Assembly: GCA_041559015.1 (NCBI GenBank)
Contig: JBFFED010000003.1
Location: 7,495 to 71,494 of the forward strand
From: Thermoplasmata archaeon
GTDB taxonomy: Archaea > Thermoplasmatota > Thermoplasmata > UBA10834
DNA: 64,000 nt
Reading direction: 5' to 3'
Made by a program: the position numbers and the translations under genes
Part shown: in pieces, positions 1 through 64,000 of the stretch
How positions within the stretch are numbered: the stretch's first letter is position 1
How the letters are laid out: the number at the start of each line of letters is the position of its first letter
The notes under the pieces: generated by a model
Database searches by the model: none
What the model was told of the DNA's origin: nothing
What the model saw: the letters and a program-made list of their open reading frames with translations, nothing else

Positions 1-19
1 GATATTCAAGGCTACCAGG

Positions 20-1543
20 ATGCCTGATAGCGTGAAGATCCTGGACACGACCCTGAGGGACGGGGAGCAGACACCCAACGTCGCGCTGTCGATCGACGAC
101 AAGCTGAAGATCGCACAGGCCCTGGACGAGCTGGGAGTGGACATCATCGAGGCTGGCTTCCCAGTCAACTCCGAGGGTGAGGCGGAGGCCGTGAGGAAGA
201 TCTCCGGCGCGGGCCTCAAGGCGGAGATATGCGGCCTGTGCAGAGCGAGCCCGGCTGACATAGACGCCGCATTGAAGACCGATGTCGACTCGGTTCACAT
301 ATTCCTCGCCACCTCGAAGGTCCACCTGGAGAAGAAGCTCAAGCTCACGCAGGACGAGGCCAGGGACAAGGCCTCCGCATCAGTGCGATACGCGAAGGAC
401 CACGGGCTCGTGGTGGAGTTCAGCTGCGAGGACGGCACCAGGACCGACCTCACCTACCTGAATGTGGTGCACAGAGCGGTCGAGGAGGCAGGGGTGGACA
501 GGATAGACATCCCTGACACCGTCGGTGTCATGACGCCTCATGCGATGCAACAGTTCGTCGCCGAGATCAGGAAGACGACCAAGGTGCCTCTCGCGGTGCA
601 CTGTCACGATGACTTCGGGCTCTCGGTGGCCAACTCGCTGGCTGGCGTGCTCGGGGGCGCGGAGGAGATACACTGCACTGTCAACGGCCTCGGCGAGAGG
701 GCCGGAAACGCGGCCCTGGAGGAGGTCGTCATGGGGCTCCAAGCGTTCTACAACGTCAGTACCAACATCAACTCCAGGAAGATGGCCTTCGTGTCGAGAC
801 TGGTCTCCCAGCTCACAGGCATCGCTGTGCAGCCAAACAAGGCGATAGTCGGGGAGAACGCCTTCTCACATGAGTCGGGCATACACGTCCACGGCATCCT
901 CAGCGAGTGCTCGACATACGAGCCCATGCGCCCTGAGATAGTAGGCAAAGAGAGGACTTTCGTAGTCGGGAAGCACTCGGGAGTGCATGCAGTCGACTCG
1001 AAGCTGAAGGAGTACGGGCTCGAGCTGAACCGCGACCAGATGAAGGAGGTCGTCACCAGGGTCAAGAAGTGGGCCGAGTCCGGCAAGAAACTGGACGACG
1101 CTGAGCTGCTCGCAGTGGCATACGACGTACTTGGCCAGGAGGACGAGCCCGCGATCAAGCTCGAGGAGTTCACTGTCTTCACAGGTCTCAACTTCACGCC
1201 GACCGCCACGGTCGTCTTGAAGATAGATGGGGACATGAGGAGGTCCTCAGAGACGGGCGTTGGACCCATAGACGCCAGCATGAGCGCCATGAGGGCGGCC
1301 GTCTCGAAGAACATCGTCCTGAAGGAGTTCAGGCTCGAGGCCATAACCGGAGGCTCGAACGCGCTCTGCGAGGTGACAGTCAAGCTCGGGGACTGCGAGG
1401 ACGCCCAGCTGCTCTCCCTCGGTAAGAGCGTCGGCTCGGACATAGTCACAACGAGCGTGGACGCGATGGTAGAGGGACTCAACAGACTCTGGGCCCGGAA
1501 ACTCAGCGTCTCGAACGGCAAGACTAAGAAGAAGGCCTACTGA
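20..1543 (+). CDS. leuA: 2-isopropylmalate synthase / (R)-citramalate synthase family (LeuA/CimA)
   Basis: 507-aa ORF with the N-terminal motif ILDTTLRDGEQ, the metal-site context AVHCHDDFG, and a C-terminal LeuA-dimer-type regulatory domain. It heads a leuA-C-D-B run. LeuA and CimA cannot be separated by eye. Confidence 0.9.
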   Translation: MPDSVKILDTTLRDGEQTPNVALSIDDKLKIAQALDELGVDIIEAGFPVNSEGEAEAVRKISGAGLKAEICGLCRASPADIDAALKTDVDSVHIFLATSKVHLEKKLKLTQDEARDKASASVRYAKDHGLVVEFSCEDGTRTDLTYLNVVHRAVEEAGVDRIDIPDTVGVMTPHAMQQFVAEIRKTTKVPLAVHCHDDFGLSVANSLAGVLGGAEEIHCTVNGLGERAGNAALEEVVMGLQAFYNVSTNINSRKMAFVSRLVSQLTGIAVQPNKAIVGENAFSHESGIHVHGILSECSTYEPMRPEIVGKERTFVVGKHSGVHAVDSKLKEYGLELNRDQMKEVVTRVKKWAESGKKLDDAELLAVAYDVLGQEDEPAIKLEEFTVFTGLNFTPTATVVLKIDGDMRRSSETGVGPIDASMSAMRAAVSKNIVLKEFRLEAITGGSNALCEVTVKLGDCEDAQLLSLGKSVGSDIVTTSVDAMVEGLNRLWARKLSVSNGKTKKKAY

Positions 1544-1566
1544 GATACGGGCGTTCATCTGGCGAG

Positions 1567-2829
1567 GTGTGCTCTTTGGGAAGGACCATAGCCGAGAAGA
1601 TACTGTCAACCAAGGCGAAGAGGAGCGTGAGCGCCGGAGACATAGTCGAGGCCGAGGTGGACTATGTGATGGTCAATGACATCACCGGCCCTGCGGCGTT
1701 CGATGAGTTCGAGGGCCTCTGCGCTCCCATCAAGAGGAACAAGGTCGTCCTGATACCGGACCACTACGTGCCCAACAAAGACGTCCCATCGGCGATACAG
1801 GCGAAGAAGATGCGCGACTTCGCCAGGAAGCACAATGTGCGGAACTACTTCGATGTGGGAGAGGGCGGGGTTTGTCACCAGCTCATGATCGAGAAGGGCT
1901 TCGTGGCCCCGGGAAGGCTCATCGTCGGGGCGGACTCCCACACCTGCTCGTATGGCGCCCTCGGGGCGTTCGCGACCGGCATAGGCAGCACAGAGGCGGC
2001 GACGGTGTTCGCGAGGGGGGTACTCTGGTTCAAGGTGCCAGAGTCGATGAAGTTCGTGGTCGACGGAAGACTCAGGAAGCACGTGTCAGGAAAGGACATC
2101 ATACTCAGGATCATAGGGGACATCGGGGTCGAGGGCGCCAGATACGCGTCCATGGAGGTGGAGGGCAGCTCCATATCCGCCCTGGGCGTCTCCGACAGGA
2201 TAACTATCTCGAACATGGGCATCGAGGCTGGCGCTAAGGCGTGCATGATCCCGCCAGACGACAAGGTGGACTCCTACCTCAGGGACAGAGTCCGGGGAAG
2301 GTACAGGGCCGTTCTCGCGGACGAGGACGCAGCATATGTGGATGCGACGGAGTACGACGGAAGCGAGATAGTACCCATGGTCGCGAAGCCATACCTGCCC
2401 AGCAACGTGGCCCCTGCGAGCGAAGTCGGTGTCCCGATAGACCAGGCGTACCTCGGGTCGTGCACGAACGGCCGGATAGAGGACCTCAGGGTTGCAGCGA
2501 GGCTCTTGAAGGGGAGGAGGATTCGAAAGGGCGTCCGAATGATCGTCGTGCCCGCGACGAAGGATATCTTCGACAGAGCAGTGAAGGAGGGCCTTATGAA
2601 GGTATTCTCAGACGCTGGAGCGTACATCTCCGGCCCGACCTGTGGCGCTTGCCTCGGAGGATACATGGGCGTGCTCGCGCCTGGGGAGAGATGCATCAGC
2701 AGCACCAACCGCAACTTCGTCGGAAGGATGGGCGCGAAGGACTCCGAAGTGTACCTCGCGAGCCCTGCGGTCGTGGCCGCGAGCGCGATAAAGGGTCGCA
2801 TAGCCGATCCGTCAGAGGTGCAAAGATGA
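1567..2829 (+). CDS. leuC: 3-isopropylmalate dehydratase large subunit (aconitase family, archaeal LeuC/HacA type)
   Basis: 420-aa ORF with the aconitase-family motifs GADSHT, GSCTNGR and PTCGACLG. Its stop overlaps the leuD start by 4 nt. Confidence 0.9.
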   Translation: MCSLGRTIAEKILSTKAKRSVSAGDIVEAEVDYVMVNDITGPAAFDEFEGLCAPIKRNKVVLIPDHYVPNKDVPSAIQAKKMRDFARKHNVRNYFDVGEGGVCHQLMIEKGFVAPGRLIVGADSHTCSYGALGAFATGIGSTEAATVFARGVLWFKVPESMKFVVDGRLRKHVSGKDIILRIIGDIGVEGARYASMEVEGSSISALGVSDRITISNMGIEAGAKACMIPPDDKVDSYLRDRVRGRYRAVLADEDAAYVDATEYDGSEIVPMVAKPYLPSNVAPASEVGVPIDQAYLGSCTNGRIEDLRVAARLLKGRRIRKGVRMIVVPATKDIFDRAVKEGLMKVFSDAGAYISGPTCGACLGGYMGVLAPGERCISSTNRNFVGRMGAKDSEVYLASPAVVAASAIKGRIADPSEVQR

Positions 2830-3323
2830 AGGGGACACTCAGAGGCAGGGCATGGGTGTTCGGTGACAACGTCGACACCGACCAGATCATCCCGGCGGAG
2901 TACCTCGTCACGATGGACAATCGCGAACTTGCCAGGCATGCCTTCGAGAAGGCGAAGCCCGAGTTCGCGAAGAAGGTCGAGAGAGGGGACATCGTGGTCG
3001 CAGGGCGCAACTTCGGCTGCGGCTCGAGCAGGGAGCATGCGCCTCGGGCCCTCATCGGAGCCGGGGTCTCGTGCGTGGTCGCGGAGTCCTTCGCACGTAT
3101 CTTCTTCAGGAACGCCATCAACATCGGCCTTCCGGTCATAGAGGGACGGCTGCAGGCAAGAGACGGTGACATCATAGTCGCGAACCTATCCAAAGGGGTA
3201 ATCAGGAACGAGTCCAGGGGAGAGAGCGTGAGCTTCGCGGCATATCCTACGTTCGTAATGATGCTGGTCGACAAGGGCGGTCTCATCCCATACACGAAGG
3301 AGATGCTAGGTTGCAGAAGATAG
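2826..3323 (+). CDS. leuD: 3-isopropylmalate dehydratase small subunit
   Basis: Last 165 codons of the 2241..3323 frame. The ATG at 2826 overlaps the leuC stop (ATGA). Swivel-domain motif GRNFGCGSSREHAP is present. The upstream part of the ORF is just an alternative frame of leuC. Confidence 0.88.
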   Translation: MKGTLRGRAWVFGDNVDTDQIIPAEYLVTMDNRELARHAFEKAKPEFAKKVERGDIVVAGRNFGCGSSREHAPRALIGAGVSCVVAESFARIFFRNAINIGLPVIEGRLQARDGDIIVANLSKGVIRNESRGESVSFAAYPTFVMMLVDKGGLIPYTKEMLGCRR

Positions 3324-4429
3324 GGGTCATCCCGGGGGACGGCATCGGCCCCGAGGTCATACGAGAGGCCAGGAAGGTCCTGGACGCGGCATCAGAGAAG
3401 CACGGTCTGGAATTCGAGTACGAAGAGCTCCCTCTGGGGGCGGCGCATTATCTCAAGACGGGTGAGGTGCTCTCGGACGAAACCCTGCAGAGGCTCTCGA
3501 AGAAGAACGCCTTGCTCCTCGGGGCTATGGGGGATCCGAGGGTCCCGCCAGGGCTCCTCGAGAAGGGTGTGCTCCTCAGGCTGAGGTTCCATTTCGACCA
3601 GTACGTGAACCTGAGGCCCGTCAAGCTGTACGAGGGCGTCCCCTCGCCCCTTGCGAACTCAAGGAAGGTCGACATGACCTTCGTGAGGGAGAACACGGAG
3701 GATTTCTACGTCGGCCTAGGGGCGAGGGTCAGGAAAGGGCTCTCGAACAACAAGTTCGACCTGAGGAGGCGGGCCTACGAGGTGAAGTTCGACGTCGGGG
3801 TCGAGCTCGAGGACGAGGACGACCTCGCCTACCAGATAGGTGTCATCTCAAAGCACGGGGCCAGGAGGATCATAGAGTTCGCATTCCAGCTGGCCAAGAG
3901 GAAGGGCGTCGACCTCGTCACATCCGTCGACAAGGCGAACGTCTTGACCGAGGCCTACGGCCTGTGGCGGGAGATGGTCGATGAAGTCTCCGCGAGTCAT
4001 GGCATCGCCAGGGAGTTCCAGTACGTGGACGCCGTCGCTCTGCACATGGTGAGGAACCCCGAGCGCTTCAAGATCCTCGTGACGCCAAACCTCTTCGGGG
4101 ACATCCTGACAGACCTGGGTGCAGCGCTCCAAGGAGGCCTTGGTCTCGCTCCGTCCGGCAACATCAACCCTGTCGGCGTGAGCATGTTCGAGCCAGTCCA
4201 CGGCTCCGCGCCGGATATAGCCGGGAAGGGGATGGCCAATCCGATAGGCGCGATACTCTCGTCAGCTCTCATGCTCGAGATGCTCGGCCATGCGAAGGCG
4301 GCGACGGACATTGAGGATGCGGTCAAGACGGTCCTACGCAGAGGGGACAACAGAACACCTGACATGGGCGGCGACTCGACAACCTCCCGAATGGGGGAGG
4401 CTGTCGTCTCGGAACTACGCATGAAGTAA
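3311..4429 (+). CDS. leuB: 3-isopropylmalate dehydrogenase
   Basis: 372-aa ORF. The N-terminus KIGVIPGDGIGPEV and overall pattern fit the isocitrate/isopropylmalate dehydrogenase family. The TTG start at 3311 overlaps the leuD end by 13 nt. Confidence 0.9.
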   Translation: MQKIGVIPGDGIGPEVIREARKVLDAASEKHGLEFEYEELPLGAAHYLKTGEVLSDETLQRLSKKNALLLGAMGDPRVPPGLLEKGVLLRLRFHFDQYVNLRPVKLYEGVPSPLANSRKVDMTFVRENTEDFYVGLGARVRKGLSNNKFDLRRRAYEVKFDVGVELEDEDDLAYQIGVISKHGARRIIEFAFQLAKRKGVDLVTSVDKANVLTEAYGLWREMVDEVSASHGIAREFQYVDAVALHMVRNPERFKILVTPNLFGDILTDLGAALQGGLGLAPSGNINPVGVSMFEPVHGSAPDIAGKGMANPIGAILSSALMLEMLGHAKAATDIEDAVKTVLRRGDNRTPDMGGDSTTSRMGEAVVSELRMK

Positions 4430-4528
4430 CGCTATCGCTTTGTCCACTCTGGGTCACGCGACCGCGGACCCTGGAGGCTTCGGCCGATTCGCACTTCTCG
4501 ATGTCATTCTGGCATAGTTATAAGTAGG

Positions 4529-4535
4529 TATAAAT
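4529..4535 (+). promoter_or_regulatory. Putative archaeal TATA box upstream of the 4563 ORF
   Basis: TATAAAT lies in an AT-rich patch 34 nt upstream of the GTG at 4563 and 43 nt upstream of the ATG at 4572. Confidence 0.3.
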
Positions 4536-4562
4536 CGATTTGAAGCAAATCAGGACACCTAG

Positions 4563-6029
4563 GTGGATGGGATGACGCAGGTTTTGCCGCTTCAGAAGGA
4601 GAAGGCTCTGGAGGCCGGGGAGTTCCTCACGAACAACGTGTCGAGGGCGGTAGTGTACGCCCTCCTGCACAAGCAGCCGTTGACCAGACGGGAGATTGAG
4701 AAGAGTCCGCTAACGGATTCGATGAGGAGGCTGTCGCTGAGCGCGCAGACGAGACGGCTGAAGGACAAGAGCGACGTCCAGATGAGGACCCTGCTCGCGA
4801 AGGGCGTCGACTGTGGCGTGCTCGTGTCGCTGACCTCGAAGAGGCAGAACTACTACTTCCTGAACTCGGACCTGAGGATAGAGCCGGCACCAATCAGGGA
4901 ACCTTTCGGGAAGACCGACGAGGTGGCCCTCTCGGCGTTCCTCGACAGATCGTTCTCGCACACTCCCGGTCAGGCGGTCCTTCCCAGCTGGGGCACCGCC
5001 GCCGACCACACTATCCTGCCGGTGCCGTACATCGATACCCCGAAATCCCTTGTGCTCTGGCTCAGCTGGCTCATCACCCCGACCAGAAGGGAGATACTCA
5101 ACCTCATCGCCTCGAAGGGGCCGATGACGAGGCCGAAGCTGCGCTCAGACCTCGGCTTCTGGGCAGACCGGATCGTCGCCAAAGAGGGCCTCCCCGCAGG
5201 CATACTGGAGAGAGAGGACGCCAGGATACGCTACCAGTTCTCCACGTTCAGCTTCTCGAAGCTCAAGACGAAGAAGGATGACGAGAGGAAGAAATCCTGG
5301 ACCGCGTTCCCGCCCTCGTTCTGGCTCACGCGCTCATTCGAACCCCTGAAGTGCATCATGGGCATCTCCAAGCATATGGGCGACAGGAAGCCCGACGCGA
5401 CCCCCATGGCCGTCCTGGAGGAGGCGGCCAAGGAGAACCCGACAGTCGTCGAGAAGAACAGGAGGGAATTCCTTGAGGTCAACTTCCTCGAGAGGATGAG
5501 CTTCTACGCGGTGTACCACTCCTCGGGAGACCCCGCGATCAAGATCTCGGCGGACTCGCTCGTGCCCGAGAAGGTCACTTACAACGCGCCCGAGCACCCG
5601 TTGATATGGATATCGAGAACGGATGAGGATCATGCGGGCGCGCGGCTGGACTTCAAGCACGAGGCTGCCAAGATGCTGCTCTCCAAGAGGACAAAGGAAG
5701 AGCAGATAGACTTCATGGAGAGGATGCTCAAGGACCTCGCGCTGGAGAGGATAGGGAGCGTACTCGAGGACCACGAGAAGAAGCTTGAGAAGGACCTCGC
5801 AGAGCTTAGGGCGAGGTCGTTCGGCCTCGGGACAGAGGCGCTTACGAAGGTGGCTGGGCTAGAGGTCAACCGCGAGGAGATACTCATCGAGAAGAGGTAC
5901 TTCGAGAAGTTCATGGACCTACTGATCCCCGGATCGATATCCAAGAAGCGGATGAAGGAGACCGAGCAACTCCTCGAGGCGATTCGTGAGGGGGAGCAGG
6001 CGAAGGACGAGGAGCGCAACCCTGAATAG
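4563..6029 (+). CDS. Hypothetical protein with two winged-helix-like segments and a C-terminal coiled coil
   Basis: 488-aa ORF (GTG at 4563; alternative ATG at 4572). wHTH-like stretches are SRAVVYALLHKQPLTRREIEKS and TRREILNLIASKGPMTRPKLRSDLG. The last ~130 aa are E/K/L-rich heptad-like sequence. No family was recognised. Confidence 0.6.
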   Translation: MDGMTQVLPLQKEKALEAGEFLTNNVSRAVVYALLHKQPLTRREIEKSPLTDSMRRLSLSAQTRRLKDKSDVQMRTLLAKGVDCGVLVSLTSKRQNYYFLNSDLRIEPAPIREPFGKTDEVALSAFLDRSFSHTPGQAVLPSWGTAADHTILPVPYIDTPKSLVLWLSWLITPTRREILNLIASKGPMTRPKLRSDLGFWADRIVAKEGLPAGILEREDARIRYQFSTFSFSKLKTKKDDERKKSWTAFPPSFWLTRSFEPLKCIMGISKHMGDRKPDATPMAVLEEAAKENPTVVEKNRREFLEVNFLERMSFYAVYHSSGDPAIKISADSLVPEKVTYNAPEHPLIWISRTDEDHAGARLDFKHEAAKMLLSKRTKEEQIDFMERMLKDLALERIGSVLEDHEKKLEKDLAELRARSFGLGTEALTKVAGLEVNREEILIEKRYFEKFMDLLIPGSISKKRMKETEQLLEAIREGEQAKDEERNPE

Positions 6030-6041
6030 TCAAGGACTGCA

Positions 6042-6689
6042 TTGGCCTGCGGCGGACCATCTGCGGGCTCGGTGAATCGCTTGGTCGAGGGAGACAAGAG
6101 GGTATCGGCGCTAATCAGAGAGGCCAGAAGGCTCGGAGCGACTCATGCGAAGGCAATCCCCGTCCGAGACATATTCATCGACGAGCGAGTACGGCTCAAG
6201 TGCACGATCCCATTGTGCCAGAACTTCGGCCGGCACCTCACGTGCCCCCCGAACCTGATCTCCCTCGAGGAATTCAGGAGGGCGCTCAAGGCATATCGCC
6301 TCGCGTTGCTCATACAGCTTGAATCTGACGTGGACTCGGAGGACAAATCGAGGCGAAGGCTCGATGGAAAGATGGCCAGCCAGCTCCGCAAGAAGACAGG
6401 AGCGCGCGAGTTGGAGAAGAGGCTGCACGCGATAGTCAATGACCTCGAAGCCATGGCCTTCAAGAATGGATTCTACTTTGCGGCTGGCCTGATCGGGAGC
6501 GAGTGCCTCCTCTGCGAGAATTGCGTTGGACAATCTGGGAAAGAAGCATGCAGGCATCCATTCCAGGCGAGACCGTCGATGCAGGCAGTCGGGATAGATG
6601 TCATCAAGACCTCCGGGAAGGCTGGCCTGCCAGTGATACTGTCTTCAAGGACCAAGGTCAGATGGACCGGGCTCCTGCTCCTGCACTGA
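6042..6689 (+). CDS. DUF2284-family predicted metal-binding protein
   Basis: 215 aa. The pattern DERVRLKC..PLCQNFGRHLTCPP followed by CLLCENC and a further Cys (KEACRHP) matches the Cys-rich DUF2284 layout as I remember it. Confidence 0.7.
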   Translation: MACGGPSAGSVNRLVEGDKRVSALIREARRLGATHAKAIPVRDIFIDERVRLKCTIPLCQNFGRHLTCPPNLISLEEFRRALKAYRLALLIQLESDVDSEDKSRRRLDGKMASQLRKKTGARELEKRLHAIVNDLEAMAFKNGFYFAAGLIGSECLLCENCVGQSGKEACRHPFQARPSMQAVGIDVIKTSGKAGLPVILSSRTKVRWTGLLLLH

Positions 6690-6896
6690 CAGCGCATCAG
6701 GTGTCGGTGGCATTGCGGGTTCCTCATCAGTCGCCCAAATCGCACAGAGACGTCTGCTATTACATAAGACGCATAGTCTTGGAATTGAAGTTGGATGGCG
6801 TCGCCTATCCAGAGCCGAGAGGCCAACATCTTTATCCGGGCATGACATTAGCCCACCTTGACAAGGAGTATAAGCACGCATTAGGATACATTAGAA

Positions 6897-7307
6897 ATGA
6901 CTTATGAATTGCTTATGGATGTGACCGCGATGTTGACGAAGAGGGAGACACAGATACTCGAGGTTCTTAGAAAGGGCATACACTCACCAACCATGGTGGC
7001 GTCGGAACTTGGGATTACGCAATCCGGCGCGACCCAGGCGCTTCAGAAGCTCGAGAAGAAGGGTGCACTCACGAGGACCAGGGTCGGAAGGAACGTGCTA
7101 TACCGGCCGGTCGAGGAACCCAGCCAGCCGAACGGGCCGCAGACAGATGAAGATATCGAACTGATAAGAGAATCGTATCACTCTTTGTCGAAGGTGTGGT
7201 CGCACCTCCTCAGGCTCGATCTGACACACGAGGAACTGGCGAAGGTGAGAGAGGCCAGGAACCTCCTGGAGGAGATACTCGTGAGCAGAGGCAAGAGCCT
7301 GGATTGA
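6897..7307 (+). CDS. MarR/PadR-like winged-helix transcriptional regulator
   Basis: 136 aa with the wHTH ETQILEVLRKGIHSPTMVASELGITQSGATQALQKLEKKGALTR. Confidence 0.7.
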   Translation: MTYELLMDVTAMLTKRETQILEVLRKGIHSPTMVASELGITQSGATQALQKLEKKGALTRTRVGRNVLYRPVEEPSQPNGPQTDEDIELIRESYHSLSKVWSHLLRLDLTHEELAKVREARNLLEEILVSRGKSLD

Positions 7308-7327
7308 GACTGCCAAGACGAGCTAGG

Positions 7328-7705
7328 TCACTTCAGTAGAACGTTGGCCTTCTTCGGGTTGTCTACAGTGAATGCGATCTCGGTCGTGCCACCGTCCTTT
7401 CCCAGTATGTAGACAGCGTCGACGTTCACCATCCCTCGAGCCAGCTTCTGGGCCATCTTGCCGAGCTCCCCCGGCCTGTCAAGCATCCTCACGGATATCA
7501 CATCACGCTGGTCGAAAGCAATTCCGTGCCTGGACAGCGCGGATTTCGTCGTCACCTCGTCGTCCGTGACCACTCGGATCAGGGCCTTCTCGCCACCACG
7601 CTCGCTCGCGATGGCCCTTATGTTCACGCCTTGCTTTCCAAGCAACTCGCATACCTTGGCCAGCTCGCCGGGTCTGTTCTGGACGTAGACGTCGAACTCC
7701 TTCAA
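7328..7705 (-). CDS. Stand-alone tandem ACT-domain protein
   Basis: 125 aa with two ACT-like units (VQNRPGELAKVCELLGKQGVNI and MLDRPGELGKMAQKLARGMVNV). It is collinear with the paralog at 60538..60915. Confidence 0.8.
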   Translation of the reverse strand: MKEFDVYVQNRPGELAKVCELLGKQGVNIRAIASERGGEKALIRVVTDDEVTTKSALSRHGIAFDQRDVISVRMLDRPGELGKMAQKLARGMVNVDAVYILGKDGGTTEIAFTVDNPKKANVLLK

Positions 7706-7779
7706 ACACGAACACCTGAGCAGTCATCGCAACCCTCCGGTAAAAACTGTTCCCCGCGGGCTTCCCGCGGCTCGAACGC

Positions 7780-8943
7780 TCAAGCGGGCTCAGGACCTCT
7801 CGGCAGTTGAACCTTCTTCTTGACCCACCAGTAAGCCAAGTATGTCGCCTCGACAGTGGTGACCGTGAGTATGACCAGGTACCATGTCAACGTCTGAGTA
7901 TCGAGGCCGACAAGCGAACCGAAGATCGTGGCGAGAGTGTTCGGGACCAGGACTGCAGTGCCGAGGATCGTCAGCCAGGTCATGGTCAGCGCCATCCTGT
8001 TGTTCAACACCTGGAGCTGGTTGTTGTAGAGGGCCTGCAGCACCTCCAGGCCGGAGGCCAGCACCTCGGACATGTGCTCGCTGAGGGATATCTGCCTGTT
8101 CACATCCTCGACAAGAAGGCCCACATGGGTGAGCATCTTGGGGCTATCGGAGATCAGTGCCGCGTCCCCGTACCTCAGGGAGTGGAGCACGTCGAGCGTT
8201 CTCCAGAGTGTGTTGAGATAGGAGATGAGCGTGTGCTTCAGGTCGTATATCTGCTTTCCAATCTCCAGTCTGGCCTTGGTGGTGTCAAGGAGGAGCTGGC
8301 TCATGTTGTCCCCCTGCTCCTCGATCTCCCTAAGGTACTCGAAGTTCCTCGAGTTGTTCTCGTCCAGTATCCTGACAAGCAGCATCGTCAGCTTGTCCTG
8401 CAGAGGCATGGACGCCGGCAGCTTGCGCATGAAGGTGTCCGCGTACCTCGCGAACTGCACGAGCCTGACTACCTCTTCGCTGTGGATCGTGACTATCAGG
8501 TCCTTCCTGACCAGTATGAGGAGTGGGTAGGACTGAAGGTCGAGGCCGGTTATCTTGACTGCGGGCACCATGATCCCGATCTCGGTCTCCCTGTCCTCGA
8601 AGCTCGAATGATAACCCTTGAGCATCTCCGGCACCAATGACGCGCTGAAACCTAGCATCGTGGCAATGGCCGAGCCGTCCTTCTCAAGATCGCACACCGG
8701 GAAGTTGACCCAGGCGATCGTGGAATTCTGCAGGGTCGAGATGAACTCGCTTGGGGAATCGCCGAGTATCCTAACAGGCTTGCCCTCGTGAGGGAGGGAG
8801 ACGCACACGGCCTTCGGGAGACCGGCCTTGCACTTGTCCTGGTCGGGGACCGGTTCCCGGGCGGGTTCCGCCCTCTCCTTGACCTGCTTCCTCGTCTCTG
8901 CCTTTGCCCCCTTCGCTGCCAATATTACGCCCTCCGATCGCAC
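7780..8943 (-). CDS. CorA-superfamily divalent cation transporter-like protein (non-canonical signature)
   Basis: 387 aa. It has a CorA-like cytoplasmic domain and two C-terminal TM helices. The loop reads VPNTLATIFGSLVG where CorA has P..T.I.G.YGMNF, so there is no GMN motif. Confidence 0.7.
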   Translation of the reverse strand: MRSEGVILAAKGAKAETRKQVKERAEPAREPVPDQDKCKAGLPKAVCVSLPHEGKPVRILGDSPSEFISTLQNSTIAWVNFPVCDLEKDGSAIATMLGFSASLVPEMLKGYHSSFEDRETEIGIMVPAVKITGLDLQSYPLLILVRKDLIVTIHSEEVVRLVQFARYADTFMRKLPASMPLQDKLTMLLVRILDENNSRNFEYLREIEEQGDNMSQLLLDTTKARLEIGKQIYDLKHTLISYLNTLWRTLDVLHSLRYGDAALISDSPKMLTHVGLLVEDVNRQISLSEHMSEVLASGLEVLQALYNNQLQVLNNRMALTMTWLTILGTAVLVPNTLATIFGSLVGLDTQTLTWYLVILTVTTVEATYLAYWWVKKKVQLPRGPEPA

Positions 8944-9043
8944 CCTTTCGCCGAGGCCTTGGCACCCGTATCCAACGACAGGCCTGAAGTACGTTTCGAT
9001 GCGTCGTAGGGCGGCTAGTCCAGATGCCTCCTTCCATGCATTG

Positions 9044-9052
9044 TTTTAATAT
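9044..9052 (+). promoter_or_regulatory. Putative TATA box upstream of thrS
   Basis: TTTTAATAT lies 30-38 nt upstream of the ATG at 9082. This spacing is compatible with a leaderless or short-leader archaeal transcript. Confidence 0.35.
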
Positions 9053-9081
9053 GCCCCTCGTCATTTCGACGCCCGAGCACC

Positions 9082-10920
9082 ATGAGGGTACTCCTCATAC
9101 ACGCGGATAGGTTCGAATACGAGATCAAGGACCCGACCAAGATGGCGGAGCCACTTCCTGAGAAGTCCGAGAAGAGCCACTCCTTCAAGGAAGTGCTGGT
9201 CGCGTTCTCCACCATCGAGGACTCAGACGAGGACGTACAGGCGATAGCGGAGATAGCGGCTGACGACTTCGCCGAGGTGTTCTCGAAGGTCAATGCGGAG
9301 AGGTTCGTCCTGTACCCTTACGCCCACCTGAGTCCCAACCTCGCGGGCCCGAAGCTAGCCGTCGAAGTGCTCAAGGCTACCGAGGCTGCAATCGCCGAGA
9401 AGGGCATCGAGGTGCACAGGTCTCCTTTCGGGTGGTACAAGGCGTTCGACATCAAGTGCAAGGGCCATCCGCTCTCCGAGCTGTCAAGGGAATTCACGGT
9501 CAAGAAGAAGGTCACCCGCGAGGAGGTCGTGGAGAGGATCGAGAGCGAGTTCTACATACTCACGCCTGATGGCAAGGAGCACCCCCTGAACATGGAGGAT
9601 ATCGACTCCGTCAAGGTCCTGGACGAACACCCGTCCCTCAAGACGTTCATACTGTCCGAGGAGATAGGGCGCTCCAGAGGACAGGAACCGCCCTCGATCA
9701 AGGCGATGCAGAGGCTGGAACTCGTCGACTACGAGGAGGCGAGCGACAGGGGACACTTCAGGATGTTCCCTAAGGGCCATCTGATCTTCAAGCTCCTCGA
9801 GAAGTGGGCCGAGTGGATAGCGGTTGAGAAGATCGATGCCATCCAGATAGACACGCCGATCATGTACGACTGGTCGTACCCCGATATCAGGAGCCAGGGG
9901 ATGTCATTCCACGAGAGGCACTACACTCTCAAGACTGAGGAGAACAGGGAGTTCGTGCTCAGGTTCGCCGGCGACTTCGGACTGTTCAGGATGGTCAAGG
10001 GCGCGACGCTGAGCTACAGGAACCTCCCCCTGCGCATATACGAGTTCTCCAAGAGCTTCAGGCTGGAGCAGCGCGGGGAGCTGACAGGCCTCAAGAGACT
10101 CAGGGCGTTCCACATGCCAGATGTCCATTGCTTCACGAAGGATATTGACGAGGGCTGGAAGGAGTACATGCACCTGTACCGCAACTACTCCGACCTTGCG
10201 GACGCGACTGGCGTCGAGTACGCGGTCGCGTTCAGGATAGTGAAGGAGTTCTACGAGAAGTACAAGGAGAACATCGTGGAGCTGCTGAAGCACTCGAAGA
10301 AGCCCGCGCTGATCGAAGTCCTCTCGGGCATGAAGCACTACTGGGCCGTCAAGCACGAGTTCCAGGGGATAGACGCTGTCGGGGGAGCTGTCCAGCTCAG
10401 CACTGTGCAGCTGGACGTCGAGGACGCAGAGAGGTACGGCCTCGTCTACACGGACTCGGACGGGAAGAAGAAAGGATGCATCATCTGTCACTCATCCATC
10501 GGGTCGATAGAGAGATGGATCTATGTGCTCTTGGAGGAGGCGCTCAAACACGACAAGCCCGCCTTGCCTTTCTGGCTCTCACCGACCCAGATCAGACTCA
10601 TACCGGTCGGCGCGGAGTTCGTGGCGGACTGCAGGAAGCTCGCAGGCCAGCTTGATGCGAGGGTGGACATAGACGACCTCGACGACAAGGTCGGCAAGAA
10701 GATCAGGAACGCGGAGATGGAATGGATCAACATGATCATAGTCGTCGGCGAGAAGGAGCGCTCCTCGGGGCAGTACCCCGTGCGCCTGCGCTCGGGCGAG
10801 CAGAAGACGATGACCCTCGACGGGCTCAAGGGGGAGATAGGGAGACTCTCAGCCGGTTATCCCGAGTCGAAGCTCCCTCTGCCGTTGCTCCTGTCCAAGC
10901 GTCCTGTGTTCAGGGGATGA
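9082..10920 (+). CDS. thrS: Threonyl-tRNA synthetase, archaeal type with N-terminal editing domain
   Basis: 612 aa. The N-terminus MRVLLIHADRFEYEI is the archaeal DTD-like editing domain. It is followed by a class II catalytic core and a C-terminal anticodon-binding domain. Confidence 0.93.
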   Translation: MRVLLIHADRFEYEIKDPTKMAEPLPEKSEKSHSFKEVLVAFSTIEDSDEDVQAIAEIAADDFAEVFSKVNAERFVLYPYAHLSPNLAGPKLAVEVLKATEAAIAEKGIEVHRSPFGWYKAFDIKCKGHPLSELSREFTVKKKVTREEVVERIESEFYILTPDGKEHPLNMEDIDSVKVLDEHPSLKTFILSEEIGRSRGQEPPSIKAMQRLELVDYEEASDRGHFRMFPKGHLIFKLLEKWAEWIAVEKIDAIQIDTPIMYDWSYPDIRSQGMSFHERHYTLKTEENREFVLRFAGDFGLFRMVKGATLSYRNLPLRIYEFSKSFRLEQRGELTGLKRLRAFHMPDVHCFTKDIDEGWKEYMHLYRNYSDLADATGVEYAVAFRIVKEFYEKYKENIVELLKHSKKPALIEVLSGMKHYWAVKHEFQGIDAVGGAVQLSTVQLDVEDAERYGLVYTDSDGKKKGCIICHSSIGSIERWIYVLLEEALKHDKPALPFWLSPTQIRLIPVGAEFVADCRKLAGQLDARVDIDDLDDKVGKKIRNAEMEWINMIIVVGEKERSSGQYPVRLRSGEQKTMTLDGLKGEIGRLSAGYPESKLPLPLLLSKRPVFRG

Positions 10921-10923
10921 CGC

Positions 10924-11553
10924 TCACCGGTTGTCCTCGTCGCCCCAGATGAACTTGTGAAGTTGCGGCAGGACCCTCACATTCAGCCGGTCATTCAGGA
11001 CCTTCTCCGCAAGATTCTTCAGGTCCTTCCCTCCGACGGGCGTGAAAATGATCTCGCACTTCGGCTCGTGCTTCACGACTACCTGCTTCGCGAACGCGTA
11101 GTCTGCATCGTCGGAGATTATCAATTTGAGCTGGTCGGTCGGCCCCAGGAGCTCGATGTTCTCGAAGATCATCTTACCGGATTCGCCAGACGAGGGGCAC
11201 TTGATGTCCATGCTTATGGTCAGGTTCTCGACGCAGGGCATGTCGTCCAAAGGTATCGCCCCGTTCGTCTCAAGCACGACATGGTAGCCCTGGTCAAGGA
11301 GCCTCTCGAGGAGCCTGAGCGATTCCCTCTGAGCGAGCGGCTCCCCGCCTGTGAGACAGACATGCCTGCACTCCAGTCCAGCCACCTTGGCCAATATGGT
11401 CTCGAGGGACATCTCTTCGCCATGGTCGAACGCCTGGGGCGTGTCGCAGTATGCACACCTCAGAGGACACCCTGAGGTCCGGATGAACGCAGTCGGCGCC
11501 CCGATCGTAAGACCTTCCCCTTGAAGCGACTTGAAGATCGAGTAAATCTTCAT
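10924..11553 (-). CDS. queE: 7-carboxy-7-deazaguanine synthase (radical SAM)
   Basis: 209 aa with N-terminus IFKSLQGEGLTIGAPTAFIRTSGCPLRCAYCDT. It overlaps the queC stop by 4 nt. Confidence 0.9.
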   Translation of the reverse strand: MKIYSIFKSLQGEGLTIGAPTAFIRTSGCPLRCAYCDTPQAFDHGEEMSLETILAKVAGLECRHVCLTGGEPLAQRESLRLLERLLDQGYHVVLETNGAIPLDDMPCVENLTISMDIKCPSSGESGKMIFENIELLGPTDQLKLIISDDADYAFAKQVVVKHEPKCEIIFTPVGGKDLKNLAEKVLNDRLNVRVLPQLHKFIWGDEDNR

Positions 11554-12236
11554 GATCTCACCTCGTACTCGAGCGGGTCCTCAATGCCTGCCTTCGCGAA
11601 ACCCTCCAGCCTGAGAACGCACGAGTCGCACCTTCCGCAAGCCTTGGCCCCGCCCCTGTAGCAGCTCCACGTGAGCTCGAGCGGCACCTTGAGCCTCACC
11701 GCCTCCTTGACAATCTCCGCTTTGGACATGAGCAGGATGGGGGCCTCGACCTTGACACCCCTTCCCTCCTTGCCAGCCCTCGTGCCCACATCTAGCACCT
11801 TCTGGAAGGCCTCCATGAACTCTGGCGCGCAGTCCGGGTATCCGCTGAAATCCACCGAGTTGGCGGCTATGAAGATCGACACCGCGCCTCTGCTCTCGGC
11901 GATGGACGCCCCGATGCTAAGGAAGACGATGTTCCTCGAGGGGACATATGTGCTGGGAATATCATCTGACGCCCTGTCCCCCGTCCTCCCCTCCGGTATC
12001 TCCATCGATTGAGTCGTCAGGGAACTCCTCAGCAGCGGCCCAATGTCCAGAGGCACGACGATGTGCTCCTCCACCTCGAAGTGTCTGGCTATCCTCCGGG
12101 CGCTGTTCAGCTCCCTCTTGTGCTTCTGTCCGTAGTCGAATGTGAGCGCCGCGACTGCACGGCCGCGCTCTTTGGCGATCGCGAGAACAGTGGACGAGTC
12201 CAACCCTCCGGAGAGAAGAACAACAGCCTCTGCCAT
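11550..12236 (-). CDS. queC: 7-cyano-7-deazaguanine (preQ0) synthase
   Basis: PP-loop motif VVLLSGGLDSST, TFDYGQKH, and a C-terminal zinc site CGRCDSCVLR. The ATG at 12236 (MAEAVV...) is preferred over the ORF-track start at 12296, which would run into queD. Confidence 0.9.
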   Translation of the reverse strand: MAEAVVLLSGGLDSSTVLAIAKERGRAVAALTFDYGQKHKRELNSARRIARHFEVEEHIVVPLDIGPLLRSSLTTQSMEIPEGRTGDRASDDIPSTYVPSRNIVFLSIGASIAESRGAVSIFIAANSVDFSGYPDCAPEFMEAFQKVLDVGTRAGKEGRGVKVEAPILLMSKAEIVKEAVRLKVPLELTWSCYRGGAKACGRCDSCVLRLEGFAKAGIEDPLEYEVRS

Positions 12237-12252
12237 GCTACAAGACCCCCGC

Positions 12253-12720
12253 TCAGAGGTTCGCGGATGTCCAGGCGCCCTGCCCCCGCCCCTCATCCAC
12301 GCCGATCTCGATCATCTTGACGTTCTTCGGAAACCTGACCTTCTCCATAAGGCGCTTCAGAACGAACTCCGCCAGCGTCTCAGCAGACGCGACCTCGATG
12401 TCCAGCAGGATGCAGTCTGAGATAGGCAGTCGCAGCTCCTTGTCCCCGACCCTGTAGATCACGTACTCATTGCCGATCTTCACTCCCGGGTCCAGTTTCG
12501 GTATGAGGACCCTGTGGTCCAGCTCGGCCGCGATGCCCCGGAGGAACTCCTTCACGCTGATGAAGTCCATGATGACGCCGTCGGGGCCGAGGTCGCCGAC
12601 GATCTTGGCGTTGATTGCATAGTCGTGCCCGTGGAGCCTACCGCACTTCTTGTGCATCGGGATTATGTGCGTCGCGGAGAAGGTTATCTTGGACAGCCAA
12701 CCGTTTATCTCCAATCTCAT
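12253..12720 (-). CDS. queD: 6-carboxy-5,6,7,8-tetrahydropterin synthase
   Basis: 155 aa with the PTPS-family motif CGRLHGHDY and DFISVKE. Confidence 0.88.
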   Translation of the reverse strand: MRLEINGWLSKITFSATHIIPMHKKCGRLHGHDYAINAKIVGDLGPDGVIMDFISVKEFLRGIAAELDHRVLIPKLDPGVKIGNEYVIYRVGDKELRLPISDCILLDIEVASAETLAEFVLKRLMEKVRFPKNVKMIEIGVDEGRGQGAWTSANL

Positions 12721-12754
12721 GCACGAAGGGATAGTCCAGGGCAGTATTTGAACT

Positions 12755-13549
12755 TCAGGCCCGCGTGTGCGTGCCGAAGGCGTGCTCTGCCAGGGCCGCG
12801 GCGAGCATGACGGGTTCAGAGAAGTCCTCCTTCACCCTCGAGGTGTCCACGAATACGCTGTCGAGGTTCACCACAGGGGCGCCGAGTGCCTTCGCGCCCC
12901 CCACGAAGTGCAGCGTCCTGAACATCAGGTTGCCCGAGACGCCGTCGGGGGCAAGGACGAGGTCGCTCTGCCTCACGGCGTCCTCAACAAGAATGGTGAA
13001 ATGCCGCGCCTCATGACCCTTGCTCTTCAGAGAAGCCGCGATCGCGTCCCCGTCACCAAGGCTCCTCCTGATCTCATCTCCCCGGGAAAGATCCTCTAAT
13101 CTGCCCTTGGACAGCACACCCACCCTCAGCTTCCAGCCGACCCGGGCGAAGTATCTGAGGATGTTCTCGGCGATGCGCAGCCTCGAGGCGGCGTCCATAC
13201 CCTCGTCTATGCCCACCGGAGCCAATATGAAAGGCGTCTCGGAGCCCATTATGGCCGCGCGCATGACCTCCCCGATCCCGAACGACCTCTTGATCTCTGA
13301 GACCACGGCGGAAGAGCCCAGGGTGCCTCTGACCGCGGCATCCAGCTCCCCTGACTTGAGGGACCCCATGAGAGCGCCCGCGTCACCGAATCCCTCTACC
13401 CGCACCGAGCACTTCGTCGACCTGAGCCTGCTGAGCGTCTTCTCGAGAGAGTCCCCAGAAAGTCCAATGCCGACACGCGAGTGAGACCTGCAACCCCGCT
13501 CCAGGAGAGCTCCGAGGTCGATCAATCCGAAGGCCTCCTCAGACCTCAT
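12755..13549 (-). CDS. PTA/PlsX-fold protein, MtxX-like (methanogen-marker-4-like)
   Basis: 264 aa. APDGVSGNLMFRTL and GAPVVNLDSVFVDTSR resemble the P-D-x-x-x-G-N and L-S-R motifs of the phosphate acyltransferase fold. It is shorter than a true Pta. The family assignment is from memory. Confidence 0.45.
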   Translation of the reverse strand: MRSEEAFGLIDLGALLERGCRSHSRVGIGLSGDSLEKTLSRLRSTKCSVRVEGFGDAGALMGSLKSGELDAAVRGTLGSSAVVSEIKRSFGIGEVMRAAIMGSETPFILAPVGIDEGMDAASRLRIAENILRYFARVGWKLRVGVLSKGRLEDLSRGDEIRRSLGDGDAIAASLKSKGHEARHFTILVEDAVRQSDLVLAPDGVSGNLMFRTLHFVGGAKALGAPVVNLDSVFVDTSRVKEDFSEPVMLAAALAEHAFGTHTRA

Positions 13550-14534
13550 CTTCGGTCATCTGGTCGAAGGTGTAGTTCTCCCACTTCCGCACGCCGAGGA
13601 CTATCTCGAGCTCCTGGGGCGTGAGGAGCGGCTTGTCGTACATGGCCACATCGTCGATGGCTATCCTTGGGCAGGCGGTCGAGACGTACGCGTCGAACGA
13701 GAGCGAGCGGAGCTTGTCCGGGTCGAATTTGTCCATCAGTATCAGCGCCGCGTCCTTCCGCTTCCACCTGAGGAGCTTCCTGAGCTCCTTCGCCCTCCGC
13801 ATACGCCTCTGCCCGATCTTCTCGCCTATGATGATTCCGAACACGCGGGCGTTCTCCGCCCGCTCGATGACGGCATGGCGCTGTCTGAGCATCTTGTCCT
13901 TGATCTGGTCTATCTCTCTGGGCTCCTCGAGGTTGGGGTCAAGCACGACTATCTTCTTGCCCGTCGCGAGGTGGACTCCCAGGGCGTGGAACGACCCGCT
14001 GCCTATCAGGAGGTAGCTGTTTACATCCTTCGCGAGCGCTGTCGCCGCTGTGTAGTTGCATCCCAGGATCTCGCCGGCATGGGATATCCTGCTGTCCCCC
14101 TCGGATATCTTCGTCTTGATGCCCATGCTCTCGAGGCCCTCAATCACCTCATCCAGCTCCAGGAGGTGTTGGGAGGTCGCGAGCACGCCCACGGGCTCCT
14201 GAAGGAGGCCGACGGACTTCTTGAGCTGATCCGTCACAGGGATCTTCGAACGCGCCGGGACGAACACGACAGGCTTCCCGAACTTGACCGATGGTATGGG
14301 TGAGTGGCCCACGTTCACGATGGCGTCGACCATCTCGAAGAGCGAGCTGGGTATGTCACAGGCCCCGAAGCACGGTTCCGCGACCACGAGCACCTCGGCG
14401 CCCGACTGCTTCTCAAGGTCTTCAGCGAATTGATATGCCCTCTTCTTGAGGCCCTCTGGAACCTGCAGCGCGACCACCCTGGCCTTCAGCCTCTTCAGCT
14501 CGGATATCGCGCTGGTGAGGTCTACGTCGTACAT
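13539..14534 (-). CDS. dph2: 2-(3-amino-3-carboxypropyl)histidine synthase (diphthamide biosynthesis, Dph2)
   Basis: Motifs VALQVPEGLKKRA and VVAEPCFGACDI, plus the length from the ATG at 14534 (331 aa), fit archaeal Dph2. The ORF-track start at 14627 adds an unlikely 31-aa extension. Confidence 0.85.
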   Translation of the reverse strand: MYDVDLTSAISELKRLKARVVALQVPEGLKKRAYQFAEDLEKQSGAEVLVVAEPCFGACDIPSSLFEMVDAIVNVGHSPIPSVKFGKPVVFVPARSKIPVTDQLKKSVGLLQEPVGVLATSQHLLELDEVIEGLESMGIKTKISEGDSRISHAGEILGCNYTAATALAKDVNSYLLIGSGSFHALGVHLATGKKIVVLDPNLEEPREIDQIKDKMLRQRHAVIERAENARVFGIIIGEKIGQRRMRRAKELRKLLRWKRKDAALILMDKFDPDKLRSLSFDAYVSTACPRIAIDDVAMYDKPLLTPQELEIVLGVRKWENYTFDQMTEDEV

Positions 14535-14635
14535 GAGATGACGGCCTTGCCCGTCAGCGCCGGCAGGACGTTCTCCGGCCGTTGCCAGCCTGACAGCTGG
14601 AGTAAAGGGTACGATGCTAAAATACATTGCGAGGA

Positions 14636-15160
14636 TTACGCGGCCCCTGGGGTGCCGCGCTCAAGCACGATGTAGCAGGGCGACGATATCTTTATCGCAG
14701 CCCTCTTGAGCGCGAGCTTCGCCGTGTTGAAGTTCGCCTGGGTGGTCTCGAGGGTCATTATGTCCTGGTCCCTCTTCACCCTGGCAGCAGTGCCTATCGG
14801 CTTGCCGAAAGCATGCCTCATGCCGTCGGAGATACGGTCAGCGCCCGCGCCCGTCGCAATCTTGTTCTCCCTGAGCACGTTGTGCGGGAAGACCCTGATC
14901 TTGAGGTGGTAGCCGGACTGGGGCACTTTCTTCGCCAGGAACCTGTTGGCCGATATACGAGCGGCCTCGAGGGATATGTGCCTTATCTGGCACTGCTCGA
15001 CCACCTTGAGCGTCATCCGGACAGGGTAGTCCCCCTTGGTGCCATGCTCGAACTGCGTTATCCTGTTAGCCGGGACGCCTCCCATGTACTCCCTTCGGCA
15101 GTATGACTGCCCCCTGATCTCCCTGTACATGCTTCCTGGCTTCCTGGACATGGTCATCAC
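14636..15160 (-). CDS. rpl10e: 50S ribosomal protein L10e (uL16)
   Basis: SRKPGSMYREIRGQSYCRREYMGGVP matches the L10e N-terminus. Candidate starts are GTG 15160, ATG 15157 and ATG 15151. Confidence 0.92.
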   Translation of the reverse strand: MMTMSRKPGSMYREIRGQSYCRREYMGGVPANRITQFEHGTKGDYPVRMTLKVVEQCQIRHISLEAARISANRFLAKKVPQSGYHLKIRVFPHNVLRENKIATGAGADRISDGMRHAFGKPIGTAARVKRDQDIMTLETTQANFNTAKLALKRAAIKISSPCYIVLERGTPGAA

Positions 15161-15204
15161 CGGATGCGTTTTCTATCTCAGGTTTGCGGAGATAATGGTC
15201 GTCG

Positions 15205-15212
15205 TATTTAAA
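15205..15212 (-). promoter_or_regulatory. Putative TATA box upstream of rpl10e
   Basis: The minus strand reads TTTAAATA, 45-60 nt upstream of the candidate start codons. Confidence 0.3.
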
Positions 15213-15255
15213 GCTCACTGAGCAGCGATAGCTCGCCGCTGGAGGTGAGGGTCGC

Positions 15256-15263
15256 TTATATAT
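15256..15263 (+). promoter_or_regulatory. Putative TATA box upstream of the small membrane ORF
   Basis: TTATATAT lies 39 nt upstream of the ATG at 15295. The ORF-track ATG at 15262 sits inside the TATA element, so it is unlikely to be the start. Confidence 0.3.
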
Positions 15264-15294
15264 GTTGACCGTATTCCTCGCCCGGAATGGCACC

Positions 15295-15507
15295 ATGACG
15301 GAATTTGAGTCCATAGGAGTATCGACATCAATGGTCATAACCGGCTCGACCGTGGCGATTGTGGGAATGATACTGCTGATCACAGCCACCTTCGCGTTCA
15401 TAATGATGATAGCATTCGGCGTTGCGGTCGCAGCCCTTGGCCTGCTCATCTCGCGAAGGGCAGGCACCAGAGCCCATAGCGAGCTCGAGACCGCCAAGGA
15501 CAGCTAA
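15295..15507 (+). CDS. Small hypothetical membrane protein (two predicted TM helices)
   Basis: 70 aa from the ATG at 15295. The hydrophobic stretches are MVITGSTVAIVGMILLITATFAFIMMIAFGVAVAALGLLI. There is no family match. Confidence 0.4.
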   Translation: MTEFESIGVSTSMVITGSTVAIVGMILLITATFAFIMMIAFGVAVAALGLLISRRAGTRAHSELETAKDS

Positions 15508-15635
15508 TCGGTCGCAGTCCTCTGCAGGCCATGACGACGATGCAAGCGCACCAGAAGCACCAGACAAGATTGCCGGTCTTGTCCCTGCTCTGAGCCCTGA
15601 ACCATTCGCGCGCTCGACAGGAACCTGAGAACGTG

Positions 15636-15642
15636 TATAATA
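15636..15642 (+). promoter_or_regulatory. Putative TATA box upstream of the RNase P subunit gene
   Basis: TATAATA lies 30 nt upstream of the ATG at 15666. Confidence 0.35.
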
Positions 15643-15665
15643 GGGTAATGAGATAGGCGGTCTTG

Positions 15666-15980
15666 ATGGGCAGAAGGCATGTGGGCAAGCGCGATGCCAA
15701 GGATATAGCCAAGGAGCGCATCGATAGACTGTTCGAGCTGGCGGGGCAGGAAGCGCGCTCTGGGGATTTCGGGAGGGCGCGGAGGTACGTGTCGCTCGCC
15801 CTCAGGATGGGTGAGAGGCACAAGGTCCGGGCGGGCCACAAGAGGACCTACTGCCCGGAGTGCATGGTCTTCTTCGTGCCCCCGAAGAACGTAAGGGTCA
15901 GGACCGGCAGGGGCTGGGTCTCGATGACCTGCCTTGAGTGCGGGCATATATCCAGATATCCGATGTTGGCGGGAAGGTGA
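15666..15980 (+). CDS. rnp4: RNase P protein component 4 (Rpp21/Rnp4)
   Basis: An N-terminal helical region (AKERIDRLFELA) is followed by a zinc ribbon, CPECMVFFVP...CLECGH, typical of Rpp21. Confidence 0.85.
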   Translation: MGRRHVGKRDAKDIAKERIDRLFELAGQEARSGDFGRARRYVSLALRMGERHKVRAGHKRTYCPECMVFFVPPKNVRVRTGRGWVSMTCLECGHISRYPMLAGR

Positions 15981-15984
15981 GACG

Positions 15985-16242
15985 GTGGACAAGAGGAGGA
16001 TCCGGGAGCTGAGAGGCAAGGCGCAGTCCCTCTCCCCCACGGTCCATGTCGGCAGAGAGGGCATCACCCATTCCGTGGGCGAGGAGCTGAGGAAGCAGCT
16101 TGAGAAGAACAAGCTGGTCAAGGTCCGCCTCCTGCAGTCGTTCGAGGGGGACAGAGAGGACGCGGGGCGGAGGCTTGCGGACGCATCAGGATCCGTCCTG
16201 GTCGAGGTCAGGGGAAGAACCGTGGTCCTGGCAAGGGAATAA
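15985..16242 (+). CDS. YhbY/CRM-domain RNA-binding protein
   Basis: RELRGKAQSLSPTVHVGREGITHSVGEELRKQLEKNKLVKVRLL matches the YhbY pattern. The GTG at 15985 sits 4 nt after the rnp4 stop and is preceded by GGAAGGTGA. Confidence 0.7.
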   Translation: MDKRRIRELRGKAQSLSPTVHVGREGITHSVGEELRKQLEKNKLVKVRLLQSFEGDREDAGRRLADASGSVLVEVRGRTVVLARE

Positions 16243-16267
16243 GGTAACGAGCTGGCCCTGACCAGTC

Positions 16268-16276
16268 TTTATATAT
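16268..16276 (+). promoter_or_regulatory. Putative TATA box upstream of serS
   Basis: TTTATATAT lies about 45 nt upstream of the GTG at 16317. Confidence 0.35.
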
Positions 16277-16316
16277 GGTCTAAGCGATTGATGGAAAAAT
16301 GTGAGCGTGGTCTGGA

Positions 16317-17579
16317 GTGTTGGACGCGAAGTTCATAAGGGAGAACGAAGGGGTCGTGCGGCAGTCGTTCGAGAACAGGCACCAAGACCCCACGGTCCTC
16401 GAGACGTTCCTCGAACTCGACCGGAAGTGGCGCACGCTCACGGAGGAGGGCAACGCCCTCAGACAGAAGAGGAACGAGGTTTCCGAAGAGATACCCAAGC
16501 TCCCCAAGGAGGAGAAGCAGGCCAAGATCGCGGAGATGAAAGTCATCGCGGAGCGCATCAAGGTCATAGACGGTTCCCTCAAGGGCATCGAGTCCGAGAG
16601 GGACGAGTGCCTCCTGAACATCCCGAACATCCCGGACCCGAGCGTGCCGATAGGCGACGCGGACGAGGGGGACGCCTTCCCGAGGCAGTGGGGACAGCAG
16701 AGGAAGTTCGACTTCAAGCCGCTGACGCACTGGGAACTCGGCGAGAAGCTGGACATAATCGACTTCGAGAGGGGCATCAAGGTCACAGGCGCGGGATTCT
16801 ACGTCCTCAAAGGTGACGGCGCGAGGCTGGAGAGGGCCATGATCAACTACATGCTCGACCTTCACTACGCACAAGGATACAAGGAGATATTCCCGCCCGC
16901 GATCATAAACAGGAAGAGCTGCGTGGGCACCGCCGCGCTACCGAAGATGAAGGACGACATGTACTGGTGCGAGAGGGACGACCTATGGCTCAACCCCACC
17001 GCCGAGGTGCCTGTCACCAACCTGTTCGCGGACGAGATACTCGATGCCCGTCATCTCCCGATCAACCTCACTGCGTATTTGCCTTCGTTCAGGCGCGAGG
17101 CGGGGAAACACATGGAGACGAAGGGCATCGCGAGGGTTCATCAGTTCAACAAGGTCGAACTCGTCAAGTTCGTGTTGCCGGAGACTTCGCTCGAGGAGCT
17201 CGAGACACTGCTCGGGGACGCGGAGGCGGTCGTCAAGGGGCTGGAGTTGCCCTACAGGATAAGGCTCCTCTGCACAGGCAGCACGGGGTTCCACTCTTCC
17301 AAGACCTATGACATCGAGGCGTACGCCCCGGGCATGGACCAATGGCTCGAGGTGTCCTCGTGCAGCAACTTCAAGGAGTTTCAGGCTCGGAGGGCCATGA
17401 TCAAGTTCAGGCGCGAGCCGCACCTCAAGAGCGAGTTCGTGCACACTCTGAACGGCTCGGGGATCGCGCTGCCGCGCACGATGGTCTCCGTCCTGGAGAA
17501 CTACCAGAACAAGGACGGCACGGTCACCGTGCCCGATGTGCTACGGCCCTACATGAAAGGCGCGGAGCTCATCCAGTAG
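16317..17579 (+). CDS. serS: Seryl-tRNA synthetase
   Basis: 420 aa. An N-terminal coiled-coil arm (LDAKFIRENEG...) is followed by a class II core (GAGFYVLKG, FRREAG, GSGIALPR). Confidence 0.94.
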   Translation: MLDAKFIRENEGVVRQSFENRHQDPTVLETFLELDRKWRTLTEEGNALRQKRNEVSEEIPKLPKEEKQAKIAEMKVIAERIKVIDGSLKGIESERDECLLNIPNIPDPSVPIGDADEGDAFPRQWGQQRKFDFKPLTHWELGEKLDIIDFERGIKVTGAGFYVLKGDGARLERAMINYMLDLHYAQGYKEIFPPAIINRKSCVGTAALPKMKDDMYWCERDDLWLNPTAEVPVTNLFADEILDARHLPINLTAYLPSFRREAGKHMETKGIARVHQFNKVELVKFVLPETSLEELETLLGDAEAVVKGLELPYRIRLLCTGSTGFHSSKTYDIEAYAPGMDQWLEVSSCSNFKEFQARRAMIKFRREPHLKSEFVHTLNGSGIALPRTMVSVLENYQNKDGTVTVPDVLRPYMKGAELIQ

Positions 17580-17582
17580 ACC

Positions 17583-17612
17583 TTTCTTCTGCTTGATGAT
17601 TTCTCATATTTG
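17583..17612 (+). terminator. T-rich tract downstream of serS (possible archaeal terminator)
   Basis: TTTCTTCTGCTTGATGATTTCTCATATTTG lies immediately after the serS stop. Confidence 0.3.
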
Positions 17613-17690
17613 AGAATCAGGTCTGATTGCCGCTTCTGTCCACTATATAACCCTCGGGGCCGAATATTGTGGACAGAGTAGGTCCTATAC

Positions 17691-17891
17691 ATGCAGGCAA
17701 ACAAGGATTTTGCGTTGCTCGTTGGCAAGGCGTTCTTGCGCGAGTTGGACGTGGGCAATACAGAGACTGCCCTAGCGTTCGGCAGAGCGTTCCTTCTGGC
17801 GCTCGGGATGAAAGGTCCCGACCACACGGAGAAGCACGGGTACGCAAACGGACGGGACTACGGCGAACACTACGCGACCGCTGGCAGCTGA
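17691..17891 (+). CDS. Small hypothetical protein (weakly supported)
   Basis: 66-aa ORF with TATATAA about 45 nt upstream. It has no recognisable family and could be non-coding. Confidence 0.25.
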   Translation: MQANKDFALLVGKAFLRELDVGNTETALAFGRAFLLALGMKGPDHTEKHGYANGRDYGEHYATAGS

Positions 17892-17920
17892 AGCCTGTCG
17901 ATCACGAGGGCATCGGACGG

Positions 17921-19132
17921 TCAGAAACCTATCTTGTGTCCTCCCCGTTTTAGTATCCACTTGAGCACTGAGGGCGTGAAGACCGCGGTCATCAGGCCCA
18001 TGAACACAACGACCGAATAGACGTCTGGGCCGATTATCTCCTGCGACAGGCCGTAGTACGCTATGACGAGCGCTATCTCCAGCCGGGGGACCATGCCCAT
18101 GCCGACCGCAAGGGAGTCCATCTTGGACATGCCCGTGAGGTAAGCGGGTACACCGCACCCGACCACCTTCGTGGCGACAGCGACCACCGTGAGCACGATG
18201 CCGAACCAGATGGTTTCCCACATCGCCCTCACGTCGACCACCACCCCAAGCGAGACGAAGAAGATGGGCACGAACAGGGCCTCCAGGTACTGAGTGCCCT
18301 TCCGGAAGCCGTCCCTGAGCACGGAACCGGAGAACGCGGTCCCCGCGACGAACGCGCCCACTATCGCGGAGATGCCCAGGACCTCGGCGACGTTGGCGTA
18401 GAGGAAAGCTATCGCGAGGGCGAGCACGAACCCGCTCAGCGGCATCTTACGTCTGTAGCCGGATATCTGAACGTTGAAGACGAGCTTCGCTAAGAAGTGC
18501 GAGCCCAACCAGCCCCCGACGACGACGAACAGCGTCGCGATGAGGACGAGGTAGGCAATCTCTGGGACATCTATCCCGCCCGAGGTGCGCCCCGAAATCG
18601 CCAGCACGACCATGCCCAGAATGTCGTCCACGACGGCCGCGCCGACTATAGCGTACGTGACCTGTGTCCCCACCAGCCCTATCTCATTGAGCACGCTCGC
18701 GGTCACGGCGACGCTCGTCGCGACCAGGGTGGCGCCTATGAACACCGCGTCCGCCCCGTAGCCGAACAGGTGCGCGATCATGAACCCGCCGCCCCAGGGG
18801 ATGAGCACGCCCCCGATGGCGATCGCTATCGACCGGCGGGTGTATATCTCCTTGAGGTCGCACTCCAGCCCGATCATGAATAGGAGGACTATAGCCCCCA
18901 GCTGCGCCAGGAACTCGAGCGTCTCTGGGAAGCCCTCGCCGTCCGGCTCGGACATCCCTATGATCCCGAAGTATCCAAGGAGCACCCCGATGACTATGTA
19001 GGCGAGGACCTTGGGCTGGCCGAACCTGCTGAAAATGAAGCTGGCGAAGAGCGCGATGACTAGGAGGAATGTGAGCTCGAACCAGACCTCTTCGAGCAGT
19101 TGGTCCAGGAAACCTGAGAGGTCGATGGCCAT
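17921..19132 (-). CDS. Cation:proton antiporter (CPA2/Kef-type Na+/H+ exchanger family)
   Basis: 403 aa and polytopic. The N-terminus LVIALFASFIFSRFGQPKVLAYIVIGVLLG is typical of the Na_H_Exchanger family. Confidence 0.85.
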   Translation of the reverse strand: MAIDLSGFLDQLLEEVWFELTFLLVIALFASFIFSRFGQPKVLAYIVIGVLLGYFGIIGMSEPDGEGFPETLEFLAQLGAIVLLFMIGLECDLKEIYTRRSIAIAIGGVLIPWGGGFMIAHLFGYGADAVFIGATLVATSVAVTASVLNEIGLVGTQVTYAIVGAAVVDDILGMVVLAISGRTSGGIDVPEIAYLVLIATLFVVVGGWLGSHFLAKLVFNVQISGYRRKMPLSGFVLALAIAFLYANVAEVLGISAIVGAFVAGTAFSGSVLRDGFRKGTQYLEALFVPIFFVSLGVVVDVRAMWETIWFGIVLTVVAVATKVVGCGVPAYLTGMSKMDSLAVGMGMVPRLEIALVIAYYGLSQEIIGPDVYSVVVFMGLMTAVFTPSVLKWILKRGGHKIGF

Positions 19133-19188
19133 CGCGTATCGGCCAATGGATGCGTCTGGCGCATTTATTTGTTTCTGAGCCTCGAATC

Positions 19189-22100
19189 TCAGAGACCGTA
19201 CGCCCTTGCCCTCACCACCCAGAAGTCTATCCGGTCACCCGTGTTCTTGCTCAACAGGCCCTTCGCGAACTCCCGCGGGACGCCTTCGAGGTAGAGTCCG
19301 AACTCGACGGACCAGCTCCCCCAGCTCTTCCCCGCGACCTTTCCCAGGGCGGGTATGTTCGGGGATATCGCGGCCGCGCAGGTATACTTCACGTCCAGGG
19401 GCCCCACCGCTCCTATGACCCTCATCATCCTCGGGAGACCAACCTCGAACAACAGCTCGCACCGTATGAACAGCCCAGAGAACACGCTCGTGGGGAATGG
19501 TGGATAGGCGACCGGGTTGTTCGCCCGGCCAAGATTGACCATGAAAGTCGCGAGATTGAATATCAGCCACCTGAGGAGGTCCACGATCGCCTCCCCCGTC
19601 ACGACAAAGGACGCCCTGAACCCCACACCCCCTGAGCCTGTGGGGTCCGAGACGACCACCTTGATGAAGAATATGACCTCGTGGACGATCTCCTTCACGA
19701 GCGACAGCAGGTTCTCGATGAGGTTGTTGAGCACGCGCTTCGCGAACACGGCTAGGAAGTCAAGCGAGGCCGACACCTCGTGCAGCTGTGTCTCCAGGAA
19801 CGCTTGATTGAACGCCTGGAAGAGGGCCTTCGCGATGAAGTCCGCACTCGCCAGGAGCACGGGCGGCCCGTTGGAGAGGCCTCTGCTGCCTGCCTCGAAG
19901 GCCCACCTGGGGCCTCCGTCCCATGTGCGCTGCCAAGTGCGTTCGTCGTTTGCGCTGTCCCTGCACACGGGGGTCCTGTCGACCAGACCGCCCCCCGCGT
20001 CGAATAGCTCTATCGCGTCCCCATCGTTGAACGGGTCGTCGGGGACTCCGTTGTCTATCGAAGTCTCCGGGAACGTGAACACAATAACCCCGTTCGCAGG
20101 TATCGTCCCGGATACGTCCATCTCCTTCTGCACTCCGTGGACGGTCGCCAGGCGCCACCCATCGACGCACCTCGGCGCGTCAAGCGGGTTGTAGAGCTCC
20201 ACCCATTCCCTGCCGCTGTCCTCGCCCGTCGGATTGGACTCGAACTCGTTGACCACGACGTCCGTCGGGAAGGGCGGGGAGTACTTCAGGCGCAGCCCAG
20301 CCTCGACAGAGGCAGACAGCCCTAGCACTGGTATGGGTATGTTCGAGAGCAGCGCGCCGATGCCCGGCAGGTCAGCCGTGCTGACCTCGGCGACGTCGTA
20401 CGGTTCGACTTCCGGGACCATGACGTCCATGCCCCAGGTCCTCCCAACGCAGTGCACCTCCACGAACCTGCGCATTATGCACATCAGAGGGTCGACACGT
20501 ACCTCCACCCTTGTGTCTCCGTGCGTGATCGTCCCGTTCGCGAGCACGTCCCAGCTGCCGTCGCTGAGCCTCGCGACGCAGATACCGAAGGATATGCTGG
20601 GGCCCAGCCGGTCCGTGCACACGGTCACCCGGAGCATGTCGTCCCCGTTGCGGTAGATGAGGTCTGGGACATAGGTCTGGATGATTATCGTGAACCCGTA
20701 GAGCGTCATTCTCAGGGTGACCCGCCCCGTGAGATCGATGAATGTCATCACCGCCTTCGCGAGGGCGGAGTTGGCTATCTTCTGGACGTACTCCTGGAGG
20801 GTCTCGACGACCGTCTGCATCACGCTCGAGACGGCCTTGACGACTCGGACTGCGAAGCTCGCAAGGGTGTCCGAGAGCTCCATCACGAACCGCAGCACGC
20901 GCTCGAAACCGTCCTTCACCCATCCGAAAACGGGCTCCAGCTTGTCCCAGACTATCTCGCAGAACTTCGTGGCGGCGGCCACGGCGTCCGAGGCTATCGT
21001 GTTGGACGGGTTGTACTCAACCCCGCTGAGCGGCCACGATGTGTGCACAAGGACCGGGAAGGTGAGCGCGACCTTGACCCGCCTCAGAGAGGAGGCGTCC
21101 TCTCCGCACATCGACTGGAGAACCGAGTTCCTCGATGTCAGCTCGACATCAAGCTGGCAGAGCACAGACACCGTCCACTGGGTCGCGAACGGCGTCAGAT
21201 TGACGCTCCCCAGGGAGGTCATGTGCGTGTTCGGGTATGCCTGGTCGTCTCTGTCGAAGTCCCACGGGCGCCTGACCTGAACCAGCATGTCGCCTGTCGG
21301 GAAGAACGGCTCGAGGGAGGACTGCCCAAGGGAAGGATCGTACTGCACTGTCCGGAGCCCTGGGAACCCGCCGGGGATCACGACCTCCACCTCCTCCCGC
21401 AGCAGCGTGTCCGAGAACTCGGCGGCCTCCCTGTCTCCGTCCCAGAACTCGAACTCAGCGCCGAGGTCGACCATGACAGAGCCCTTGAAGGCCGACATGT
21501 GCTTCTGGCTCAGGATACTCCTAGACAGCCCGCCCATGAGCTCCTCGATGGCTTCCGTCATGCCGGGGAACCCCTCCGCGCCAGACAACAGCACGGCCGC
21601 GACCGAGTCGACAAGAGGCCCTGCGAAACCGTCATCGGACATGCAGACCGCTTCCCCCACCAATGTCCTGAGCCTCAGCAGTTGTATGGAGCAGAGCTGC
21701 ACAAGGCCGGAGTAGACATATGAGCAGACGCCCCAGGACTCGTCATTCTCCACATCGGAGAGGAGTATGCTCTCTAGCTGCTGCCGCACGGGCACGGCCA
21801 AGTCGGGGATGTACGCGTACCGAGCGGTGTCGAGGACGGACTCCACCACATTCAAGCAGGCCGACCTGAACAGGCCCGATGTGTCCGCAAGGTCCTCCAA
21901 GCGGTCGCTGACGAACGCGGAGAGCCTACTCGCGAACTCGTGTTCCGCGCTGAACATAGGTAGAGTGCTCCAAGTCTCCGAGAGGGCGGCGTAGTCGAAG
22001 CTCAGCTCAGCGTCGCCCGTATGCGATGCGATGGACTCGAACAGCCCCTGCCCGTCTGCCGGGTCCACGGAAGTGTTCCCCAGGTCCAGCTCCACCGCGG

Positions 22101-23619
22101 TCGCGAGGTCCTGCGCGAGCCTGGCTAGGCTGTCGGAGACGAGCGATGTGAAGCTGGCCTGGCATTCCTTGAAGTCGGGATAGAGGTCCGCCCACGCCTC
22201 CGAGGACAGGAGGTCGTATACGGGCAGGTCGACCCCAACGCTTGCGTTCCCGACCCAGACGGGATGCAGGTCGCCGGCGGCGTCCTCGACGAAATACTGC
22301 CTCTCTGGGACTGAAATCACGTAGTCGCACTCGTTCGAGAACAGGCACGAGAACGCATATCTGTCAACGCCAGAAGCCGAGAGCGTCCGGGCGACCCAGG
22401 AGGTCACCGCGGAGTGCGCCTTGTCCTCACCCGTGAAGAGGCTCACGACGCTTTCCAGCGCGTCGACGCACATGTCGAGCACATCCTTGATGGCGTCCAA
22501 TGTGCCGAGCCAGCCCAGGTACTCCATCATCCGTACTATGAGCTGGTCCCCGAGGGCGTAGACCGACTGCGCAGCCACGGATTTGGCGTCGATATCGATT
22601 TCGGTCATGCCAAGGAACCACAGGAACAGCTCCGCGGGGTCCAACGACCGCGGCCTCTCAGCGCCCAGGGCCGCCAAGCCCAGCGACCCGCCCCCGCAGG
22701 ACCCGGCGACCTCGTACATGAAAGGCTCGTCGATATCCCTGAACAGCCGCGCCTGCTCGAGGAGAAGCCCGACCCCCACCGCCCTGTGGACATCCTGCTC
22801 GGTGAGCATCATCTCGGTCGAAAGCCCCGGCGGAGGCGTCGGCTGGCCATACCCTTCCAGGGCGCGAAGCTGAGCGAGCGTGGTGAGCATGTAGGCGACC
22901 ATCCTCCCGAGGTCGGAGAACTCCCCATCCGCGGAGGACTCGAACACCCTCAGCTTCGATTCGAGGAACGGTAGGGCGGATATCACCGGCCTCTGGAACG
23001 ACGACTGCCGGGAGAGCGAGACATCGCTCACGGATACCGTCACCGAGAAATTCCCGACTGCGACATAGTAGGGATTCACTGAGAACACGCCGAGGGCGTC
23101 GTCCGAAGGGGATTGCAGGTCCTGGTAGTCCATGACCTCTCCGTCACAGGTCAGCTCACTGGTACGCGATGAGTCCGAGATCATGATGTCCGAGGTGCTC
23201 CTCTCGACGAAGAACAGGCCGCCGGTCCAGTTGGTGACGCAGGAGGAGTATCTGGGATCCCTCCTCGGGAACGAGGACGAGATGTACGAGTGCATGCTGT
23301 CGGAGAACGCCTCGGAGATGGCGCTCTGGTTCACCGGGAACTCGTCCCAACCTGACATCGTCTCCCTGGCCCGCCCCACCGCGCACAGGCTGAGCTCCGC
23401 GGCGATGTCTGATATGGCCTTCTCCATCGAGTCGAGCATCTGCTGCATTCGGGAGTCCTCGTACTTGTCTACCTGCTGTTTCGCTATGAACGTGCCCGCT
23501 GCAGCCGACGCGACAAGAAGCACGACCGCTATCACGGAGAACGAGACCTGTCCGGATGCGTCCTCCGCGAGCCCGCCGACGCGACGCATGATTGATGAGC
23601 CGCCCTCGAACATGACCAT
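19189..23619 (-). CDS. Giant (~1476-1503 aa) hypothetical membrane-anchored protein with an embedded lamin-tail domain
   Basis: One uninterrupted 4.5-kb ORF. Candidate starts are ATG 23619, 23613 and 23589 (ORF-track start 23700). It has one N-terminal hydrophobic helix (GQVSFSVIAVVLLVASAAAGTFIA) and an LTD near residue ~1150. The rest is unrecognised. Confidence 0.8.
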   Translation of the reverse strand: MVMFEGGSSIMRRVGGLAEDASGQVSFSVIAVVLLVASAAAGTFIAKQQVDKYEDSRMQQMLDSMEKAISDIAAELSLCAVGRARETMSGWDEFPVNQSAISEAFSDSMHSYISSSFPRRDPRYSSCVTNWTGGLFFVERSTSDIMISDSSRTSELTCDGEVMDYQDLQSPSDDALGVFSVNPYYVAVGNFSVTVSVSDVSLSRQSSFQRPVISALPFLESKLRVFESSADGEFSDLGRMVAYMLTTLAQLRALEGYGQPTPPPGLSTEMMLTEQDVHRAVGVGLLLEQARLFRDIDEPFMYEVAGSCGGGSLGLAALGAERPRSLDPAELFLWFLGMTEIDIDAKSVAAQSVYALGDQLIVRMMEYLGWLGTLDAIKDVLDMCVDALESVVSLFTGEDKAHSAVTSWVARTLSASGVDRYAFSCLFSNECDYVISVPERQYFVEDAAGDLHPVWVGNASVGVDLPVYDLLSSEAWADLYPDFKECQASFTSLVSDSLARLAQDLATAVELDLGNTSVDPADGQGLFESIASHTGDAELSFDYAALSETWSTLPMFSAEHEFASRLSAFVSDRLEDLADTSGLFRSACLNVVESVLDTARYAYIPDLAVPVRQQLESILLSDVENDESWGVCSYVYSGLVQLCSIQLLRLRTLVGEAVCMSDDGFAGPLVDSVAAVLLSGAEGFPGMTEAIEELMGGLSRSILSQKHMSAFKGSVMVDLGAEFEFWDGDREAAEFSDTLLREEVEVVIPGGFPGLRTVQYDPSLGQSSLEPFFPTGDMLVQVRRPWDFDRDDQAYPNTHMTSLGSVNLTPFATQWTVSVLCQLDVELTSRNSVLQSMCGEDASSLRRVKVALTFPVLVHTSWPLSGVEYNPSNTIASDAVAAATKFCEIVWDKLEPVFGWVKDGFERVLRFVMELSDTLASFAVRVVKAVSSVMQTVVETLQEYVQKIANSALAKAVMTFIDLTGRVTLRMTLYGFTIIIQTYVPDLIYRNGDDMLRVTVCTDRLGPSISFGICVARLSDGSWDVLANGTITHGDTRVEVRVDPLMCIMRRFVEVHCVGRTWGMDVMVPEVEPYDVAEVSTADLPGIGALLSNIPIPVLGLSASVEAGLRLKYSPPFPTDVVVNEFESNPTGEDSGREWVELYNPLDAPRCVDGWRLATVHGVQKEMDVSGTIPANGVIVFTFPETSIDNGVPDDPFNDGDAIELFDAGGGLVDRTPVCRDSANDERTWQRTWDGGPRWAFEAGSRGLSNGPPVLLASADFIAKALFQAFNQAFLETQLHEVSASLDFLAVFAKRVLNNLIENLLSLVKEIVHEVIFFIKVVVSDPTGSGGVGFRASFVVTGEAIVDLLRWLIFNLATFMVNLGRANNPVAYPPFPTSVFSGLFIRCELLFEVGLPRMMRVIGAVGPLDVKYTCAAAISPNIPALGKVAGKSWGSWSVEFGLYLEGVPREFAKGLLSKNTGDRIDFWVVRARAYGL
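19890..20265 (-). other. Lamin-tail domain (LTD) inside the giant ORF
   Basis: VVVNEFESNPTGEDSGREWVELYNPLDAPRCVDGWRLATVHG...GVIVFTF follows the LTD pattern (NE...NP.G.D...EWVELYN......GW.L). Confidence 0.65.
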
Positions 23620-23806
23620 CCCGGCGGACGAATGCGGGGTGGCGCCTAATGGGTTGCAGCTACATGCAGTGTACGGGGCATGCCACACGCAGATGCGCAC
23701 ACGTTACGCATGGGCCCGTGCGTGGCCATGACGACAAGGGATGTCTGTCATGGGCTGTAGAAATCATTTTAGGCAGAATTCGCGTTAAACCCCTCGGGAT
23801 GCACTC

Positions 23807-25087
23807 TTGGATCAGGGCTTGTTAGGCATAGCGATATTCGCGGTCGTCTATGTCGCTATGGTCTTCGACCTCGTCGACAGGACCGTCGCGGTGCTCTTCG
23901 GGGCCCTTACGATGGTCGGCCTCGGCATCCTGGGCGAGAGGGAGGTCATACAGTACATACACTGGGAGGCCCTGGGGCTCATATTCGGCATGTTCGTCCT
24001 GGTCGCCGCGATGAAGGACAGCGGATTCTTCAGGTGGATAGGGCTCCACGCGCTGCAGGCGACCAAGTTCGAGACCCTCAGGGTATTCATTGTGTTCTGT
24101 GCGCTCTCAGCGTTCCTCGCGGCGTTCATGGACAGCATCACGGTGATGGTCTTCATGGCGTCGCTCACCATCGAGGTGTGCGTGATCCTCCGCGTTCAGC
24201 CAATGCCCTTCCTGATAGCGGAGATATGCTCGGCCAACATAGGAGGCAGCGCGACCATGGTCGGCGACCCGCCCAACGTGATCATCGGGACGGCGCTGAA
24301 CCTGACATTCTCCGACTTCGCGAGGAACACTGGGCCCATCGCGATGATCGCCTTCGCTGTGAACATAATCGTTTTCGGGATCATCTACGAGAAGCTCCTG
24401 AACAGGAAGCACCACGATGTGAAGGCGATCATGGAGGAGCACAAGGACCTCGACCCGTTCAGCGCGATCCAGGACCTCAAGCTCATGAGAATCTCGCTCA
24501 TGGTGTTCATATTCACAGTGACGCTCCTGATAATGCACAGCGTCATAGACATGCTGGTAGCGTACGCGGCCATCCTGGGTGCGACGCTAGTGCTCTTCCT
24601 TGGCGGACGCAGGATGGACCACCTCGTCGACAAGATAGACTGGCACACGATAGTCTTCCTGGGAGGGCTGTTCGTCATGGTTGGCGGGCTGGAGAGCAGC
24701 GGGGTGTTGTCCGACTTCGCGCACACGCTCGTCGACATCACAGGGGACGGGGTCGTCCTCGTGACCATAATGATCCTGTGGGTGGCGATGCTCCTGTCCG
24801 CCCTCCTCGACAACGTGGCGCTCTCTGCCGCGATGATACCGGTCATTCAGACCATCTCCACCGATACAGGGATACCTCTCAAGTCGCTTGCCTATACGCT
24901 CGCCCTCGGATGCGACATCGGCGGCAATGCGACCCCGATAGGCGCCTCCGCGAACGTGGTCGGCCTGGCGGTGGCCGAGAAGCACGGCATCAAGTTCTCG
25001 TGGCTCCAGTACTGCAAGGTCGCGATACCAGCGACCATAGTCACGATGATAGTCGTGAACGTGCTCGTATTCTTGCTGATAGTCTAG
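23807..25087 (+). CDS. ArsB/NhaD-superfamily (CitMHS-like) ion transporter permease
   Basis: 426 aa and polytopic. The N-terminus IAIFAVVYVAMVFDLVDRTVAVLFGA, with ...GGSATMVGDPPN and GGNATPIGASAN repeats, is typical of this superfamily. Confidence 0.78.
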   Translation: MDQGLLGIAIFAVVYVAMVFDLVDRTVAVLFGALTMVGLGILGEREVIQYIHWEALGLIFGMFVLVAAMKDSGFFRWIGLHALQATKFETLRVFIVFCALSAFLAAFMDSITVMVFMASLTIEVCVILRVQPMPFLIAEICSANIGGSATMVGDPPNVIIGTALNLTFSDFARNTGPIAMIAFAVNIIVFGIIYEKLLNRKHHDVKAIMEEHKDLDPFSAIQDLKLMRISLMVFIFTVTLLIMHSVIDMLVAYAAILGATLVLFLGGRRMDHLVDKIDWHTIVFLGGLFVMVGGLESSGVLSDFAHTLVDITGDGVVLVTIMILWVAMLLSALLDNVALSAAMIPVIQTISTDTGIPLKSLAYTLALGCDIGGNATPIGASANVVGLAVAEKHGIKFSWLQYCKVAIPATIVTMIVVNVLVFLLIV

Positions 25088-25097
25088 ACCGCAGGGA

Positions 25098-25844
25098 CTA
25101 GTCGCTGCTCTCGGCCATGATGTCGAGGAAGTTCTCCAGGTGTCTCGAGAGCGTCTCGTTGTCCGTGTACCCGCACGCTGACAGGTCAGGGGCAGCTATG
25201 AGCGCGGTCTTCCCGTCCGCGATCACATCGGTGGCTATGAGCCCCTTGCGCCTGATGACCTTGCAGCCCTTCGGGGCCTTGACGAACGGGCTCGTGATGA
25301 CTGTCACCTTGACCCCCCTAGAGACGGCGTTCGTGAGCTGCCTCCTCAGACGCCTCGCGAGCACAGAGACGGATGGGGAGGACATAGCGAGGCTATGTTC
25401 AGAATGGTCGAGCATCTCCCCGACCTTCTCCACGACCCGGTCCCTACCCAGGATCGTGAACACGAGCTGGGGGACGCCCCTCTCGGACAGGATGTCTTTC
25501 ACCTTCGCTATCCTGCCGAAGGCATCGTCGACCCGCGCCATGAGCGCCTTGCCCATTTCGTCAGGGTCAACCGCGGAGAATGTCCTGGGCCTTCCGGGCT
25601 TCGACCTGACGAACCCCTTGGCCTCGAGGCTCAGCATGACCTTGTAGGCCGAAGTCCGTGGAATCTGTGAAATCTCAGCTACAATATTAGCCCGACTCGT
25701 GCCCAAGGCCACGAGGGCGACGTACGCCCTTGCCTCGTAATCGGTCAGCCCCAGCCCCTGGAGCGTTCCAGACACCTCGAGATAGTCCTTGAGGAGCGAT
25801 TCCGGGTCCCCCCCGAGCGCCGAGACTGCTTTCTTCAGGTCCAT
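25098..25844 (-). CDS. TrmB-family transcriptional regulator
   Basis: The N-terminal wHTH GLTDYEARAYVALVALGTSRANIVAEISQIPRTSAYKVMLSLEAKGFV is followed by a TrmB C-terminal-like domain. The ATG at 25844 is preferred over the TTG at 25859. Confidence 0.85.
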   Translation of the reverse strand: MDLKKAVSALGGDPESLLKDYLEVSGTLQGLGLTDYEARAYVALVALGTSRANIVAEISQIPRTSAYKVMLSLEAKGFVRSKPGRPRTFSAVDPDEMGKALMARVDDAFGRIAKVKDILSERGVPQLVFTILGRDRVVEKVGEMLDHSEHSLAMSSPSVSVLARRLRRQLTNAVSRGVKVTVITSPFVKAPKGCKVIRRKGLIATDVIADGKTALIAAPDLSACGYTDNETLSRHLENFLDIMAESSD

Positions 25845-25866
25845 ATGTAGCTGTAACAACTACATA
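25844..25866. promoter_or_regulatory. Inverted repeat at the trmB-like start
   Basis: TATGTAG-N9-CTACATA has 7-bp perfect arms and overlaps the trmB-like start codon. Confidence 0.3.
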
Positions 25867-25869
25867 AGG

Positions 25870-25892
25870 TTTAAATGATTCGCTAGATCATT
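25870..25892 (+). promoter_or_regulatory. Putative TATA box plus adjacent palindrome upstream of the Tes-like gene
   Basis: TTTAAAT (25870-25876) is overlapped by AATGAT-N7-ATCATT (25874-25892). The ATG of the radical SAM gene is at 25913. Confidence 0.3.
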
Positions 25893-25912
25893 CTCCGGCA
25901 GGGTGCGAGAAA

Positions 25913-27466
25913 ATGCTGACCAGAGAGTCCGCCGTTCCCAAGGGGCTCCCGAAGAAGACGGAGAGCCTCTGTCCAGAATGCCTTGCGATCATACCTGCGG
26001 CCATCCGAGAGGAGAATGGGAAGGTCGTCATGGAGAAGTCGTGCGAAAAGCACGGGAGCTTCAAGGACGTCGTATGGTCCGATGTGGACATGTACCTCAG
26101 GGCCGAGAAGTGGGCCAAGGACGGCGTCGGGGTCGAGAACCCATTCATCAAGGACGCCAAGGTTTGCCCGCTCGACTGCGGCCTGTGCGACCTGCACCTG
26201 AGCCATACCGGTCTCGCCAACGTCGACCTCACGAACAGGTGCAATCTCAAGTGCCCGATCTGCTTCGCCAACGCGAACGCTGCCGGATACGTGTTCGAAC
26301 CGGACTACGACACCGTGGTCAAGATGCTGAGGGCGCTGAGGGAGCAGAGGCCCGTGCCCTGTCCCGCCGTGCAGTTCTCAGGCGGGGAGCCGACGATATA
26401 TCCCAAGTTCATCGAGGTCATCAAGGCCGCCAAGGACATGGGGTTCGCACAGGTACAGGCGGCCACGAATGGGATACTTTTCGCCAAGGACATCGACTTC
26501 CTCCAGAGGACCAGCGATGCCGGGATGAACACCATCTACCTGCAGTTCGACGGGCTCAGGTCGGAGATATACGAGAGGGCGAGGGGCGTCGATCTCCTGG
26601 ACACGAAGAAGAAGGTCGTCGAGAACTGCAGGAAGGTCAAGAACCACCCGTCGATCGTGTTCGTCCCCACCATCGTCAAAGGTGTCAACGACGACCAGGT
26701 GTGGCCGATCCTGCACTACGCGCTGGAGAACATGGACGTCGTGCGTGGCGTGAACTACCAGCCCGTGGCCTTCACGGGCAGGATCAGCAGCGAGGAGCTC
26801 GAGAAGGGCAGGTACACCATTCCAGACCTCGCGAAGGACATCGAGAAGCAGTCCGGGGGCAAGATCAAGACCACTGACTGGTACCCCGTGCCCACCGTCG
26901 CCTCCGTGTCCGAGCTCTGGGTCGCGCTCTACGGAGACCCGAAGATAACCCTGACCACTCATGCGCACTGCGGCATGGCGACTTACATGTTCGTGAAGGA
27001 CCCGGACAACGTGATCCCGGTCACGAGGTTCGTGGACGTCGACGGCCTCTTCACCGAGCTGTACGAGCTCGCGAAGCGCACTTCCCCTAAGAAGATCAAG
27101 CTCATGTCCAAGGTGAAGGCGTACAGCCTCCTGAAGAAGTACCTCAGGAAGGACGGTCTCCCGGACGGCATGAGCCAGACAGATTTCCTGAGATCCCTCA
27201 AGGGCATCCTGTCAGAGGAGACCAAGAGCGAGCTCTCCAAGTTCAGCTGGAGGATGATGTACATAGGCTCGATGCACTTCATGGACTCCTACAACTACGA
27301 CATCGAGCGGGTCAAGAGGTGCATGATACACTACACGACCCCCGATGGCAGGATCATACCTTTCTGCGCCTACAACTCTGGGCCGGTCTTCAGGACCGAG
27401 GTCGAGAAGGAGTTCTCCGTCCCGATAGCCGAGTGGAGGAAGAGGCACGGCGAAGAGTACACGTGA
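25913..27466 (+). CDS. tes: Radical SAM enzyme, tetraether lipid synthase (Tes/GDGT-MAS)-like
   Basis: 517 aa. An N-terminal zinc-ribbon-like segment (CPECLAIIPA...CEKHG) and a single CX3CX2C (NRCNLKCPICF) are present. The C-terminus reads IHYTTPDGRIIPFCAYN. The gene is followed directly by a ferredoxin and geranylgeranyl reductase. The family call is from memory of the Tes architecture and synteny. Confidence 0.7.
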   Translation: MLTRESAVPKGLPKKTESLCPECLAIIPAAIREENGKVVMEKSCEKHGSFKDVVWSDVDMYLRAEKWAKDGVGVENPFIKDAKVCPLDCGLCDLHLSHTGLANVDLTNRCNLKCPICFANANAAGYVFEPDYDTVVKMLRALREQRPVPCPAVQFSGGEPTIYPKFIEVIKAAKDMGFAQVQAATNGILFAKDIDFLQRTSDAGMNTIYLQFDGLRSEIYERARGVDLLDTKKKVVENCRKVKNHPSIVFVPTIVKGVNDDQVWPILHYALENMDVVRGVNYQPVAFTGRISSEELEKGRYTIPDLAKDIEKQSGGKIKTTDWYPVPTVASVSELWVALYGDPKITLTTHAHCGMATYMFVKDPDNVIPVTRFVDVDGLFTELYELAKRTSPKKIKLMSKVKAYSLLKKYLRKDGLPDGMSQTDFLRSLKGILSEETKSELSKFSWRMMYIGSMHFMDSYNYDIERVKRCMIHYTTPDGRIIPFCAYNSGPVFRTEVEKEFSVPIAEWRKRHGEEYT

Positions 27467-27467
27467 G

Positions 27468-27671
27468 TTGATCATCATGGCCAAGGACCTGGACGATCTG
27501 GAAGTCGATGTGGCTAGGTGCATGCACTGCGGTGCCTGCGTGGGTTCGTGCCCTGTGAACGCGATATACCTTGACGAGGTTGTGCTCGACTTCAACGATA
27601 ACTGCACCGTGTGCAAGAGGTGCATCAAGGTCTGCCCTGTCGGGGCGATACGCTTGGCGGGGGAGAGATAG
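27468..27671 (+). CDS. 2x[4Fe-4S] ferredoxin (probable GGR electron donor)
   Basis: It has two CxxCxxCxxxCP motifs (CMHCGACVGSCP and CTVCKRCIKVCP). Candidate starts are the TTG at 27468 and the ATG at 27477. Its stop abuts the GGR start codon. Confidence 0.85.
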   Translation: MIIMAKDLDDLEVDVARCMHCGACVGSCPVNAIYLDEVVLDFNDNCTVCKRCIKVCPVGAIRLAGER

Positions 27672-28856
27672 ATGCCGGATTACGATGTGGTCGTGGTTGG
27701 CGCAGGGCCTGCGGGCTCGATGACCGCGAAGTGGGCCGCGAAGGGCGGCGCAAGGGTGTTGATGGTCGAGAAGCGCCAGGAGATAGGTTCGCCCGTCAGG
27801 TGCGGCGAGGGCATATCGAAGGCGTGGCTGAACGGCGTCGGGGTCAAGCTTGACAGCAAGAGCGTCGCGCGGGAGGTCAAGGGGGCGAGGATAGTCGCCC
27901 CGAACGGCAAGGCGTTCTACCTCTCCGAGAAGATGGCCGGGAACGAGGTCGGGATAGTCATCGACCGGGTGTTCTTCGACAAGCTGCTGGCCAAGGACGC
28001 CGTCAAGGCGGGCTCGGACCTGATGCTGAAGACCTCCGCGGTCAAGCTCCTGAGGAGCGGCGAGAAGGTTGTTGGAGTCAGGGTCAAGTCGTTCGGGCAG
28101 ACGAGGGACATCAAGGCCGGGTGCGTCGTCGGCGCGGACGGGTACGAGTCCCAGGTCGGGAGATGGGCGGGCATAGACACCACCCTGGCCCCGAGGGACA
28201 TCACGAGCTGCTTCCAGTACAGGCTCACGAACATCAAGCACGAGGCCGATTACTGCGAGTTCGTCTTGGGCAGCAAGGCCCCGGGAGGCTACATCTGGGT
28301 GTTCCCCAAGGACGAGGAGACCGCGAACGTAGGCATAGGTATGCAGCTCACCAAGCTCAAGAACCCGGGCGATGTCAAGAAGCACCTGGACAAGTTCATC
28401 GAGGGCGACCCCAGGCTGCGCAAGGGCAGGCCTCTCGAGCTCGTGAGCGGCGCGGTGTCCATATGCGCCCCGATCGACAAGACCGTCGGGAACGGCGTGC
28501 TCCTCGTCGGGGACGCCGCGAGGCAGATAGACCCCATCACGGGCGGGGGCATATCCAACAGCTGCAAGGCGGGCAAGGTCGCGGGCGAGGTGTTGGCCAA
28601 GGCCGCCCGGGAGCGCAACTTCAGCGAGCAGTCCCTGCGCAGGTACGAGAAGGGCTGGAGGGACCTGATAGAGAACAACCTCTACAGGAACTGGATGGCA
28701 AAGGAGAAGCTCGTGACGCTCAGCGACGACACGTTCAACAAGATCATCAACGCCCTGAATGAGGTCGGCGTCGAGAAGATGTCGACCCTGGCGATTCTGA
28801 AGGCGATAGAGACGAAGCACCCTGACCTTGTCAGGGAGTTCCAGGACCTCCTCTGA
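27672..28856 (+). CDS. Digeranylgeranylglycerophospholipid (geranylgeranyl) reductase
   Basis: 394 aa with the FAD motif YDVVVVGAGPAGS, RCGEG, and LLVGDAARQIDPITGGGI. Confidence 0.92.
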   Translation: MPDYDVVVVGAGPAGSMTAKWAAKGGARVLMVEKRQEIGSPVRCGEGISKAWLNGVGVKLDSKSVAREVKGARIVAPNGKAFYLSEKMAGNEVGIVIDRVFFDKLLAKDAVKAGSDLMLKTSAVKLLRSGEKVVGVRVKSFGQTRDIKAGCVVGADGYESQVGRWAGIDTTLAPRDITSCFQYRLTNIKHEADYCEFVLGSKAPGGYIWVFPKDEETANVGIGMQLTKLKNPGDVKKHLDKFIEGDPRLRKGRPLELVSGAVSICAPIDKTVGNGVLLVGDAARQIDPITGGGISNSCKAGKVAGEVLAKAARERNFSEQSLRRYEKGWRDLIENNLYRNWMAKEKLVTLSDDTFNKIINALNEVGVEKMSTLAILKAIETKHPDLVREFQDLL

Positions 28857-28882
28857 GCCCGGCAGTATCAAAACCCCCGAGT

Positions 28883-30439
28883 GTGTTCTCGGTCGGAGGA
28901 GGGCGGAGAGTGGCGTTGCTCCAGGGAATCCTTGAGGACAGGCGGAAGCTCCTGGCCGCGACGCTCCTGGTCTTCCTGCTCGCTGCGTTCCTGAGGCTCT
29001 ACAACGTACAGTGGAGCTTCTCGAACAACGGCGTCGACGAGGGCATAATGCTGATGCGCGCCCGGATGCTGAGCGAGGGGTTCGGGCTCTACTCAGAGAT
29101 ACCGTGCGACCAGGCCCCCCTGGCTCTGCTGGCCTCAGCTGCGCTCCAAGGAGATGTGCTCGCCTCGAGGCTCCTGTCCGCGGTGCTGAGCGTGGGCGCG
29201 ATAGCCGCCTGCATGGAGGCTGCCAAGCGGACGAGGGGGGAGATGGCCATGCTCGCAGCAGGGCTGATCCTCGCAGTGGACTTCGCGTTCCTCAGGGAAT
29301 CCCGGCTGTTCTCCCTCGACGCCATGTCCTCGTACTTCCTGGCGTTCTCCCTCCTGCCGCTTCTCGCCTACGCCAGGGGAGGGAGCAGGCCTATGCTCGC
29401 AATGGCGGGGATCCTGTTGGGCCTATCGGCCGCATCGAAACTGTACGGCGCCGTCGCGGTCACGGGCGTGCTGGCGTTCATGCTCGCGGAGATCGTCGCC
29501 GAGAGGAGGAAGGGGAGCCCTGTGCGTCGGAGGACACTGGACGCGGCGCTCCTGACCGTGGCCGCTGTCATACCTTTGGGGGTCCTCCTGGCGCTCATGG
29601 GTCCGTCGGAGATGCTCGGAGGCATGATCTTCGACCAGGGGCACAGGGAGTTCGGCCTCCTCATGAAGCTCTCAATCCTGCTCTACTTCGCGTTCAACGT
29701 GTTGTACGTGCTCCCGCTCGTGTACGCGCGCTCGCTCTGGGGGAGGTCGCCGGAGGCTCGGGTGCTCCTGTGCGTGTCCCTGGTCCTCCTGCTCAACTTC
29801 GTCCTCCAGCCGCTCGCGTTCCTGCACAACCTCGTCATGATGAGCCCCCCGCTTGCGGTCCTGGTCGGCCTCATGATTGCGGATGTATTTGAACCTGAAA
29901 AAGCCAATCTGAATCGTAGTGATGAGGATAATGTTCATAAAATGGGCGTACGCCTCAGGGGCATCGCCATTGCGCTCTTCGCGGTGAGCATCGTCGTCTC
30001 GGCGGGGGTGGCGTCCTACGGCCTCGCTGTCCAGGGAAAGCCGCCTCAGCAGGTCTACGGCGAGGTGATAGCTTCTTGGACGGCCGAGGACGACTGGATC
30101 ATCAGCGGCGACCCTCTAATAGCGGCCTACGCGGAGCGTAGCGTCCCGGTGAGCATGGTCAACATGGGCACCAGGATATACCCTGACATCACGCTCCAGG
30201 ACGTGGAGGCGGCAGTCGTGGAGAACGATGTGGCGGTGGTCGTGATATGCTACCGCCTGTTCGAGGAGGACATGGCGGGGCTGCCCCTGTTCCTGATGGA
30301 GAACGGCTACAGCAGAGTGTCACCGTCCGCACTCGGCGAATGGTCTTCCGCAGCGGTCGAGACCTCCGAGAACGAGCAGACACCGTTGGTGTTCGTCTTG
30401 GACCAGATAGTCGACAGGCTCGGTCTGCCGACCGGGTGA
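28883..30439 (+). CDS. GT39/ArnT-like (PMT_2) membrane glycosyltransferase
   Basis: 518 aa with about 11 TM helices. The first loop carries NNGVDEGIMLMRA (DE motif), and there is a soluble C-terminal domain. Confidence 0.72.
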   Translation: MFSVGGGRRVALLQGILEDRRKLLAATLLVFLLAAFLRLYNVQWSFSNNGVDEGIMLMRARMLSEGFGLYSEIPCDQAPLALLASAALQGDVLASRLLSAVLSVGAIAACMEAAKRTRGEMAMLAAGLILAVDFAFLRESRLFSLDAMSSYFLAFSLLPLLAYARGGSRPMLAMAGILLGLSAASKLYGAVAVTGVLAFMLAEIVAERRKGSPVRRRTLDAALLTVAAVIPLGVLLALMGPSEMLGGMIFDQGHREFGLLMKLSILLYFAFNVLYVLPLVYARSLWGRSPEARVLLCVSLVLLLNFVLQPLAFLHNLVMMSPPLAVLVGLMIADVFEPEKANLNRSDEDNVHKMGVRLRGIAIALFAVSIVVSAGVASYGLAVQGKPPQQVYGEVIASWTAEDDWIISGDPLIAAYAERSVPVSMVNMGTRIYPDITLQDVEAAVVENDVAVVVICYRLFEEDMAGLPLFLMENGYSRVSPSALGEWSSAAVETSENEQTPLVFVLDQIVDRLGLPTG

Positions 30440-30452
30440 GGATGCGGGGGAT

Positions 30453-31655
30453 CTACCTGCGCCTCTTGACATCGTCCCCGAAGGTCCACATCGAGTTGGC
30501 CAGGAAGTTGAATATGCTGACCAGGAATATCGCGATGACCTGGGCGAACACAAGATAGAGGCTCGCCTTGTCCTGTCTGAGCCCGAGGGAGGGCATGACC
30601 TCCTCGACGAGCGCCCAGAGGATTATCAGGTTCAGCATCAGGCCGTCGACGCTCACCAGCAGGAACTGAGGGTACTGGAAGCGGATCTTCCCCTTGGACT
30701 TGAAGGTCCACAGCCTATTCCATATGAAGTTGTTCGTGTCGGCAATTATGAAGGCCAGCACGGCGGCCCATAGATAGTATACGTTGAACAGCTCGACCGA
30801 TGTCCACAGCACAAGCAGGTTGATGACGGCCCCGATGCCGCCTATGATGGCGAACTTGAGATACTTCGCGAGCCAGAACCTGTCGTGCTCGTACAGGGTC
30901 GTGACGTGGTCTATGTACCTGAGCATGACCGCTCCCCCGAGCTTGCTCTGGCCGGCCTTCCGGTTGGCGAAGCGTATCGGCACCTCCACGACTTTCGTGT
31001 GTCTGCCCTTCACGAGTATCTCGAGCCCGATCTTGTAGCCGACAGGGTCCAGCTCGACGCCCTCGATGACCGAGCGCTTCAGCGCGAAGAAGCCCGACAT
31101 CGGGTCCTTGACCTTCGTCAGCGGGCGGGCGAGCAAGGTGGCAGCCTTGGAGAGCAACCTCCTGTGGATGGGCCAGTCCTCGATGCTCCCCCCGGGCACG
31201 TGCCTGCTCCCGACGACCATATCGGCCCTGCCCTCGGTGATCTGCGTGACCATCTCCGGTATCTTCTCCGGTGGATGGCTCAGATCCGCGTCCATGACGA
31301 CCAGGATGTCCCCGCTAGCCGCGGCGAACCCTTCGAGCACCGCCGAGGACAGCCCCAGCTTGCCCGTCCTGTGGAGTACCTTCAGGTTATGGCTCTTGGC
31401 GAGCTCCTCCGCCATCGCGCCCGTCCCGTCCGGACTGTCGTCGTCGACAATGACAATCTCGGCCTCGAGCCCAGTGGGGGAGACCGACTCCTCGATGCGT
31501 CTGACCAGCTCATCCAGGTTGTCCCTCTCGTTGTAAGTCGGGACGACTACTGAGATCGCGGCGCTCCCTCCTTCACACGGACGCGTCTCTTGTAGACAAA
31601 CGAGACGATGATGCTGAGCGATATGACCACTGCCACGGCGCCCAGGGCGACCCAC
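30453..31655 (-). CDS. Dolichyl-phosphate mannose/glucose synthase-like GT2 fused to a C-terminal GtrA-like membrane domain
   Basis: The GT2 core is ISVVVPTYNERDNL...VIVDDDSPDGT...VMDADLSHPP, followed by a 4-TM GtrA-like tail. The start is uncertain: the conserved domain begins at ~31556 and the nearest canonical in-frame start is the GTG at 31655 (see finding). Confidence 0.8.
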   Translation of the reverse strand: MGRPGRRGSGHIAQHHRLVCLQETRPCEGGSAAISVVVPTYNERDNLDELVRRIEESVSPTGLEAEIVIVDDDSPDGTGAMAEELAKSHNLKVLHRTGKLGLSSAVLEGFAAASGDILVVMDADLSHPPEKIPEMVTQITEGRADMVVGSRHVPGGSIEDWPIHRRLLSKAATLLARPLTKVKDPMSGFFALKRSVIEGVELDPVGYKIGLEILVKGRHTKVVEVPIRFANRKAGQSKLGGAVMLRYIDHVTTLYEHDRFWLAKYLKFAIIGGIGAVINLLVLWTSVELFNVYYLWAAVLAFIIADTNNFIWNRLWTFKSKGKIRFQYPQFLLVSVDGLMLNLIILWALVEEVMPSLGLRQDKASLYLVFAQVIAIFLVSIFNFLANSMWTFGDDVKRRR

Positions 31656-32143
31656 GGGGCAAGCTCCTGCCTGATGTTGTCGTAGCTGAGCCAGCAGAGC
31701 ACGACCACGCCGGAGAACTTCGCGAGGGCTCCCACGACGAGGTAGCCGGCGCATTTGCGCAGGTCCCATTCGCAGACCGCCATGAACGCGCCTGTGTACG
31801 GTACGACTGGAGCGAGCCTGTTGAGCAGCAGCAGGCGCTCGTCACTGACGATCAGGAAGTCGGTGTACTTCGTCATCGCCTTCCTGATGAAGGCCGGCGG
31901 CTGGATCAGCTTCACGAGCGAATATAGCGTGAAGTTCCCGATCAGGCTGGCCAAGGTGGCTACCAGGACTATCGCCAGTCCCCAGGCGAACGAGTCCGCG
32001 CTGGCGCCGAATATGAAGACTATCCACACTTCAGGCAGCGTCGGGAACCCGGTGCCGTCTATCACGATTATGAGCGTGAGCGCGAGGAGCATCCCGAGGT
32101 CGCCCAGGGATGAGAACAGGCCTATGATGTCCTCGCCGATCAT
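31547..32143 (-). CDS. DedA/VTT (SNARE-associated) family membrane protein
   Basis: 198 aa with 4-5 TM helices. It has the VTT-like motif LLLLNRLAPVVPYTGAFMAV. Confidence 0.68.
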   Translation of the reverse strand: MIGEDIIGLFSSLGDLGMLLALTLIIVIDGTGFPTLPEVWIVFIFGASADSFAWGLAIVLVATLASLIGNFTLYSLVKLIQPPAFIRKAMTKYTDFLIVSDERLLLLNRLAPVVPYTGAFMAVCEWDLRKCAGYLVVGALAKFSGVVVLCWLSYDNIRQELAPWVALGAVAVVISLSIIVSFVYKRRVRVKEGAPRSQ

Positions 32144-33183
32144 CCGACAGGCCTCCCAGCGGCCAAGTCCTCGTAGAGCTGTTTGAGCATCAGTGCTGTC
32201 TTCTTCATGTCGTGTTCCTCCGCGAGTGACCGCGCCCCCTCGGACATCCTTTCCCTGAGCGCCGGGTCATCCAGCATACGCGACAGCTCCGACACGAACT
32301 CCGCGTCAGTCCGGGCCTTCACGCAGTGAGCGCCGTCCTGGACCCATTCATCGTAGACCGGTATATCCCTGATGAGCAGGGGACAGCCGCAGCTCGCGGC
32401 CTCCAGCATCACATTCCCGTAGCTCTCCGCCCTGGTCGGGAAGACGAACACGTCGGCCGCGGAGTAGACGCCCCTAATCTGGTCGAACGGGACGTGCCCT
32501 GGGAAGATGACGTTGCCCCTCGGGGTCGAGTCGAGGGCATCCTCGAGCAGGGCTTCGCTCTCGCCCACCCACACGAACTTGACGTCCTTCCTCTCCTTGA
32601 GTGCGTTGGACATCGCGACGAATGTGTCCACGCCTTTCCTCGGTATCCTCAGGCCGACGCTCACCACGAGCTTGTCGAAGGCGGAGACGCCGATGCTTTC
32701 CCTGAACCTCTCTCCCATGACCGGGTCACGGGTGAAGACCTCCCTGTTTATGCCGTTGGGTATGACCCTGAACGGTCCCCGGACGCCGTCCCTGGCGAGC
32801 GCTTTTGCGACGTACGGCGTCGCCCCGAGGACGACCGTGCCCAGGTTGTAGAACTTGACGGAGTACTTGCGCACGACCGGATAGGCGAAGGAGCCTCCGA
32901 CGAACCCCCCCTTGACCAGTTCCGGCAGGTGTCTTCCGTGCACGACCACCGGCCTGCCCTGGCGCCTCTTCCTGAGCGCCCAGAGGAACGAATCTGGGAG
33001 CGGGCTGTGGAGGTGAAGGACTTCGTAGTCCTCCTTGGGCTTGTTCATCACGACCCTGACGCCGATCTTCTCGAGCTCCCGGGCGACCATGGGCACGTTG
33101 GTGCCCATTCCGCCGGGGTTCTTGAACGGGATGATGCTCCTGTACATCTCCAGCTCGGTCATCATGCAAACTGAGACCAACAC
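32140..33183 (-). CDS. GT4 (GT-B fold) glycosyltransferase
   Basis: The C-terminal half reads FPGHVPFDQIRGVYSAADVFVFPTRAESYGNVMLEAASCGCPLL (E-x7-E-type motif). It overlaps the DedA-like start by 4 nt. Confidence 0.85.
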   Translation of the reverse strand: MLVSVCMMTELEMYRSIIPFKNPGGMGTNVPMVARELEKIGVRVVMNKPKEDYEVLHLHSPLPDSFLWALRKRRQGRPVVVHGRHLPELVKGGFVGGSFAYPVVRKYSVKFYNLGTVVLGATPYVAKALARDGVRGPFRVIPNGINREVFTRDPVMGERFRESIGVSAFDKLVVSVGLRIPRKGVDTFVAMSNALKERKDVKFVWVGESEALLEDALDSTPRGNVIFPGHVPFDQIRGVYSAADVFVFPTRAESYGNVMLEAASCGCPLLIRDIPVYDEWVQDGAHCVKARTDAEFVSELSRMLDDPALRERMSEGARSLAEEHDMKKTALMLKQLYEDLAAGRPVG

Positions 33184-33324
33184 ATCACCCGCGAGGTCGT
33201 CGGGGCCCTGCCCGCCCTGCGTCCCCTGACCCGCTCGCGAGCATTAGACTGCCATGATATATAACTAATCCGACTCGGCTGGGGCGCTGCCTCGGGACGT
33301 CGCTGGCCGTGTCATCAGGGAACC

Positions 33325-33332
33325 TATTTATA
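33325..33332 (+). promoter_or_regulatory. Putative TATA box upstream of the EamA-like gene
   Basis: TATTTATA lies 32 nt upstream of the ATG at 33357. The earlier ATGs at 33309 and 33336 are too close to it or upstream of it. Confidence 0.35.
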
Positions 33333-33356
33333 GACATGCCAGGCTTCAGCGCCACA

Positions 33357-33803
33357 ATGGAGCGGAGCAGGATGGAGACTTCTGCATTCCTGTTCGCCGT
33401 CGCCACCTTCGTCCTGTGGGGCACGACGAACTTCCTGATAGGCTATGGAGAGAAATCGCTGAAGATGGACCCGCAGGTCTTCACCGCGGTGATGTGGTGC
33501 GCCATGGGTGCCCTCGGGCTCGTCATGCTCGTCTATGTGCTCCTTACCGGGAGGGAGATACCGATGAACATCAACATCTCCGTCCCCGCTGCGGCCGGCC
33601 TGCTGCTGGGTGTGGGCATACTCGCGTTCACCTTCGCCATGTCCCACACGGACATGTCCACAGGGGCCACGGCTGCCGTGGCAACCTCGAACGCCGCCCT
33701 GACGGTCATGCTCGCGTTCTTCCTGCTCAGAGAGCCGCTCCTGCTCAAGGAATGGATAGGGATCGCCACGGTCATCCTGGGGATAATCATACTGAGGATC
33801 TAG
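33357..33803 (+). CDS. Small EamA/DMT-family membrane transporter
   Basis: 148 aa from the ATG at 33357 with 5 TM helices. The single EamA-like domain ends in LLREPLLLKEWIGIATVILGIIIL. Confidence 0.68.
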   Translation: MERSRMETSAFLFAVATFVLWGTTNFLIGYGEKSLKMDPQVFTAVMWCAMGALGLVMLVYVLLTGREIPMNINISVPAAAGLLLGVGILAFTFAMSHTDMSTGATAAVATSNAALTVMLAFFLLREPLLLKEWIGIATVILGIIILRI

Positions 33804-33808
33804 GAGGG

Positions 33809-35062
33809 CTACTTCTCCCAGACCACCCTGCCGTCCTTGACAACCACTGAGCAGAGGTTCGTCCCGAACCTATATGGTAACTGTGCGTGCGATCCTATGT
33901 CCATTATCGCGATGTCCGCCCTCTTCCCCACCTCGAGGGACCCCACCCGCTTCTCGAGCCCGAGCGCTGCGGCGGCGTTGATCGTTGCGGCGGTGATCGA
34001 TTCCGCGGGGGTCATGCGCATCTTGTGGCACGCGAGGCTGATGGTGAATTGCATCGACTCGTTCCAGCAGTTGGGGTTGAGGTCGGTCCCGAGAGCGACT
34101 GGGACGCCCAGGTCTATGAGCCTCCGGCCGTCCGCATAATCCTTCGACATCGATGAGTAGGGCGTTCCTGGGAGGAGCACACCGACGACGTCCTTCCTCG
34201 CCATGGCCATGATGCCATCGTCCGTGGTCTTCGCGAGGTGCTCGGCGGATATCGCCCCGACCTCGGCCGCGAGCTCCGCGCCCCCCGAGGCATGCAGCTC
34301 GTCCGCGTGTATCTTGAGCCTCATGCCGAGGGCCTTCGCCTCCTCGAGGACCTTCCTTGACTGGTCCACGGTGAACACGCCCTTCTCGCAGAATACGTCA
34401 CAGAACGCCGCGAGCCTCCGCTTCGATACTTCCGGGAGCACCTCCGAACAGACGAACGTGATGTAGTCGTCCGGCTTCCCGGTGAACTCCTCGGGCACCG
34501 CGTGCGCCCCCAGGAACGTCGGCACGACATCGACTGGGAAATCGTCCCCGAGCTTGCGGATCGTCTCCAGGATCCTGAGCTCGACGTCTTTGTCGAGCCC
34601 GTAACCGGATTTCGCCTCGACGGTCGTCGACCCGTGGGATATCATGGACTCGAGCCTCCTCGCGGACTGCCTGAACAGCTCGTGCGGAGAAGCGGCCCTC
34701 GTGTCCCGGACCGTCCTGAGTATCCCTCCGCCCTCCTTAAGTATGTCCAGGTATCCCTTCCCCTTGGCCTTAAGCTCGAGCTCGAACTCCCTCGAGCCGG
34801 CGTACACGAGGTGCGTGTGCGGGTCGACCATCCCCGGCATGACGACCCTGCCCGAGGCGTCTTTCCTCTCGACCCCGGACGCGTCGTGCTCCCTCAGGAC
34901 GGACTCCGTCTTCCCGACCGCGGCCACGGCCCCTCCAGAGACAGCGACCGCGCCATCGCGTATTATCCTGAGCTCCGACATCTCGTGCTTGGCCCGGGCC
35001 CTTCGGGGCCCCTTCAGGGTAATCAGCTCCGAGGCGTTCGTGATGATGAGGTCGTCCGTCAT
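33809..35062 (-). CDS. hutI: Imidazolonepropionase (amidohydrolase superfamily)
   Basis: PGMVDPHTHLVYAGSREFELELKAKGKGYLDILKEGGGILRTVRDTRAAS is the HutI signature region. The protein is 417 aa. Confidence 0.85.
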   Translation of the reverse strand: MTDDLIITNASELITLKGPRRARAKHEMSELRIIRDGAVAVSGGAVAAVGKTESVLREHDASGVERKDASGRVVMPGMVDPHTHLVYAGSREFELELKAKGKGYLDILKEGGGILRTVRDTRAASPHELFRQSARRLESMISHGSTTVEAKSGYGLDKDVELRILETIRKLGDDFPVDVVPTFLGAHAVPEEFTGKPDDYITFVCSEVLPEVSKRRLAAFCDVFCEKGVFTVDQSRKVLEEAKALGMRLKIHADELHASGGAELAAEVGAISAEHLAKTTDDGIMAMARKDVVGVLLPGTPYSSMSKDYADGRRLIDLGVPVALGTDLNPNCWNESMQFTISLACHKMRMTPAESITAATINAAAALGLEKRVGSLEVGKRADIAIMDIGSHAQLPYRFGTNLCSVVVKDGRVVWEK

Positions 35063-35114
35063 CGCTACCGTCGCCGATAATGCCGGTTTCCGCCTATAAG
35101 AGGTTCGGGCTCCC

Positions 35115-36698
35115 TCACTGGCCCCTCTTCCCGAGCAGCTCGTTGACCGCGTACTGGATGGTGTCCTGGGGGTTCAGCAGGTTCCTGAAGTACCTGTAGT
35201 CCGAGGCCTCCAGCTCCCCCAGCATGTACGCCGACACGCCGTACGTGACCGTGCCAGCGAGCGCCAGCACTATGAGCCCGAACCACTGGTCGGCGGAGAT
35301 CACGAGCCAGTCCAGGGTGTACATGACCCCGACCATGAGCAGGGCACACATGAGGTGCCTGAACGAGCGCGAGTTGGGGACTATCTTCGCTATCCTCCAG
35401 GCCATGTACCTAAGCACGAAGAAGTAGTATATCGAGGAGACCAGGAGGGAGGCTGCAGCCCCGAATGCGCCCAGGCCCAGCATCTGTATCCCGAAGGCCG
35501 ACCTGGGGACGAGTATGAGCAAGGCGGCCAGCTGCACGCCTATCCCACCCACGCCTATGTAGAACAGAGTTGTGGGCTTGCCTACGCCCGCGATCGCCGA
35601 CCTGAGAGGCAGGACGAGTGCGACCACCGTGCTCGCTATGACGAGGAGGTTCATCGTCCTGACCTCCGAGGCGAACTCGCCCGTCAGGAATACGCCAAGT
35701 ATCTCTTCCCCGAATGTCAGGTAGAACGCGGCGGTCGGGATGACTATGAGCGACACGTACCTCTCCGCTTGGTTCACGATGTCCCAGCTCGCGGCCACGT
35801 CCTTCCTCGTGAAGTACGCCATGACCGAGGGGAGTATCAGCGTCGCGACCGCGAGCGAGAACACCCCGACGAACACCGCCATCCGCTGCACGCCGAAATA
35901 GAGCCCTACCACCTCTGCGCCCCAGAAGTGCCCTACCACCACCTTGTCCAGGAACAGGTCCAGCACTATGATCATAGAGACCACGAACACGGGCGCCAGG
36001 GACCGGATGTACTTCATGAGGGTATCGCGGTCCGGCCGAGATATCCTCACGCGGGCCATGAGAAGGGCGACCAGGAGCATAGAGGATATCACCCCTGCGA
36101 CATACGATGCCGCGAGCAACGCCGGGCCTTCCGGAGAGCCCTTGAAGGCCGAGGTCGCGACGAATATCATGAACGAGACGCGCACCACGAGCTCCAAGAG
36201 CGCAGGGATGTGCACCTTCGCGACCGCGTCCTGGGCGTCGAACGTGTGCGTCGCAATCTGGCTTATGCCCAGGAGTATGTAGTACATCAGGAACGCGTTG
36301 AGGGAGTCGACGACAGGGTCTGTCGCCGGCATCGCCCCTCCGAAATGGTTGCCGCTCCAGAGGTTGATCATGGCAAAGGAGACAAGCGAGAATATCGCCA
36401 GGAGGACGAGCTTGATCGACGCGTATGCGCCTACGCACTTCCCGAGGTCCTCGCCCTTCCGGATGAAATTGGAGTGTACGGATCCCACGCCGAAGTCCGA
36501 CAAGAAGCTCAGGAGGCCGACTGTGGCCATGGCGTAGCCGAGTATCCCTAGGGCCGTGGGGCCCATGTTCTGCGCGATGAAGACGAGCGCCGCAGTGCTC
36601 AATACCGCCCCGATCACGCCGTTCGCGACTGACAGGGCTGCCTTGGGGCTCATGAGCCTGTGGTTCGTCGTGGCCTCCCGCTTGCCCTCATCGGGCAT
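35115..36698 (-). CDS. Oligosaccharide/polysaccharide flippase (MOP superfamily, Wzx/RfbX-like)
   Basis: 527 aa with ~14 TM helices. The N-terminal pattern is LGILGYAMATVGLLSFLSDFGVGSVH. Confidence 0.78.
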   Translation of the reverse strand: MPDEGKREATTNHRLMSPKAALSVANGVIGAVLSTAALVFIAQNMGPTALGILGYAMATVGLLSFLSDFGVGSVHSNFIRKGEDLGKCVGAYASIKLVLLAIFSLVSFAMINLWSGNHFGGAMPATDPVVDSLNAFLMYYILLGISQIATHTFDAQDAVAKVHIPALLELVVRVSFMIFVATSAFKGSPEGPALLAASYVAGVISSMLLVALLMARVRISRPDRDTLMKYIRSLAPVFVVSMIIVLDLFLDKVVVGHFWGAEVVGLYFGVQRMAVFVGVFSLAVATLILPSVMAYFTRKDVAASWDIVNQAERYVSLIVIPTAAFYLTFGEEILGVFLTGEFASEVRTMNLLVIASTVVALVLPLRSAIAGVGKPTTLFYIGVGGIGVQLAALLILVPRSAFGIQMLGLGAFGAAASLLVSSIYYFFVLRYMAWRIAKIVPNSRSFRHLMCALLMVGVMYTLDWLVISADQWFGLIVLALAGTVTYGVSAYMLGELEASDYRYFRNLLNPQDTIQYAVNELLGKRGQ

Positions 36699-36743
36699 GC
36701 TCCCTTAACATATGGGTCGCAATATAAAACTAGTGATGGGCCG

Positions 36744-37868
36744 TCAGAGCCTGGCGGCCAGGTCCTTCACGAGATCCAGCCCCTTCGCTATGTTCCCCTG
36801 AGAGTTGGCATACGAGAACCTCAGGTGTCCCTCGCCCTTCGACCCGAAGGAGGATCCGGGGGCGCATATCACGCCCGCTTCCAGTATCCTCAAGGCGAGC
36901 TTCTCCGAGGCGATCTTCTGCGCATAGCTTGGGAATGCGTAGAATGCGCCGCTCACCGCGGGCGTGTTGAAGGTCGGTATCTCGGCGAGCTTCCTCAGGG
37001 CGACGTCCCGCCGCTTCCTGAACTCCGCAAGGATCTCCGCCTGGAACCTATCCAGCACCTTGAGACCCTCGAGCACTGCGAACTGAGTCGCCGTCGGCGG
37101 GCAAGCGAGGGTGTAGTACTGCACCTTGGAGAGTTGCTGGACTATCTCCTTGGAGGTTGCGACGTAGCCTATCCTCCAGCCGGTGGCGGCGAGCGACTTG
37201 GAGAACGATTGCACGATGATGGTATCGTTGTGGAACCTCGCGAAGGACCAGTGCTCTCCCTCGTAGACATACCCGTCGTACACCTCGTCCGAGAGGATGT
37301 ACATCTTGTGCTCCTTGGCGACCTCGCATAGGGCCTTCACGGTCTCCTTGGGGAATACCGTCCCGGTAGGGTTAGACGGGCTGTTGAGTATGATCGCCTT
37401 CGTCTTCGGGGTGATGAGGGACTTGACCTCCTCGACGTCCGGGAGGTAGCCGTTCTCGCGCCTGAGCGTGTACTCGACTGGCCTTCCCCCGGCGAGCTTC
37501 ACATCGGGCCCGTAGATGATGAATCCCGGGTTCGGGACCAAGGCCTCGTCGCCCTCGCCCAGGATCGTCTCGCAGGCGATCCTCATGCCCTCGGTGGCCC
37601 CAGCGGTCACGATGACGTTGTCGAACGAGACGTCCTTGCGGTATCTCCTGAGGTATTCGGCGATCGCCTCCCTCAGCTCTGGGATCCCAGCGCTTGGCCC
37701 GTACTTGTTGTGGCCTTCCCTGAGGGCCCTGCAGAAGGCTTCGATCATCTCCCTGGGCGGCTGAATATCCGGTTCGCCGAGCCCGAGGTTGATTGCGCTC
37801 CGGGGCGCGGCCTCGAACAGCTTCCTGATACCGGAGACCTTCAGCGACGAGACACGCTCTGGGAACAT
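36744..37868 (-). CDS. Class I/II pyridoxal-phosphate aminotransferase (aspartate aminotransferase-like)
   Basis: It has VSGIRKLFE, LGLGEPD, and the PLP-Lys context QSFSKSLAATGWRIGY. The ATG at 37868 is preferred over 37898. Confidence 0.87.
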   Translation of the reverse strand: MFPERVSSLKVSGIRKLFEAAPRSAINLGLGEPDIQPPREMIEAFCRALREGHNKYGPSAGIPELREAIAEYLRRYRKDVSFDNVIVTAGATEGMRIACETILGEGDEALVPNPGFIIYGPDVKLAGGRPVEYTLRRENGYLPDVEEVKSLITPKTKAIILNSPSNPTGTVFPKETVKALCEVAKEHKMYILSDEVYDGYVYEGEHWSFARFHNDTIIVQSFSKSLAATGWRIGYVATSKEIVQQLSKVQYYTLACPPTATQFAVLEGLKVLDRFQAEILAEFRKRRDVALRKLAEIPTFNTPAVSGAFYAFPSYAQKIASEKLALRILEAGVICAPGSSFGSKGEGHLRFSYANSQGNIAKGLDLVKDLAARL

Positions 37869-37998
37869 CCAACCCCGGGGACGTACATATCCGTACATTA
37901 ACCGTTCGGGGATACACTACGACGGTTGAGAACGTGTTAACAGGTCGCACACGAACGGCACCGCGCCCGGAAGAGTGACTGTCGGCCCAGAAGGGCGC

Positions 37999-38967
37999 TC
38001 ACTTGCCAACGGACCGGACCGGGGCAGCAAGGTCGTCGGATACCACGGACACCCTCGCCTTCGACATAGACTCGTGGACCAAGGCGCCGACTATCCCTGC
38101 CAGCACCTGGAAGGGCGGCGCGAGGAACGCCGTGCCCCAGACGAATGCCGCCGCCCGCGTGGAGAACTTCATATCCCGCACAGACTGGAGCCACTCGGCA
38201 TCGTCATCCGCCTCCAGGCCCACCAAAGAGCGACCGAGGGCGCAGTCCACATGCGCCGTCAGGGTCGTAATCATCCAGACTATCTCCCTGAGAGGAGTCT
38301 GCGCCCCGCCGAAGTCCGTCGCGCCCTTCACGATCGCCTTCCTGAGGTCCTCCGCGGTGGAGCCCTCGTAAGTGGTGTATGCGTTCCCGACCATCGTGTA
38401 ATGGTGCGCGTCGCTCCCGCCCATCTTGGCCAGGTCGGACCCTGTGAAGGCGTGCTTCGCGAAGGCGTTCGAGTATCCATCGATGTGCATGCTGTTGAGC
38501 ACCTCGATGCCGTCCAGGTCCAGGCCTGAGATTGCCTTGCCGAGGCACTTGCACCTCGAGCTGAATGGGTGTGGGGCGACGGCGACCCCTCCCTGGGCGT
38601 GTATCCTGTCGATGGTCTCCTCAGGTGACAGGCCTGGGGGGACCGTCTCCTGAAGGAACAATCCGAGGATCTCCCCGCTGGGTGTGAGTACCTCCTCGCC
38701 CAGCACGACCTCCACCTTCGACGGCACCTCCTTCGCCTTGAGCGCCCCCCTGAGGCTGTTGTGGTCCGTGACGCAGAGCACATCGAGGCCCTTCCTCTCC
38801 GCCGTTCTGACGACGTCCCTGGGCTCCGAAACGCTGTCCGGGACCTTCAGGAACTCTATCCTGGTCAGCCCGGAGTACTTCGTGTGGACGTGTGTGTCCG
38901 CCCTTCCCCTCATCGAGGGGGAGGAAGAGCGAGGTAGACAACATAGTTTTCGATTGAACGAGCTCAC
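37999..38967 (-). CDS. PHP-domain metal-dependent phosphoesterase with a hydrophobic C-terminal extension
   Basis: It has ADTHVHTKYSG, CVTDHNS, GGVAVAPHP and GGSDAHH motifs. The C-terminal ~70 aa contain a hydrophobic stretch (AAFVWGTAFLAPPFQVLAGIVGALV). Confidence 0.75.
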   Translation of the reverse strand: MSSFNRKLCCLPRSSSPSMRGRADTHVHTKYSGLTRIEFLKVPDSVSEPRDVVRTAERKGLDVLCVTDHNSLRGALKAKEVPSKVEVVLGEEVLTPSGEILGLFLQETVPPGLSPEETIDRIHAQGGVAVAPHPFSSRCKCLGKAISGLDLDGIEVLNSMHIDGYSNAFAKHAFTGSDLAKMGGSDAHHYTMVGNAYTTYEGSTAEDLRKAIVKGATDFGGAQTPLREIVWMITTLTAHVDCALGRSLVGLEADDDAEWLQSVRDMKFSTRAAAFVWGTAFLAPPFQVLAGIVGALVHESMSKARVSVVSDDLAAPVRSVGK

Positions 38968-39963
38968 TCACGAGAGCCTCTTGCTGTACCAGATGCTCTC
39001 CCCGTCCTTCTCGAACCCGAAGGATCTGTAGAGGTCGAAGGCCTTCTCGTTCTTCGCGTAGACGCCGATGTAGACCGTATCCAGGCCCTTCTCCAGAAGC
39101 AGATCGATGCCGTCCGCGAGCAGCGCCTTGGCAAGGCCTCGGCGCCTGTACCGGGGCCTCACGCCGAGAATATCCACCCAGCCGGCCCTCACGCCCCTCT
39201 CCTCGTTGAACGCTGTGGACTCCTCGGAAACGCATATGCCGACGGCCTCATCCCCTCTCATCGCGAGCGTGAGAATGCCCAGGTCCTTGGCCGTGTCCCT
39301 GAAGTTGATCCAGCGCTCAATCTTCTCGGGGGCGAAGCTGAAGTGATCTCGAAATGAATCGTTGAATGTCTCGACTGCGGTTGTGATGTCGGCATCCGAG
39401 CACTCGGCGAATGGCTTCCTATGGATCCTGAAGCCTTCAGGCGGCGGAGCAGGACGGGTTCCGGAGCGACCGCGCCTCACGAGTATGTACACACGGTACT
39501 CCTCCTCGAAGGAATCCGGCTCCAGGAGCGACCGCTTCCAGCCATCCGTGACCACGCTCCTGGAACGGGCCTTGCCGACCCCTTTGGAGCGCAGATACTC
39601 CACGCACGAGTCCAGGAGGCGGTGCTCAATGCCCTTGTCGCGGTGCTCAGGGACGACTTCCACATCCACGAACCCGTCGTCCATCCCCGCTGCGATCCTG
39701 TTACTCTCTATCTGGGCGGCAGCGAAGCCCGCCGCCTCGCCGCCTAGGTACGCGACCCATGAGCCCTCAGGGTCGAAGTCCGGGTCGGCCAGCGTCCACA
39801 CCCTCGCCTCCTCCATCGTGAGCCTTCGCTCATAGGGATGGTCCGCTCTGGACCGCGCGACGATGTCGATGTAGGACCCGAGTTGGTCCTCTGACAGGTG
39901 ACGGAGCTCGAGGTCTGCCACGTATCGGCCAATCACGACCGCCGAGATAATCCTTTTGGGCAT
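38968..39963 (-). CDS. Tandem GNAT-domain N-acetyltransferase
   Basis: 331 aa. The second domain carries the acetyl-CoA motif GVRPRYRRRGLAKALL, and the first half has a degenerate GNAT-like pattern. Confidence 0.72.
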   Translation of the reverse strand: MPKRIISAVVIGRYVADLELRHLSEDQLGSYIDIVARSRADHPYERRLTMEEARVWTLADPDFDPEGSWVAYLGGEAAGFAAAQIESNRIAAGMDDGFVDVEVVPEHRDKGIEHRLLDSCVEYLRSKGVGKARSRSVVTDGWKRSLLEPDSFEEEYRVYILVRRGRSGTRPAPPPEGFRIHRKPFAECSDADITTAVETFNDSFRDHFSFAPEKIERWINFRDTAKDLGILTLAMRGDEAVGICVSEESTAFNEERGVRAGWVDILGVRPRYRRRGLAKALLADGIDLLLEKGLDTVYIGVYAKNEKAFDLYRSFGFEKDGESIWYSKRLS

Positions 39964-40055
39964 GCGGCTCGAGGGCTCGCCAGGCGTTCGACCTATAGAA
40001 AATCATCAAAGGGTTTCAGGTTTGAACGAATAATTCATGGAAATGAACCGATCGA

Positions 40056-40241
40056 TCAGAACGCGTTTCTTCGTGGGGGCTTGTGCTTCTGGAAGCACTC
40101 TTGGCAGTAGACCGGTCTTCCCTCTGTCGGCTTAAAGGGTACCTCGGACTCGTTCCCGCAGTCGGAGCACTTTATCTTGTGCATCTCCCTTGGGCGCGAG
40201 TCGTATCTACGGCTGCCGCCTCCATACGTGCCGTAACTCAT
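40056..40241 (-). CDS. CxxC-x17-CxxC zinc-ribbon small protein
   Basis: 61 aa. KCSDCGNESEVPFKPTEGRPVYCQECF gives exactly CxxC-17-CxxC, flanked by basic tails. Confidence 0.68.
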   Translation of the reverse strand: MSYGTYGGGSRRYDSRPREMHKIKCSDCGNESEVPFKPTEGRPVYCQECFQKHKPPRRNAF

Positions 40242-40585
40242 TGCTTATTTCTCCTTTTGCGTGAGCGAATGAACGCCCGACGCAATCATCTCTAGAATGT
40301 CTTGGTACAAGTAGTCATGCATGCCACGGGAAACGGGAGGCCCGAGTATTCTGCAGACCATCACTCGCCCAAAACCCCAATGCTGGACACGGAATCCGTG
40401 CCCGTATTCGGTCAACTATTAAGTACAAGGGAGATGTATGGAAGCTCAGCCGGAGAGATATATTGGTCCAGAGACACGGGAGATATAGGGGACGCAGGTT
40501 CAACGACCGCAGGGTGCACTCACCTCGGGAGTCCGAGAGGACGGTCATGCTCAACCTCGGGAGAATCACCTCGCTCAGGTATGAC

Positions 40586-40786
40586 ATGAAGGAAGTGATG
40601 AGCCACTACAAGGTCGAGGAGACGACCGCGTCCGCTGTCATGGCTAGCATCATCGCCAAGGGCTCCCGGATCTCAATCGACTCCGCGCTGGATTTCGTCA
40701 GAGAGCAGGAGAAGACGGGCATGTACCCCAGGGAGGCCCTGGAGGAGATATGCGACCTCCTGGACAGGTACTCGAAGCTGCGCTGA
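40586..40786 (+). CDS. Small hypothetical protein
   Basis: 66 aa from the ATG at 40586 (MKEVMSHYKVEETTASAV...). It looks helical. The upstream part of the ORF-track frame is R-rich and unlikely to be coding. Confidence 0.35.
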   Translation: MKEVMSHYKVEETTASAVMASIIAKGSRISIDSALDFVREQEKTGMYPREALEEICDLLDRYSKLR

Positions 40787-41012
40787 TTCCCCTTTCGTGT
40801 CCCCATGCCGGTTCCTCGCTTTCGATGGCTTTCTTCTCTTGAGTTGCCTCGACGGGCTTGATCCGCCGCGGCAGAACTGTCTAGCGCCTGGAAATCTTGG
40901 GGCGCCAAACGCTAACGTTCGGAACGCGTAGCCAGGTTTTCGTCTTTCTGATAATCGATGCTTGATAACAGGAACGTTTTCTTGAAGGACACGGGGGACA
41001 GAAGAATACCTC

Positions 41013-41789
41013 GTGGCATCACCCTTCCCAGAGCACGGCCTGACCGCGAACCTGTACCTGCCGCGGCCGGCCATCAGGACGCAGCGACGCAGGACCAAAC
41101 GCCTGACGACCATAGCTGTCGTCCTGGGATTCGTCGGGGTGCTCCTCCTTCAGATGGTCCCTGATGCGCCTGGGGATGATGCGGCCAGCACCCAGGAGAC
41201 GACCGCGGAGCAGGGCAACAATTCCTATGAGTTCGCCCTGCACATGCTCAACCACACTGTCAGGGCACCGACGGGCAATGGCACCCTGTTCGGTTTCGAC
41301 AGCGCCCAACTGCCCTTCAACTTCTCCGAGCTCGTCTTCGGCGAGTTCCGGGGGGACACCGAGTTCCGCGACAGGTACTATGCAGGCTTCAGCCTGCTCG
41401 CGCGCGCGGAGGGTCCCAACGCGAGCATCAGGTTCCTGGAGGCGGACGGGAAGCTGGTCGAGCAGATCGGTTACCAGGGGCAGTCTCTCATCGTCCTGAA
41501 CGGTTGGGAATCCATCTCCAAGGACGGTAAGGGGAAGGTAATCAACCACACGTGGGGTTCCATGCAGATAGCCGCATATGACTGGGAAGAAGGTTCGTGG
41601 TCCCCTGAGGAAGGCATCGCGGTCGAACACCCATCCGAAGTGACCGTCACGAGCGCCTCGCTCTGCCTGATGGTCTACGAGCCGGGCAGCAGCACCGACA
41701 TCCCCGAGTTCGGCCCAGGACTCGCCTGCTTGGCGCTGGCGCTCCTGGTCCTGGTCGCGAGAAGGCAGAGGTCCAGCAAGAGACCGTGA
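41013..41789 (+). CDS. Putative surface glycoprotein with a PEF-CTERM-like sorting signal
   Basis: 258 aa (GVTG start at 41013 is GTG). It has an N-terminal signal anchor (RLTTIAVVLGFVGVLLLQ) and six N-x-S/T sequons. The C-terminus PEFGPGLACLALALLVLVARRQRSSKRP reads as motif, TM helix, then basic cluster. Confidence 0.6.
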   Translation: MASPFPEHGLTANLYLPRPAIRTQRRRTKRLTTIAVVLGFVGVLLLQMVPDAPGDDAASTQETTAEQGNNSYEFALHMLNHTVRAPTGNGTLFGFDSAQLPFNFSELVFGEFRGDTEFRDRYYAGFSLLARAEGPNASIRFLEADGKLVEQIGYQGQSLIVLNGWESISKDGKGKVINHTWGSMQIAAYDWEEGSWSPEEGIAVEHPSEVTVTSASLCLMVYEPGSSTDIPEFGPGLACLALALLVLVARRQRSSKRP

Positions 41790-41840
41790 TTGGCGCGTCA
41801 TCCCGCGTGCTGTCAATTGGCTGTCTCGCCTCGCACCCGG

Positions 41841-41850
41841 ATTCTTTTCG
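41841..41850. terminator. T-tract between convergent genes
   Basis: ATTCTTTTCG lies in the 114-nt gap between the PEF-CTERM-like gene and the znuB-like gene. Confidence 0.25.
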
Positions 41851-41903
41851 ATTCGCGAGACCGTCGACCTCTCGCCGATGTGCTCGCACTGGGCAGATCT
41901 ACA

Positions 41904-42695
41904 CTAGCCCAGGCGTTTGTACGCCGCGGTGACCACGAAGATGGCCACGGCGAGGAACACGATCACGCCGCTTGTGGCCACATCGTATATCGCGGATAGC
42001 AGCACCCCGAGCATCATGCTCACCGTGCCGAAAACGATGGCCGCGGCCGTGGTCCCTCTGAAGGACAGCTTCAGCTGGAGCGCGGACAGGCCCGGGAGGA
42101 CCAGCAACGCCACGACGAGCACTATCCCGACGACCTTGATGGAGAGCACGATCGTGGTGGCGACGAGTATGCTGAACGAGAGGGATATGGGTTCCACCGG
42201 GATGCCCATCAGCTTCGATGCGCCCTCGTCGAAGGTTATCGACAGGAGCTCCTTGTAGAAGACACCCAGGAAGACGAGAGTGACCAGCCCGAGGACTGAC
42301 ACCACCAGCAGGTCGGTCGAGTCTATCGTGAGTATTGACCCGAATAGGTAACCGAACAGCTCCACATTGAAGCCCCCGGCGATGCTCACGATTATCAGCC
42401 CTCCCGAGAAACCAGTCGCGAGCATGACCGCTATGGCGGAGTCGGAAGTGGCGATGCCCCTCGACCTCATGTAGTGTATCCCCACGACCGCGAATATGCA
42501 GACGACGAGGGCGGTGAGGATAGGCGATATGCCCAGGAGCAGCCCGAGGGCTATGCCCCCGAAGGCGGTGTGCGCCACGCCGTCGCCTATCATCGCCTCC
42601 TTCCTGAGGATCAGGAAGACGCCGACCCAGGCGCATGCGAACGCCGCGATCGTGCCCCCCAGGAGGGCATATTGGAAGAACTGGAATCCGAGCAT
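41904..42695 (-). CDS. znuB: Metal (Zn/Mn) ABC transporter permease, ABC-3 family
   Basis: FQYALLGGTIAAFACAWVGVFLILRKEAMIGDGVAHTAFGGIALG is the ABC-3 signature region. The ATG at 42695 is chosen; the family alignment suggests the true start may lie a few codons upstream, at the znuC stop. Confidence 0.85.
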   Translation of the reverse strand: MLGFQFFQYALLGGTIAAFACAWVGVFLILRKEAMIGDGVAHTAFGGIALGLLLGISPILTALVVCIFAVVGIHYMRSRGIATSDSAIAVMLATGFSGGLIIVSIAGGFNVELFGYLFGSILTIDSTDLLVVSVLGLVTLVFLGVFYKELLSITFDEGASKLMGIPVEPISLSFSILVATTIVLSIKVVGIVLVVALLVLPGLSALQLKLSFRGTTAAAIVFGTVSMMLGVLLSAIYDVATSGVIVFLAVAIFVVTAAYKRLG

Positions 42696-42720
42696 GCGGG
42701 GGATGTCGAGGAGTGAGAGC

Positions 42721-43506
42721 TCAATCGTTCCCGAACACCCCCTCGCACTCGTGCTTGTGGAAGACGAACCTGAAGTGCTCCCCATAGGCCTTCTTGAGGA
42801 ACTCCCCCGGCTCCTTGAGCTCGCTGATCCCGGCCATGTTGACCTCCCTGCTGACGCACATGACCTTGGACATCCTGCAGAAGACCGCGGTGAGGTCGTG
42901 GGAGACCGTGCAGATCGTGATCCCCTTGTTCAGGTTGATGTCGCTCAGGATCCTGTAGAACTTCTCCTGCGAGGCGGCATCGACCCCCGTCACGGGCTCG
43001 TCCAGGAACAGTATCCTGGGGCTGCGCACGAGCACCTTGGCCACGAAGACCCGCTGCTTCTGCCCGCCCGAGAGCTCGCCTATCCTCTGCCCCGAGAGCT
43101 CCGACATGCCAACTGTCTCCAGCATATCGTCCACGGCCTTCCAGTCCTCCTGCCTGAGCCGCCTCCCGATGTTGCCCCTGTTGACCCTGCCGAAGGCCAC
43201 GAGCTCCCTCACGGACAGCGGGAAGCTCGAGTCGAATGAGGTGGCGTCCTGAGAGACGTATGCCACGAACTCCCAGTTGCGGAAACGATGCAACGGTTCC
43301 CCGAAGAGTTCTATCTCTCCCCTGTCGACGGGTAGCATCCCGAGGAGCGCGAGGAGCAGCGTAGTCTTTCCCCCGCCGTTGGGCCCGACGATGCCGACGT
43401 AGTCACCTTCTCTGATCGTGAAGTTGGCGTTCTCGATCACCGGCCCGTTCGACCTGGACACGGACAGGTTCCTGACCTCGACCACAGTCTTGTTCTCGTC
43501 GCTCAT
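42721..43506 (-). CDS. znuC: Metal ABC transporter ATP-binding protein
   Basis: Walker A is GPNGGGKTT, the signature is LSGGQKQR, and Walker B is ILFLDEP. Confidence 0.9.
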   Translation of the reverse strand: MSDENKTVVEVRNLSVSRSNGPVIENANFTIREGDYVGIVGPNGGGKTTLLLALLGMLPVDRGEIELFGEPLHRFRNWEFVAYVSQDATSFDSSFPLSVRELVAFGRVNRGNIGRRLRQEDWKAVDDMLETVGMSELSGQRIGELSGGQKQRVFVAKVLVRSPRILFLDEPVTGVDAASQEKFYRILSDINLNKGITICTVSHDLTAVFCRMSKVMCVSREVNMAGISELKEPGEFLKKAYGEHFRFVFHKHECEGVFGND

Positions 43507-43557
43507 CTCATTGCCCCGTCAACTTCCCCCAGGCACTCGCCGCGGCGCGTGACCCGG

Positions 43558-44484
43558 TCATCCGGCCTCCAGCCCGGCTGCGAGGTTCTCCAGGTTCGCC
43601 TCCATCTGCGCGATCATGTCCAGGCCATCCACTACCCCGACGAGCAGGTACAAGTGCATCACGACCACCTCGTGCCCCGTCTGGTCCTCGAGGCTCCTTC
43701 GGAGCGTGTCCGCGTAGTCCTCGCGATAGAGAGGGTCGACATACACGACGTAGATATCGTACTCCACCATAAGCTCGACTAGCGAGGCGATGGTCGTGGC
43801 GCTCGGGCTCTCGTCCGCGGACAGGCCGATTATCCCGTGCTGCTCGAAACCGTACCGGCTTGCGAGATAACCGTAGGCAGAGTGTCCGACGAACGCGTCA
43901 GACTTGTCCTTGCCAGACAGACGTTCAGTGTAGGAGCTGTCGAGCGCCTCGAGCCGGCTCGACAGAAGGGCCCACCTCTCGCCGTAGTAGCTCGAGTTCC
44001 CAGGGTCGACGGAGACCAGCGCTTGGTGGATCCTCTCGGCCTGCCACCTCGCCACATACGGGCTCAGCCAGGTGTGCGGGTCGTAGGATGAGTCGCCGCC
44101 TGAAGGCAGCAGGTCGAGGCCGGAGGTGGTGTCGATAATCAGCTTGCCCTCCGTGTCCAAGGCTGGGAGTATCTCGTCCTCGAACCACGGTTCGAGCCCA
44201 GCCCCGTTGTACACGACTATGTCCGCCGTGTCGACCTCGAGCATGTCCCTCGTCGAGGGTTCCCAGGAGTGAACCTCGTTGTTCTGTGGAATAAGTGTTT
44301 TGACGGAGACCCGCTCGCCCCCGATCGTCTCCGCGAGGTAGGCCAGAGGATAGAAGGTCGCGACGACGCTTGTCCTGTCGTCCTCCTCCGATTGCTGGAG
44401 GAGCGAGGCGAGCGCGATGCTCGACACCATGGCAGCGCATGCAACAGCCAGGGCTGCCAGGAAGATCTTCTGTCTGCGATTCAT
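43558..44484 (-). CDS. znuA: Metal ABC transporter substrate-binding protein (ZnuA/TroA cluster 9)
   Basis: It has an N-terminal signal/anchor and the motifs VVATFYPLAYLAE, NEVHSWEPS and DPHTWLSP. Confidence 0.87.
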   Translation of the reverse strand: MNRRQKIFLAALAVACAAMVSSIALASLLQQSEEDDRTSVVATFYPLAYLAETIGGERVSVKTLIPQNNEVHSWEPSTRDMLEVDTADIVVYNGAGLEPWFEDEILPALDTEGKLIIDTTSGLDLLPSGGDSSYDPHTWLSPYVARWQAERIHQALVSVDPGNSSYYGERWALLSSRLEALDSSYTERLSGKDKSDAFVGHSAYGYLASRYGFEQHGIIGLSADESPSATTIASLVELMVEYDIYVVYVDPLYREDYADTLRRSLEDQTGHEVVVMHLYLLVGVVDGLDMIAQMEANLENLAAGLEAG

Positions 44485-44598
44485 TTGCCGTCTCCGGAAG
44501 AGTGTAGCAGGCGCTGCGGCGCCAGTGAAGATATCGATTCATGTCTATTAATATCGCCCACTGCCCTGGCACCCTTGACGGACGGCGTGCAAGAACTG

Positions 44599-45723
44599 TC
44601 AGGTCTGCTCGGGCGCTGCGCGCCGCTTGCGCAGGGGCTTTCCCTCGTGGTCGTAGAATCTGCTCTTGAACCAGAGGGACACATTGACCAGGCCTATCAG
44701 AACTGGCACCTCCATGAGGGGTCCTATGACCGCCACGAAGGCGACGATGGAGTATATCCCGAAGGTCGCGACCGCAACGGCTATGGCGAGCTCGAAGTTG
44801 TTGCTGGCGGCTGTGAAGGACTGAGTCGCGGACTGGCCATAGCTGAACCCGAGCCTGTGCGAGAGCCCGAAGCTGAGGAAGAACATGAGCAGGAAGTAGG
44901 CGAGCAGGGGCAACGCGACCCTGGCGACATCCCATGGCCGGCTGATGATCTCCTCGCCCTGGAGCGCGAACATCACCACTATCGTGAAAAGGAGCCCTAC
45001 TAGAGCGAGAGGGCTTATCCTGGGAGCAAAAACGGTATCGTACCACACTCGTCCCTTGTAGCGCCCCAAGAGGAACCAGCTCGCCACCCCGAGGGCGAAC
45101 GGTATCCCCAGGAAGATGAGTACGTTCTTCGCGATCTGAGCCATCGTGATGCCGACCACCGCGGCCTCCGCGGACGGCGCGATGACAGGGGTCATCACCG
45201 TGATGAGCAGGAACGCGAGGACGGAGTACATGAATATCTGGAACACTGAGTTGAGAGCCACGAGGACCGCGCAGTACTCGCAGTCCCCATCCGCGAGCAT
45301 GTTCCATACGAGGACCATCGCTATGCACCTGGCGATGCCTATGAGGATGAGCCCGTTCCTGAACGCTGTCGAGGTCTCATCGGTGCCCGGGAAGGCGAGC
45401 CAAGCAAGGGCGAACATCAGCATTGGGCCTATGGCCCAGTTCAGGACGAGCGAGGTGGTCAGCATCTTCTTGGCCTGTCTGAGCTTGCCCAGCTCGTCGT
45501 AGTGCACCTTGGCCAGTGGCGGATACATCATGACAAGGAGGCCTATGGCTATCGGGAGCGAGACGTCGAACACCTTGATGGAGTCGAGCGTGTCCGCCAG
45601 CTCTGGCACCACGTAGCCGAGGCCAAGCCCCAGGCCCATTGCCAGGAATATCCAGAGGGTCAGGAACTCGTCCAGGAAGGAGAGCCCCTTCCTGGGCGCC
45701 TCGCACGATGGTGCCGCTCCCAT
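44599..45723 (-). CDS. acr3: ACR3-family arsenite efflux permease
   Basis: It has LSFLDEFLTLWIFLAMGLGLGLG and the ACR3 signature IGIARCIAMVLVWN. The ATG at 45723 is chosen because the ORF-track start at 45945 overlaps the upstream ferredoxin gene. Confidence 0.87.
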   Translation of the reverse strand: MGAAPSCEAPRKGLSFLDEFLTLWIFLAMGLGLGLGYVVPELADTLDSIKVFDVSLPIAIGLLVMMYPPLAKVHYDELGKLRQAKKMLTTSLVLNWAIGPMLMFALAWLAFPGTDETSTAFRNGLILIGIARCIAMVLVWNMLADGDCEYCAVLVALNSVFQIFMYSVLAFLLITVMTPVIAPSAEAAVVGITMAQIAKNVLIFLGIPFALGVASWFLLGRYKGRVWYDTVFAPRISPLALVGLLFTIVVMFALQGEEIISRPWDVARVALPLLAYFLLMFFLSFGLSHRLGFSYGQSATQSFTAASNNFELAIAVAVATFGIYSIVAFVAVIGPLMEVPVLIGLVNVSLWFKSRFYDHEGKPLRKRRAAPEQT

Positions 45724-45727
45724 GCTG

Positions 45728-46012
45728 TCAGGCCTTCCCCTGGTGCTCCTCTCTGAGGGCCTTGAGGATATCCCTGATGTCCAGGAGGCTCGGGAACGAG
45801 AGCGCGCCCTCCGGACATTCGGACTGGCACCCTGAGCAGCCGATGATGCAGTTGAAGGGGTTCTTGACGCGCGCCTTCCCGGGCAGGTCATACACGTCGT
45901 GAACGCAGAACTTGACACACGCGCCGCACCCGGTGCACTTCTCATCCAGTATTGTTGGGTACCACGGCACCTTCTCCCTCGGAATGTCCTTGATCGAACT
46001 CACGCCTCTCAC
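45728..46012 (-). CDS. 4Fe-4S dicluster-domain ferredoxin-like protein
   Basis: 94 aa with CTGCGACVKFC and CIIGCSGCQSECP. Confidence 0.72.
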   Translation of the reverse strand: MRGVSSIKDIPREKVPWYPTILDEKCTGCGACVKFCVHDVYDLPGKARVKNPFNCIIGCSGCQSECPEGALSFPSLLDIRDILKALREEHQGKA

Positions 46013-46044
46013 ACCTCCTGCACTCCTCCCCAGGCTCGCCTGGA

Positions 46045-46284
46045 TCAGGCCCTCTCCTTCAATATCTGGACAATCTCTTCCACGGTCGGAATCCTTCCGG
46101 CGGCCACCAAGTCACCGTCTATCGCGAGCCCTGGCGTGGACATCAGCCCACGGTCGACTATCTCGCCTATGTCGGTGACCTTCACGACCTCCGCCTTCAG
46201 GCCCGTCTGCTCGAGGGCCTTCATCACGTTATGCTCGACTCCCCTGCACTTGGGACAGCCCGTCCCGAACACCTCTATCTTCAC
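46045..46284 (-). CDS. Small thioredoxin-fold protein (redox-active disulfide protein 2 type)
   Basis: 79 aa. MKIEVFGTGCPKCRGV has the CxxC at the N-terminus, and the TPGLAIDG cis-Pro region is present. Confidence 0.8.
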   Translation of the reverse strand: MKIEVFGTGCPKCRGVEHNVMKALEQTGLKAEVVKVTDIGEIVDRGLMSTPGLAIDGDLVAAGRIPTVEEIVQILKERA

Positions 46285-46544
46285 CTCTTCACCTCCGAAC
46301 CGACAGACTTGAGCTTGAGATACTCCTGCCAGACGGCGTCCAGGTAATCCTGTTCGCTCCCCGACGGTATGTAGTTGTATATCTTCAGCTGCCTCATGAG
46401 GAACTCCTTGACGGACCCCTCGGCCTGGTCGCCGAGAAGCCTGGCGGCGCGGAGTATGTCATCCAGCTGGGATATCCCCACGCTCTGCCCACCCACGGTT
46501 ATCGTCCTTACGCTTGTTCTCCCCGGACAGCACGCTCCTGGCAT
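46281..46544 (-). CDS. Small hypothetical protein with an N-terminal vicinal cysteine pair
   Basis: 87 aa beginning MPGACCPGRTS. It overlaps the thioredoxin start by 4 nt and lies 7 nt after the permease stop. No family was recognised. Confidence 0.5.
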   Translation of the reverse strand: MPGACCPGRTSVRTITVGGQSVGISQLDDILRAARLLGDQAEGSVKEFLMRQLKIYNYIPSGSEQDYLDAVWQEYLKLKSVGSEVKR

Positions 46545-46551
46545 CTCTTGG

Positions 46552-47673
46552 TCACCCCGCGAACAGACCGAATATCATCCCCGCGGCCGTCGTGAACACG
46601 ACCACGAGCAGGACATAGACGGCTATCTTCTTCTTGCCCATTATCCTCCCGGTCACGAGCACGCTCTGGAACGACAGTTCGGGGTCGGCCAGCAGATACG
46701 CCAGCAGAGGCCCTTTCGCCATCCCGAGGTCGAGGAACATCCTCGCGACCGGCACCTCGACGAGCGTCGGGAAGTACATGAACACGCCGAACAGGACCGC
46801 TATCAGCACCGCGGATAGGTTGTTGCTGCCGAGATACTCTCCCACCACCTCTTCCGGTATGAGCGCGGAGGCCACGCCAGCGACGAACACCCCTATGAGA
46901 AGCAGGGGAATTATCATCTTGGCGAAGAAGTAGGTCTCGTTCATCCACGATCTGTTCTCAGTCCTGGTGTTCGTCCTCCATGCCCATGCGATGGACGCCG
47001 CCACGGTCAGGACGAGGCCCGCGACTCTCAGGCTGAGTGGCATCGGCGCGGTCCCGACCACCAGGATAGACACGAGGAGCACGAACAGCACGCTGCTCTT
47101 GTGTCGAAGCAGCCTTGAGAAAGCCGAGGCCTTCTGAACGGCGACTTCTGGGATGGCGGTGGCCGGGGTGCCCTTCGTGAAGGCGTCATCGGCTCGCGGA
47201 GCAGTACGCGCTCTGAACACTAGCCCTGTCCTCTCGAAGATGAGCATCATGAGTATGCCGATGGTTATCCCGAAGGCTATTGCCAGCACTGCCCTGGCAA
47301 AGGCGATGTCCCATCCGATCAGGCTGCCCGTGTATGTTATCGCGAGGAGGTTGATCGCTGGTCCGGTGAACAGGAAGGTCACCGCGGGGCCGAGGCCCGC
47401 ACCCTTCTTCCATATCCCCGCGAACAGGGGGAGGATCGTACACGAGCAGACGGCGATGAGGAGCCCGGCCACCGACGCTATCGGATATGAGATGTACGCG
47501 GGAGTCTCCTTGCCCAGATACTTCGTGACGGACTCCTTGGTGAAGAGCGCGGACAGAGCACCGGCGATGAAGAAGGCGGGAACGAGGCATATGAGCACGT
47601 GGGCCGAGAGGTAGTTCACCAGGCCGTCGATGCCTGCGATGAAGAGGGAGCCGAGGTAATCGAGGACGCTCAT
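46552..47673 (-). CDS. Permease of the UPF0718/DUF318 (ArsP/YraQ-like) family
   Basis: 373 aa and polytopic, with the Cys pair in TM context IAVCSCTILPLFAGIWKKG. Confidence 0.78.
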   Translation of the reverse strand: MSVLDYLGSLFIAGIDGLVNYLSAHVLICLVPAFFIAGALSALFTKESVTKYLGKETPAYISYPIASVAGLLIAVCSCTILPLFAGIWKKGAGLGPAVTFLFTGPAINLLAITYTGSLIGWDIAFARAVLAIAFGITIGILMMLIFERTGLVFRARTAPRADDAFTKGTPATAIPEVAVQKASAFSRLLRHKSSVLFVLLVSILVVGTAPMPLSLRVAGLVLTVAASIAWAWRTNTRTENRSWMNETYFFAKMIIPLLLIGVFVAGVASALIPEEVVGEYLGSNNLSAVLIAVLFGVFMYFPTLVEVPVARMFLDLGMAKGPLLAYLLADPELSFQSVLVTGRIMGKKKIAVYVLLVVVFTTAAGMIFGLFAG

Positions 47674-47682
47674 CCTATCTTC

Positions 47683-47759
47683 TCAAGTATTTCTAACAAA
47701 GTTGAAATATCCTGACGACTATAAGGGCTTTGTGGTTTCAAAGAAAATTGAAGTATCCT
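47683..47759. promoter_or_regulatory. Repeated motif in the divergent permease/arsR intergenic region
   Basis: TTGAAATATCCT (47702-47713) and TTGAAGTATCCT (47748-47759) match at 11 of 12 positions, 46 nt apart. A third related copy, TCAAGTAT, is at 47683-47690. The stretch is AT-rich. Confidence 0.3.
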
Positions 47760-47779
47760 TGAGGGGGACCGTCAGGGAG

Positions 47780-48109
47780 ATGGAGGTGCCTCCAGAGGTG
47801 TCCAGGGGGATGAACGAGATCGGGGGCGCGAAGTCATTGGAGAGGGGGATCCCCAGACCAGACCGCATCACCGCGGTGGCCAGGCATCACATGGCCCTCT
47901 CGGACGAGATAAGGCTGAGATTGCTGTACGCCCTTTCTGTGACCGACCTGTGCCCCTGCATAATGAAGATGCTGTCCGGCACCAGCGACTCGAAGCTGTC
48001 CTATCACCTGAAGCTGCTCGAGTCCGAGGGGCTGATTACCGCGAAGCGCGTCAAGAACTGGCGGATATACTCGATATCAGAGAAGGGCCGCAGATCGCTC
48101 AAGCTCTGA
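47780..48109 (+). CDS. arsR: ArsR/SmtB-family metalloregulator
   Basis: The HTH region is ALSDEIRLRLLYALSVTDLCPCIMKMLSGTSDSKLSYHLKLLESEGLI, with a CPC pair in the alpha3-equivalent position. The ATG at 47780 is preferred over the TTG at 47702. Confidence 0.83.
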   Translation: MEVPPEVSRGMNEIGGAKSLERGIPRPDRITAVARHHMALSDEIRLRLLYALSVTDLCPCIMKMLSGTSDSKLSYHLKLLESEGLITAKRVKNWRIYSISEKGRRSLKL

Positions 48110-48142
48110 AGCGACCTACGCTCATAACCGGGGGATCACGGC

Positions 48143-49123
48143 GTGGCGAAGAGGAGGACCAAGGAAGAACAGGACAGGAAGCGGTTGCTCTCCGAAGGCT
48201 ACACTGAATGCTCGGGCTGCGGCACGCTCCTCAAGCCAAAGGCAAGGAGGTGCGGCAAGTGCGGGACACTCACATACTCTGCCAAGAAGGCCATCTACGC
48301 CATCGCGGCCGTGGCGATGGTGGTGGCCGCCTCCGTTCTTGCCTACGCATACTATCCACGAGATGAGTACAGAGTGCTCCCCAGCGTGGTGGAGTTCTCC
48401 CCGAGCGGCTACGGTGCCTCGACGGGGACCCACATCACGGCGACATTCAACCGGCCCATGGACCGGGTTTCAGTCGAATCCTCGTTCACCATCCATCCGA
48501 CGGTCACGGGATCGTTCTCGTGGGCAGGGACGACGATGACATTCACGCCATCGAGCCCGCTGCTGGACCAGACATATTACACCGCGACGGTCGGGTCGGG
48601 CGCGAGGGATGCGGACGGCTCGCAGCTGGACTGTGTCGTCTTCACGTGGTCATTCTTCACTGGCAGCCTTCCGACTGAGAGAAGAGATGTTGGGACCGGC
48701 CCAGAAGACTTCTGGACAGTCTACCCGCCCTCGCACCCGTCGAGCGGCGGCTCGGTGCAACACCCCCAGTGGGTGCTCTCAGCCCTCGAGAGCGGAGTTG
48801 TGTTGATATTCGACCACAGCGAGGGGTGCGCCCCGTGCATCACGCAGGGGACCATATGCGAGGCAATCTCCTCCGCCAACCCGGATATCAGGTATTACGA
48901 CCTCTTGTCCGGAACGGACGAGCCGCAGGCATCCGAGGCGTTCGCGGCGTACGACCCCTCTGGAGGCATACACTATGTCCCGCTCACCATCGTGATCACA
49001 TGGGTGCAGTCGCCATATGGCGGCGTGGCAGTCGGGTGGCATAGCTGGGAGGGCGTCATCGACCAGACCTCCCTCATGAGCTGGATCGCCGATGCGAAAT
49101 CACACTATGATGGGAACAGTTGA
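48143..49123 (+). CDS. Membrane protein: cytosolic zinc ribbon, TM helix, extracytoplasmic Ig-like (SbsA/Big_5-type) domain and thioredoxin-fold domain (CAPC)
   Basis: The zinc ribbon is CSGCGTLLKPKARRCGKCG and the TM helix is IYAIAAVAMVVAASVLAYAY. The Ig-like segment is FSPSGYGASTGTHITATFNRPMDRVSVESSFTIHP...TFTPSSPL. The Trx-like part is VLIFDHSEGCAPCITQ with a cis-Pro (HYVPLT). Confidence 0.65.
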   Translation: MAKRRTKEEQDRKRLLSEGYTECSGCGTLLKPKARRCGKCGTLTYSAKKAIYAIAAVAMVVAASVLAYAYYPRDEYRVLPSVVEFSPSGYGASTGTHITATFNRPMDRVSVESSFTIHPTVTGSFSWAGTTMTFTPSSPLLDQTYYTATVGSGARDADGSQLDCVVFTWSFFTGSLPTERRDVGTGPEDFWTVYPPSHPSSGGSVQHPQWVLSALESGVVLIFDHSEGCAPCITQGTICEAISSANPDIRYYDLLSGTDEPQASEAFAAYDPSGGIHYVPLTIVITWVQSPYGGVAVGWHSWEGVIDQTSLMSWIADAKSHYDGNS

Positions 49124-49137
49124 GGCCGTGCAGTACC

Positions 49138-50541
49138 ATGAACCCCAGGCGTCTATCCCTCTTTGTCATCGTCTCATGCCTTCTTGTGGTGGTCGCCCTT
49201 GCGGCGTTGGCCTCTTCGTGGTTCGACGATCAAGGGCAGAGCCTTGGCCAGCCAGCCGACATGTTCGAGGTCGATGACAGGCTCGGGCAGCGGGTGTCTC
49301 TGGCAGACAACGTGGGCAAGGTGACTGTGATTCATTTCACCCAGGTGGAGAACCCGCTCTGCATCGAATGCGAGGCATATATTCGTCTTCAGATAGAGGA
49401 GCTCGAGAGCCTAGTGGGTTCGACGGGCTCGGAGATAGACGTGATCACGGTGAACATCCGCAAGAACCCTTATTCTGAGACGGGCTGGAAACTTGTTGAG
49501 GACTGGTACGGCACGAACATAAGCTGGCACTGGATAGAGGAGTCCGAGCCTTTCCCAGTCTCGAGCGCGTACTTGCAGTACTGGGACGTCAGCGGGGCCT
49601 TCTCCAACCCGACCCTCGTGCTGGTCGACCAGGACCTCACCGTGGTAGGCGTGTACAACGTCTACTGCATAGGCAAGGGCGTGGTCGACGGGGTTCGAAG
49701 CGCAAGTGAGCTGGAGGAGGATGCCGCTGCGATCCTGGCCGGCGAGTGGACCCTGCCTTCAGATGGCTCCGCAGGGGAGGCCGTGGTCGGCGTCGGAGGG
49801 ATGTTCCTGCTGGGGGTCATAACCTCGTTCTCTCCGTGTTCCCTCGCGCTCCTGATGGCCGTCATCTCGTTCATCGGGGCCGCGGCCATGGGCTCGGGGA
49901 GGCAAGAGGGCGTACCGTCGAGACATCAGTCCTTGGGCCTGAGAATCGGCATCGCCTTCACGGGCGGAACCGCACTGGTGTTCCTCATCTTCGGGCTGGC
50001 GATCTCCTACATAGGCAGCTTCGTCCAGATGTCATCGACTTTCTACCTCATCTCCGGAATCATACTCGTGGTCCTGGGGATTAACATAATCCGTCCGATC
50101 GGGGACCTGCTCAGGAGAGGGTTGTCAGCTATACGTGAAGGGCCCTCGTGCCCGATGCCACCCGCAGGCGGGCAAGAGAACACCCTGCAGGGAAGGCTGA
50201 AGTCGTTGAGCCGGAGGTCCCCCGAGCTCGCAGGGTTCCTGCTAGGCATCCTGTTCTCCCTTGGATGGGCGCCCTGCGCCCTGTCCCTAGTGTTCCCAGT
50301 CCTGATACTGCTGATATCCCAGAACATCTCGATGTTGACCGGTGGGATACTCATGCTCGCGTTCGGGCTCGGACACGGGGTCGCGATCATACCGTTCTGC
50401 GCCGCCACTAGCGAGATAAAGGGAGCCCTCGGCAACAAGTACATCTTCCTGTCGAGATGGATTCAGGTGATATTCGCAGGGGCGGTTGTCATCATCGGAA
50501 TCCTCTTCGCTGCGAGGTATTTCGGCTTCAACCTGTGGTGA
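49138..50541 (+). CDS. Fusion of a TlpA/redoxin-like domain (CIEC) with a CcdA/DsbD-type transmembrane electron transporter
   Basis: An N-terminal anchor is followed by GKVTVIHFTQVENPLCIECE. A 6-TM CcdA-like core then carries the two conserved Cys residues (SFSPCSLALL and LGWAPCALSL). The alternative TTG start at 49120 overlaps the previous stop. Confidence 0.8.
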   Translation: MNPRRLSLFVIVSCLLVVVALAALASSWFDDQGQSLGQPADMFEVDDRLGQRVSLADNVGKVTVIHFTQVENPLCIECEAYIRLQIEELESLVGSTGSEIDVITVNIRKNPYSETGWKLVEDWYGTNISWHWIEESEPFPVSSAYLQYWDVSGAFSNPTLVLVDQDLTVVGVYNVYCIGKGVVDGVRSASELEEDAAAILAGEWTLPSDGSAGEAVVGVGGMFLLGVITSFSPCSLALLMAVISFIGAAAMGSGRQEGVPSRHQSLGLRIGIAFTGGTALVFLIFGLAISYIGSFVQMSSTFYLISGIILVVLGINIIRPIGDLLRRGLSAIREGPSCPMPPAGGQENTLQGRLKSLSRRSPELAGFLLGILFSLGWAPCALSLVFPVLILLISQNISMLTGGILMLAFGLGHGVAIIPFCAATSEIKGALGNKYIFLSRWIQVIFAGAVVIIGILFAARYFGFNLW

Positions 50542-50791
50542 GCGTTTCCATGTCCCTTCTTCCGTCTATCGAGCGCTTGGTCGAACATGACTTCGAGCAT
50601 ATCCCGGAGATGTAGGCAGCATGGATGAGAAGGCCAAGGAGGCAGCGGGCACAGCAGCATCGGCTAGAAGACGCAGCCAGCCACGTCTCAGGCACTACAT
50701 TGCCGTTGTTGGGCGACTCGGCATAGGGCCTCCCCAGGGGCCGACCGCCAAGTGAACACGACACAAGACACGTTTGGTGAGGCGGTGGACT

Positions 50792-50923
50792 ATGGACGCA
50801 ACCGCAATCGAAGGGCTGACCAAGCGCTACGGAGACTCAGCCGCAGTCGACCACACAGGCCTCAAGATTGGCGAGGGCGAGTTCTTCGGCCCGCTCATTA
50901 GCGGCATCGTCGGTGGACATTAG
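50792..50923 (+). pseudogene. 5' remnant of an ABC-transporter ATP-binding protein gene
   Basis: The 43 codons read MDATAIEGLTKRYGDSAAVDHTGLKIGEGEFFG and then diverge (PLISGIVGGH*) exactly where Walker A (GLLGPNGAGKT) is expected. No remainder of the gene follows. Confidence 0.6.
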
Positions 50924-51010
50924 TGAGGCCAGGCACCCGGACCACACACAATTCACGCTGGCACAAAAGCCTAAGATGGGGAACAGCGATTCGCCCACTG
51001 TCAGGAGGAA

Positions 51011-54000
51011 ATGACGGAAGGATTCGCACCCCAGCAGTCCTTCATGGACCGTGCCATCGAACTAGAGAGGCAATATGATTGGCTCGGGGCGGCAGGGACC
51101 TACGAAGAGGCCCTGAAGTCGCTTCCCAAGACCGAGCCCCTGAGAACCGGTGACATCCTCGAGCGGAGAGCCTATGCTCTGTACAAGGGGGCGCTGCAGG
51201 CTGAGAACGTCGAGGAGTTCGAGGGCAGCGCGGACAGGGCGACCAAGGCGTACGAGGAGGCGAAGGCCATTTACCTCACAGCCGAGAATGAGTACGGCAA
51301 GCCGAGGGTGAGCAGGTGCGATGCCATGCTCGCCTTCATGACATTCCTGAGAGCGGCCGACGCGGACCATAGACGGACGGCGGCCTGCGAATCCTGGAAT
51401 CATGCGAAGGGCTCCCTGGACGCTTTCGCCTCCCTTGATGAGATGCACGAGTTCTGCAGGACATTCTATGATCTTTCATTGGCTGCGATCTACTACTCCA
51501 ATCTCGTGCCCGATTACGAGACCAGGAAGAAGGCTTGGACCGAAGCGACCAGTTGTGGGGAGAGAGCAGCCACGTTCGCCCTTGCGGATGAGGACCAAGA
51601 CCTCTGCATAGGAATTCTGGTCCTCGTGGCGGCCCTACTGCACAGGGGAGGCTACTGCGGGCTCTGTGATGAATCCCCTCAGTACTGTCACGAGCAATCG
51701 ATTGACCTCTGGAGGAAGGCCGATTCACTGTCGAAGGACAAAGCCCTCTCAAGCGCACCCATAGCATGGATTACGGGAGATGCCGTGATCGATTCCTCAT
51801 GGGACACGGCCACGCAACTGGAGGCTTTCAGGAAGGCACTCGAGTTGGTCCGCCCGTCAAGAAACAGATTGATTATCGGGCATGCTCATGCTGCGGTCTC
51901 GTTCTTCGCCCACTGGATAGGAGACCTGAATGAGGATCCGGAACAGGGCAGTGCGCTGATGGCCGAAGCCCTGGAGAGTGCTCTGGAGGCCGGGCGTGAG
52001 TTTCTGAAGATTGGGTTCTTGGCTGAGACAGGGCACAACATATGGGTCATGTCACCCCAGTCAGATTACTATGTATTCATGGCTCGTAACGAGAAGGATC
52101 TCAAGAAGAAACGGCAGTACACGGAAGAGGGACTCAAGGCCTTTCCTGAGTATGAGAGGCTCTCACGTCTGGCTGGGTATACATGGCAGACATTGAGTGT
52201 CGAGGGCAGTAACGGCAGCCTTCTATGGAGTATGGCGATGACTGAGGCAGAAACGGGCACTAAGCGCACCCTGCTGCAGAAGGGCGTGGACCTTCTTAGG
52301 AAGTCCGCTGAGCGTCTCGAGATATGGGACTCCGGGAATCCGTACAACCTCGGCATATTCCACTTCTGGCTAGCCTTTGCTCTGAATGACCTGGCTGAGA
52401 CGACCTCGGACAAGGATTCCAGGGCTAGAATCATCCGAGAGGCAATACTCGTGGGGGAGAAATCGAACCGAGAATACGAGGAAGGAATGAAGGCCGCATA
52501 CATGGCACAGGACCAGCCAACCGTGGCGGGCCTGGCCTGGGGCCTTGATCGACTTGGACGAGCGTATTGCAGCCTCTTTGAACTCGAGCGCGATCGCGAC
52601 CTCCTCAGACACGCCCTGGAATCCTATGAGAAGGCCAGTGAGTTGTACACGGACAGCATGAGTCCGAGCATGGCCGCGGAGAGCCTCTGGAAAGCTGCAA
52701 GGATCTACGACCAACTTGAGAACCACGTGAGATCCGGAGAGAGATTCCTGTCGGCTTCGAGAGGTTACAGAGAGGGTGCGGAGAAGATACCTAGTCTCAA
52801 GGACTTGTTCTCTGAGCAGGCGACGTACCTGGAGGCCTGGGCCGAGTTCGAGAAGGCCAAGCACTGTCATTCGCGTCAGGAGTACCTGCAGGCCCACTCG
52901 CACTTCGAGAAGGCGGCTCAGCTGCATGAAGGACTTGACAAATGGCGGTTCCTCTCATCCAATTACCGCGCATGGGCGCTCGCCGACAAGGCAGAGGCGC
53001 TCAGCAGAGAAGACAGGCGGGCCGAGGCAGCCAAGGCCTTCGAGGAGGCAGCTGACCTTTTCAACGCATCGGGCGTCGCGTTGAAGGAGACAGGGAAGAA
53101 TGCTGAGAATGAAGACGAGAAGCGGATGATCTCTCGCCTGCTTGGCGCGTCTCACCCAAGACGAGAGTACTGCCTAGCGAGGGCGATGATCGAGAGGGCC
53201 CGTCAGATGGATGTCAACGGCATGAGCTCGTCGAGCAGCGAGATGTACCGTACTGCCGCGGACGAGCTCGAACGGCTCGCCAGCGAGGCGATATCCGAGA
53301 AAGACCGGAAGGACATCAAGCTGCTCGCCGTCATTTCAAGGGCCTGGCAGAAGATGAACCAGGCAGAAGCTGAGATCTCCCCGGAGCCATATGCCCATGC
53401 CGCACTCCTGTTCGAGGAGGTGAAAGAGCTCAGCACGAACGACAAGGCGAAGGCGCTCTCCCTCGGGCACAGTCGATTCTGCATGGCCTTGGAGGCTGGA
53501 ACCAAGTTCGCTGACACCAGGGAACCTGCCTTGCACACGGCCGCCATCAAGAACCTCGAGAGCGCCTCGTCATTCTATGTCAAAGCGGGCGCGGACAGAT
53601 GCTCGGAGTACGCTCGGGCCAGCAAGTTGCTGTTCGACGCCTATGCCTACCTTGCAGAAGCAGGCCAAGAGAAGGACCAGGAGAAGGCAGCGAAGACCTA
53701 CGCAAGGGCAGAGAAGGTCCTTAAGGCCTCTTCGGATTCATATGACAGGGCCGGACAGGGAGCGAAGAAGGACCAGGTGCTCAAGCTCCTCGAGAGGGTG
53801 AGGAAAGAGCGCGAGTTGGCCGTTTCGCTTATGGAAGTCTTCGAGGCCCCCACTGGAGCCTCCTCGACCGATGCATTCGGTGCCCCTATGCCGTCCCAGG
53901 AAGAAGCCGTTGGCCTGGACCGCTTCGCTCATGCGGATGTGCAGGCTGCTCTGATAATCCAGAGGAACGACGTCAAAGTCGGAGACGATATGGCAATCGA

Positions 54001-54334
54001 GATAGAGCTGGTGAACGCGGGCAGGGCCTCTGCGCAGCTCACCAAAGTGGAAAACATCATTCCTGTGGGGTTCGACGTACTCTCGAAGCCTGCGACTTAC
54101 CGCATAGAGGACAGCTACATCATGATGAAGGGTAAGCGGCTCGACCCGCTCAAGACGGAAGAGATCGCTCTCGTACTGAGGCCGAAGGTCCAGGGCAGAT
54201 TCACGCTCAGACCGAGGATACTGTACATAGATGACGAGGGTTCGTACAAGGTGCGCGAGGTCGAAGGGTGCGAGATCACCGTGAAGGAGCTCGGGGTCGC
54301 GGGCTGGCTGAAAGGACCAGAGAGGGCCAAATAG
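51011..54334 (+). CDS. Large (1107 aa) alpha-solenoid (SNAP/TPR-like repeat) protein with a C-terminal beta-sandwich domain, paralog A
   Basis: Uninterrupted ORF with AGGAGG 5 nt upstream of the ATG. Helix-pair repeats of the type AAE..W.AA..YD run throughout. The C-terminal ~140 aa are beta-rich (IELVNAGRASAQLTKV). It has no signal peptide, TM helix or P-loop. It is collinear with the next ORF. Confidence 0.8.
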   Translation: MTEGFAPQQSFMDRAIELERQYDWLGAAGTYEEALKSLPKTEPLRTGDILERRAYALYKGALQAENVEEFEGSADRATKAYEEAKAIYLTAENEYGKPRVSRCDAMLAFMTFLRAADADHRRTAACESWNHAKGSLDAFASLDEMHEFCRTFYDLSLAAIYYSNLVPDYETRKKAWTEATSCGERAATFALADEDQDLCIGILVLVAALLHRGGYCGLCDESPQYCHEQSIDLWRKADSLSKDKALSSAPIAWITGDAVIDSSWDTATQLEAFRKALELVRPSRNRLIIGHAHAAVSFFAHWIGDLNEDPEQGSALMAEALESALEAGREFLKIGFLAETGHNIWVMSPQSDYYVFMARNEKDLKKKRQYTEEGLKAFPEYERLSRLAGYTWQTLSVEGSNGSLLWSMAMTEAETGTKRTLLQKGVDLLRKSAERLEIWDSGNPYNLGIFHFWLAFALNDLAETTSDKDSRARIIREAILVGEKSNREYEEGMKAAYMAQDQPTVAGLAWGLDRLGRAYCSLFELERDRDLLRHALESYEKASELYTDSMSPSMAAESLWKAARIYDQLENHVRSGERFLSASRGYREGAEKIPSLKDLFSEQATYLEAWAEFEKAKHCHSRQEYLQAHSHFEKAAQLHEGLDKWRFLSSNYRAWALADKAEALSREDRRAEAAKAFEEAADLFNASGVALKETGKNAENEDEKRMISRLLGASHPRREYCLARAMIERARQMDVNGMSSSSSEMYRTAADELERLASEAISEKDRKDIKLLAVISRAWQKMNQAEAEISPEPYAHAALLFEEVKELSTNDKAKALSLGHSRFCMALEAGTKFADTREPALHTAAIKNLESASSFYVKAGADRCSEYARASKLLFDAYAYLAEAGQEKDQEKAAKTYARAEKVLKASSDSYDRAGQGAKKDQVLKLLERVRKERELAVSLMEVFEAPTGASSTDAFGAPMPSQEEAVGLDRFAHADVQAALIIQRNDVKVGDDMAIEIELVNAGRASAQLTKVENIIPVGFDVLSKPATYRIEDSYIMMKGKRLDPLKTEEIALVLRPKVQGRFTLRPRILYIDDEGSYKVREVEGCEITVKELGVAGWLKGPERAK
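53909..54331 (+). other. C-terminal beta-sandwich-like domain of paralog A
   Basis: VGLDRFAHADVQAALIIQ...IELVNAGRASAQLTKVENIIPVGFDV...GWLKGP shows a CARDB/DUF11-like alternation pattern. About half of its positions are identical to paralog B by eye. Confidence 0.45.
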
Positions 54335-54368
54335 GCAGAGTAAATGGATTCACAAACGGTCTGGAAAC

Positions 54369-57300
54369 ATGGCAGAGGATAGAGCGGACCTGGAGACACT
54401 AATACGGGGTGCGAAGGAGAAGGAGAGGCTATACAACTGGCAGGAAGCAGGAGCCCTCTACTCCAGGGCCTTGGAACTCGTCGCGGAGAAGGATGCGATG
54501 AAGAGGGGCACCCTCGAGGAGAGCCTCGGCTACTCTATCCACAGACATGCGTTCCAAGCTAGGACGCCGGAGGAGTTCTCGAAGAGGATAGAGAACGCCC
54601 TGGGTGTGTACGGGAGGGCCGAGAAGGACTTCGAAGGGAGCACAGACCCGACTGCAGGGGCCAGAGCAGCGAGATGCAGGGCGATGTCCAGCTATCTGAG
54701 GTTCTGGCTTGAGCCTGATTTCGTCAAGAAAAGAGAGCACGTCAACAGCGCATGGAGCCACGCAAAGACAGCGCTCGAATCATCATTGACGACAGGAGAC
54801 CATGCCCAGCTGGGAAAGACCTGCAACGACACATTCCTTGCCGTGGTCCTTTCATACGATTTCGAGCCTGGAGTGGCCGAGAGGACCTCGATTCTCTCAG
54901 ATATCATGAGGTATGTCAGCGAAGCGGTTGAACACCCAGTCGAACCGAGGCAGCACGCGGAGAACCTCGTTCAGCTGGCAGGATGGCTTGAGGTCTCTAT
55001 GGCGTTCCTCCCCAACATGGTCGCACAACTGGAAGAGACCATCAAGAGAGCTCACACATCCTGGCTCAAGGCATGCGAAGTCGACGAGGAGGCTGCGCTC
55101 CTGGAGAGGACGAAGACAGACCTGCTGTTTGGGCTTGACTGGTCCACCTGCGGTTTACAGGGCACGCCTACCAGTGGTGAGATCCTGATGGCCGTCACCG
55201 AACGCCAACTGGCGGTCGCCGAGAAGGCAGGTGACAGGCTTGCGATCGGCAATGCAAAGAGCGTGAAGGCGGGAAACCTGGTCTGGGACACCGCCACCAT
55301 AGAGGACCCTGATGAGCTCAAGATAGCCATCGAGGAGATAGAGCAAGTCTCTGAGGATGCCAGACGCGAGTTCGGGGCAATCTCATTCGTCTCTCCTGAC
55401 TACCTGACGGGTCATTGGACATCAGCACCGAGTTCGCCATGGACTTACGCAATGCAGAGCTGGAGAGAGATGGATCTGAATAAGAAACGGCGCATCGCAT
55501 CCCAGGGGCTCGAACGGGCGCGTGAACAGCTCGCATTTGCCGAGAAGACGCATTATCCGTATGTGGTGACAAGTGCACACTACACCATGGGGTTCCTGCT
55601 GTTAGAGGTCGCAAAATGCGAAGACGACCTCAAACGGAGGCGAGCACTCCTGCGCGAGTCAGTCAGACACAATGACATAAACATAGCGGGAGAGGACACC
55701 TATCATCAATCACAGTTTTGGAACAGGGGAGTAGCTCTTTGTCAGATGGCCCGGACCGAGGTAGAGCTAGGCAGAATCACAGAAGACAAGAAGGAGAGAT
55801 TGCGTCTATTGCGTTCTTCTGCCTCTCACACAAGAGAGGGACTGGAACTCTGCGAGACGACGCTTCACACATTCGTCGGAGTCCCCTATGACGTACGCAT
55901 ACTCACCATGTTGGGATTGTTCTGGCTGGACCATGGCCGAATCCAGAGGCTCTGCTGGCGGCAAAGCCGGGACAATAGCGACCTCGAGTCCGCATGCGTC
56001 GCCTTCGAGAGGGCGGCGGAGATTCAGATGGAGGCTGGTGTCCTCAGTCGTGCAGCGGAGAGCTTCTGGGAGGCGGCGCAGGCGTACGACATCGCGGGCA
56101 ATCACACCAGGGCTTCGGACAGTTTCAATCGTGCCGCAGAGAACTATAGAGAGGCGGCGCGGAGAACGAAGCCGCTCAGAGGGTATTTCGAGGACCACGC
56201 ATTGTACATGCAGGGCTGGTCGGAGATAGAAAGGGCCAAACTGTATCACTCGAAACAGGAACCAGCACCCTCGAGTGAGCACTTCAAGAAAGCTTCTGAG
56301 CTTCACGCCTCAACGATGAGATGGAGCTTCCTTGCGTCCAACTACTCTGCCTGGGCAGAGGTCGAGAACGGCGAGGACCTGAGCCAGAAGGAGGACAGCG
56401 CCGCATCAATCGACGCGTTCAAGGACGCTGCGAGATTGTTTCTGGAATCCAAGAAGAACATACGCGCGCATCTCAGCCTCATCACCGACACCGACCTGAA
56501 GCAGATGGCCACAGAGCTCATTGACGCAGTGGACAACAGGCGAGACCTCTGTGAGGCACGCGCTGTCCTGGAATCTGCGCGACAGCTCGACAGGGAAGGC
56601 AAGATGACCGAGGCCGCGGAGAGGTATGGTCGTGGTACTGAGATGCTGCACAAGGTGAGGGAGCGAGTTCGCTCAGAGCAGGACAGGAAGGAAATCGACC
56701 TCAATCTGACACTCACGAACGCCTGGAGGGCGATGGCCAAAGCGGAGACCGAAACCTCCCCCGGACTCTATGAGGAGGCTGCACGCCTCTTCGAGAAGGC
56801 GAAGGACCTCAGCCCAGGTGAGAAGGCGAGGAACTTGGCGATTGGGAACAGCAAGTTCTGCAGGGCCTTAGAGGCGGGCGCGAAGTTCGAGGATACGGGT
56901 GATCAGGCGCTGCACTCAGTTGCGGCTGATAACCTGGAGAGCGCTGCCAGGCATTACATGAAGGCTGGCCAGGACAAAGCGGCGGAATACACTAGGGCGA
57001 GCAGATTGCTTTTCGACGCCTACGTGGCCATGGGCAACGCCAGCAAGGAACGGGAGCACGACAAGAAGGCTTCCCTCTACGCTGTCGCCGAGAAGATACT
57101 GGAGGCGTCTGCGGTGTCCTTCGACAAGGCCCGGCAGCCAGGCAGGAAAGCCCAGATTCGGAGGCTGCTGGAGCGAGTGCAGAGAGACCGGGAGCTGGCC
57201 GTCTCGCTCACACATGTGTTTCGAGCGCCAGACATAGCCTCTGCTGCTGTGGCGATCTCATCGCCATCCTACGAAGTTCCCGTGGGTCTTGACAGGTTCG

Positions 57301-57713
57301 AGCACGCAGATATCCAGGCTACCGTGATAGTGAGGCCGAAAGACATCCAAGTGGGTGAGGACCTGAAGCTCGATATAGAACTTGTGAACGCTGGGAGGGG
57401 GCCCGCCCAGCTGACGAAGGTCGACGGGCTTGTCCCGCCCGGCTTCGACGTCCAGACCGTGCCCGACAGGTACAGGATGGAGAACAGCCACCTCAACATG
57501 AGGGGCAGGCGTCTCGGCTCAATGAAAACGGAGGACATCAAGGTAGTCCTCAGATCGATTGCGCACGGGACATATGTCCTGAAGCCAAGAGTCCTATACC
57601 TCGATGAATCCGGCAAATACAAGTCTTTCGAGCCAGAGGCGGTCACAGTAACGGTGAGAGAGATGGGGATTGGAGGGTGGCTCAAAGGCCCTCAGAAGAG
57701 AGTGACCTCCTAG
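54369..57713 (+). CDS. Large (1114 aa) alpha-solenoid (SNAP/TPR-like repeat) protein with a C-terminal beta-sandwich domain, paralog B
   Basis: It starts 34 nt after paralog A and has the same architecture and the same conserved blocks (AAESFWEAAQAYD, SNYSAWA, VGLDRFEHAD...IELVNAGRGPAQLTKV...GWLKGP). Confidence 0.8.
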   Translation: MAEDRADLETLIRGAKEKERLYNWQEAGALYSRALELVAEKDAMKRGTLEESLGYSIHRHAFQARTPEEFSKRIENALGVYGRAEKDFEGSTDPTAGARAARCRAMSSYLRFWLEPDFVKKREHVNSAWSHAKTALESSLTTGDHAQLGKTCNDTFLAVVLSYDFEPGVAERTSILSDIMRYVSEAVEHPVEPRQHAENLVQLAGWLEVSMAFLPNMVAQLEETIKRAHTSWLKACEVDEEAALLERTKTDLLFGLDWSTCGLQGTPTSGEILMAVTERQLAVAEKAGDRLAIGNAKSVKAGNLVWDTATIEDPDELKIAIEEIEQVSEDARREFGAISFVSPDYLTGHWTSAPSSPWTYAMQSWREMDLNKKRRIASQGLERAREQLAFAEKTHYPYVVTSAHYTMGFLLLEVAKCEDDLKRRRALLRESVRHNDINIAGEDTYHQSQFWNRGVALCQMARTEVELGRITEDKKERLRLLRSSASHTREGLELCETTLHTFVGVPYDVRILTMLGLFWLDHGRIQRLCWRQSRDNSDLESACVAFERAAEIQMEAGVLSRAAESFWEAAQAYDIAGNHTRASDSFNRAAENYREAARRTKPLRGYFEDHALYMQGWSEIERAKLYHSKQEPAPSSEHFKKASELHASTMRWSFLASNYSAWAEVENGEDLSQKEDSAASIDAFKDAARLFLESKKNIRAHLSLITDTDLKQMATELIDAVDNRRDLCEARAVLESARQLDREGKMTEAAERYGRGTEMLHKVRERVRSEQDRKEIDLNLTLTNAWRAMAKAETETSPGLYEEAARLFEKAKDLSPGEKARNLAIGNSKFCRALEAGAKFEDTGDQALHSVAADNLESAARHYMKAGQDKAAEYTRASRLLFDAYVAMGNASKEREHDKKASLYAVAEKILEASAVSFDKARQPGRKAQIRRLLERVQRDRELAVSLTHVFRAPDIASAAVAISSPSYEVPVGLDRFEHADIQATVIVRPKDIQVGEDLKLDIELVNAGRGPAQLTKVDGLVPPGFDVQTVPDRYRMENSHLNMRGRRLGSMKTEDIKVVLRSIAHGTYVLKPRVLYLDESGKYKSFEPEAVTVTVREMGIGGWLKGPQKRVTS
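57282..57710 (+). other. C-terminal beta-sandwich-like domain of paralog B
   Basis: It is homologous to 53909..54331 (see above). Confidence 0.45.
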
Positions 57714-57822
57714 AGGTTGTGACTGTTCGCCAGTTGATGCCACCATTGAAGCTCAGGGTCGTGCAAGTGCAACAGAAAGAACAATAGGCAGGCTAACGCC
57801 ATCCGGGAGGCGAGGTGGGCGG

Positions 57823-58125
57823 TTGAGCGAGGATCCAGAGAAGAGGTTCATCAAGCCGATTACGAACGCTTCGTACCCCGCAACGCTCGCCGCGCTCACG
57901 CTCACGGTCTACAGGGTCGCAGCCATAGGCGGCGACCCGCCGACACTTCTCAAGTACATCTTGCTGATCGGAGCGACCTGCTTCTTGCTCTCTTCAATTT
58001 CATTCTTCTTCTACTCGCTCTATCCCACGAAGACGAGGCTCTGGACCTCCACGGCCCTCTTCTATCTCTTCGGACTCTTCTCGCTGCTCTGCTCTGTATT
58101 CGTCTTGCTTGGGAACCCGACCTAG
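57823..58125 (+). CDS. Small hypothetical membrane protein (3 TM helices)
   Basis: 100 aa with a TTG start and three hydrophobic helices. It lies 109 nt downstream of paralog B on the same strand. Confidence 0.4.
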   Translation: MSEDPEKRFIKPITNASYPATLAALTLTVYRVAAIGGDPPTLLKYILLIGATCFLLSSISFFFYSLYPTKTRLWTSTALFYLFGLFSLLCSVFVLLGNPT

Positions 58126-58168
58126 GCAAGGACGGTCGAGTGGGCTGCGCTTCCCTCGCAGGACGACC

Positions 58169-58849
58169 CTATCCGCCAAGCAGTATGGTGACGACAACAA
58201 CCACTGCGCCGAGGAGTGTGAGGCCGAGCGCTGTCTTGAGAGGGTTCTTGTCCGTGTACTTCGCATACTCGACACCGGTGAAGAAGAGCATGGTCATGAC
58301 GATGCCGTTCGATATTCTGATGGCAGGTTCCATCTCACCGATGAAGTAGAACGGCATTATCGCCGGGAGTGTCGTCAGGAAGGTCACGACGAAACAGAAC
58401 ATCCCTCCAGTGATGTCATCCCTCGTGATCTTCGCCACGGGTGGGTGCAGGCGTATCACATGATCCAGTATCTCCTCGTTGAGCTTCTTCCTCTCGTCAC
58501 ACCCGAGCATCCACTCGAAAGGTGGGCTGAACTCCCCGTCGATGATCGAGAGCGCCTCATCGCCCGTCATGGCGCTCGTTGCGTCCTTGACCATCTTCAA
58601 GGACTTGTTCCTGTTGAAGAGGTTCGTCAGGACGAACATCACGCCGTCGACGATCCCCCAAGCGATGTTGCATCCGAGGACGGCGAAGATGAGTGTCTGG
58701 ATACCCTCCTCTGTGTCAGGCACTGCGCGGCTGACGGTGCTCGAGACCGTGATGACCATGATGAGGGCGTAGATTATCTCCTGCAACCTGCCCACTGGGG
58801 TTATCTGCTTATCGATGAACTTCTCAATCCTGAACGGCAGTGATTCCAC
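58169..58849 (-). CDS. VIT1/CCC1-like (vacuolar iron transporter family) membrane protein
   Basis: 226 aa with a 2 TM + ~70-aa soluble insert + 3 TM layout. The G.N.A.G..DG-like motif is GCNIAWGIVDG, and the C-terminus is ALGLTLLGAVVVVVTILLGG. The assignment rests on architecture only. Confidence 0.5.
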   Translation of the reverse strand: MESLPFRIEKFIDKQITPVGRLQEIIYALIMVITVSSTVSRAVPDTEEGIQTLIFAVLGCNIAWGIVDGVMFVLTNLFNRNKSLKMVKDATSAMTGDEALSIIDGEFSPPFEWMLGCDERKKLNEEILDHVIRLHPPVAKITRDDITGGMFCFVVTFLTTLPAIMPFYFIGEMEPAIRISNGIVMTMLFFTGVEYAKYTDKNPLKTALGLTLLGAVVVVVTILLGG

Positions 58850-59103
58850 GACCGATCACCACCCATTCCCGGACGCACAGCCGCTGCTGCTAGCGGAGTG
58901 TACCTGCATTCCCCGATGCATTCGCCAATCCCTCCAGCTGTTCTGGCGCAGACTGAGGTCGTCCACTCATGGCTCAGTCCCGTCAAATCCCAACATCTAG
59001 TTCTCCGGAGATAAGCATATTGCAGGCCTCTGGAGGCCTCCGAAGGGATAATGCCCCCCGAGGACAGATGCAGGTACAGAAGGACGGGCCGGACGGGAGG
59101 AGC

Positions 59104-59796
59104 ATGATGGCACGAGTCTTGGCATTCAACTGCAGCCCCAGGATGGAGAAGGGAAACACGGCGCTGATCCTGAACACGTTCATCGACGGTATGAGGGGAG
59201 TGGGAGCGGACGTCGAGCTGCTCTACACGAGGAAGCTGAGGGTCAAACCCTGCATAGGCGATTTCCGATGTTGGGGCGATACCCCGGGCGTCTGTACCCT
59301 GCGCGACGACATGGAATCCGTTCTCAGCAAGATGGCCAGCGCCGAGACCTGGGTGTTTGGGGTCCCGGTCCACGCGAAGCTGCCTGGTGAACTCCAGAAC
59401 CTGTTCAACAGGACCATGCCTCTCTTCAAGCCGAACGTCCAAGTACGGGGTCGCACGCTCATCCCGACCCGGATGAAGCACGTCATGGTCGAGAGGGTCG
59501 CCCTCGTATCCACCTGCGGCTGGTGGGGGCTCGAGAACTTCGACCTCCTGGTCAAGGACTTCGAGTTCATGGCCAAGATATTCGACGTACCCTTGATGCG
59601 CCCCTTGCTCAGGCCTGAGGCCGACATCTTCCGTAGGAGGTCTAGGGAGGGCGATAGTGTCTGCATCGATATCTTGGGAGCAGCCGAACAGGCTGGGGCT
59701 CAGCTAGTGAAGAAGGGCGACATCAGCAAGGAGGTCGCTCGAAAGGTACAGGTCCCCCTCAAGACCCTGGATGAGTTCCTCGCCAAGAACAGCTGA
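59104..59796 (+). CDS. Flavodoxin-fold NAD(P)H-dependent FMN reductase / iron-sulfur-flavoprotein-like protein
   Basis: The pattern VLAFNCSPRMEKGNT...VKPCIGDFRCWGDTPGVCTLRDDM...ETWVFGVPVH fits. The ATG at 59104 is preferred over the ORF-track start at 58969. Confidence 0.72.
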   Translation: MMARVLAFNCSPRMEKGNTALILNTFIDGMRGVGADVELLYTRKLRVKPCIGDFRCWGDTPGVCTLRDDMESVLSKMASAETWVFGVPVHAKLPGELQNLFNRTMPLFKPNVQVRGRTLIPTRMKHVMVERVALVSTCGWWGLENFDLLVKDFEFMAKIFDVPLMRPLLRPEADIFRRRSREGDSVCIDILGAAEQAGAQLVKKGDISKEVARKVQVPLKTLDEFLAKNS

Positions 59797-59846
59797 AGGA
59801 GGCCATAGCCCTGGCTCAGGGCATTGCCGGCAACGACCAAACCCGC

Positions 59847-60122
59847 CTACATCTCGTCGATCTCTTCCTTGCCCTTCTCGAGCTCGCGCACCTGCTCCTT
59901 GTCCTTCATGAGCAGCAGCGCGAGGAATTCGCCCACGTGCGTCTTCTCCTCTTTGGCGACGTCCATGAAGCAGGCCTTCATCTTCCTGTCCGATGTCAGG
60001 GCCGCCATCTGCTCGTAAAGATTGGTGGCGTCGAGTTCGGCTATGATCCCCAGCCGGAGCATCTGCATATCAAGCATCGCTTTCGGCAACTTCACTCCAT
60101 CTACTGCTGATTTCGCCAGCAT
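59847..60122 (-). CDS. Half-ferritin / EncFtn-like (rubrerythrin-superfamily) small protein
   Basis: 91 aa. ELDATNLYEQMA...AKEEKTHVGEF gives the E...Y and ExxH di-iron ligand spacing of encapsulated-ferritin-like proteins. No encapsulin shell gene lies nearby. Confidence 0.55.
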   Translation of the reverse strand: MLAKSAVDGVKLPKAMLDMQMLRLGIIAELDATNLYEQMAALTSDRKMKACFMDVAKEEKTHVGEFLALLLMKDKEQVRELEKGKEEIDEM

Positions 60123-60537
60123 TCTCCATACCTCCCGGCCCTGACCACCAGACCCAGGTCGCGATGGACACTGTGCTTAAGGTCGGGCATCAACAGTATG
60201 GATTTCTGATTGATATCGCTTTCGTACTTCCCGGAGGCCGTGCAATGCCTATCCCAAGAAGATTTCGCTCAGTGCAGTATCTCGAAAGATCTCCATCTGC
60301 TTTCGACCATGTAGGGTAGCGAGTCGTCGAGCCCTGCCTCCGAGCCGTCAAGTTCGTCCGCACTCCGAGCTGCTTGACAAGAGAGTCTCACCCACACCGT
60401 CAGAAACAACAGACGAGCATGATGTTGGAGGAACGCGAATACGCGGCAAGAGGCAAGAGGAGTGATAAAGGAGTGACTTGGAAGAGACCACGAGGGCCTC
60501 TTCGCAAAGAGGTTTATCGGCCGAGTGTCAGTCGGGA

Positions 60538-60915
60538 TCAGAGCTTCAGGACATTCCGTGCCTTGTTCTCGTCGCTGACAGCCAGCGCCACATGCACATG
60601 CGTCGAGTTCTTGTCGAGCATGTACGCTGCATCGATGTTGATGCCTTCCTTGGCGAGCTCCCTCGAGACCCTGGCCAGCTCCCCGGGCCTGTCCTCGAGC
60701 TTGGCAACCAGCAGGTTCCTCTCGGAGAACTCCATCCTGGACTCGCTGAGGCTCTTCCGGGCCTTCTCCGGGTCGGACGCTACTATTCTCACGACCCCGG
60801 CCTGAGGCTCCGTCGAGATCGAGCGGATGTTCACGCCGTCCTTCTGCAGGACCTCCGTCATCCGCGCCAGCTCTCCCGACTTGTTCGCCAACTTCACGCT
60901 GAATTCCTTTTCCAT
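60538..60915 (-). CDS. Stand-alone tandem ACT-domain protein (paralog of 7328..7705)
   Basis: 125 aa from the ATG at 60915 with the motifs LANKSGELARMTEVLQKDGVNI and LEDRPGELARVSRELAKEGINI. Confidence 0.8.
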   Translation of the reverse strand: MEKEFSVKLANKSGELARMTEVLQKDGVNIRSISTEPQAGVVRIVASDPEKARKSLSESRMEFSERNLLVAKLEDRPGELARVSRELAKEGINIDAAYMLDKNSTHVHVALAVSDENKARNVLKL

Positions 60916-61170
60916 GTTTTTTCCTCCATTCACAAGAACAAGTGCGCAAGAAATCTCCACCCTGTAGGAGACAGAGAAGTATCACGTATTGACCCAGTGT
61001 AATATACACAATGTACCTCATCACACAACCTTGTGCTGCCGCTACACGATATGAAGGTAGCCACCGATGGCAGTATAAGATAGAGCCCTGAGGCGGGAGG
61101 GGCCAGTGGCTGTGACCGCGGACGGCCGACAATCGTCGGGGGATATCTAGTATCTCCCAGTTGGCACGCA

Positions 61171-61201
61171 CAAGGGCCCTCCAAGAGGTATCAAGGGCCC
61201 T
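61171..61201. repeat. 10-bp direct repeat CAAGGGCCCT x2 with 21-nt periodicity
   Basis: Identical copies lie at 61171-61180 and 61192-61201, in the intergenic region upstream of the zinc-ribbon ORF. Each contains the palindrome GGGCCC. Confidence 0.5.
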
Positions 61202-61262
61202 GTGGCCTCAGGGCGAGGAAAGACCATAAGGAGGGAGAGACGATTCACCTTGGGGGATACCC

Positions 61263-61484
61263 ATGAGGTGCCCGAATTGCGGGACGGAGAACTCTAAAGG
61301 TCAGAAGTTCTGTGGCGGTTGCGGCCATAGCCTCGACAGACCAGCCCAGGCAAGACATGGTTTGGTCAAGTGCCCGAGCTGTGGGTTCGGCAATCCGGAA
61401 GGCAGGAGATTCTGCGCTGACTGCGGAAGCATGATCCCCATGACCCCACGGACGGCCGCGACGGATAAGGAACGAGAGAAGTAA
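61263..61484 (+). CDS. Double zinc-ribbon small protein
   Basis: 73 aa with RCPNCGTENSKGQKFCGGCG and KCPSCGFGNPEGRRFCADCG. Confidence 0.6.
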   Translation: MRCPNCGTENSKGQKFCGGCGHSLDRPAQARHGLVKCPSCGFGNPEGRRFCADCGSMIPMTPRTAATDKEREK

Positions 61485-61548
61485 TGAGCACGAGCATCGC
61501 CTCAGTGAGTTCCACAAGGAATCAGAGGAAATCCGGCCAGAGGCGGAT

Positions 61549-61827
61549 ATGGTGCAGCACAAGTTCACTATCGGCAATGAAGAGAAACAGAGGATTCGCA
61601 TCGATCACAGCGCGACGACGGGGAAGGTCACGATCATCGTCAACGGGAAACGAATAGTGGTCATCAACGGCAGAGAGCTTCGGCCCGTCAGCCATGCTAT
61701 CGATTCGATAACAATCGCGTTCAACATAGGAGAGAAGGAGAAACACAAGATCAACATCCGCATAAGGGGTCGATTCTGGAATCATTTCGAAGCCTACTCG
61801 GATAGCGAGCTGGTCTACAGGTCGTGA
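61549..61827 (+). CDS. Small hypothetical beta-rich protein
   Basis: 92-aa ORF in a ~50% GC patch. Alternating patterns are present (KVTIIVNGKRIVVING, HKINIRIRG). No family was recognised. Confidence 0.4.
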   Translation: MVQHKFTIGNEEKQRIRIDHSATTGKVTIIVNGKRIVVINGRELRPVSHAIDSITIAFNIGEKEKHKINIRIRGRFWNHFEAYSDSELVYRS

Positions 61828-62048
61828 GAGTCACTAAGAGGAGCTTGGTCCTGATCCTATCCTTCTGACATATCTACGCCCAGTGAACTGAGTCAAGGGG
61901 CATCGTCTGCCCGCATCGGCCATTCTGGCCAGGAGTCTACCCATGATTACAGTTTGCAGCCTCGCCCACTGCTACGTGATCGACTGATTCGGGGGCCGTA
62001 TCTGCCTCCTGAAAGAAGAAGATGGTAAGTGGTTTCAGCCGGATGTGA

Positions 62049-63620
62049 CTACGAGGACAGCTCCAGGATGAATTCATAGGCATGCAATCCCAGCGCCGTG
62101 TCCGAATCCAAGAGCGCGGACACAGCTCCGTCCGTATGCCCCTCATCCAACAGCTCCACGGCCTCCGCCTCAGCGTCAGCGTTCCTCTCTACCGCCCCGG
62201 ACTCCCACTCCGTCAGCACGGGGGCTAGCGCAATCCATGTATCGAAGCACCCGGCCCTCAGGTGGCTCGTGGCCCTGGCGACTGTGCCTTCGACGTAGAC
62301 AGACAGGGACTCGACCAAGTCCGCCGATCGAAGGAGCAACGCGTTATGAAGCGGGAAGTAAGGTGTGTACCCCGGGTTGGCAATCGCGGTCCACATTGCC
62401 GACATGAGCGACGGGTAGTCCCCATCTATCTCGAACACGCCTGCAGCGACCGTCCTCGTGTTGCATATCGAGAATCCTGGCCATCCGAAGCCCCAGGTGC
62501 CCCAAGGCATCTCATCAAGGTGCTGCTCTATGATCTCCCACGGCTGCGAGTTGGCGTAGTCGTCCACATCGCGTGTGAAGGACATCAAGTCCTGGACGTC
62601 CACGCAGTGGTCGTTCTCCTCCAAGAGCTCGTACGCCCGGTCCATCCTCGCCACGGAGGGCACCCAGAAGTATCCGAACTCGTCGTTCACCACCCAGCTC
62701 TTGAAGGGGTCGAGCGTGTAGTGGTTCGTATGCACGCCCACGCCGTCCTCAATCTTCTCCCAGAGGGTGTCCTTCCCGTCCTCTGTCGTGTAGCAGGATG
62801 ACACGGCCTCTATGAACGCGGCGCAGTGCGCGTCTGCGACCATTACCGACGTGCCGCCGTACTTCTTCACGCTCGTGACATAGTCGATCGACTCGTCCAC
62901 GCTCGCGCAATACTCGAGCACCATCCGGTTCAGCGGGTTCTCGTCAATGCCGCCCTCGTAGAACTCGGGCACCGGCACCCAGTTGTTGCCATCGCACAGG
63001 CCGAACTCGTTCAAGCCGAACGAAATGCCCCACTCACCAACGCTCGCGACGGCCATGAAGGCGTTCCTGTCCTCGATTGCATCCACGACCAGCAGGACGT
63101 TGGGCATGTTAGCATCCCTGTTCTTTGACGCGATGGTGTTGCCGCTCTCGGAACCGGACTTCGCGGCGACGAATATGGTGCAGCCGTCGTGGTCCCGGAC
63201 CGAAGAGCCGAACATGTTCATCGCGAGCAGGGCGGCGTAGTCCGTTCCGGAGGCGTCCGCCATGGCGCGTATCTCCTCGATCATGTGGATCGGCATCGCG
63301 CCCTCGTGAGCAAGAGCCTTTCCGCAGAGTTCCGCCTTCGACATCCCCTTGCCCTCCGCAGACTCGTAGAACTGCCCCACGGCCTCCCTGACCATGGGGG
63401 CGAGCGACTTGCCATAGGTCATGCCCCGCTCTGCGGGCGTGCCTGTCAAGAACAAGACGGGCATTCCATCGACGGTCATCAGGTCCCCTTCTCCGGACTC
63501 GTTCTCGGCCATCGCCGGGACCGAATACGCCACGGAGAGCGCTATCACCAGTATCACTGCAGCCAGCACTTTGGATTCTCTCAAATCGCTACCTCCAAGC
63601 ACGCACGGATGAGGCCGCAC
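62049..63620 (-). CDS. Secreted C45-family Ntn-hydrolase (acyl-CoA:6-APA acyltransferase/carcinine-hydrolase-like)
   Basis: 523 aa with the signal peptide VLAAVILVIALSVAYSVPAMA. The autoprocessing-type site is RDHDGCTIFVA, followed by KNRD, which is typical of peptidase C45. Confidence 0.72.
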   Translation of the reverse strand: MRPHPCVLGGSDLRESKVLAAVILVIALSVAYSVPAMAENESGEGDLMTVDGMPVLFLTGTPAERGMTYGKSLAPMVREAVGQFYESAEGKGMSKAELCGKALAHEGAMPIHMIEEIRAMADASGTDYAALLAMNMFGSSVRDHDGCTIFVAAKSGSESGNTIASKNRDANMPNVLLVVDAIEDRNAFMAVASVGEWGISFGLNEFGLCDGNNWVPVPEFYEGGIDENPLNRMVLEYCASVDESIDYVTSVKKYGGTSVMVADAHCAAFIEAVSSCYTTEDGKDTLWEKIEDGVGVHTNHYTLDPFKSWVVNDEFGYFWVPSVARMDRAYELLEENDHCVDVQDLMSFTRDVDDYANSQPWEIIEQHLDEMPWGTWGFGWPGFSICNTRTVAAGVFEIDGDYPSLMSAMWTAIANPGYTPYFPLHNALLLRSADLVESLSVYVEGTVARATSHLRAGCFDTWIALAPVLTEWESGAVERNADAEAEAVELLDEGHTDGAVSALLDSDTALGLHAYEFILELSS

Positions 63621-63715
63621 GATCTTTCAGGGTCGCGTCCCGTTCCGGCACCCCCTCGAGCGTCGAAATCGATACGGGAAGTGGTTTCAAAGGTTTCCCT
63701 CCCGCTCGAAAGGGT

Positions 63716-63994
63716 TCACGCGCGGACGACGGCGAGCAGCTCGAACATCATGGTCCCGTCGAGCAGGTCCGCCATCAAGGCGAGGGCGTCCTGGGCTATC
63801 TTTCCGTCTCCGATAGTGAGCACGTAGGTCGCGCCCTCGACGTCCCCAGAGTCGAGCAGCGCTCTTGCGGTGTCCTCGTTCTCGGCGTTCTCAGCGCTCT
63901 TGTCCTCTTCCCAGTCCTCGAAGACGGGTATGAGGTCGCCCCAGTCGGCCAACGTCCTGAGGTTCATCGAGTCCTTCCACGCCCTCCCGTCCAT
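63716..63994 (-). CDS. Acidic hypothetical protein (possibly 5'-truncated by the window end)
   Basis: The ORF is 92 aa. The reading frame stays open to the window edge upstream of the ATG at 63994. No family was recognised. Confidence 0.3.
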   Translation of the reverse strand: MDGRAWKDSMNLRTLADWGDLIPVFEDWEEDKSAENAENEDTARALLDSGDVEGATYVLTIGDGKIAQDALALMADLLDGTMMFELLAVVRA

Positions 63995-64000
63995 GTAGTC

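Follow-up and report, generated by a model that had tools for sequence, protein, structure and literature searches.

A putative CcdA-driven extracytoplasmic thiol relay encoded with arsenic-efflux genes in Thermoplasmatota

Introduction

CcdA proteins with six transmembrane (TM) helices and two Pro-Cys motifs feed membrane-tethered, outward-facing reductases of the thioredoxin fold, such as ResA and StoA in Bacillus subtilis and Etrx in Streptococcus pneumoniae. Surface thioredoxins supplied by CcdA are described for the pneumococcal CcdA-Etrx1/2-MsrAB2 system (PMC3914529), and ScsB is described as part of the copper-induced Scs system (PMC3322552). The Scs system of Salmonella and Caulobacter (ScsB-ScsC-ScsD) is an envelope reducing pathway linked to metal stress, with a transporter of the DsbD superfamily that supplies two proteins, a TlpA-like reductase in the membrane and a further protein of the thioredoxin fold. 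ScsB is of the DsbD type with periplasmic domains of its own, and the operon is not known to include an efflux permease or a dedicated cytoplasmic thioredoxin (PMC3322552; bioRxiv 10.64898/2026.05.22.727170). Escherichia coli DsbD is made up of an Ig-like alpha, a TM beta, and a thioredoxin-like gamma element.

In arsenic-resistance loci, determinants named "CcdA, thioredoxin, redox-active disulfide protein 2" were reported from ars operons (Castillo and Saier, 2010; PMC2963123). These determinants and ArsEFG of Shewanella putrefaciens comprise three protein classes, namely, a DsbD-superfamily membrane protein, a thioredoxin-fold protein, and a small TIGR00412-type thioredoxin, placed beside arsR, arsP, and acr3. 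They are bacterial, consist of separate unfused genes, and have been read as support for cytoplasmic arsenate reductase or as nitro-reduction plus efflux. Similarly, bacterial cassettes of arsR, an ArsP_1 permease, and Trx_3, for instance in Acinetobacter pXMC5X702-195k and Peptoclostridium acidaminophilum, combine regulator, CSC permease, and small thioredoxin and often adjoin arsC, ACR3, and arsH.

The locus described here lies in a 64-kb window (the whole stretch of DNA that was analysed) of an uncultured Thermoplasmata archaeon and shares elements with each of these systems. In contrast to CcdA-ResA/StoA and CcdA-Etrx, its redoxin is fused N-terminally to CcdA via an extra signal-anchor helix, has the active site CIEC instead of WCxPC, is accompanied by a second putative acceptor (ORF2) from a thioredoxin-like family unrecognised by Pfam and NCBIfam, and occurs in an archaeal host in an ars context, not among cytochrome, sporulation, or Msr genes. 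The sequence relationship to Scs is at the superfamily level only. The three classes of the Castillo and Saier determinants and ArsEFG recur next to arsR, arsP, and acr3, but one thioredoxin-fold domain is fused to CcdA, the predicted topology places these domains outside the cytoplasm, and the ArsG score stays under its equivalog cutoff. The bacterial arsR-ArsP_1-Trx_3 cassettes have the same trio and lack ORF2 and redoxin-CcdA, a two-gene, presumably extracytoplasmic arm that the Thermoplasmatota cassette adds. All three structural elements of DsbD are present, but they are divided between two polypeptides and ordered differently; since the Ig-like Big_5 domain of ORF2 has no conserved Cys pair (C164 occurs in only 20 of 45 relatives) and is missing from many family members, it cannot fill the role of DsbD-alpha.

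Organization of the locus

The plus-strand genes arsR, ORF2, and ORF3 face a divergent operon of five genes on the minus strand:

44599..45723, minus strand, acr3, ACR3-family arsenite efflux transporter, last gene of the divergent operon
45728..46012, minus strand, fer4, 94-aa 2x[4Fe-4S] ferredoxin, accessory member
46045..46284, minus strand, trx3, 79-aa cytoplasmic Thioredoxin_3 of the MTH895/ArsE family, motif GCPKC
46281..46544, minus strand, s87, 87-aa protein with an N-terminal Cys-Cys-Pro-Gly motif, accessory member
46552..47673, minus strand, arsP, ArsP_1-family permease of 373 aa, first gene of the divergent operon
47674..47779, no strand, divergent control region between arsP and arsR
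47780..48109, plus strand, arsR, ATG start, 109-aa winged-helix repressor of the ArsR/SmtB family
48143..49123, plus strand, ORF2, GTG start, 326-aa bitopic membrane protein
49138..50541 (or from 49120), plus strand, ORF3, redoxin-CcdA membrane protein

The three plus-strand genes are real and closely packed; full-length homologues, found at E-values of 1e-80 to 1e-250, speak against a chance finding. A longer arsR frame with a TTG start at 47702 is possible. ORF2 follows arsR after 33 nt, its GTG start backed by the N-terminus MAKRR that is kept in homologues. ORF3 can start at TTG 49120 (473 aa; 4-nt overlap with the ORF2 stop) or at ATG 49138 (467 aa; 14 nt past the stop), and the majority of homologues start at the position equivalent to the latter. 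Gene order and spacing thus agree with those of the original prediction, which was made from the letters of this DNA.

ORF3, a redoxin fused to CcdA

ORF3 consists of an anchor helix, a redoxin domain, and a CcdA core:

49144-49221, plus strand, signal-anchor helix
49249-49752, plus strand, ResA/TlpA-like redoxin domain, predicted extracytoplasmic, CIEC at 49360-49371
49780-50520, plus strand, six-TM CcdA core with Pro-Cys motifs at C234 (49837-49839) and C380 (50275-50277)

ORF3 exceeds the Pfam cutoffs for DsbD_2 (39.5 bits) and DsbD_TM (27.9 bits), and its family profile matches Thermus CcdA (5vkv) in an alignment that includes both Pro-Cys motifs. C234 and C380 occur in 39 of 39 sequences without exception, and C75 and C78 of the CIEC site are likewise invariant. 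The N-terminal domain itself has no Pfam match; homologues at 45-50% identity match Redoxin/AhpC-TSA, and its model resembles ResA and Etrx2 (TM 0.74-0.79). The TM domain was modelled with moderate confidence (pLDDT 50-85), and CcdA is absent among the best 50 Foldseek matches listed for ORF3. The sole NCBIfam match of the TM region is NF040495 (ArsG, efflux permease family), with almost all of the model covered and a score of 39.9 bits (cutoff 200; E 2.9e-10); because ArsG is the only such match, a role of this domain in transport is conceivable.

In ORF3, an RR pair stands before TM0, the redoxin domain has 9 K/R and 31 D/E, and loops rich in K/R alternate in the pattern expected of a CcdA whose N-terminus is outside. 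The first 49 residues of ORF2 contain 14 K/R and 5 D/E, and its last 258 residues contain 9 K/R and 27 D/E. The charge bias of both proteins predicts that both thioredoxin-fold domains lie outside the cell, as had been proposed. The fusion of redoxin and CcdA had also been put forward as novel; it is in fact common in the phylum, where it forms over 500 clusters at 90% identity, and its homologues carry the automatic annotation "cytochrome c biogenesis protein CcdA".

ORF2, a membrane-anchored thioredoxin-like protein

ORF2 is composed of four parts:

48200-48268, plus strand, zinc ribbon CxxC...CxxC in the basic, predicted cytoplasmic N-terminus
48275-48352, plus strand, TM helix
48380-48661, plus strand, Big_5 Ig-like domain, predicted extracytoplasmic
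48680-49120, plus strand, divergent thioredoxin-like domain, CAPC at 48827-48838

Big_5 is matched over residues 80-173 with 53.6 bits. Zn_ribbon_3 (residues 20-42, 18.8 bits) stays under the Pfam cutoff; the four Cys of the ribbon are found in 33 of 45 sampled relatives, and the region has a pLDDT above 90. The C-terminal domain has no significant match to any Pfam or NCBIfam model. Its thioredoxin fold is supported by the order beta-alpha-beta-alpha-beta-beta-alpha in the AF2 model (mean pLDDT of ORF2 92.7), by Foldseek matches to thioredoxins (7asw, TM 0.68; 2ipa, 0.67), by weak profile matches to thioredoxins, and by the invariant CxPC motif and P280. Its invariant residues are C229, P231, and C232 of the CxPC motif together with P272, P280, W299, and H300, and H225, W302, and E303 are nearly invariant. 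Across ORF2 and ORF3, there is no variation at the six redox cysteines or at the cis-Pro positions, which bears out the active sites CAPC and CIEC and the retention of both CcdA cysteines named in the original prediction; each of its domain calls for the two proteins is likewise upheld by Pfam, AF2, Foldseek, and homologue evidence. The domain combination of ORF2, singled out there as unusual, is real, but the Ig domain and zinc ribbon are dispensable in the family: short forms of 170-260 aa do without the Ig domain, and in some relatives a C2H2 finger replaces the ribbon, while others have just a basic tail. From these comparisons, the conserved core of ORF2 is a TM anchor with a novel thioredoxin-like domain, to which Ig domain and ribbon are optional additions.

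ArsR and the shared control region

ArsR matches HTH_5 (27.3 bits, cutoff 22) and NF033788 for ArsR/SmtB (55.4 bits, cutoff 55). Its C58-P-C60 lies in helix alpha-3, and the LCxC motif is kept in 27 of 30 aligned relatives. C58/C60 aligns with the As(III)-binding C32-V-C34 of E. coli ArsR. Family resemblance suggests As(III) or a trivalent organoarsenical as the inducer here; against this assignment, ArsR/SmtB proteins respond to other metals and to persulfides as well.

The control region contains a TATA-like box (CTATAAG, about 47719-47725) with TTGAAA/TTTCAA repeats on either side, namely, direct repeats at 47690-47713 and 47736-47759, the second of which holds the palindrome TTTCAA-N6-TTGAA. 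The block ACAAAnTTGAAATA ... TATA ... TTTGTGGTTTCAAAGAAAATTGAA is kept in seven relatives with an ArsR identity of only 44-68%, and the repeats are probably the ArsR operator.

The divergent operon

ArsP matches PF03773 with 245 bits and has the membrane-embedded motif LAVCSC, whose CSC shows no variation among 26 relatives; it has both motifs given for cluster 1 by Yang et al. (2015), HVLICLVPAFFIAG and LAV-CSC. The protein s87 matches no Pfam or NCBIfam model and belongs to no known family, and its Cys-Cys-Pro-Gly motif is kept in an alignment of 13 relatives. Thioredoxin_3 is recognised by PF13192 (92 bits) and TIGR00412 (93.6 bits, cutoff 62), its CxxC is kept among relatives, and it is probably dedicated to supplying the CcdA core of ORF3 with electrons. 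The ferredoxin has several Fer4 matches in Pfam and a weak HgcB-like match. ACR3 is matched by TIGR00832 at the equivalog level (404 bits, cutoff 283) and by SBF; judging by the translation, the gene most likely begins at ATG 45723, 4 nt past the fer4 stop.

Conservation across Thermoplasmatota

In each of the 33 related Thermoplasmatota loci, all from MAGs, an ORF2-like gene is followed by a redoxin-CcdA gene on the same strand, at most 140 nt apart. Among the 25 informative loci, defined by at least 3 kb of upstream sequence, Thioredoxin_3 was found in 24, ArsP in 23, and ArsR in 22; s87 is present in 10, the ferredoxin in 9, and ACR3 in 8. As ACR3 occurs in so few of them, the link to arsenic comes mainly from the family membership of ArsP and ArsR. 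Elsewhere in the phylum, arsP-trx3-ORF2-ORF3 form one collinear operon with arsR divergent from it, and at one locus (L041), an HTH_5 gene leads that operon on the same strand. The ArsR-led operon predicted for the present locus is just one of several arrangements. Since both collinear and divergent forms of the module occur, depending on the lineage, the linkage appears to be functional and not accidental. Judged from synteny and family assignments, arsR-ORF2-ORF3 is the plus-strand half of an arsenic-efflux module conserved across the phylum, with the ArsR repressor, the ArsP CSC permease, the MTH895/ArsE thioredoxin, ORF2, and ORF3 as its core and the CC-motif small protein, the ferredoxin, and ACR3 as accessory members. 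The relay had been called self-contained, a description at odds with the co-conservation of trx3 and ArsP, both encoded here in the divergent operon (46045-47673).

Proposed role and alternative explanations

A somewhat better than even chance is given to the reading that arsR-ORF2-ORF3 and their partners form an extracytoplasmic relay for thiol reduction that is controlled by ArsR, driven by CcdA, and coupled to metalloid efflux, with ORF2 and ORF3 probably moving reducing power outward from the cytoplasm to the surface. Gene content, domain folds, invariant cysteines, strict synteny, and the predicted topology come from the sequence data themselves; we infer the inducer, the physiological substrate, and the partners and direction of electron flow as follows. 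ArsR would bind a thiophilic metalloid at its CxC, in the likeliest case As(III) or a trivalent organoarsenical, and would then leave the repeats around the shared TATA box and derepress both divergent operons. ArsP and ACR3 would export the toxicant, while thiol-disulfide exchange would run from the small cytoplasmic thioredoxin to C234/C380 of the CcdA core, on to C75/C78 of the fused outward-facing redoxin, and from there to C229/C232 of ORF2 or straight to cell-surface proteins. Surface cysteines may thus be kept reduced or repaired, or the toxicant may be held on dithiols. The general idea of the original prediction, an electron conduit to two extracytoplasmic thioredoxin folds linked to a metalloregulator and metalloid export, is supported. 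The benefit of a reducing pathway outside the cell against arsenite is not obvious, which counts against the relay.

Maturation of cytochrome c, with CcdA and the ResA-like redoxin reducing the CxxCH motifs of apocytochromes, would explain the automatic annotation of the homologues and fits ResA as the best structural match of the redoxin. It is very improbable given that the conserved neighbours are arsR, arsP, trx3, and acr3, that ResB/ResC (CcsBA) and Ccm genes are missing both from the Pfam-labelled neighbours at five loci and from the 19 scanned proteins of the window, and that a six-frame scan of all 64 kb gave no multihaem CxxCH ORFs. Several hosts are labelled Methanomassiliicoccales, an order not known to have cytochromes. 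The membrane domain of ORF3 could instead be an ArsG-type permease moving arsenicals, not electrons, in an ArsEFG-like organoarsenical pathway whose thioredoxin-fold domains chemically process or chaperone the substrate. The lone NF040495 match, the passage of the neighbouring Trx_3 over the MTH895/ArsE family cutoff, and the ars-related context speak for this pathway, which is nevertheless quite unlikely: the ArsG score is far under its cutoff, those of DsbD_2 and DsbD_TM are exceeded, the invariant Pro-Cys motifs align with a solved CcdA, and the redoxin domains are predicted to be extracellular, while ArsE and ArsF reportedly work in the cytoplasm, a finding attributed to Chen, Zhang and Rosen in 2019.

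General extracytoplasmic redox upkeep is given more weight than either, though still considered rather unlikely. As an archaeal counterpart of CcdA-Etrx or CcdA-StoA/ResA with no specific metalloid link, the pair would either isomerise disulfides or serve as a reductase for proteins of the surface, for methionine sulfoxide reductases, or for peroxiredoxins. Redox state or persulfide would be the signal for the ArsR-like regulator, and the neighbouring ars genes would form an independent cassette that has just the promoter region in common with the pair. Etrx1 and Etrx2, the pneumococcal surface thioredoxins, are among the top structural matches of the redoxin, the arsR-permease-Trx_3 cassette stands alone in bacteria without any CcdA, and one locus (L006) has the ORF2-ORF3 pair without any ars-type neighbour. 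The five annotated neighbourhoods, however, contain no Msr or peroxiredoxin genes, the Cys pair of ArsR is at the As(III)-site position and not at BigR-type positions, and Trx_3, ArsP, and ArsR accompany the pair in 22-24 of the 25 loci, in collinear and divergent arrangements alike.

Gene organization

The feature under study comprises arsR and two membrane-protein genes on the plus strand, which diverge from five minus-strand genes that either overlap slightly or lie no more than 32 nt apart.

47780–48109 (+): arsR, ATG start, stop at 48109
48143–49123 (+): ORF2, GTG start, 326 aa, 33-nt gap after arsR
49120 (TTG, overlapping the ORF2 stop) or 49138 (ATG, 14 nt past that stop) to 50541 (+): ORF3
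47674–47779: arsP–arsR spacer, 106 bp; a 24-nt repeat with TTGAAA/TTTCAA half-sites occurs twice, once on each side of a TATA-like box
46552–47673 (−): arsP, ArsP_1 permease
46281–46544 (−): s87, 87-aa protein between arsP and trx3
46045–46284 (−): trx3, small thioredoxin of the Thioredoxin_3 family
45728–46012 (−): fer4, 2x[4Fe-4S] ferredoxin between trx3 and acr3
44599–45723 (−): acr3, ACR3

The original prediction described three tightly spaced plus-strand genes, with a zinc ribbon, a TM helix, an Ig domain, and a thioredoxin fold in ORF2 and a redoxin–CcdA fusion in ORF3; the ORFs, their domain matches, and the related loci indicate that these genes are real and conserved. The ORF2 homologues share the N-terminus MAKRR in the alignment, which favors the GTG start, and the position equivalent to the ATG at 49138 is the start of most ORF3 homologues. 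Proteins identical to ORF2 are encoded in NCBI assemblies GCA_041553355.1 and GCA_041571415.1. The G+C content of the window is approximately 60%, and a tRNA scan of the window found none, giving no sign of an integrated element.

Regulator and control region

The arsR product matches PF01022 (HTH_5) at 27.3 bits against a cutoff of 22 and NF033788 (ArsR/SmtB) at 55.4 bits against a cutoff of 55. In a BLASTP comparison with E. coli ArsR, which carries C32/C34 in ELCVCDL, the DLCPC stretch of the window protein was aligned with ELCVC, and the third cysteine (C37) of the E. coli protein had no equivalent in the window protein. The LCxC motif is kept among the aligned ArsR relatives, and the protein is assigned by its sequence to the ArsR/SmtB regulators with an As(III)-type α3 cysteine pair.

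Because a sigma-70 promoter scan is inapplicable to an archaeon (it returned nothing), the intergenic regions of relatives were aligned instead; a terminator scan gave chance-level matches only. The block of TATA-like box and repeats in the spacer is kept in seven relatives with ArsR proteins of only 44–68% identity, and the 47674–47779 region may serve as a shared bidirectional archaeal promoter with candidate ArsR operators.

ORF3: a redoxin domain fused to a CcdA core

Six hydrophobic helices lie C-terminal to the redoxin domain of ORF3, which matches PF13386 (DsbD_2) at 39.5 bits (cutoff 24.9) and PF02683 (DsbD_TM) at 27.9 bits (cutoff 27.1). The profile of the ORF3 family also matches Thermus thermophilus CcdA (5vkv; E 5e-3) with both Pro-Cys motifs aligned, and P233-C234 and P379-C380, which align with the SPC and TPC motifs of CcdA, are invariant in 39/39 sequences. 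The core is thus placed in the CcdA/DsbD superfamily, having six TM helices (3+3) with a proline-preceded cysteine in TM1 and TM4. This membership rests on sequence profiles, as the 50 best Foldseek matches listed for the ORF3 model all fell on the redoxin domain, with no CcdA among them for the lower-confidence TM core.

The redoxin domain was modeled by AlphaFold2 with a pLDDT of approximately 90 and resembles ResA (1su9; TM 0.74) and pneumococcal Etrx2 (2yp6; TM 0.79) in Foldseek; C75-I-E-C78 and N157-P158 are invariant in it. The N-terminal domain is therefore modeled as a TlpA/ResA/CcmG-like redoxin fold, with its CxxC heading helix 1 and with a cis-Pro loop, and is predicted to lie outside the membrane. 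Its motif is P-L-C-I-E-C, not the usual W-C-x-P-C type. No Pfam match was obtained for this domain of the window protein; PF08534 (Redoxin) or PF00578 (AhpC-TSA) was matched only in homologues at 45–50% identity. The redoxin–CcdA fusion is represented by more than 500 clusters at 90% identity, and all named sources in the best 120 are Thermoplasmatota, mostly annotated as cytochrome c biogenesis proteins.

ORF2: a small thioredoxin-like family

The AlphaFold2 model of ORF2, built on 45 homologues with a mean pLDDT of 92.7, consists of an N-terminal helix and ribbon, a TM helix (45–70), a β-sandwich (82–172), and a β-α-β-α-β-β-α domain (residues 209–325; pLDDT >90). A significant Pfam match to the Big_5 Ig-like domain covers residues 80–173, and a zinc-ribbon match at residues 20–42 is below threshold. 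In Foldseek, the Ig part resembles SbsC and the Ig domains of LdtMt2, and the C-terminal part resembles thioredoxins (7asw, TM 0.68; 2ipa, TM 0.67); when the whole model was searched, the Ig matches (LdtMt2, SbsC) dominated and thioredoxins appeared from rank 43 down. The ORF2 relatives share invariant C229-x-P231-C232, P280 at the cis-Pro position, W299, and H300, along with nearly invariant H225, W302, and E303. The model thus assigns to the C-terminal domain a thioredoxin fold with a CxxC motif and a cis-proline.

The C-terminal 150 residues have no significant match in Pfam or NCBIfam, and the best E-values of 22 family members against Pfam were 0.036–0.07, none of them significant; the profile of the domain gave weak thioredoxin matches in the PDB (best E 3e-3). 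By sequence, the domain falls outside the existing curated thioredoxin-like families of Pfam and NCBIfam. It has no profile similarity to the ORF3 family in hhalign, so the extracytoplasmic domains of ORF2 and ORF3 are not recent paralogues. It is also rare, with approximately 100 representatives (50% identity) at E ≤1e-10 among 1.84 billion proteins. Most of these are 170–260 aa long and consist of a TM anchor and the domain without an Ig domain; in a few, additional C-terminal domains and another TM helix are present. These proteins define a small, uncharacterized family of thioredoxin-like domains in which His and Trp residues around CxPC are conserved, and with its His residues near CxPC the domain may have a Sco-like metal-binding role.

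Among 45 sampled relatives, all four ribbon cysteines are present in 33, a C2H2-type finger replaces the ribbon in eight, and four have no such zinc-binding motif, mostly having just a basic tail; the Ig domain is present in 29. The zinc ribbon and the Ig domain, the oddest features in the original prediction, are thus accessory decorations, and the novel element of ORF2 is the thioredoxin-like domain itself.

Membrane topology

Hydropathy and charge counts place the N-terminal 49 residues of ORF2 inside (14 K/R versus 5 D/E) and the 258 residues after its one TM helix outside (9 K/R versus 27 D/E). ORF3 has an RR pair before its signal-anchor helix, and its redoxin domain has 9 K/R versus 31 D/E; the K/R-rich loops of its six helices alternate as for CcdA with the N-terminus outside. 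Both thioredoxin-fold domains are accordingly predicted to be extracytoplasmic. This agrees with the outward topology of the original interpretation, which as a whole is partly supported.

Conserved neighborhood and cysteine motifs

When one genome per species was scanned, an ORF2 relative was encoded at 34 loci, all in Thermoplasmatota, to which five further neighborhoods with precomputed Pfam labels were added; every related locus comes from a Thermoplasmatota MAG. Genes were tallied by tblastn over non-redundant loci. In 33/33 loci with enough downstream sequence, a redoxin–CcdA gene lies on the same strand ≤140 nt after the ORF2-like gene. Of the 25 loci that extend 3 kb or more upstream, Thioredoxin_3 was found in 24, the ArsP_1 permease in 23, ArsR in 22, s87 in 10, the ferredoxin in nine, and ACR3 in eight. 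In some lineages, arsP-trx3-ORF2-ORF3 form a collinear operon from which arsR diverges; in others, including the window, arsR-ORF2-ORF3 diverges from arsP-s87-trx3-fer4-acr3. By Pfam labels, an HTH_5/arsR gene heads a collinear operon on the same strand in locus L041, and an HTH_5-methyltransferase gene lies approximately 4.5 kb upstream in L001.

Duplications also occur at related loci. Tandem ORF2-like paralogues, long then short, precede the redoxin–CcdA gene in L019 (1909–3440), L020 (8001–9475), and L024 (8001–9458); in L029 (346–1050 and 3170–3577), another ORF2-like match lies downstream of the CcdA gene, and in L001, a second Thioredoxin_3 gene (8428–8658) directly follows the CcdA gene.

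A conserved cysteine motif is found in every module member tabulated.

Conserved cysteine motifs of the module members
ArsR: LCxC
ArsP: LAVCSC; TPFCSCS in three loci
s87: CCPG
Trx_3: GCxKC
ORF2: CxPC
ORF3: CIEC and two Pro-Cys motifs

The arsP product matches PF03773 at 245 bits, and CSC is invariant in 26 relatives; PF03773 together with the membrane-embedded C(S/T)C motif identifies 46552–47673 as encoding a putative ArsP-type permease. The window ArsP has the cluster-1 signature of Yang et al. (2015; PMC4435449). In L003, L018, and L027, the module occurs with a cluster-2 ArsP (TPFCSCS, as in Campylobacter ArsP), not with cluster-1 LAVCSC, and these three loci link the relay to both ArsP subfamilies. 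The trx3 product matches TIGR00412 (MTH895/ArsE family; cutoff 62) at 93.6 bits, and the acr3 product lies above its NCBIfam equivalog cutoff. The ferredoxin may supply electrons to the small thioredoxin; its best NCBIfam match, which is sub-threshold, is HgcB, the mercury-methylation ferredoxin. An N-terminal Cys-Cys-Pro-Gly motif is conserved in the s87 protein, which falls into no Pfam or NCBIfam family; its vicinal cysteine pair recalls metalloid chaperones such as ArsD, to which it has no sequence relationship.

Proposed relay and its alternatives

With Thioredoxin_3 so regularly linked and an acceptor predicted to face outward, the module would transfer electrons from a cytoplasmic thioredoxin to an outward thioredoxin-fold acceptor. 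By analogy with CcdA/DsbD systems (PMC3322552; PMC3914529), electrons would move from the small cytoplasmic thioredoxin through the CcdA cysteines to the fused redoxin, and on to ORF2, surface proteins, or both. The pairing with an As(III)-type ArsR, ArsP, and often ACR3 suggests that the relay is deployed in metalloid or soft-metal stress, which parallels the copper-induced Scs system. The outward thiols might repair surface cysteines, keep the CSC permease reduced in an outward-facing state, or bind exported trivalent arsenicals.

Cytochrome c maturation by System II (CcdA-ResA-ResB-ResC), which the annotation of the fusion implies, was rejected on the genomic context of the loci inspected. 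No CcsB/CcsA (ResB/ResC) synthase or c-type cytochrome was found among the Pfam-labeled neighbors of five loci or among the 19 window proteins scanned, and a six-frame scan of the window found no multihaem CxxCH ORFs; the surroundings of the inspected loci are instead of the ars type. An ArsG-like transport role for the ORF3 membrane domain draws on NF040495, the only NCBIfam match of the TM core, but the score of 39.9 bits is far under the ArsG equivalog cutoff of 200, and such a role agrees poorly with the invariant Pro-Cys motifs and with a fused redoxin that faces outward. The cluster is like ArsEFG of Shewanella putrefaciens in its ArsE-type small thioredoxin (46045–46284) and differs in this sub-cutoff membrane protein; the functions of ArsE, ArsF, and ArsG are assumed here from their NCBIfam names.

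The strongest rival is general surface redox maintenance, in which the ars neighbors would be incidental. It is favored by L006, the one locus where the ORF2/redoxin–CcdA pair stands alone; the linkage of the other genes, kept through rearrangements, argues for a functional unit. A DsbD-α-like role for the Ig domain was likewise rejected, since the domain is optional and has no conserved cysteine pair: in contrast to DsbD, Big_5 has one non-conserved cysteine (C164, in 20/45 relatives), lies on a polypeptide separate from the TM core, and is missing in short-form relatives.

Parts of this association were known. Castillo and Saier (2010; PMC2963123) were undecided whether CcdA carried electrons across the membrane, and a preprint by Haft (bioRxiv 10.1101/2022.07.06.499078) described putative organometallic systems in which a CSC permease is paired with a small thioredoxin-like protein. 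NCBIfam names TIGR00412 as the MTH895/ArsE family and also contains a model for ArsG efflux permeases. On bacterial plasmids, arsR-permease-Trx_3 cassettes occur that lack CcdA, and a tblastn search of plasmids with the TM core of ORF3 gave no match. The Thermoplasmatota module is an elaborated, fused, extracytoplasmic version of this known but unexplained association.

A more specific and rather doubtful proposal is that the module forms a hitherto unrecognized arm of arsenic or soft-metal resistance that acts outside the cell, in organisms that lack an outer membrane. A dedicated cytoplasmic thioredoxin, the redoxin–CcdA protein, and the new thioredoxin-like family would have co-evolved with ArsP and would capture, reduce, or strip exported trivalent arsenicals from surface thiols. 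The conserved H-x3-C-x-P-C...W-H-S-W-E signature of the new family could then provide a Sco-like site of the Cys2His type, and the ArsP-Trx_3 cassette, widespread in bacteria, might represent the same principle of redox-assisted efflux in its minimal form.

Archaeal CcdA homologues, including those of lineages labeled Methanomassiliicoccales, are routinely named cytochrome c biogenesis proteins, a label that is probably wrong for this phylum-wide CcdA family in view of its strict linkage to arsR, arsP, the small thioredoxin, and, in some loci, ACR3. The reason for the presence of DsbD-superfamily proteins and small thioredoxins in ars operons has been unclear since 2010, and the module offers a testable model in which thioredoxin, CcdA, fused redoxin, and a second surface thioredoxin act in series under an ArsR operator. 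If the relay does aid metalloid resistance, an extracytoplasmic redox step would be added to arsenic detoxification schemes. The advance is incremental and brings no new principle; its value is moderate and lies mainly in the correction of archaeal CcdA annotation and in this model for ars-cluster redox genes.

Other observations in the window

Directly downstream of acr3, the 41899–44484 (−) region encodes a ZnuA-type substrate-binding protein (43558–44484) and an ABC ATPase (42721–43506), which resemble components of an ABC transporter for Zn/Mn uptake, and a 245-aa ORF without a Pfam match (41899–42636). In the 470-nt spacer after ORF3, a 43-codon ORF (50792–50923, +) corresponds to the N-terminus of an ABC-transporter ATPase (IEGLTKRYG...GEFFG) followed by a stop and looks like a gene remnant; the related locus L042 has an intact ABC transporter downstream of the CcdA gene. 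Two tandem paralogous ORFs of approximately 1,110 aa (51011–54334 and 54369–57713, +) are 34% identical over their full length and have no Pfam domain. A 1,503-aa ORF (19189–23700, −), with a Lamin Tail Domain as its only match, may encode a large surface protein.

Follow-up and report, generated by a model that had tools for sequence, protein, structure and literature searches.

Genes A and B are members of a large archaeal protein family and most probably do not form a dedicated two-gene system. The conserved core of this family, in which a flexible linker joins a TPR-like superhelix of ~940 aa to an Ig-like beta-sandwich, may be an input (sensor or scaffold) module. In that case A and B would be versions of it that carry no output domain and signal through a short C-terminal tail. 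To this reading, drawn by analogy with the architectures of their relatives, we assign a probability of about 0.45. The window, that is, the whole stretch of DNA analysed, comprises 64,000 nucleotides of a contig from a Thermoplasmata archaeon, and the features considered in it are the following.

50792..50923, + strand: N-terminal remnant of an ABC-transporter ATPase, 43 aa, broken at the Walker A position (context only)
51011..54334, + strand: paralog A (ORF A), 1107 aa, from the ORF and its translation
51023-53842: superhelix of A (residues 5-944), followed by the linker (residues 946-971)
53939-54286: beta-sandwich of A (residues 977-1092), followed by the C-terminal tail
54287..54319, + strand: tail motif of A, ELGVAGWLKGP (residues 1093-1103)
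54369..57713, + strand: paralog B (ORF B), 1114 aa, from the ORF and its translation
57312-57659: beta-sandwich of B (residues ~982-1097), in an architecture like that of A
57660..57692, + strand: tail motif of B, EMGIGGWLKGP (residues 1098-1108)
57823..58125, + strand: small protein with three transmembrane segments (3-TM), 100 aa, TTG start, a conserved gene by profile HMM

The gap between A and B is 34 nt, which suggests that they are co-transcribed, and a GGAGG is located 5 nt 5' of the ATG of A. The ORFs are as described earlier, and a single BLASTP alignment, collinear over the full length (34% identity, 53% positives, E=0), confirmed the proposal that they are whole-length paralogs. Identity climbs toward the C-terminus, from 24% (residues 1-250) and 26% (251-550) to 44% (551-945) and 50% over the last 136 residues, in good agreement with the estimate by eye that about half of the last ~135 are identical. 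Conservation in the family is likewise two-part, with 1.3-1.8 bits per column in residues 1-550 and 2.0-2.4 bits in 551-1100. At the DNA level only one stretch of A and B could be aligned (792 nt at 64%), as expected from the old, well diverged duplication that had been postulated. Full-length relatives were found for A (13) and B (7), with E values down to 0, and the orthologs of B are 65-79% identical to it. By comparison with two related contigs, dN/dS was 0.13-0.14 for A, 0.14-0.17 for B and 0.12 for the 3-TM gene, so the three genes are under purifying selection.

The surroundings of the pair were also inspected. The lower-GC patch described in the sequence-only reading holds modestly, with a GC of 0.57-0.58 against ~0.60-0.63 upstream and a GC3 of 0.70-0.72 in A and B, where 11 other genes of the window have 0.78-0.87. 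What had been called an ABC stump is indeed a 43-aa ORF ending at the Walker A position; it shows weak similarity to the N-termini of ABC ATPases of other loci, and it is likewise called as a 43-aa gene in an identical Logan contig. Scanning the window for Rfam families and tRNAs returned nothing, and NSF or SNARE genes were not encountered there.

The AlphaFold2 model of A (pLDDT 87.7, pTM 0.71) contains 37 helices within residues 5-944, a disordered linker (946-971), the beta-sandwich (977-1092) and a disordered tail (1094-1107, pLDDT <50). The helices form the tandem helix-turn-helix superhelix of TPR repeat proteins, with a Foldseek probability of 1.0 to TPR superhelices; the top matches were TPR scaffolds, and the C-terminal domain resembled TRAP-beta. 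A fold search of BFVD gave generic TPR, Sel1, SNAP and DUF11 matches only. All Pfam matches of A and B, SNAP/TPR and BatD/DUF11/TRAP_beta, fell below threshold and were located where the sequence-only reading had placed these folds. In A, TPR_10 reached 18 bits (gathering threshold 27.5); in B, TPR_1 reached 16.6 (27.8) and TPR_12 11.3 (30.1). SNAP (PF14938) scored 17.3 bits in A and 20.2 in B with a cut-off of 25. The beta-sandwich models behaved in the same way: BatD 18 bits (24.1), DUF11 13.6-14.5 (24.6), TRAP_beta 12.6 (22.4) and, in one relative, TIGR01451 19.2 (24). Neither NCBIfam nor a PDB sequence search returned any match to A or B. The model, Foldseek and these weak matches agree with a long TPR/SNAP-like solenoid followed by a CARDB/DUF11-type beta-sandwich. 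The suggestion that both proteins are cytoplasmic and free of transmembrane helices, Walker A and catalytic motifs was also sustained; searches of A and B found neither a Walker A pattern nor a hydrophobic segment of transmembrane grade. Pfam detected no P-loop NTPase (NB-ARC, NACHT, AAA_16) N-terminal to the repeats of A or B, the arrangement expected of STAND/NLR-like NTPases with TPR sensors, and in the model the solenoid begins at residue 5.

Profile searches for the extent, distribution and pairing of the family, which had been proposed as a check, revealed a large, mostly unpaired archaeal family. The profile (~1100 positions) matched both A and B over their full length, B with 1589 bits over positions 1-1104, and it recovered 1680 representative clusters at E<=1e-3, 1011 at E<=1e-10 and 533 at E<=1e-30. 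There are 58 invariant columns in an alignment of 19 sequences. The family is archaeal and unannotated, and it was seen in Bathyarchaeia and Thermoplasmata: nearly all of 57 loci from species-representative genomes belong to Bathyarchaeia or Thermoplasmata/Methanobacteriota MAGs, and several genomes hold 2-5 dispersed copies. It is a family with no Pfam or NCBIfam model and yet with more than 1000 sequence clusters and several copies per genome, and our literature searches found no account of it.

The architectures of ~230 family sequences were surveyed, and ~40% of the relatives examined carry an extra C-terminal domain on the core. The commonest addition is a winged-helix-type domain of ~115 aa (51 members), whose AlphaFold2 model had a pLDDT of 90.5; its 50 best PDB matches were all winged-helix proteins (among them TFE-alpha, the WHD of Orc1/Cdc6, AbfR2 and PadR), with modest scores (Foldseek E ~8e-3, profile E 0.02-0.05). 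A KaiC-like domain is present in 20 members and lacks Walker A in every one of them. In contrast to these inactivated domains, the AAA domain of 11 members keeps Walker A and B intact, and it shows weak similarity to YjoB, BCS1 and VCP. Seven members have a CN_hydrolase domain (Pfam, 2.4e-9) in a 305-aa extension (L049, L054, L055, L058, L060, L061 and P0109), one has a Guanylate_cyc domain (class III nucleotidyl cyclase, 6.9e-20) and one a DUF835 (1.4e-17), and nine have a PadR-like winged helix at the N-terminus instead. In the family tree the output types are scattered among core-only forms, and A and B alike share 51-55% identity with AAA-fused relatives.

Neither Pfam nor NCBIfam detected a fused output domain in A or B, and the proteins stop 4-6 residues past the tail motif, A ending in ...KELGVAGWLKGPERAK and B in ...REMGIGGWLKGPQKRVTS. 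The family form of the motif is ELGxxGW[LI]KG, and it was scored as W[LI]KG located no more than 10 residues from the C-terminus. By this measure, 121 of the 140 core-only members have it, compared with 2 of the 91 that bear a C-terminal extension; the tail and a fused C-terminal domain are mutually exclusive. In A the tail is predicted to be disordered, yet it is near-invariant among the members without a C-terminal domain.

The 3-TM mini-ORF, which had been singled out as worth examining, proved to be a conserved gene that recurs beside family genes. In its protein the N-terminal segment is conserved (RFIKPITNASYP); this segment and the YPT[KR] loop are both assigned to the cytoplasmic side by the positive-inside rule. 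According to the profile HMM, it adjoins family genes in several independent loci (L008, L004/5, L011, L029 and L048), with a remnant in L046. When 80 loci were sampled from the 3-TM side, a family or beta-sandwich gene was its commonest neighbour, being no more than 250 nt away in ~20 of them. The tail was present in all 17 of the 3-TM-adjacent family genes with an intact, readable C-terminus. The gene is near only ~4 of the species-representative loci, most tail-bearing members are without such a neighbour, and it often occurs without the family, for example beside VIT1 (L070) or beside a REC/HK cluster (L072 and L077). It is a recurrent but facultative neighbour, and of tail-bearing members only. 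A link between the 3-TM gene and the family by way of VIT1 synteny was rejected, as it is true only of the lineage of the window and of L070, and the association is VIT1-independent elsewhere. In L075 the gene that precedes the 3-TM gene encodes a different protein, of 566 aa. A signal/TM segment is followed in it by TSP3 repeats, another TM and a Zn-ribbon, and then by the beta-sandwich and the tail, which are 40% identical to residues 977-1102 of A. This arrangement indicates that the 3-TM protein goes with the combination of beta-sandwich and tail rather than with the solenoid. Across 66 family loci no other recurrent neighbour was found; clusters of surface-repeat, ABC ATPase and ribonucleotide reductase genes near family genes were discarded as local synteny only.

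Taking these results together, the family core could act like the input module of one-component-type signalling proteins. Many relatives have it fused to an output, which may be a C- or N-terminal winged helix, iKaiC/DUF835, AAA+, CN-hydrolase or a class III cyclase, and these fusions support the scaffold or sensor role that had been suggested for A and B. Since A and B have no output domain, the signalling role is carried over to them from their relatives by architecture. We infer that the ELGxxGWLKG tail would be a short docking motif standing in for the fused output. Specificity for a ligand or partner would reside in the N-terminal half of the solenoid, the variable one (A and B are 24-26% identical there), and the signal would be passed on by the conserved C-terminal half together with the beta-sandwich and the tail. 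The downstream 3-TM protein, whose conserved N-terminus and YPT[KR] loop are predicted to face the cytoplasm, is a candidate receiver. It is conceivable, if rather unlikely, that core, disordered tail and 3-TM protein constitute an undescribed archaeal signalling route, in which the docking motif links a TPR sensor in the cytoplasm to a membrane protein and paralogs of the A/B type feed different inputs into one receiver.

Another explanation is that the family is an immune-type sensor, in which a TPR recognition solenoid is combined with variable effectors in a STAND/Avs-like manner and A and B are effector-less sensors or decoys. The swappable C-terminal enzymes are also compatible with effector-type (immune-like) proteins, and several diversifying paralogs per genome with a variable N-terminal half, the atypically low GC3 and a mosaic synonymous divergence that suggests recombination within A point in the same direction. 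We consider this improbable: what is most often added to the core is a winged helix and not a toxic effector, A and B have no Walker A or P-loop switch NTPase before the repeats, and the neighbours are housekeeping or metal-homeostasis genes instead of defence islands. In addition, neither A and B nor the 3-TM protein nor two fused relatives (AAA and KaiC) matched any model of PADLOC-DB 2.0 at E<=0.1, and the family was not found in plasmid, phage and IMG/VR collections. The defence-type module contemplated in the sequence-only reading obtained no support from these searches.

The core could also be a scaffold or adaptor for ATPase machines, similar to SNAP-NSF or to a co-chaperone, where the solenoid brings substrates to an AAA+/RecA-like hexamer, which is part of the same chain in some members and would be supplied in trans in the case of A and B. 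This would account for the coincidence of the sub-threshold SNAP matches with the most conserved stretch, for the 11 members with an intact AAA domain weakly similar to YjoB, BCS1 and VCP, and for best structural matches that are assembly scaffolds. However, the AAA fusions are few (11 of ~230) and the KaiC-like domains are inactivated; the SNAP scores lie under the Pfam threshold and the TPR-like similarity is generic. No trans-encoded homolog of the fused AAA or KaiC domains, nor of the winged-helix or hydrolase domains, was found in the window. Nor would an adaptor role, which we regard as doubtful, explain why other members are fused to a winged helix, a cyclase or a hydrolase.

An obligate heteromeric two-gene system, with A and B paired because both solenoids act as one scaffold or sensor, is very improbable: the order A-B tandem then 3-TM gene is kept on three related contigs (the window/L002, L067/L068 and L008), the 34-nt gap and the purifying selection on both genes agree with it, their C-terminal halves (44-50% identical) could mediate association and 2 or 3 clustered copies also occur in L004/L005 and L012/L032, but most family loci hold one copy in unrelated neighbourhoods. 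True A-B tandems are restricted to the lineage of the window, and a second family match in the same stretch was seen in only 2 of the 57 species-representative loci (L012/L032 and L043). An A-type ortholog with 63% identity is solitary (L009), and the nearest AAA-fused relatives of A (L001/L010 and L003) and of B (L030) show one family match per stretch examined. The A and B clades are not sisters in the family tree. Where copies cluster elsewhere, they fall into other clades, and the second one in L004 is only 37% identical to A. Single homologs in random contexts are the very pattern that the sequence-only reading had named as contrary to its maintained two-gene system, and because relatives are single in unrelated contexts that claim is unsupported. 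For the window, then, a special two-gene system need not be postulated.

Little of the signal transduction of uncultivated archaea, Bathyarchaeia and non-methanogenic Thermoplasmata among them, has been mapped. The fusion pattern of the family (winged helix, iKaiC/DUF835, AAA+, cyclase and hydrolase) makes it a major candidate input module. With the definition of the core, the exclusion rule between tail and fused domain and the link to a small membrane protein, annotations as hypothetical protein become testable, and the results supply concrete constructs for structure prediction and biochemistry.

By comparison with known systems, the long TPR scaffolds Ctr9 (Paf1C), Ski3 and the TPR subunits of IFT-A and APC/C share the fold class of A, with tens of helix-turn-helix repeats in one continuous superhelix of ~900-1300 residues. 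They are its top Foldseek matches (E 1e-10 to 1e-8, probability 1.0), but TM-scores of just 0.2-0.3 and sequence identities of 10-13% indicate generic repeat similarity and not orthology. These scaffolds are eukaryotic and are without the beta-sandwich of the A/B type, the tail motif and the set of fused domains.

The likeness to SNAP (PF14938) lies in the TPR-like rhythm of helical hairpins, with the best Pfam match at residues 527-597, and in the AAA fusion of some relatives. SNAP itself, a protein of ~290 aa, works on SNARE complexes, and archaea of this kind are not known to possess them. Scores in the family are 17-25 bits for a cut-off of 25, with only P0010 near it, and the relation is one of resemblance only. 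As for the beta-sandwich, TRAP-beta superimposes on residues 977-1092 of A with a target-normalised TM-score of 0.57-0.63 and an rmsd of 2.6-3.3 Å over 124-128 columns. Known DUF11, BatD and TRAP-beta members are extracytoplasmic or surface proteins, whereas the A/B domain is taken as cytoplasmic from the absence of a signal peptide. In the membrane protein of L075 the beta-sandwich comes after an RRRRK stop-transfer signal.

RRNPP receptors (PlcR/NprR), MalT/LAL, AfsR/SARP and the mycobacterial cyclase-ATPase-TPR-HTH proteins are one-component regulators with TPR-type sensors. Their logic is similar, a helical-repeat sensor and an HTH, cyclase or ATPase being joined in one polypeptide. The fused output that defines such regulators is present in relatives and absent from A and B, and Pfam gave no match to HisKA, HATPase or REC in A or B at E<=1. 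The order and size of the domains are different, since the A/B family has a solenoid of ~1000 aa, the beta-sandwich and then the output; it has no STAND NTPase switch, no sequence similarity to these regulators was detected, and half of its members have the tail motif instead of a fused output.

In archaeal response regulators, inactivated KaiC-like domains (iKaiC) and DUF835 are documented as signalling outputs (Galperin et al. 2018, PMC5847659). Unlike those regulators, A and B themselves have neither; the same domains (PF06745 and PF05763) form the C-terminus of 20 and 1 family members. The input is what distinguishes the two groups: a phosphoryl-receiving REC or REC-PAS in the response regulators, and the TPR solenoid with the beta-sandwich in this family.

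The gene pair and its immediate neighbours are located in the window as follows:

50792-50923, remnant of the N-terminus of an ABC-transporter ATPase, 43 aa, directly upstream of A, truncated at the Walker A position
51011-54334, ORF A, 1107 aa, co-directional with B
54369-57713, ORF B, 1114 aa, co-directional with A
57823-58125, small protein with three transmembrane segments (3-TM protein), 100 aa, a real conserved gene

The remnant corresponds to the ABC stump recognized in the sequence-only reading. A and B are separated by 34 nt and were aligned end to end by BLASTP with 34% identity and 53% positives; identity climbed along the proteins, from 24-26% (residues 1-550) through 44% (551-945) to 50% over the final 136 residues. 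At the DNA level a single stretch of 792 nt was alignable (64%), so the duplication is old. Pfam matches were all sub-threshold (SNAP/TPR around residues 510-600 and BatD/DUF11/TRAP_beta around 980-1070), searches of NCBIfam, PADLOC, and PDB sequences gave no matches, and neither a Walker A pattern nor a hydrophobic segment of TM grade was found in A or B. The dN/dS of both genes against their counterparts in two related contigs, L067 and L008, was 0.13-0.17, which is in the purifying range, and therefore the genes are not decaying.

A was modelled with AlphaFold2 from a 19-sequence family alignment (mean pLDDT 87.7, pTM 0.71). In the model, residues 5-944 form 37 helices, followed by a disordered linker (946-971), a beta-sandwich (977-1092), and a disordered tail (1094-1107). 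Comparison with the PDB by Foldseek led to long TPR superhelical scaffolds with E values of 1e-10 to 1e-6; Ctr9, the TPR subunits of IFT-A, Ski3, and APC/C subunits share the TPR superhelix with A, and considering TM-scores of 0.2-0.3 and identities of 10-13% this likeness is a generic repeat-fold similarity. The isolated C-terminal domain was superimposable with TRAP-beta (TM 0.57-0.63 relative to the target, rmsd 2.6-3.3 Å). A viral structure library gave generic TPR, Sel1, SNAP, and DUF11 matches and nothing more specific. The model and Foldseek thus agree with the solenoid and beta-sandwich architecture first described by eye.

Word-indexed searches detected 13 clusters of relatives for A and 7 for B, and a profile run exhaustively against 1.84 billion representatives gave 1680 clusters at E<=1e-3, 1011 at 1e-10, and 533 at 1e-30; most of the best 150 matches spanned the whole profile. 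The family is covered by no Pfam or NCBIfam model, and no description of it was found in the literature searched. Scanning one genome per GTDB species yielded 57 family loci, nearly all in MAGs of Bathyarchaeia and Thermoplasmata/Methanobacteriota, with 2-5 dispersed copies in several genomes. The species representatives nearest to A were a 'Euryarchaeota RBG_19FT' MAG (56%) and Thermoplasmata UBA9653 (51%). Family fragments were also seen on short contigs (2.7-10.7 kb) assigned to bacteria, namely L044, L052 (Acidiferrales MAG), and L056 (Eubacteriales MAG), and one homolog of the 3-TM protein (P0192, on a 34 kb contig) carries the NCBI name '[Eubacterium] cellulosolvens'. Since the distribution is otherwise archaeal, these assignments are probably binning or labelling errors. 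At L026, L039, L040, L042, L043, L053, L062, L065, and L066 the family gene was frame-split or present only as an ORF of 300-750 aa; most of these loci are long-read (MFD) or low-coverage assemblies, where sequencing frameshifts are indistinguishable from real pseudogenes.

An extension past the beta-sandwich was present in 91 of about 230 family sequences, and a few were extended at the N-terminus. The added domains were:

C-terminal winged helix, about 115 aa, 51 members, motif AGWR..M.IV...YG...G..L..GLVE.RIF.GERGRGG
C-terminal KaiC-like domain, 20 members (PF06745, 1.5e-9), Walker A absent in 20/20
C-terminal AAA domain, 11 members (PF00004, 8e-9), Walker A and B intact in 11/11
C-terminal CN_hydrolase, 7 members (2.4e-9), FPE and CRD motifs retained
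C-terminal class III nucleotidyl cyclase, a single case (PF00211, 6.9e-20)
C-terminal DUF835, a single case (1.4e-17)
N-terminal PadR-like winged helix, 9 members (E 0.021 against the PDB)
N-terminal FilR1 middle domain, one member

The loss of Walker A in all 20 KaiC-like domains indicates that they are inactivated. In a census of archaeal two-component systems (PMC5847659), iKaiC and DUF835 are among the output domains of response regulators. The C-terminal winged helix was modelled by AF2 with a pLDDT of 90.5, and its 50 best PDB matches were all winged-helix proteins, including TFE-alpha, the Orc1/Cdc6 WHD, AbfR2, PadR/LmrR, and RTP, with modest scores for this assignment (structure E from 8e-3; profile E 0.049 against the Cdc6 WHD). 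The extension types were scattered over the tree among core-only forms, and AAA-fused relatives at 51-55% identity exist for both A and B.

In prokaryotic signal transduction, a core that stays the same while the domain attached to it varies (DNA-binding, second-messenger, or ATPase) is the established mark of an input module of the one-component type. By analogy, the core of this family (solenoid, linker, and beta-sandwich) would be a signalling input module, a reading to which we give a probability of roughly 45%. Conservation was bipartite, with 1.3-1.8 bits per column in residues 1-550 and 2.0-2.4 in 551-1100, as would suit recognition by the variable half and relay by the conserved one. 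A and B would then be output-less paralogs of a sensor/scaffold family, in which the divergent N-terminal solenoid halves may recognise distinct ligands or partners and the conserved C-terminal half, with the beta-sandwich and the tail, may relay the signal onward. An adaptor for ATPase machines would also fit the AAA fusions and the resemblance of the fold to scaffolds; we regard this reading as rather improbable, because it leaves the winged-helix, cyclase, and hydrolase fusions unexplained.

The window is a segment of archaeal chromosome, encoding ThrRS with an archaea-specific editing domain, LeuA/homocitrate synthase, glycosyltransferases, and other housekeeping genes. It also contains an ORF of 1503 aa (19189-23700, minus strand) whose sole Pfam match was a Lamin Tail Domain (residues 1146-1242, 8.7e-9). 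The pair is surrounded by metal and redox homeostasis genes (44599-50541 and 58169-60122): upstream, an SBF/ACR3-like transporter, ferredoxin, thioredoxin, an ArsP permease, an ArsR-type HTH_5 regulator, a Big_5 protein, and a DsbD-like membrane protein; downstream, a VIT1 iron transporter, an FMN reductase, and an encapsulated-ferritin-like protein. L067 and L008 share this synteny, the other family loci do not. Where the window has the ABC remnant, L067 and L008 have an oppositely oriented Peptidase_S51 gene, so the junction upstream of the pair was rearranged. Synonymous divergence between the window and L067 (51011-57713 versus L067:3195-9896) was mosaic: dS was 0.17-0.26 in codons 1-830 of A, 1.09 in codons 831-1107, 0.7-1.7 along B, 0.65-0.76 in the 3-TM, VIT1, and FMN_red genes, and 1.26 in the upstream DsbD-like gene. 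With L008 the relation was inverted, B being nearer than A. Most of A may thus lie within a tract that recombined recently. Such mosaic divergence, together with the variable effectors and the low GC3 of A (0.72) and B (0.70) relative to eleven other genes of the window (0.78-0.87), would be compatible with an immune-type sensor; this is quite unlikely, taking into account that there were no PADLOC matches, that defence context and an NTPase switch are absent, and that the family was not found on mobile elements.

The proposal that A and B form an uncharacterised two-gene system was not borne out: the relatives are mostly not in tandem, A and B belong to separate clades, and the neighbours, the 3-TM protein aside, do not recur beyond local synteny. 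At most family loci, homologs occurred singly and in unrelated contexts, a result that the sequence-only reading had itself set as a refutation. Among the 57 species-representative loci, a second family match in the stretch examined was detected just in L012/L032, with two or three copies inside about 15 kb, and in L043. The true A-B tandem with the 3-TM gene was restricted to the window's own lineage, namely L002 (an identical Logan contig), L067/L068 (A 90%, B 70%), and L008 (A 66%, B 78%). In L004/L005 the order was a B-type gene, an opposite-strand gene, a copy of another clade, and a third copy, and L009 had a lone A-type ortholog (63%). Neighbour joining of 192 sequences placed A and B in separate clades, each grouped with its own orthologs. 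Recurrent neighbours beyond local synteny were sought at the family loci and none was found, the 3-TM protein excepted. An obligate A-B heteromer is very unlikely, being disfavoured by the single-copy distribution.

The motif KELG[IV]xGW[LI]KG, followed by 0-10 residues, formed the C-terminus of 121 of the 140 members without a C-terminal domain, and was kept at the junction in just 2 of the 91 extended ones. It is present in A (ELGVAGWLKGPERAK) and in B (EMGIGGWLKGPQKRVTS). The tail of A is predicted to be disordered, yet a column within the tail ranks among the best conserved in the family. Considering that it is conserved, disordered, and mutually exclusive with a fused domain, the tail is most plausibly a short docking motif, which would stand in for the output.

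The receiver of the signal could be the 3-TM protein encoded downstream of B. This protein formed 25 clusters with a dN/dS of 0.12; by our reading of its sequence with the positive-inside rule, the conserved N-terminus (RFIKPITNASYP) and the YPT[KR] loop would be cytoplasmic. Its gene was located within 150 nt of family genes in L008, L004/5, L011, L029, and L048, with a remnant in L046, and the adjoining family genes were of several clades and in various orientations. Sampling from the 3-TM side (80 loci, an unbiased metagenome sample), a family or beta-sandwich gene lay within 250 nt in about 20 of the 80 loci, the largest neighbour cluster; the next clusters were those of an HTH-like protein of 260 aa (12 loci) and a protein of 148 aa (10 loci). 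All 17 adjoining family genes with a readable C-terminus had the tail, with a chance expectation of about 2e-4 if 60% of members bear it and relatedness is ignored. The 3-TM gene was also found directly after another membrane protein:

L075:1047-2747, membrane protein, 566 aa
L076:507-2207, the same protein

Its layout is a signal/TM segment, TSP3 repeats, a TM helix, RRRRK, a Zn-ribbon, the beta-sandwich, and the tail, the last two having 40% identity to A residues 977-1102 and ending KEIGILEWMKGER. The extracellular domain carries the TSP3-type Ca-binding repeats, and the tail has the form GW[LM]KG. This protein resembles a receptor form of the beta-sandwich and tail module, and the position of the 3-TM gene after it indicates that the 3-TM protein tracks this module and not the solenoid. 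The link with the family is facultative: most tail-bearing family genes had no 3-TM neighbour, and in L070 the 3-TM gene lies beside VIT1 with the family gene absent. In L072:3378-8015 and L077:1956-6532 it is convergent with a REC/histidine-kinase cluster, 25-90 nt apart. This cluster, from another lineage, comprises two response regulators, a hybrid PAS histidine kinase, and a second histidine kinase, and the solenoid gene is absent nearby. A specific route from the tail to the 3-TM protein is, on balance, unlikely.

No description of the core, the tail rule, or the small membrane neighbour was found in the literature and databases searched. The general type, in which a helical-repeat sensor carries exchangeable outputs, is already known; the result is moderately interesting for the window itself and more so as a lead on the family.
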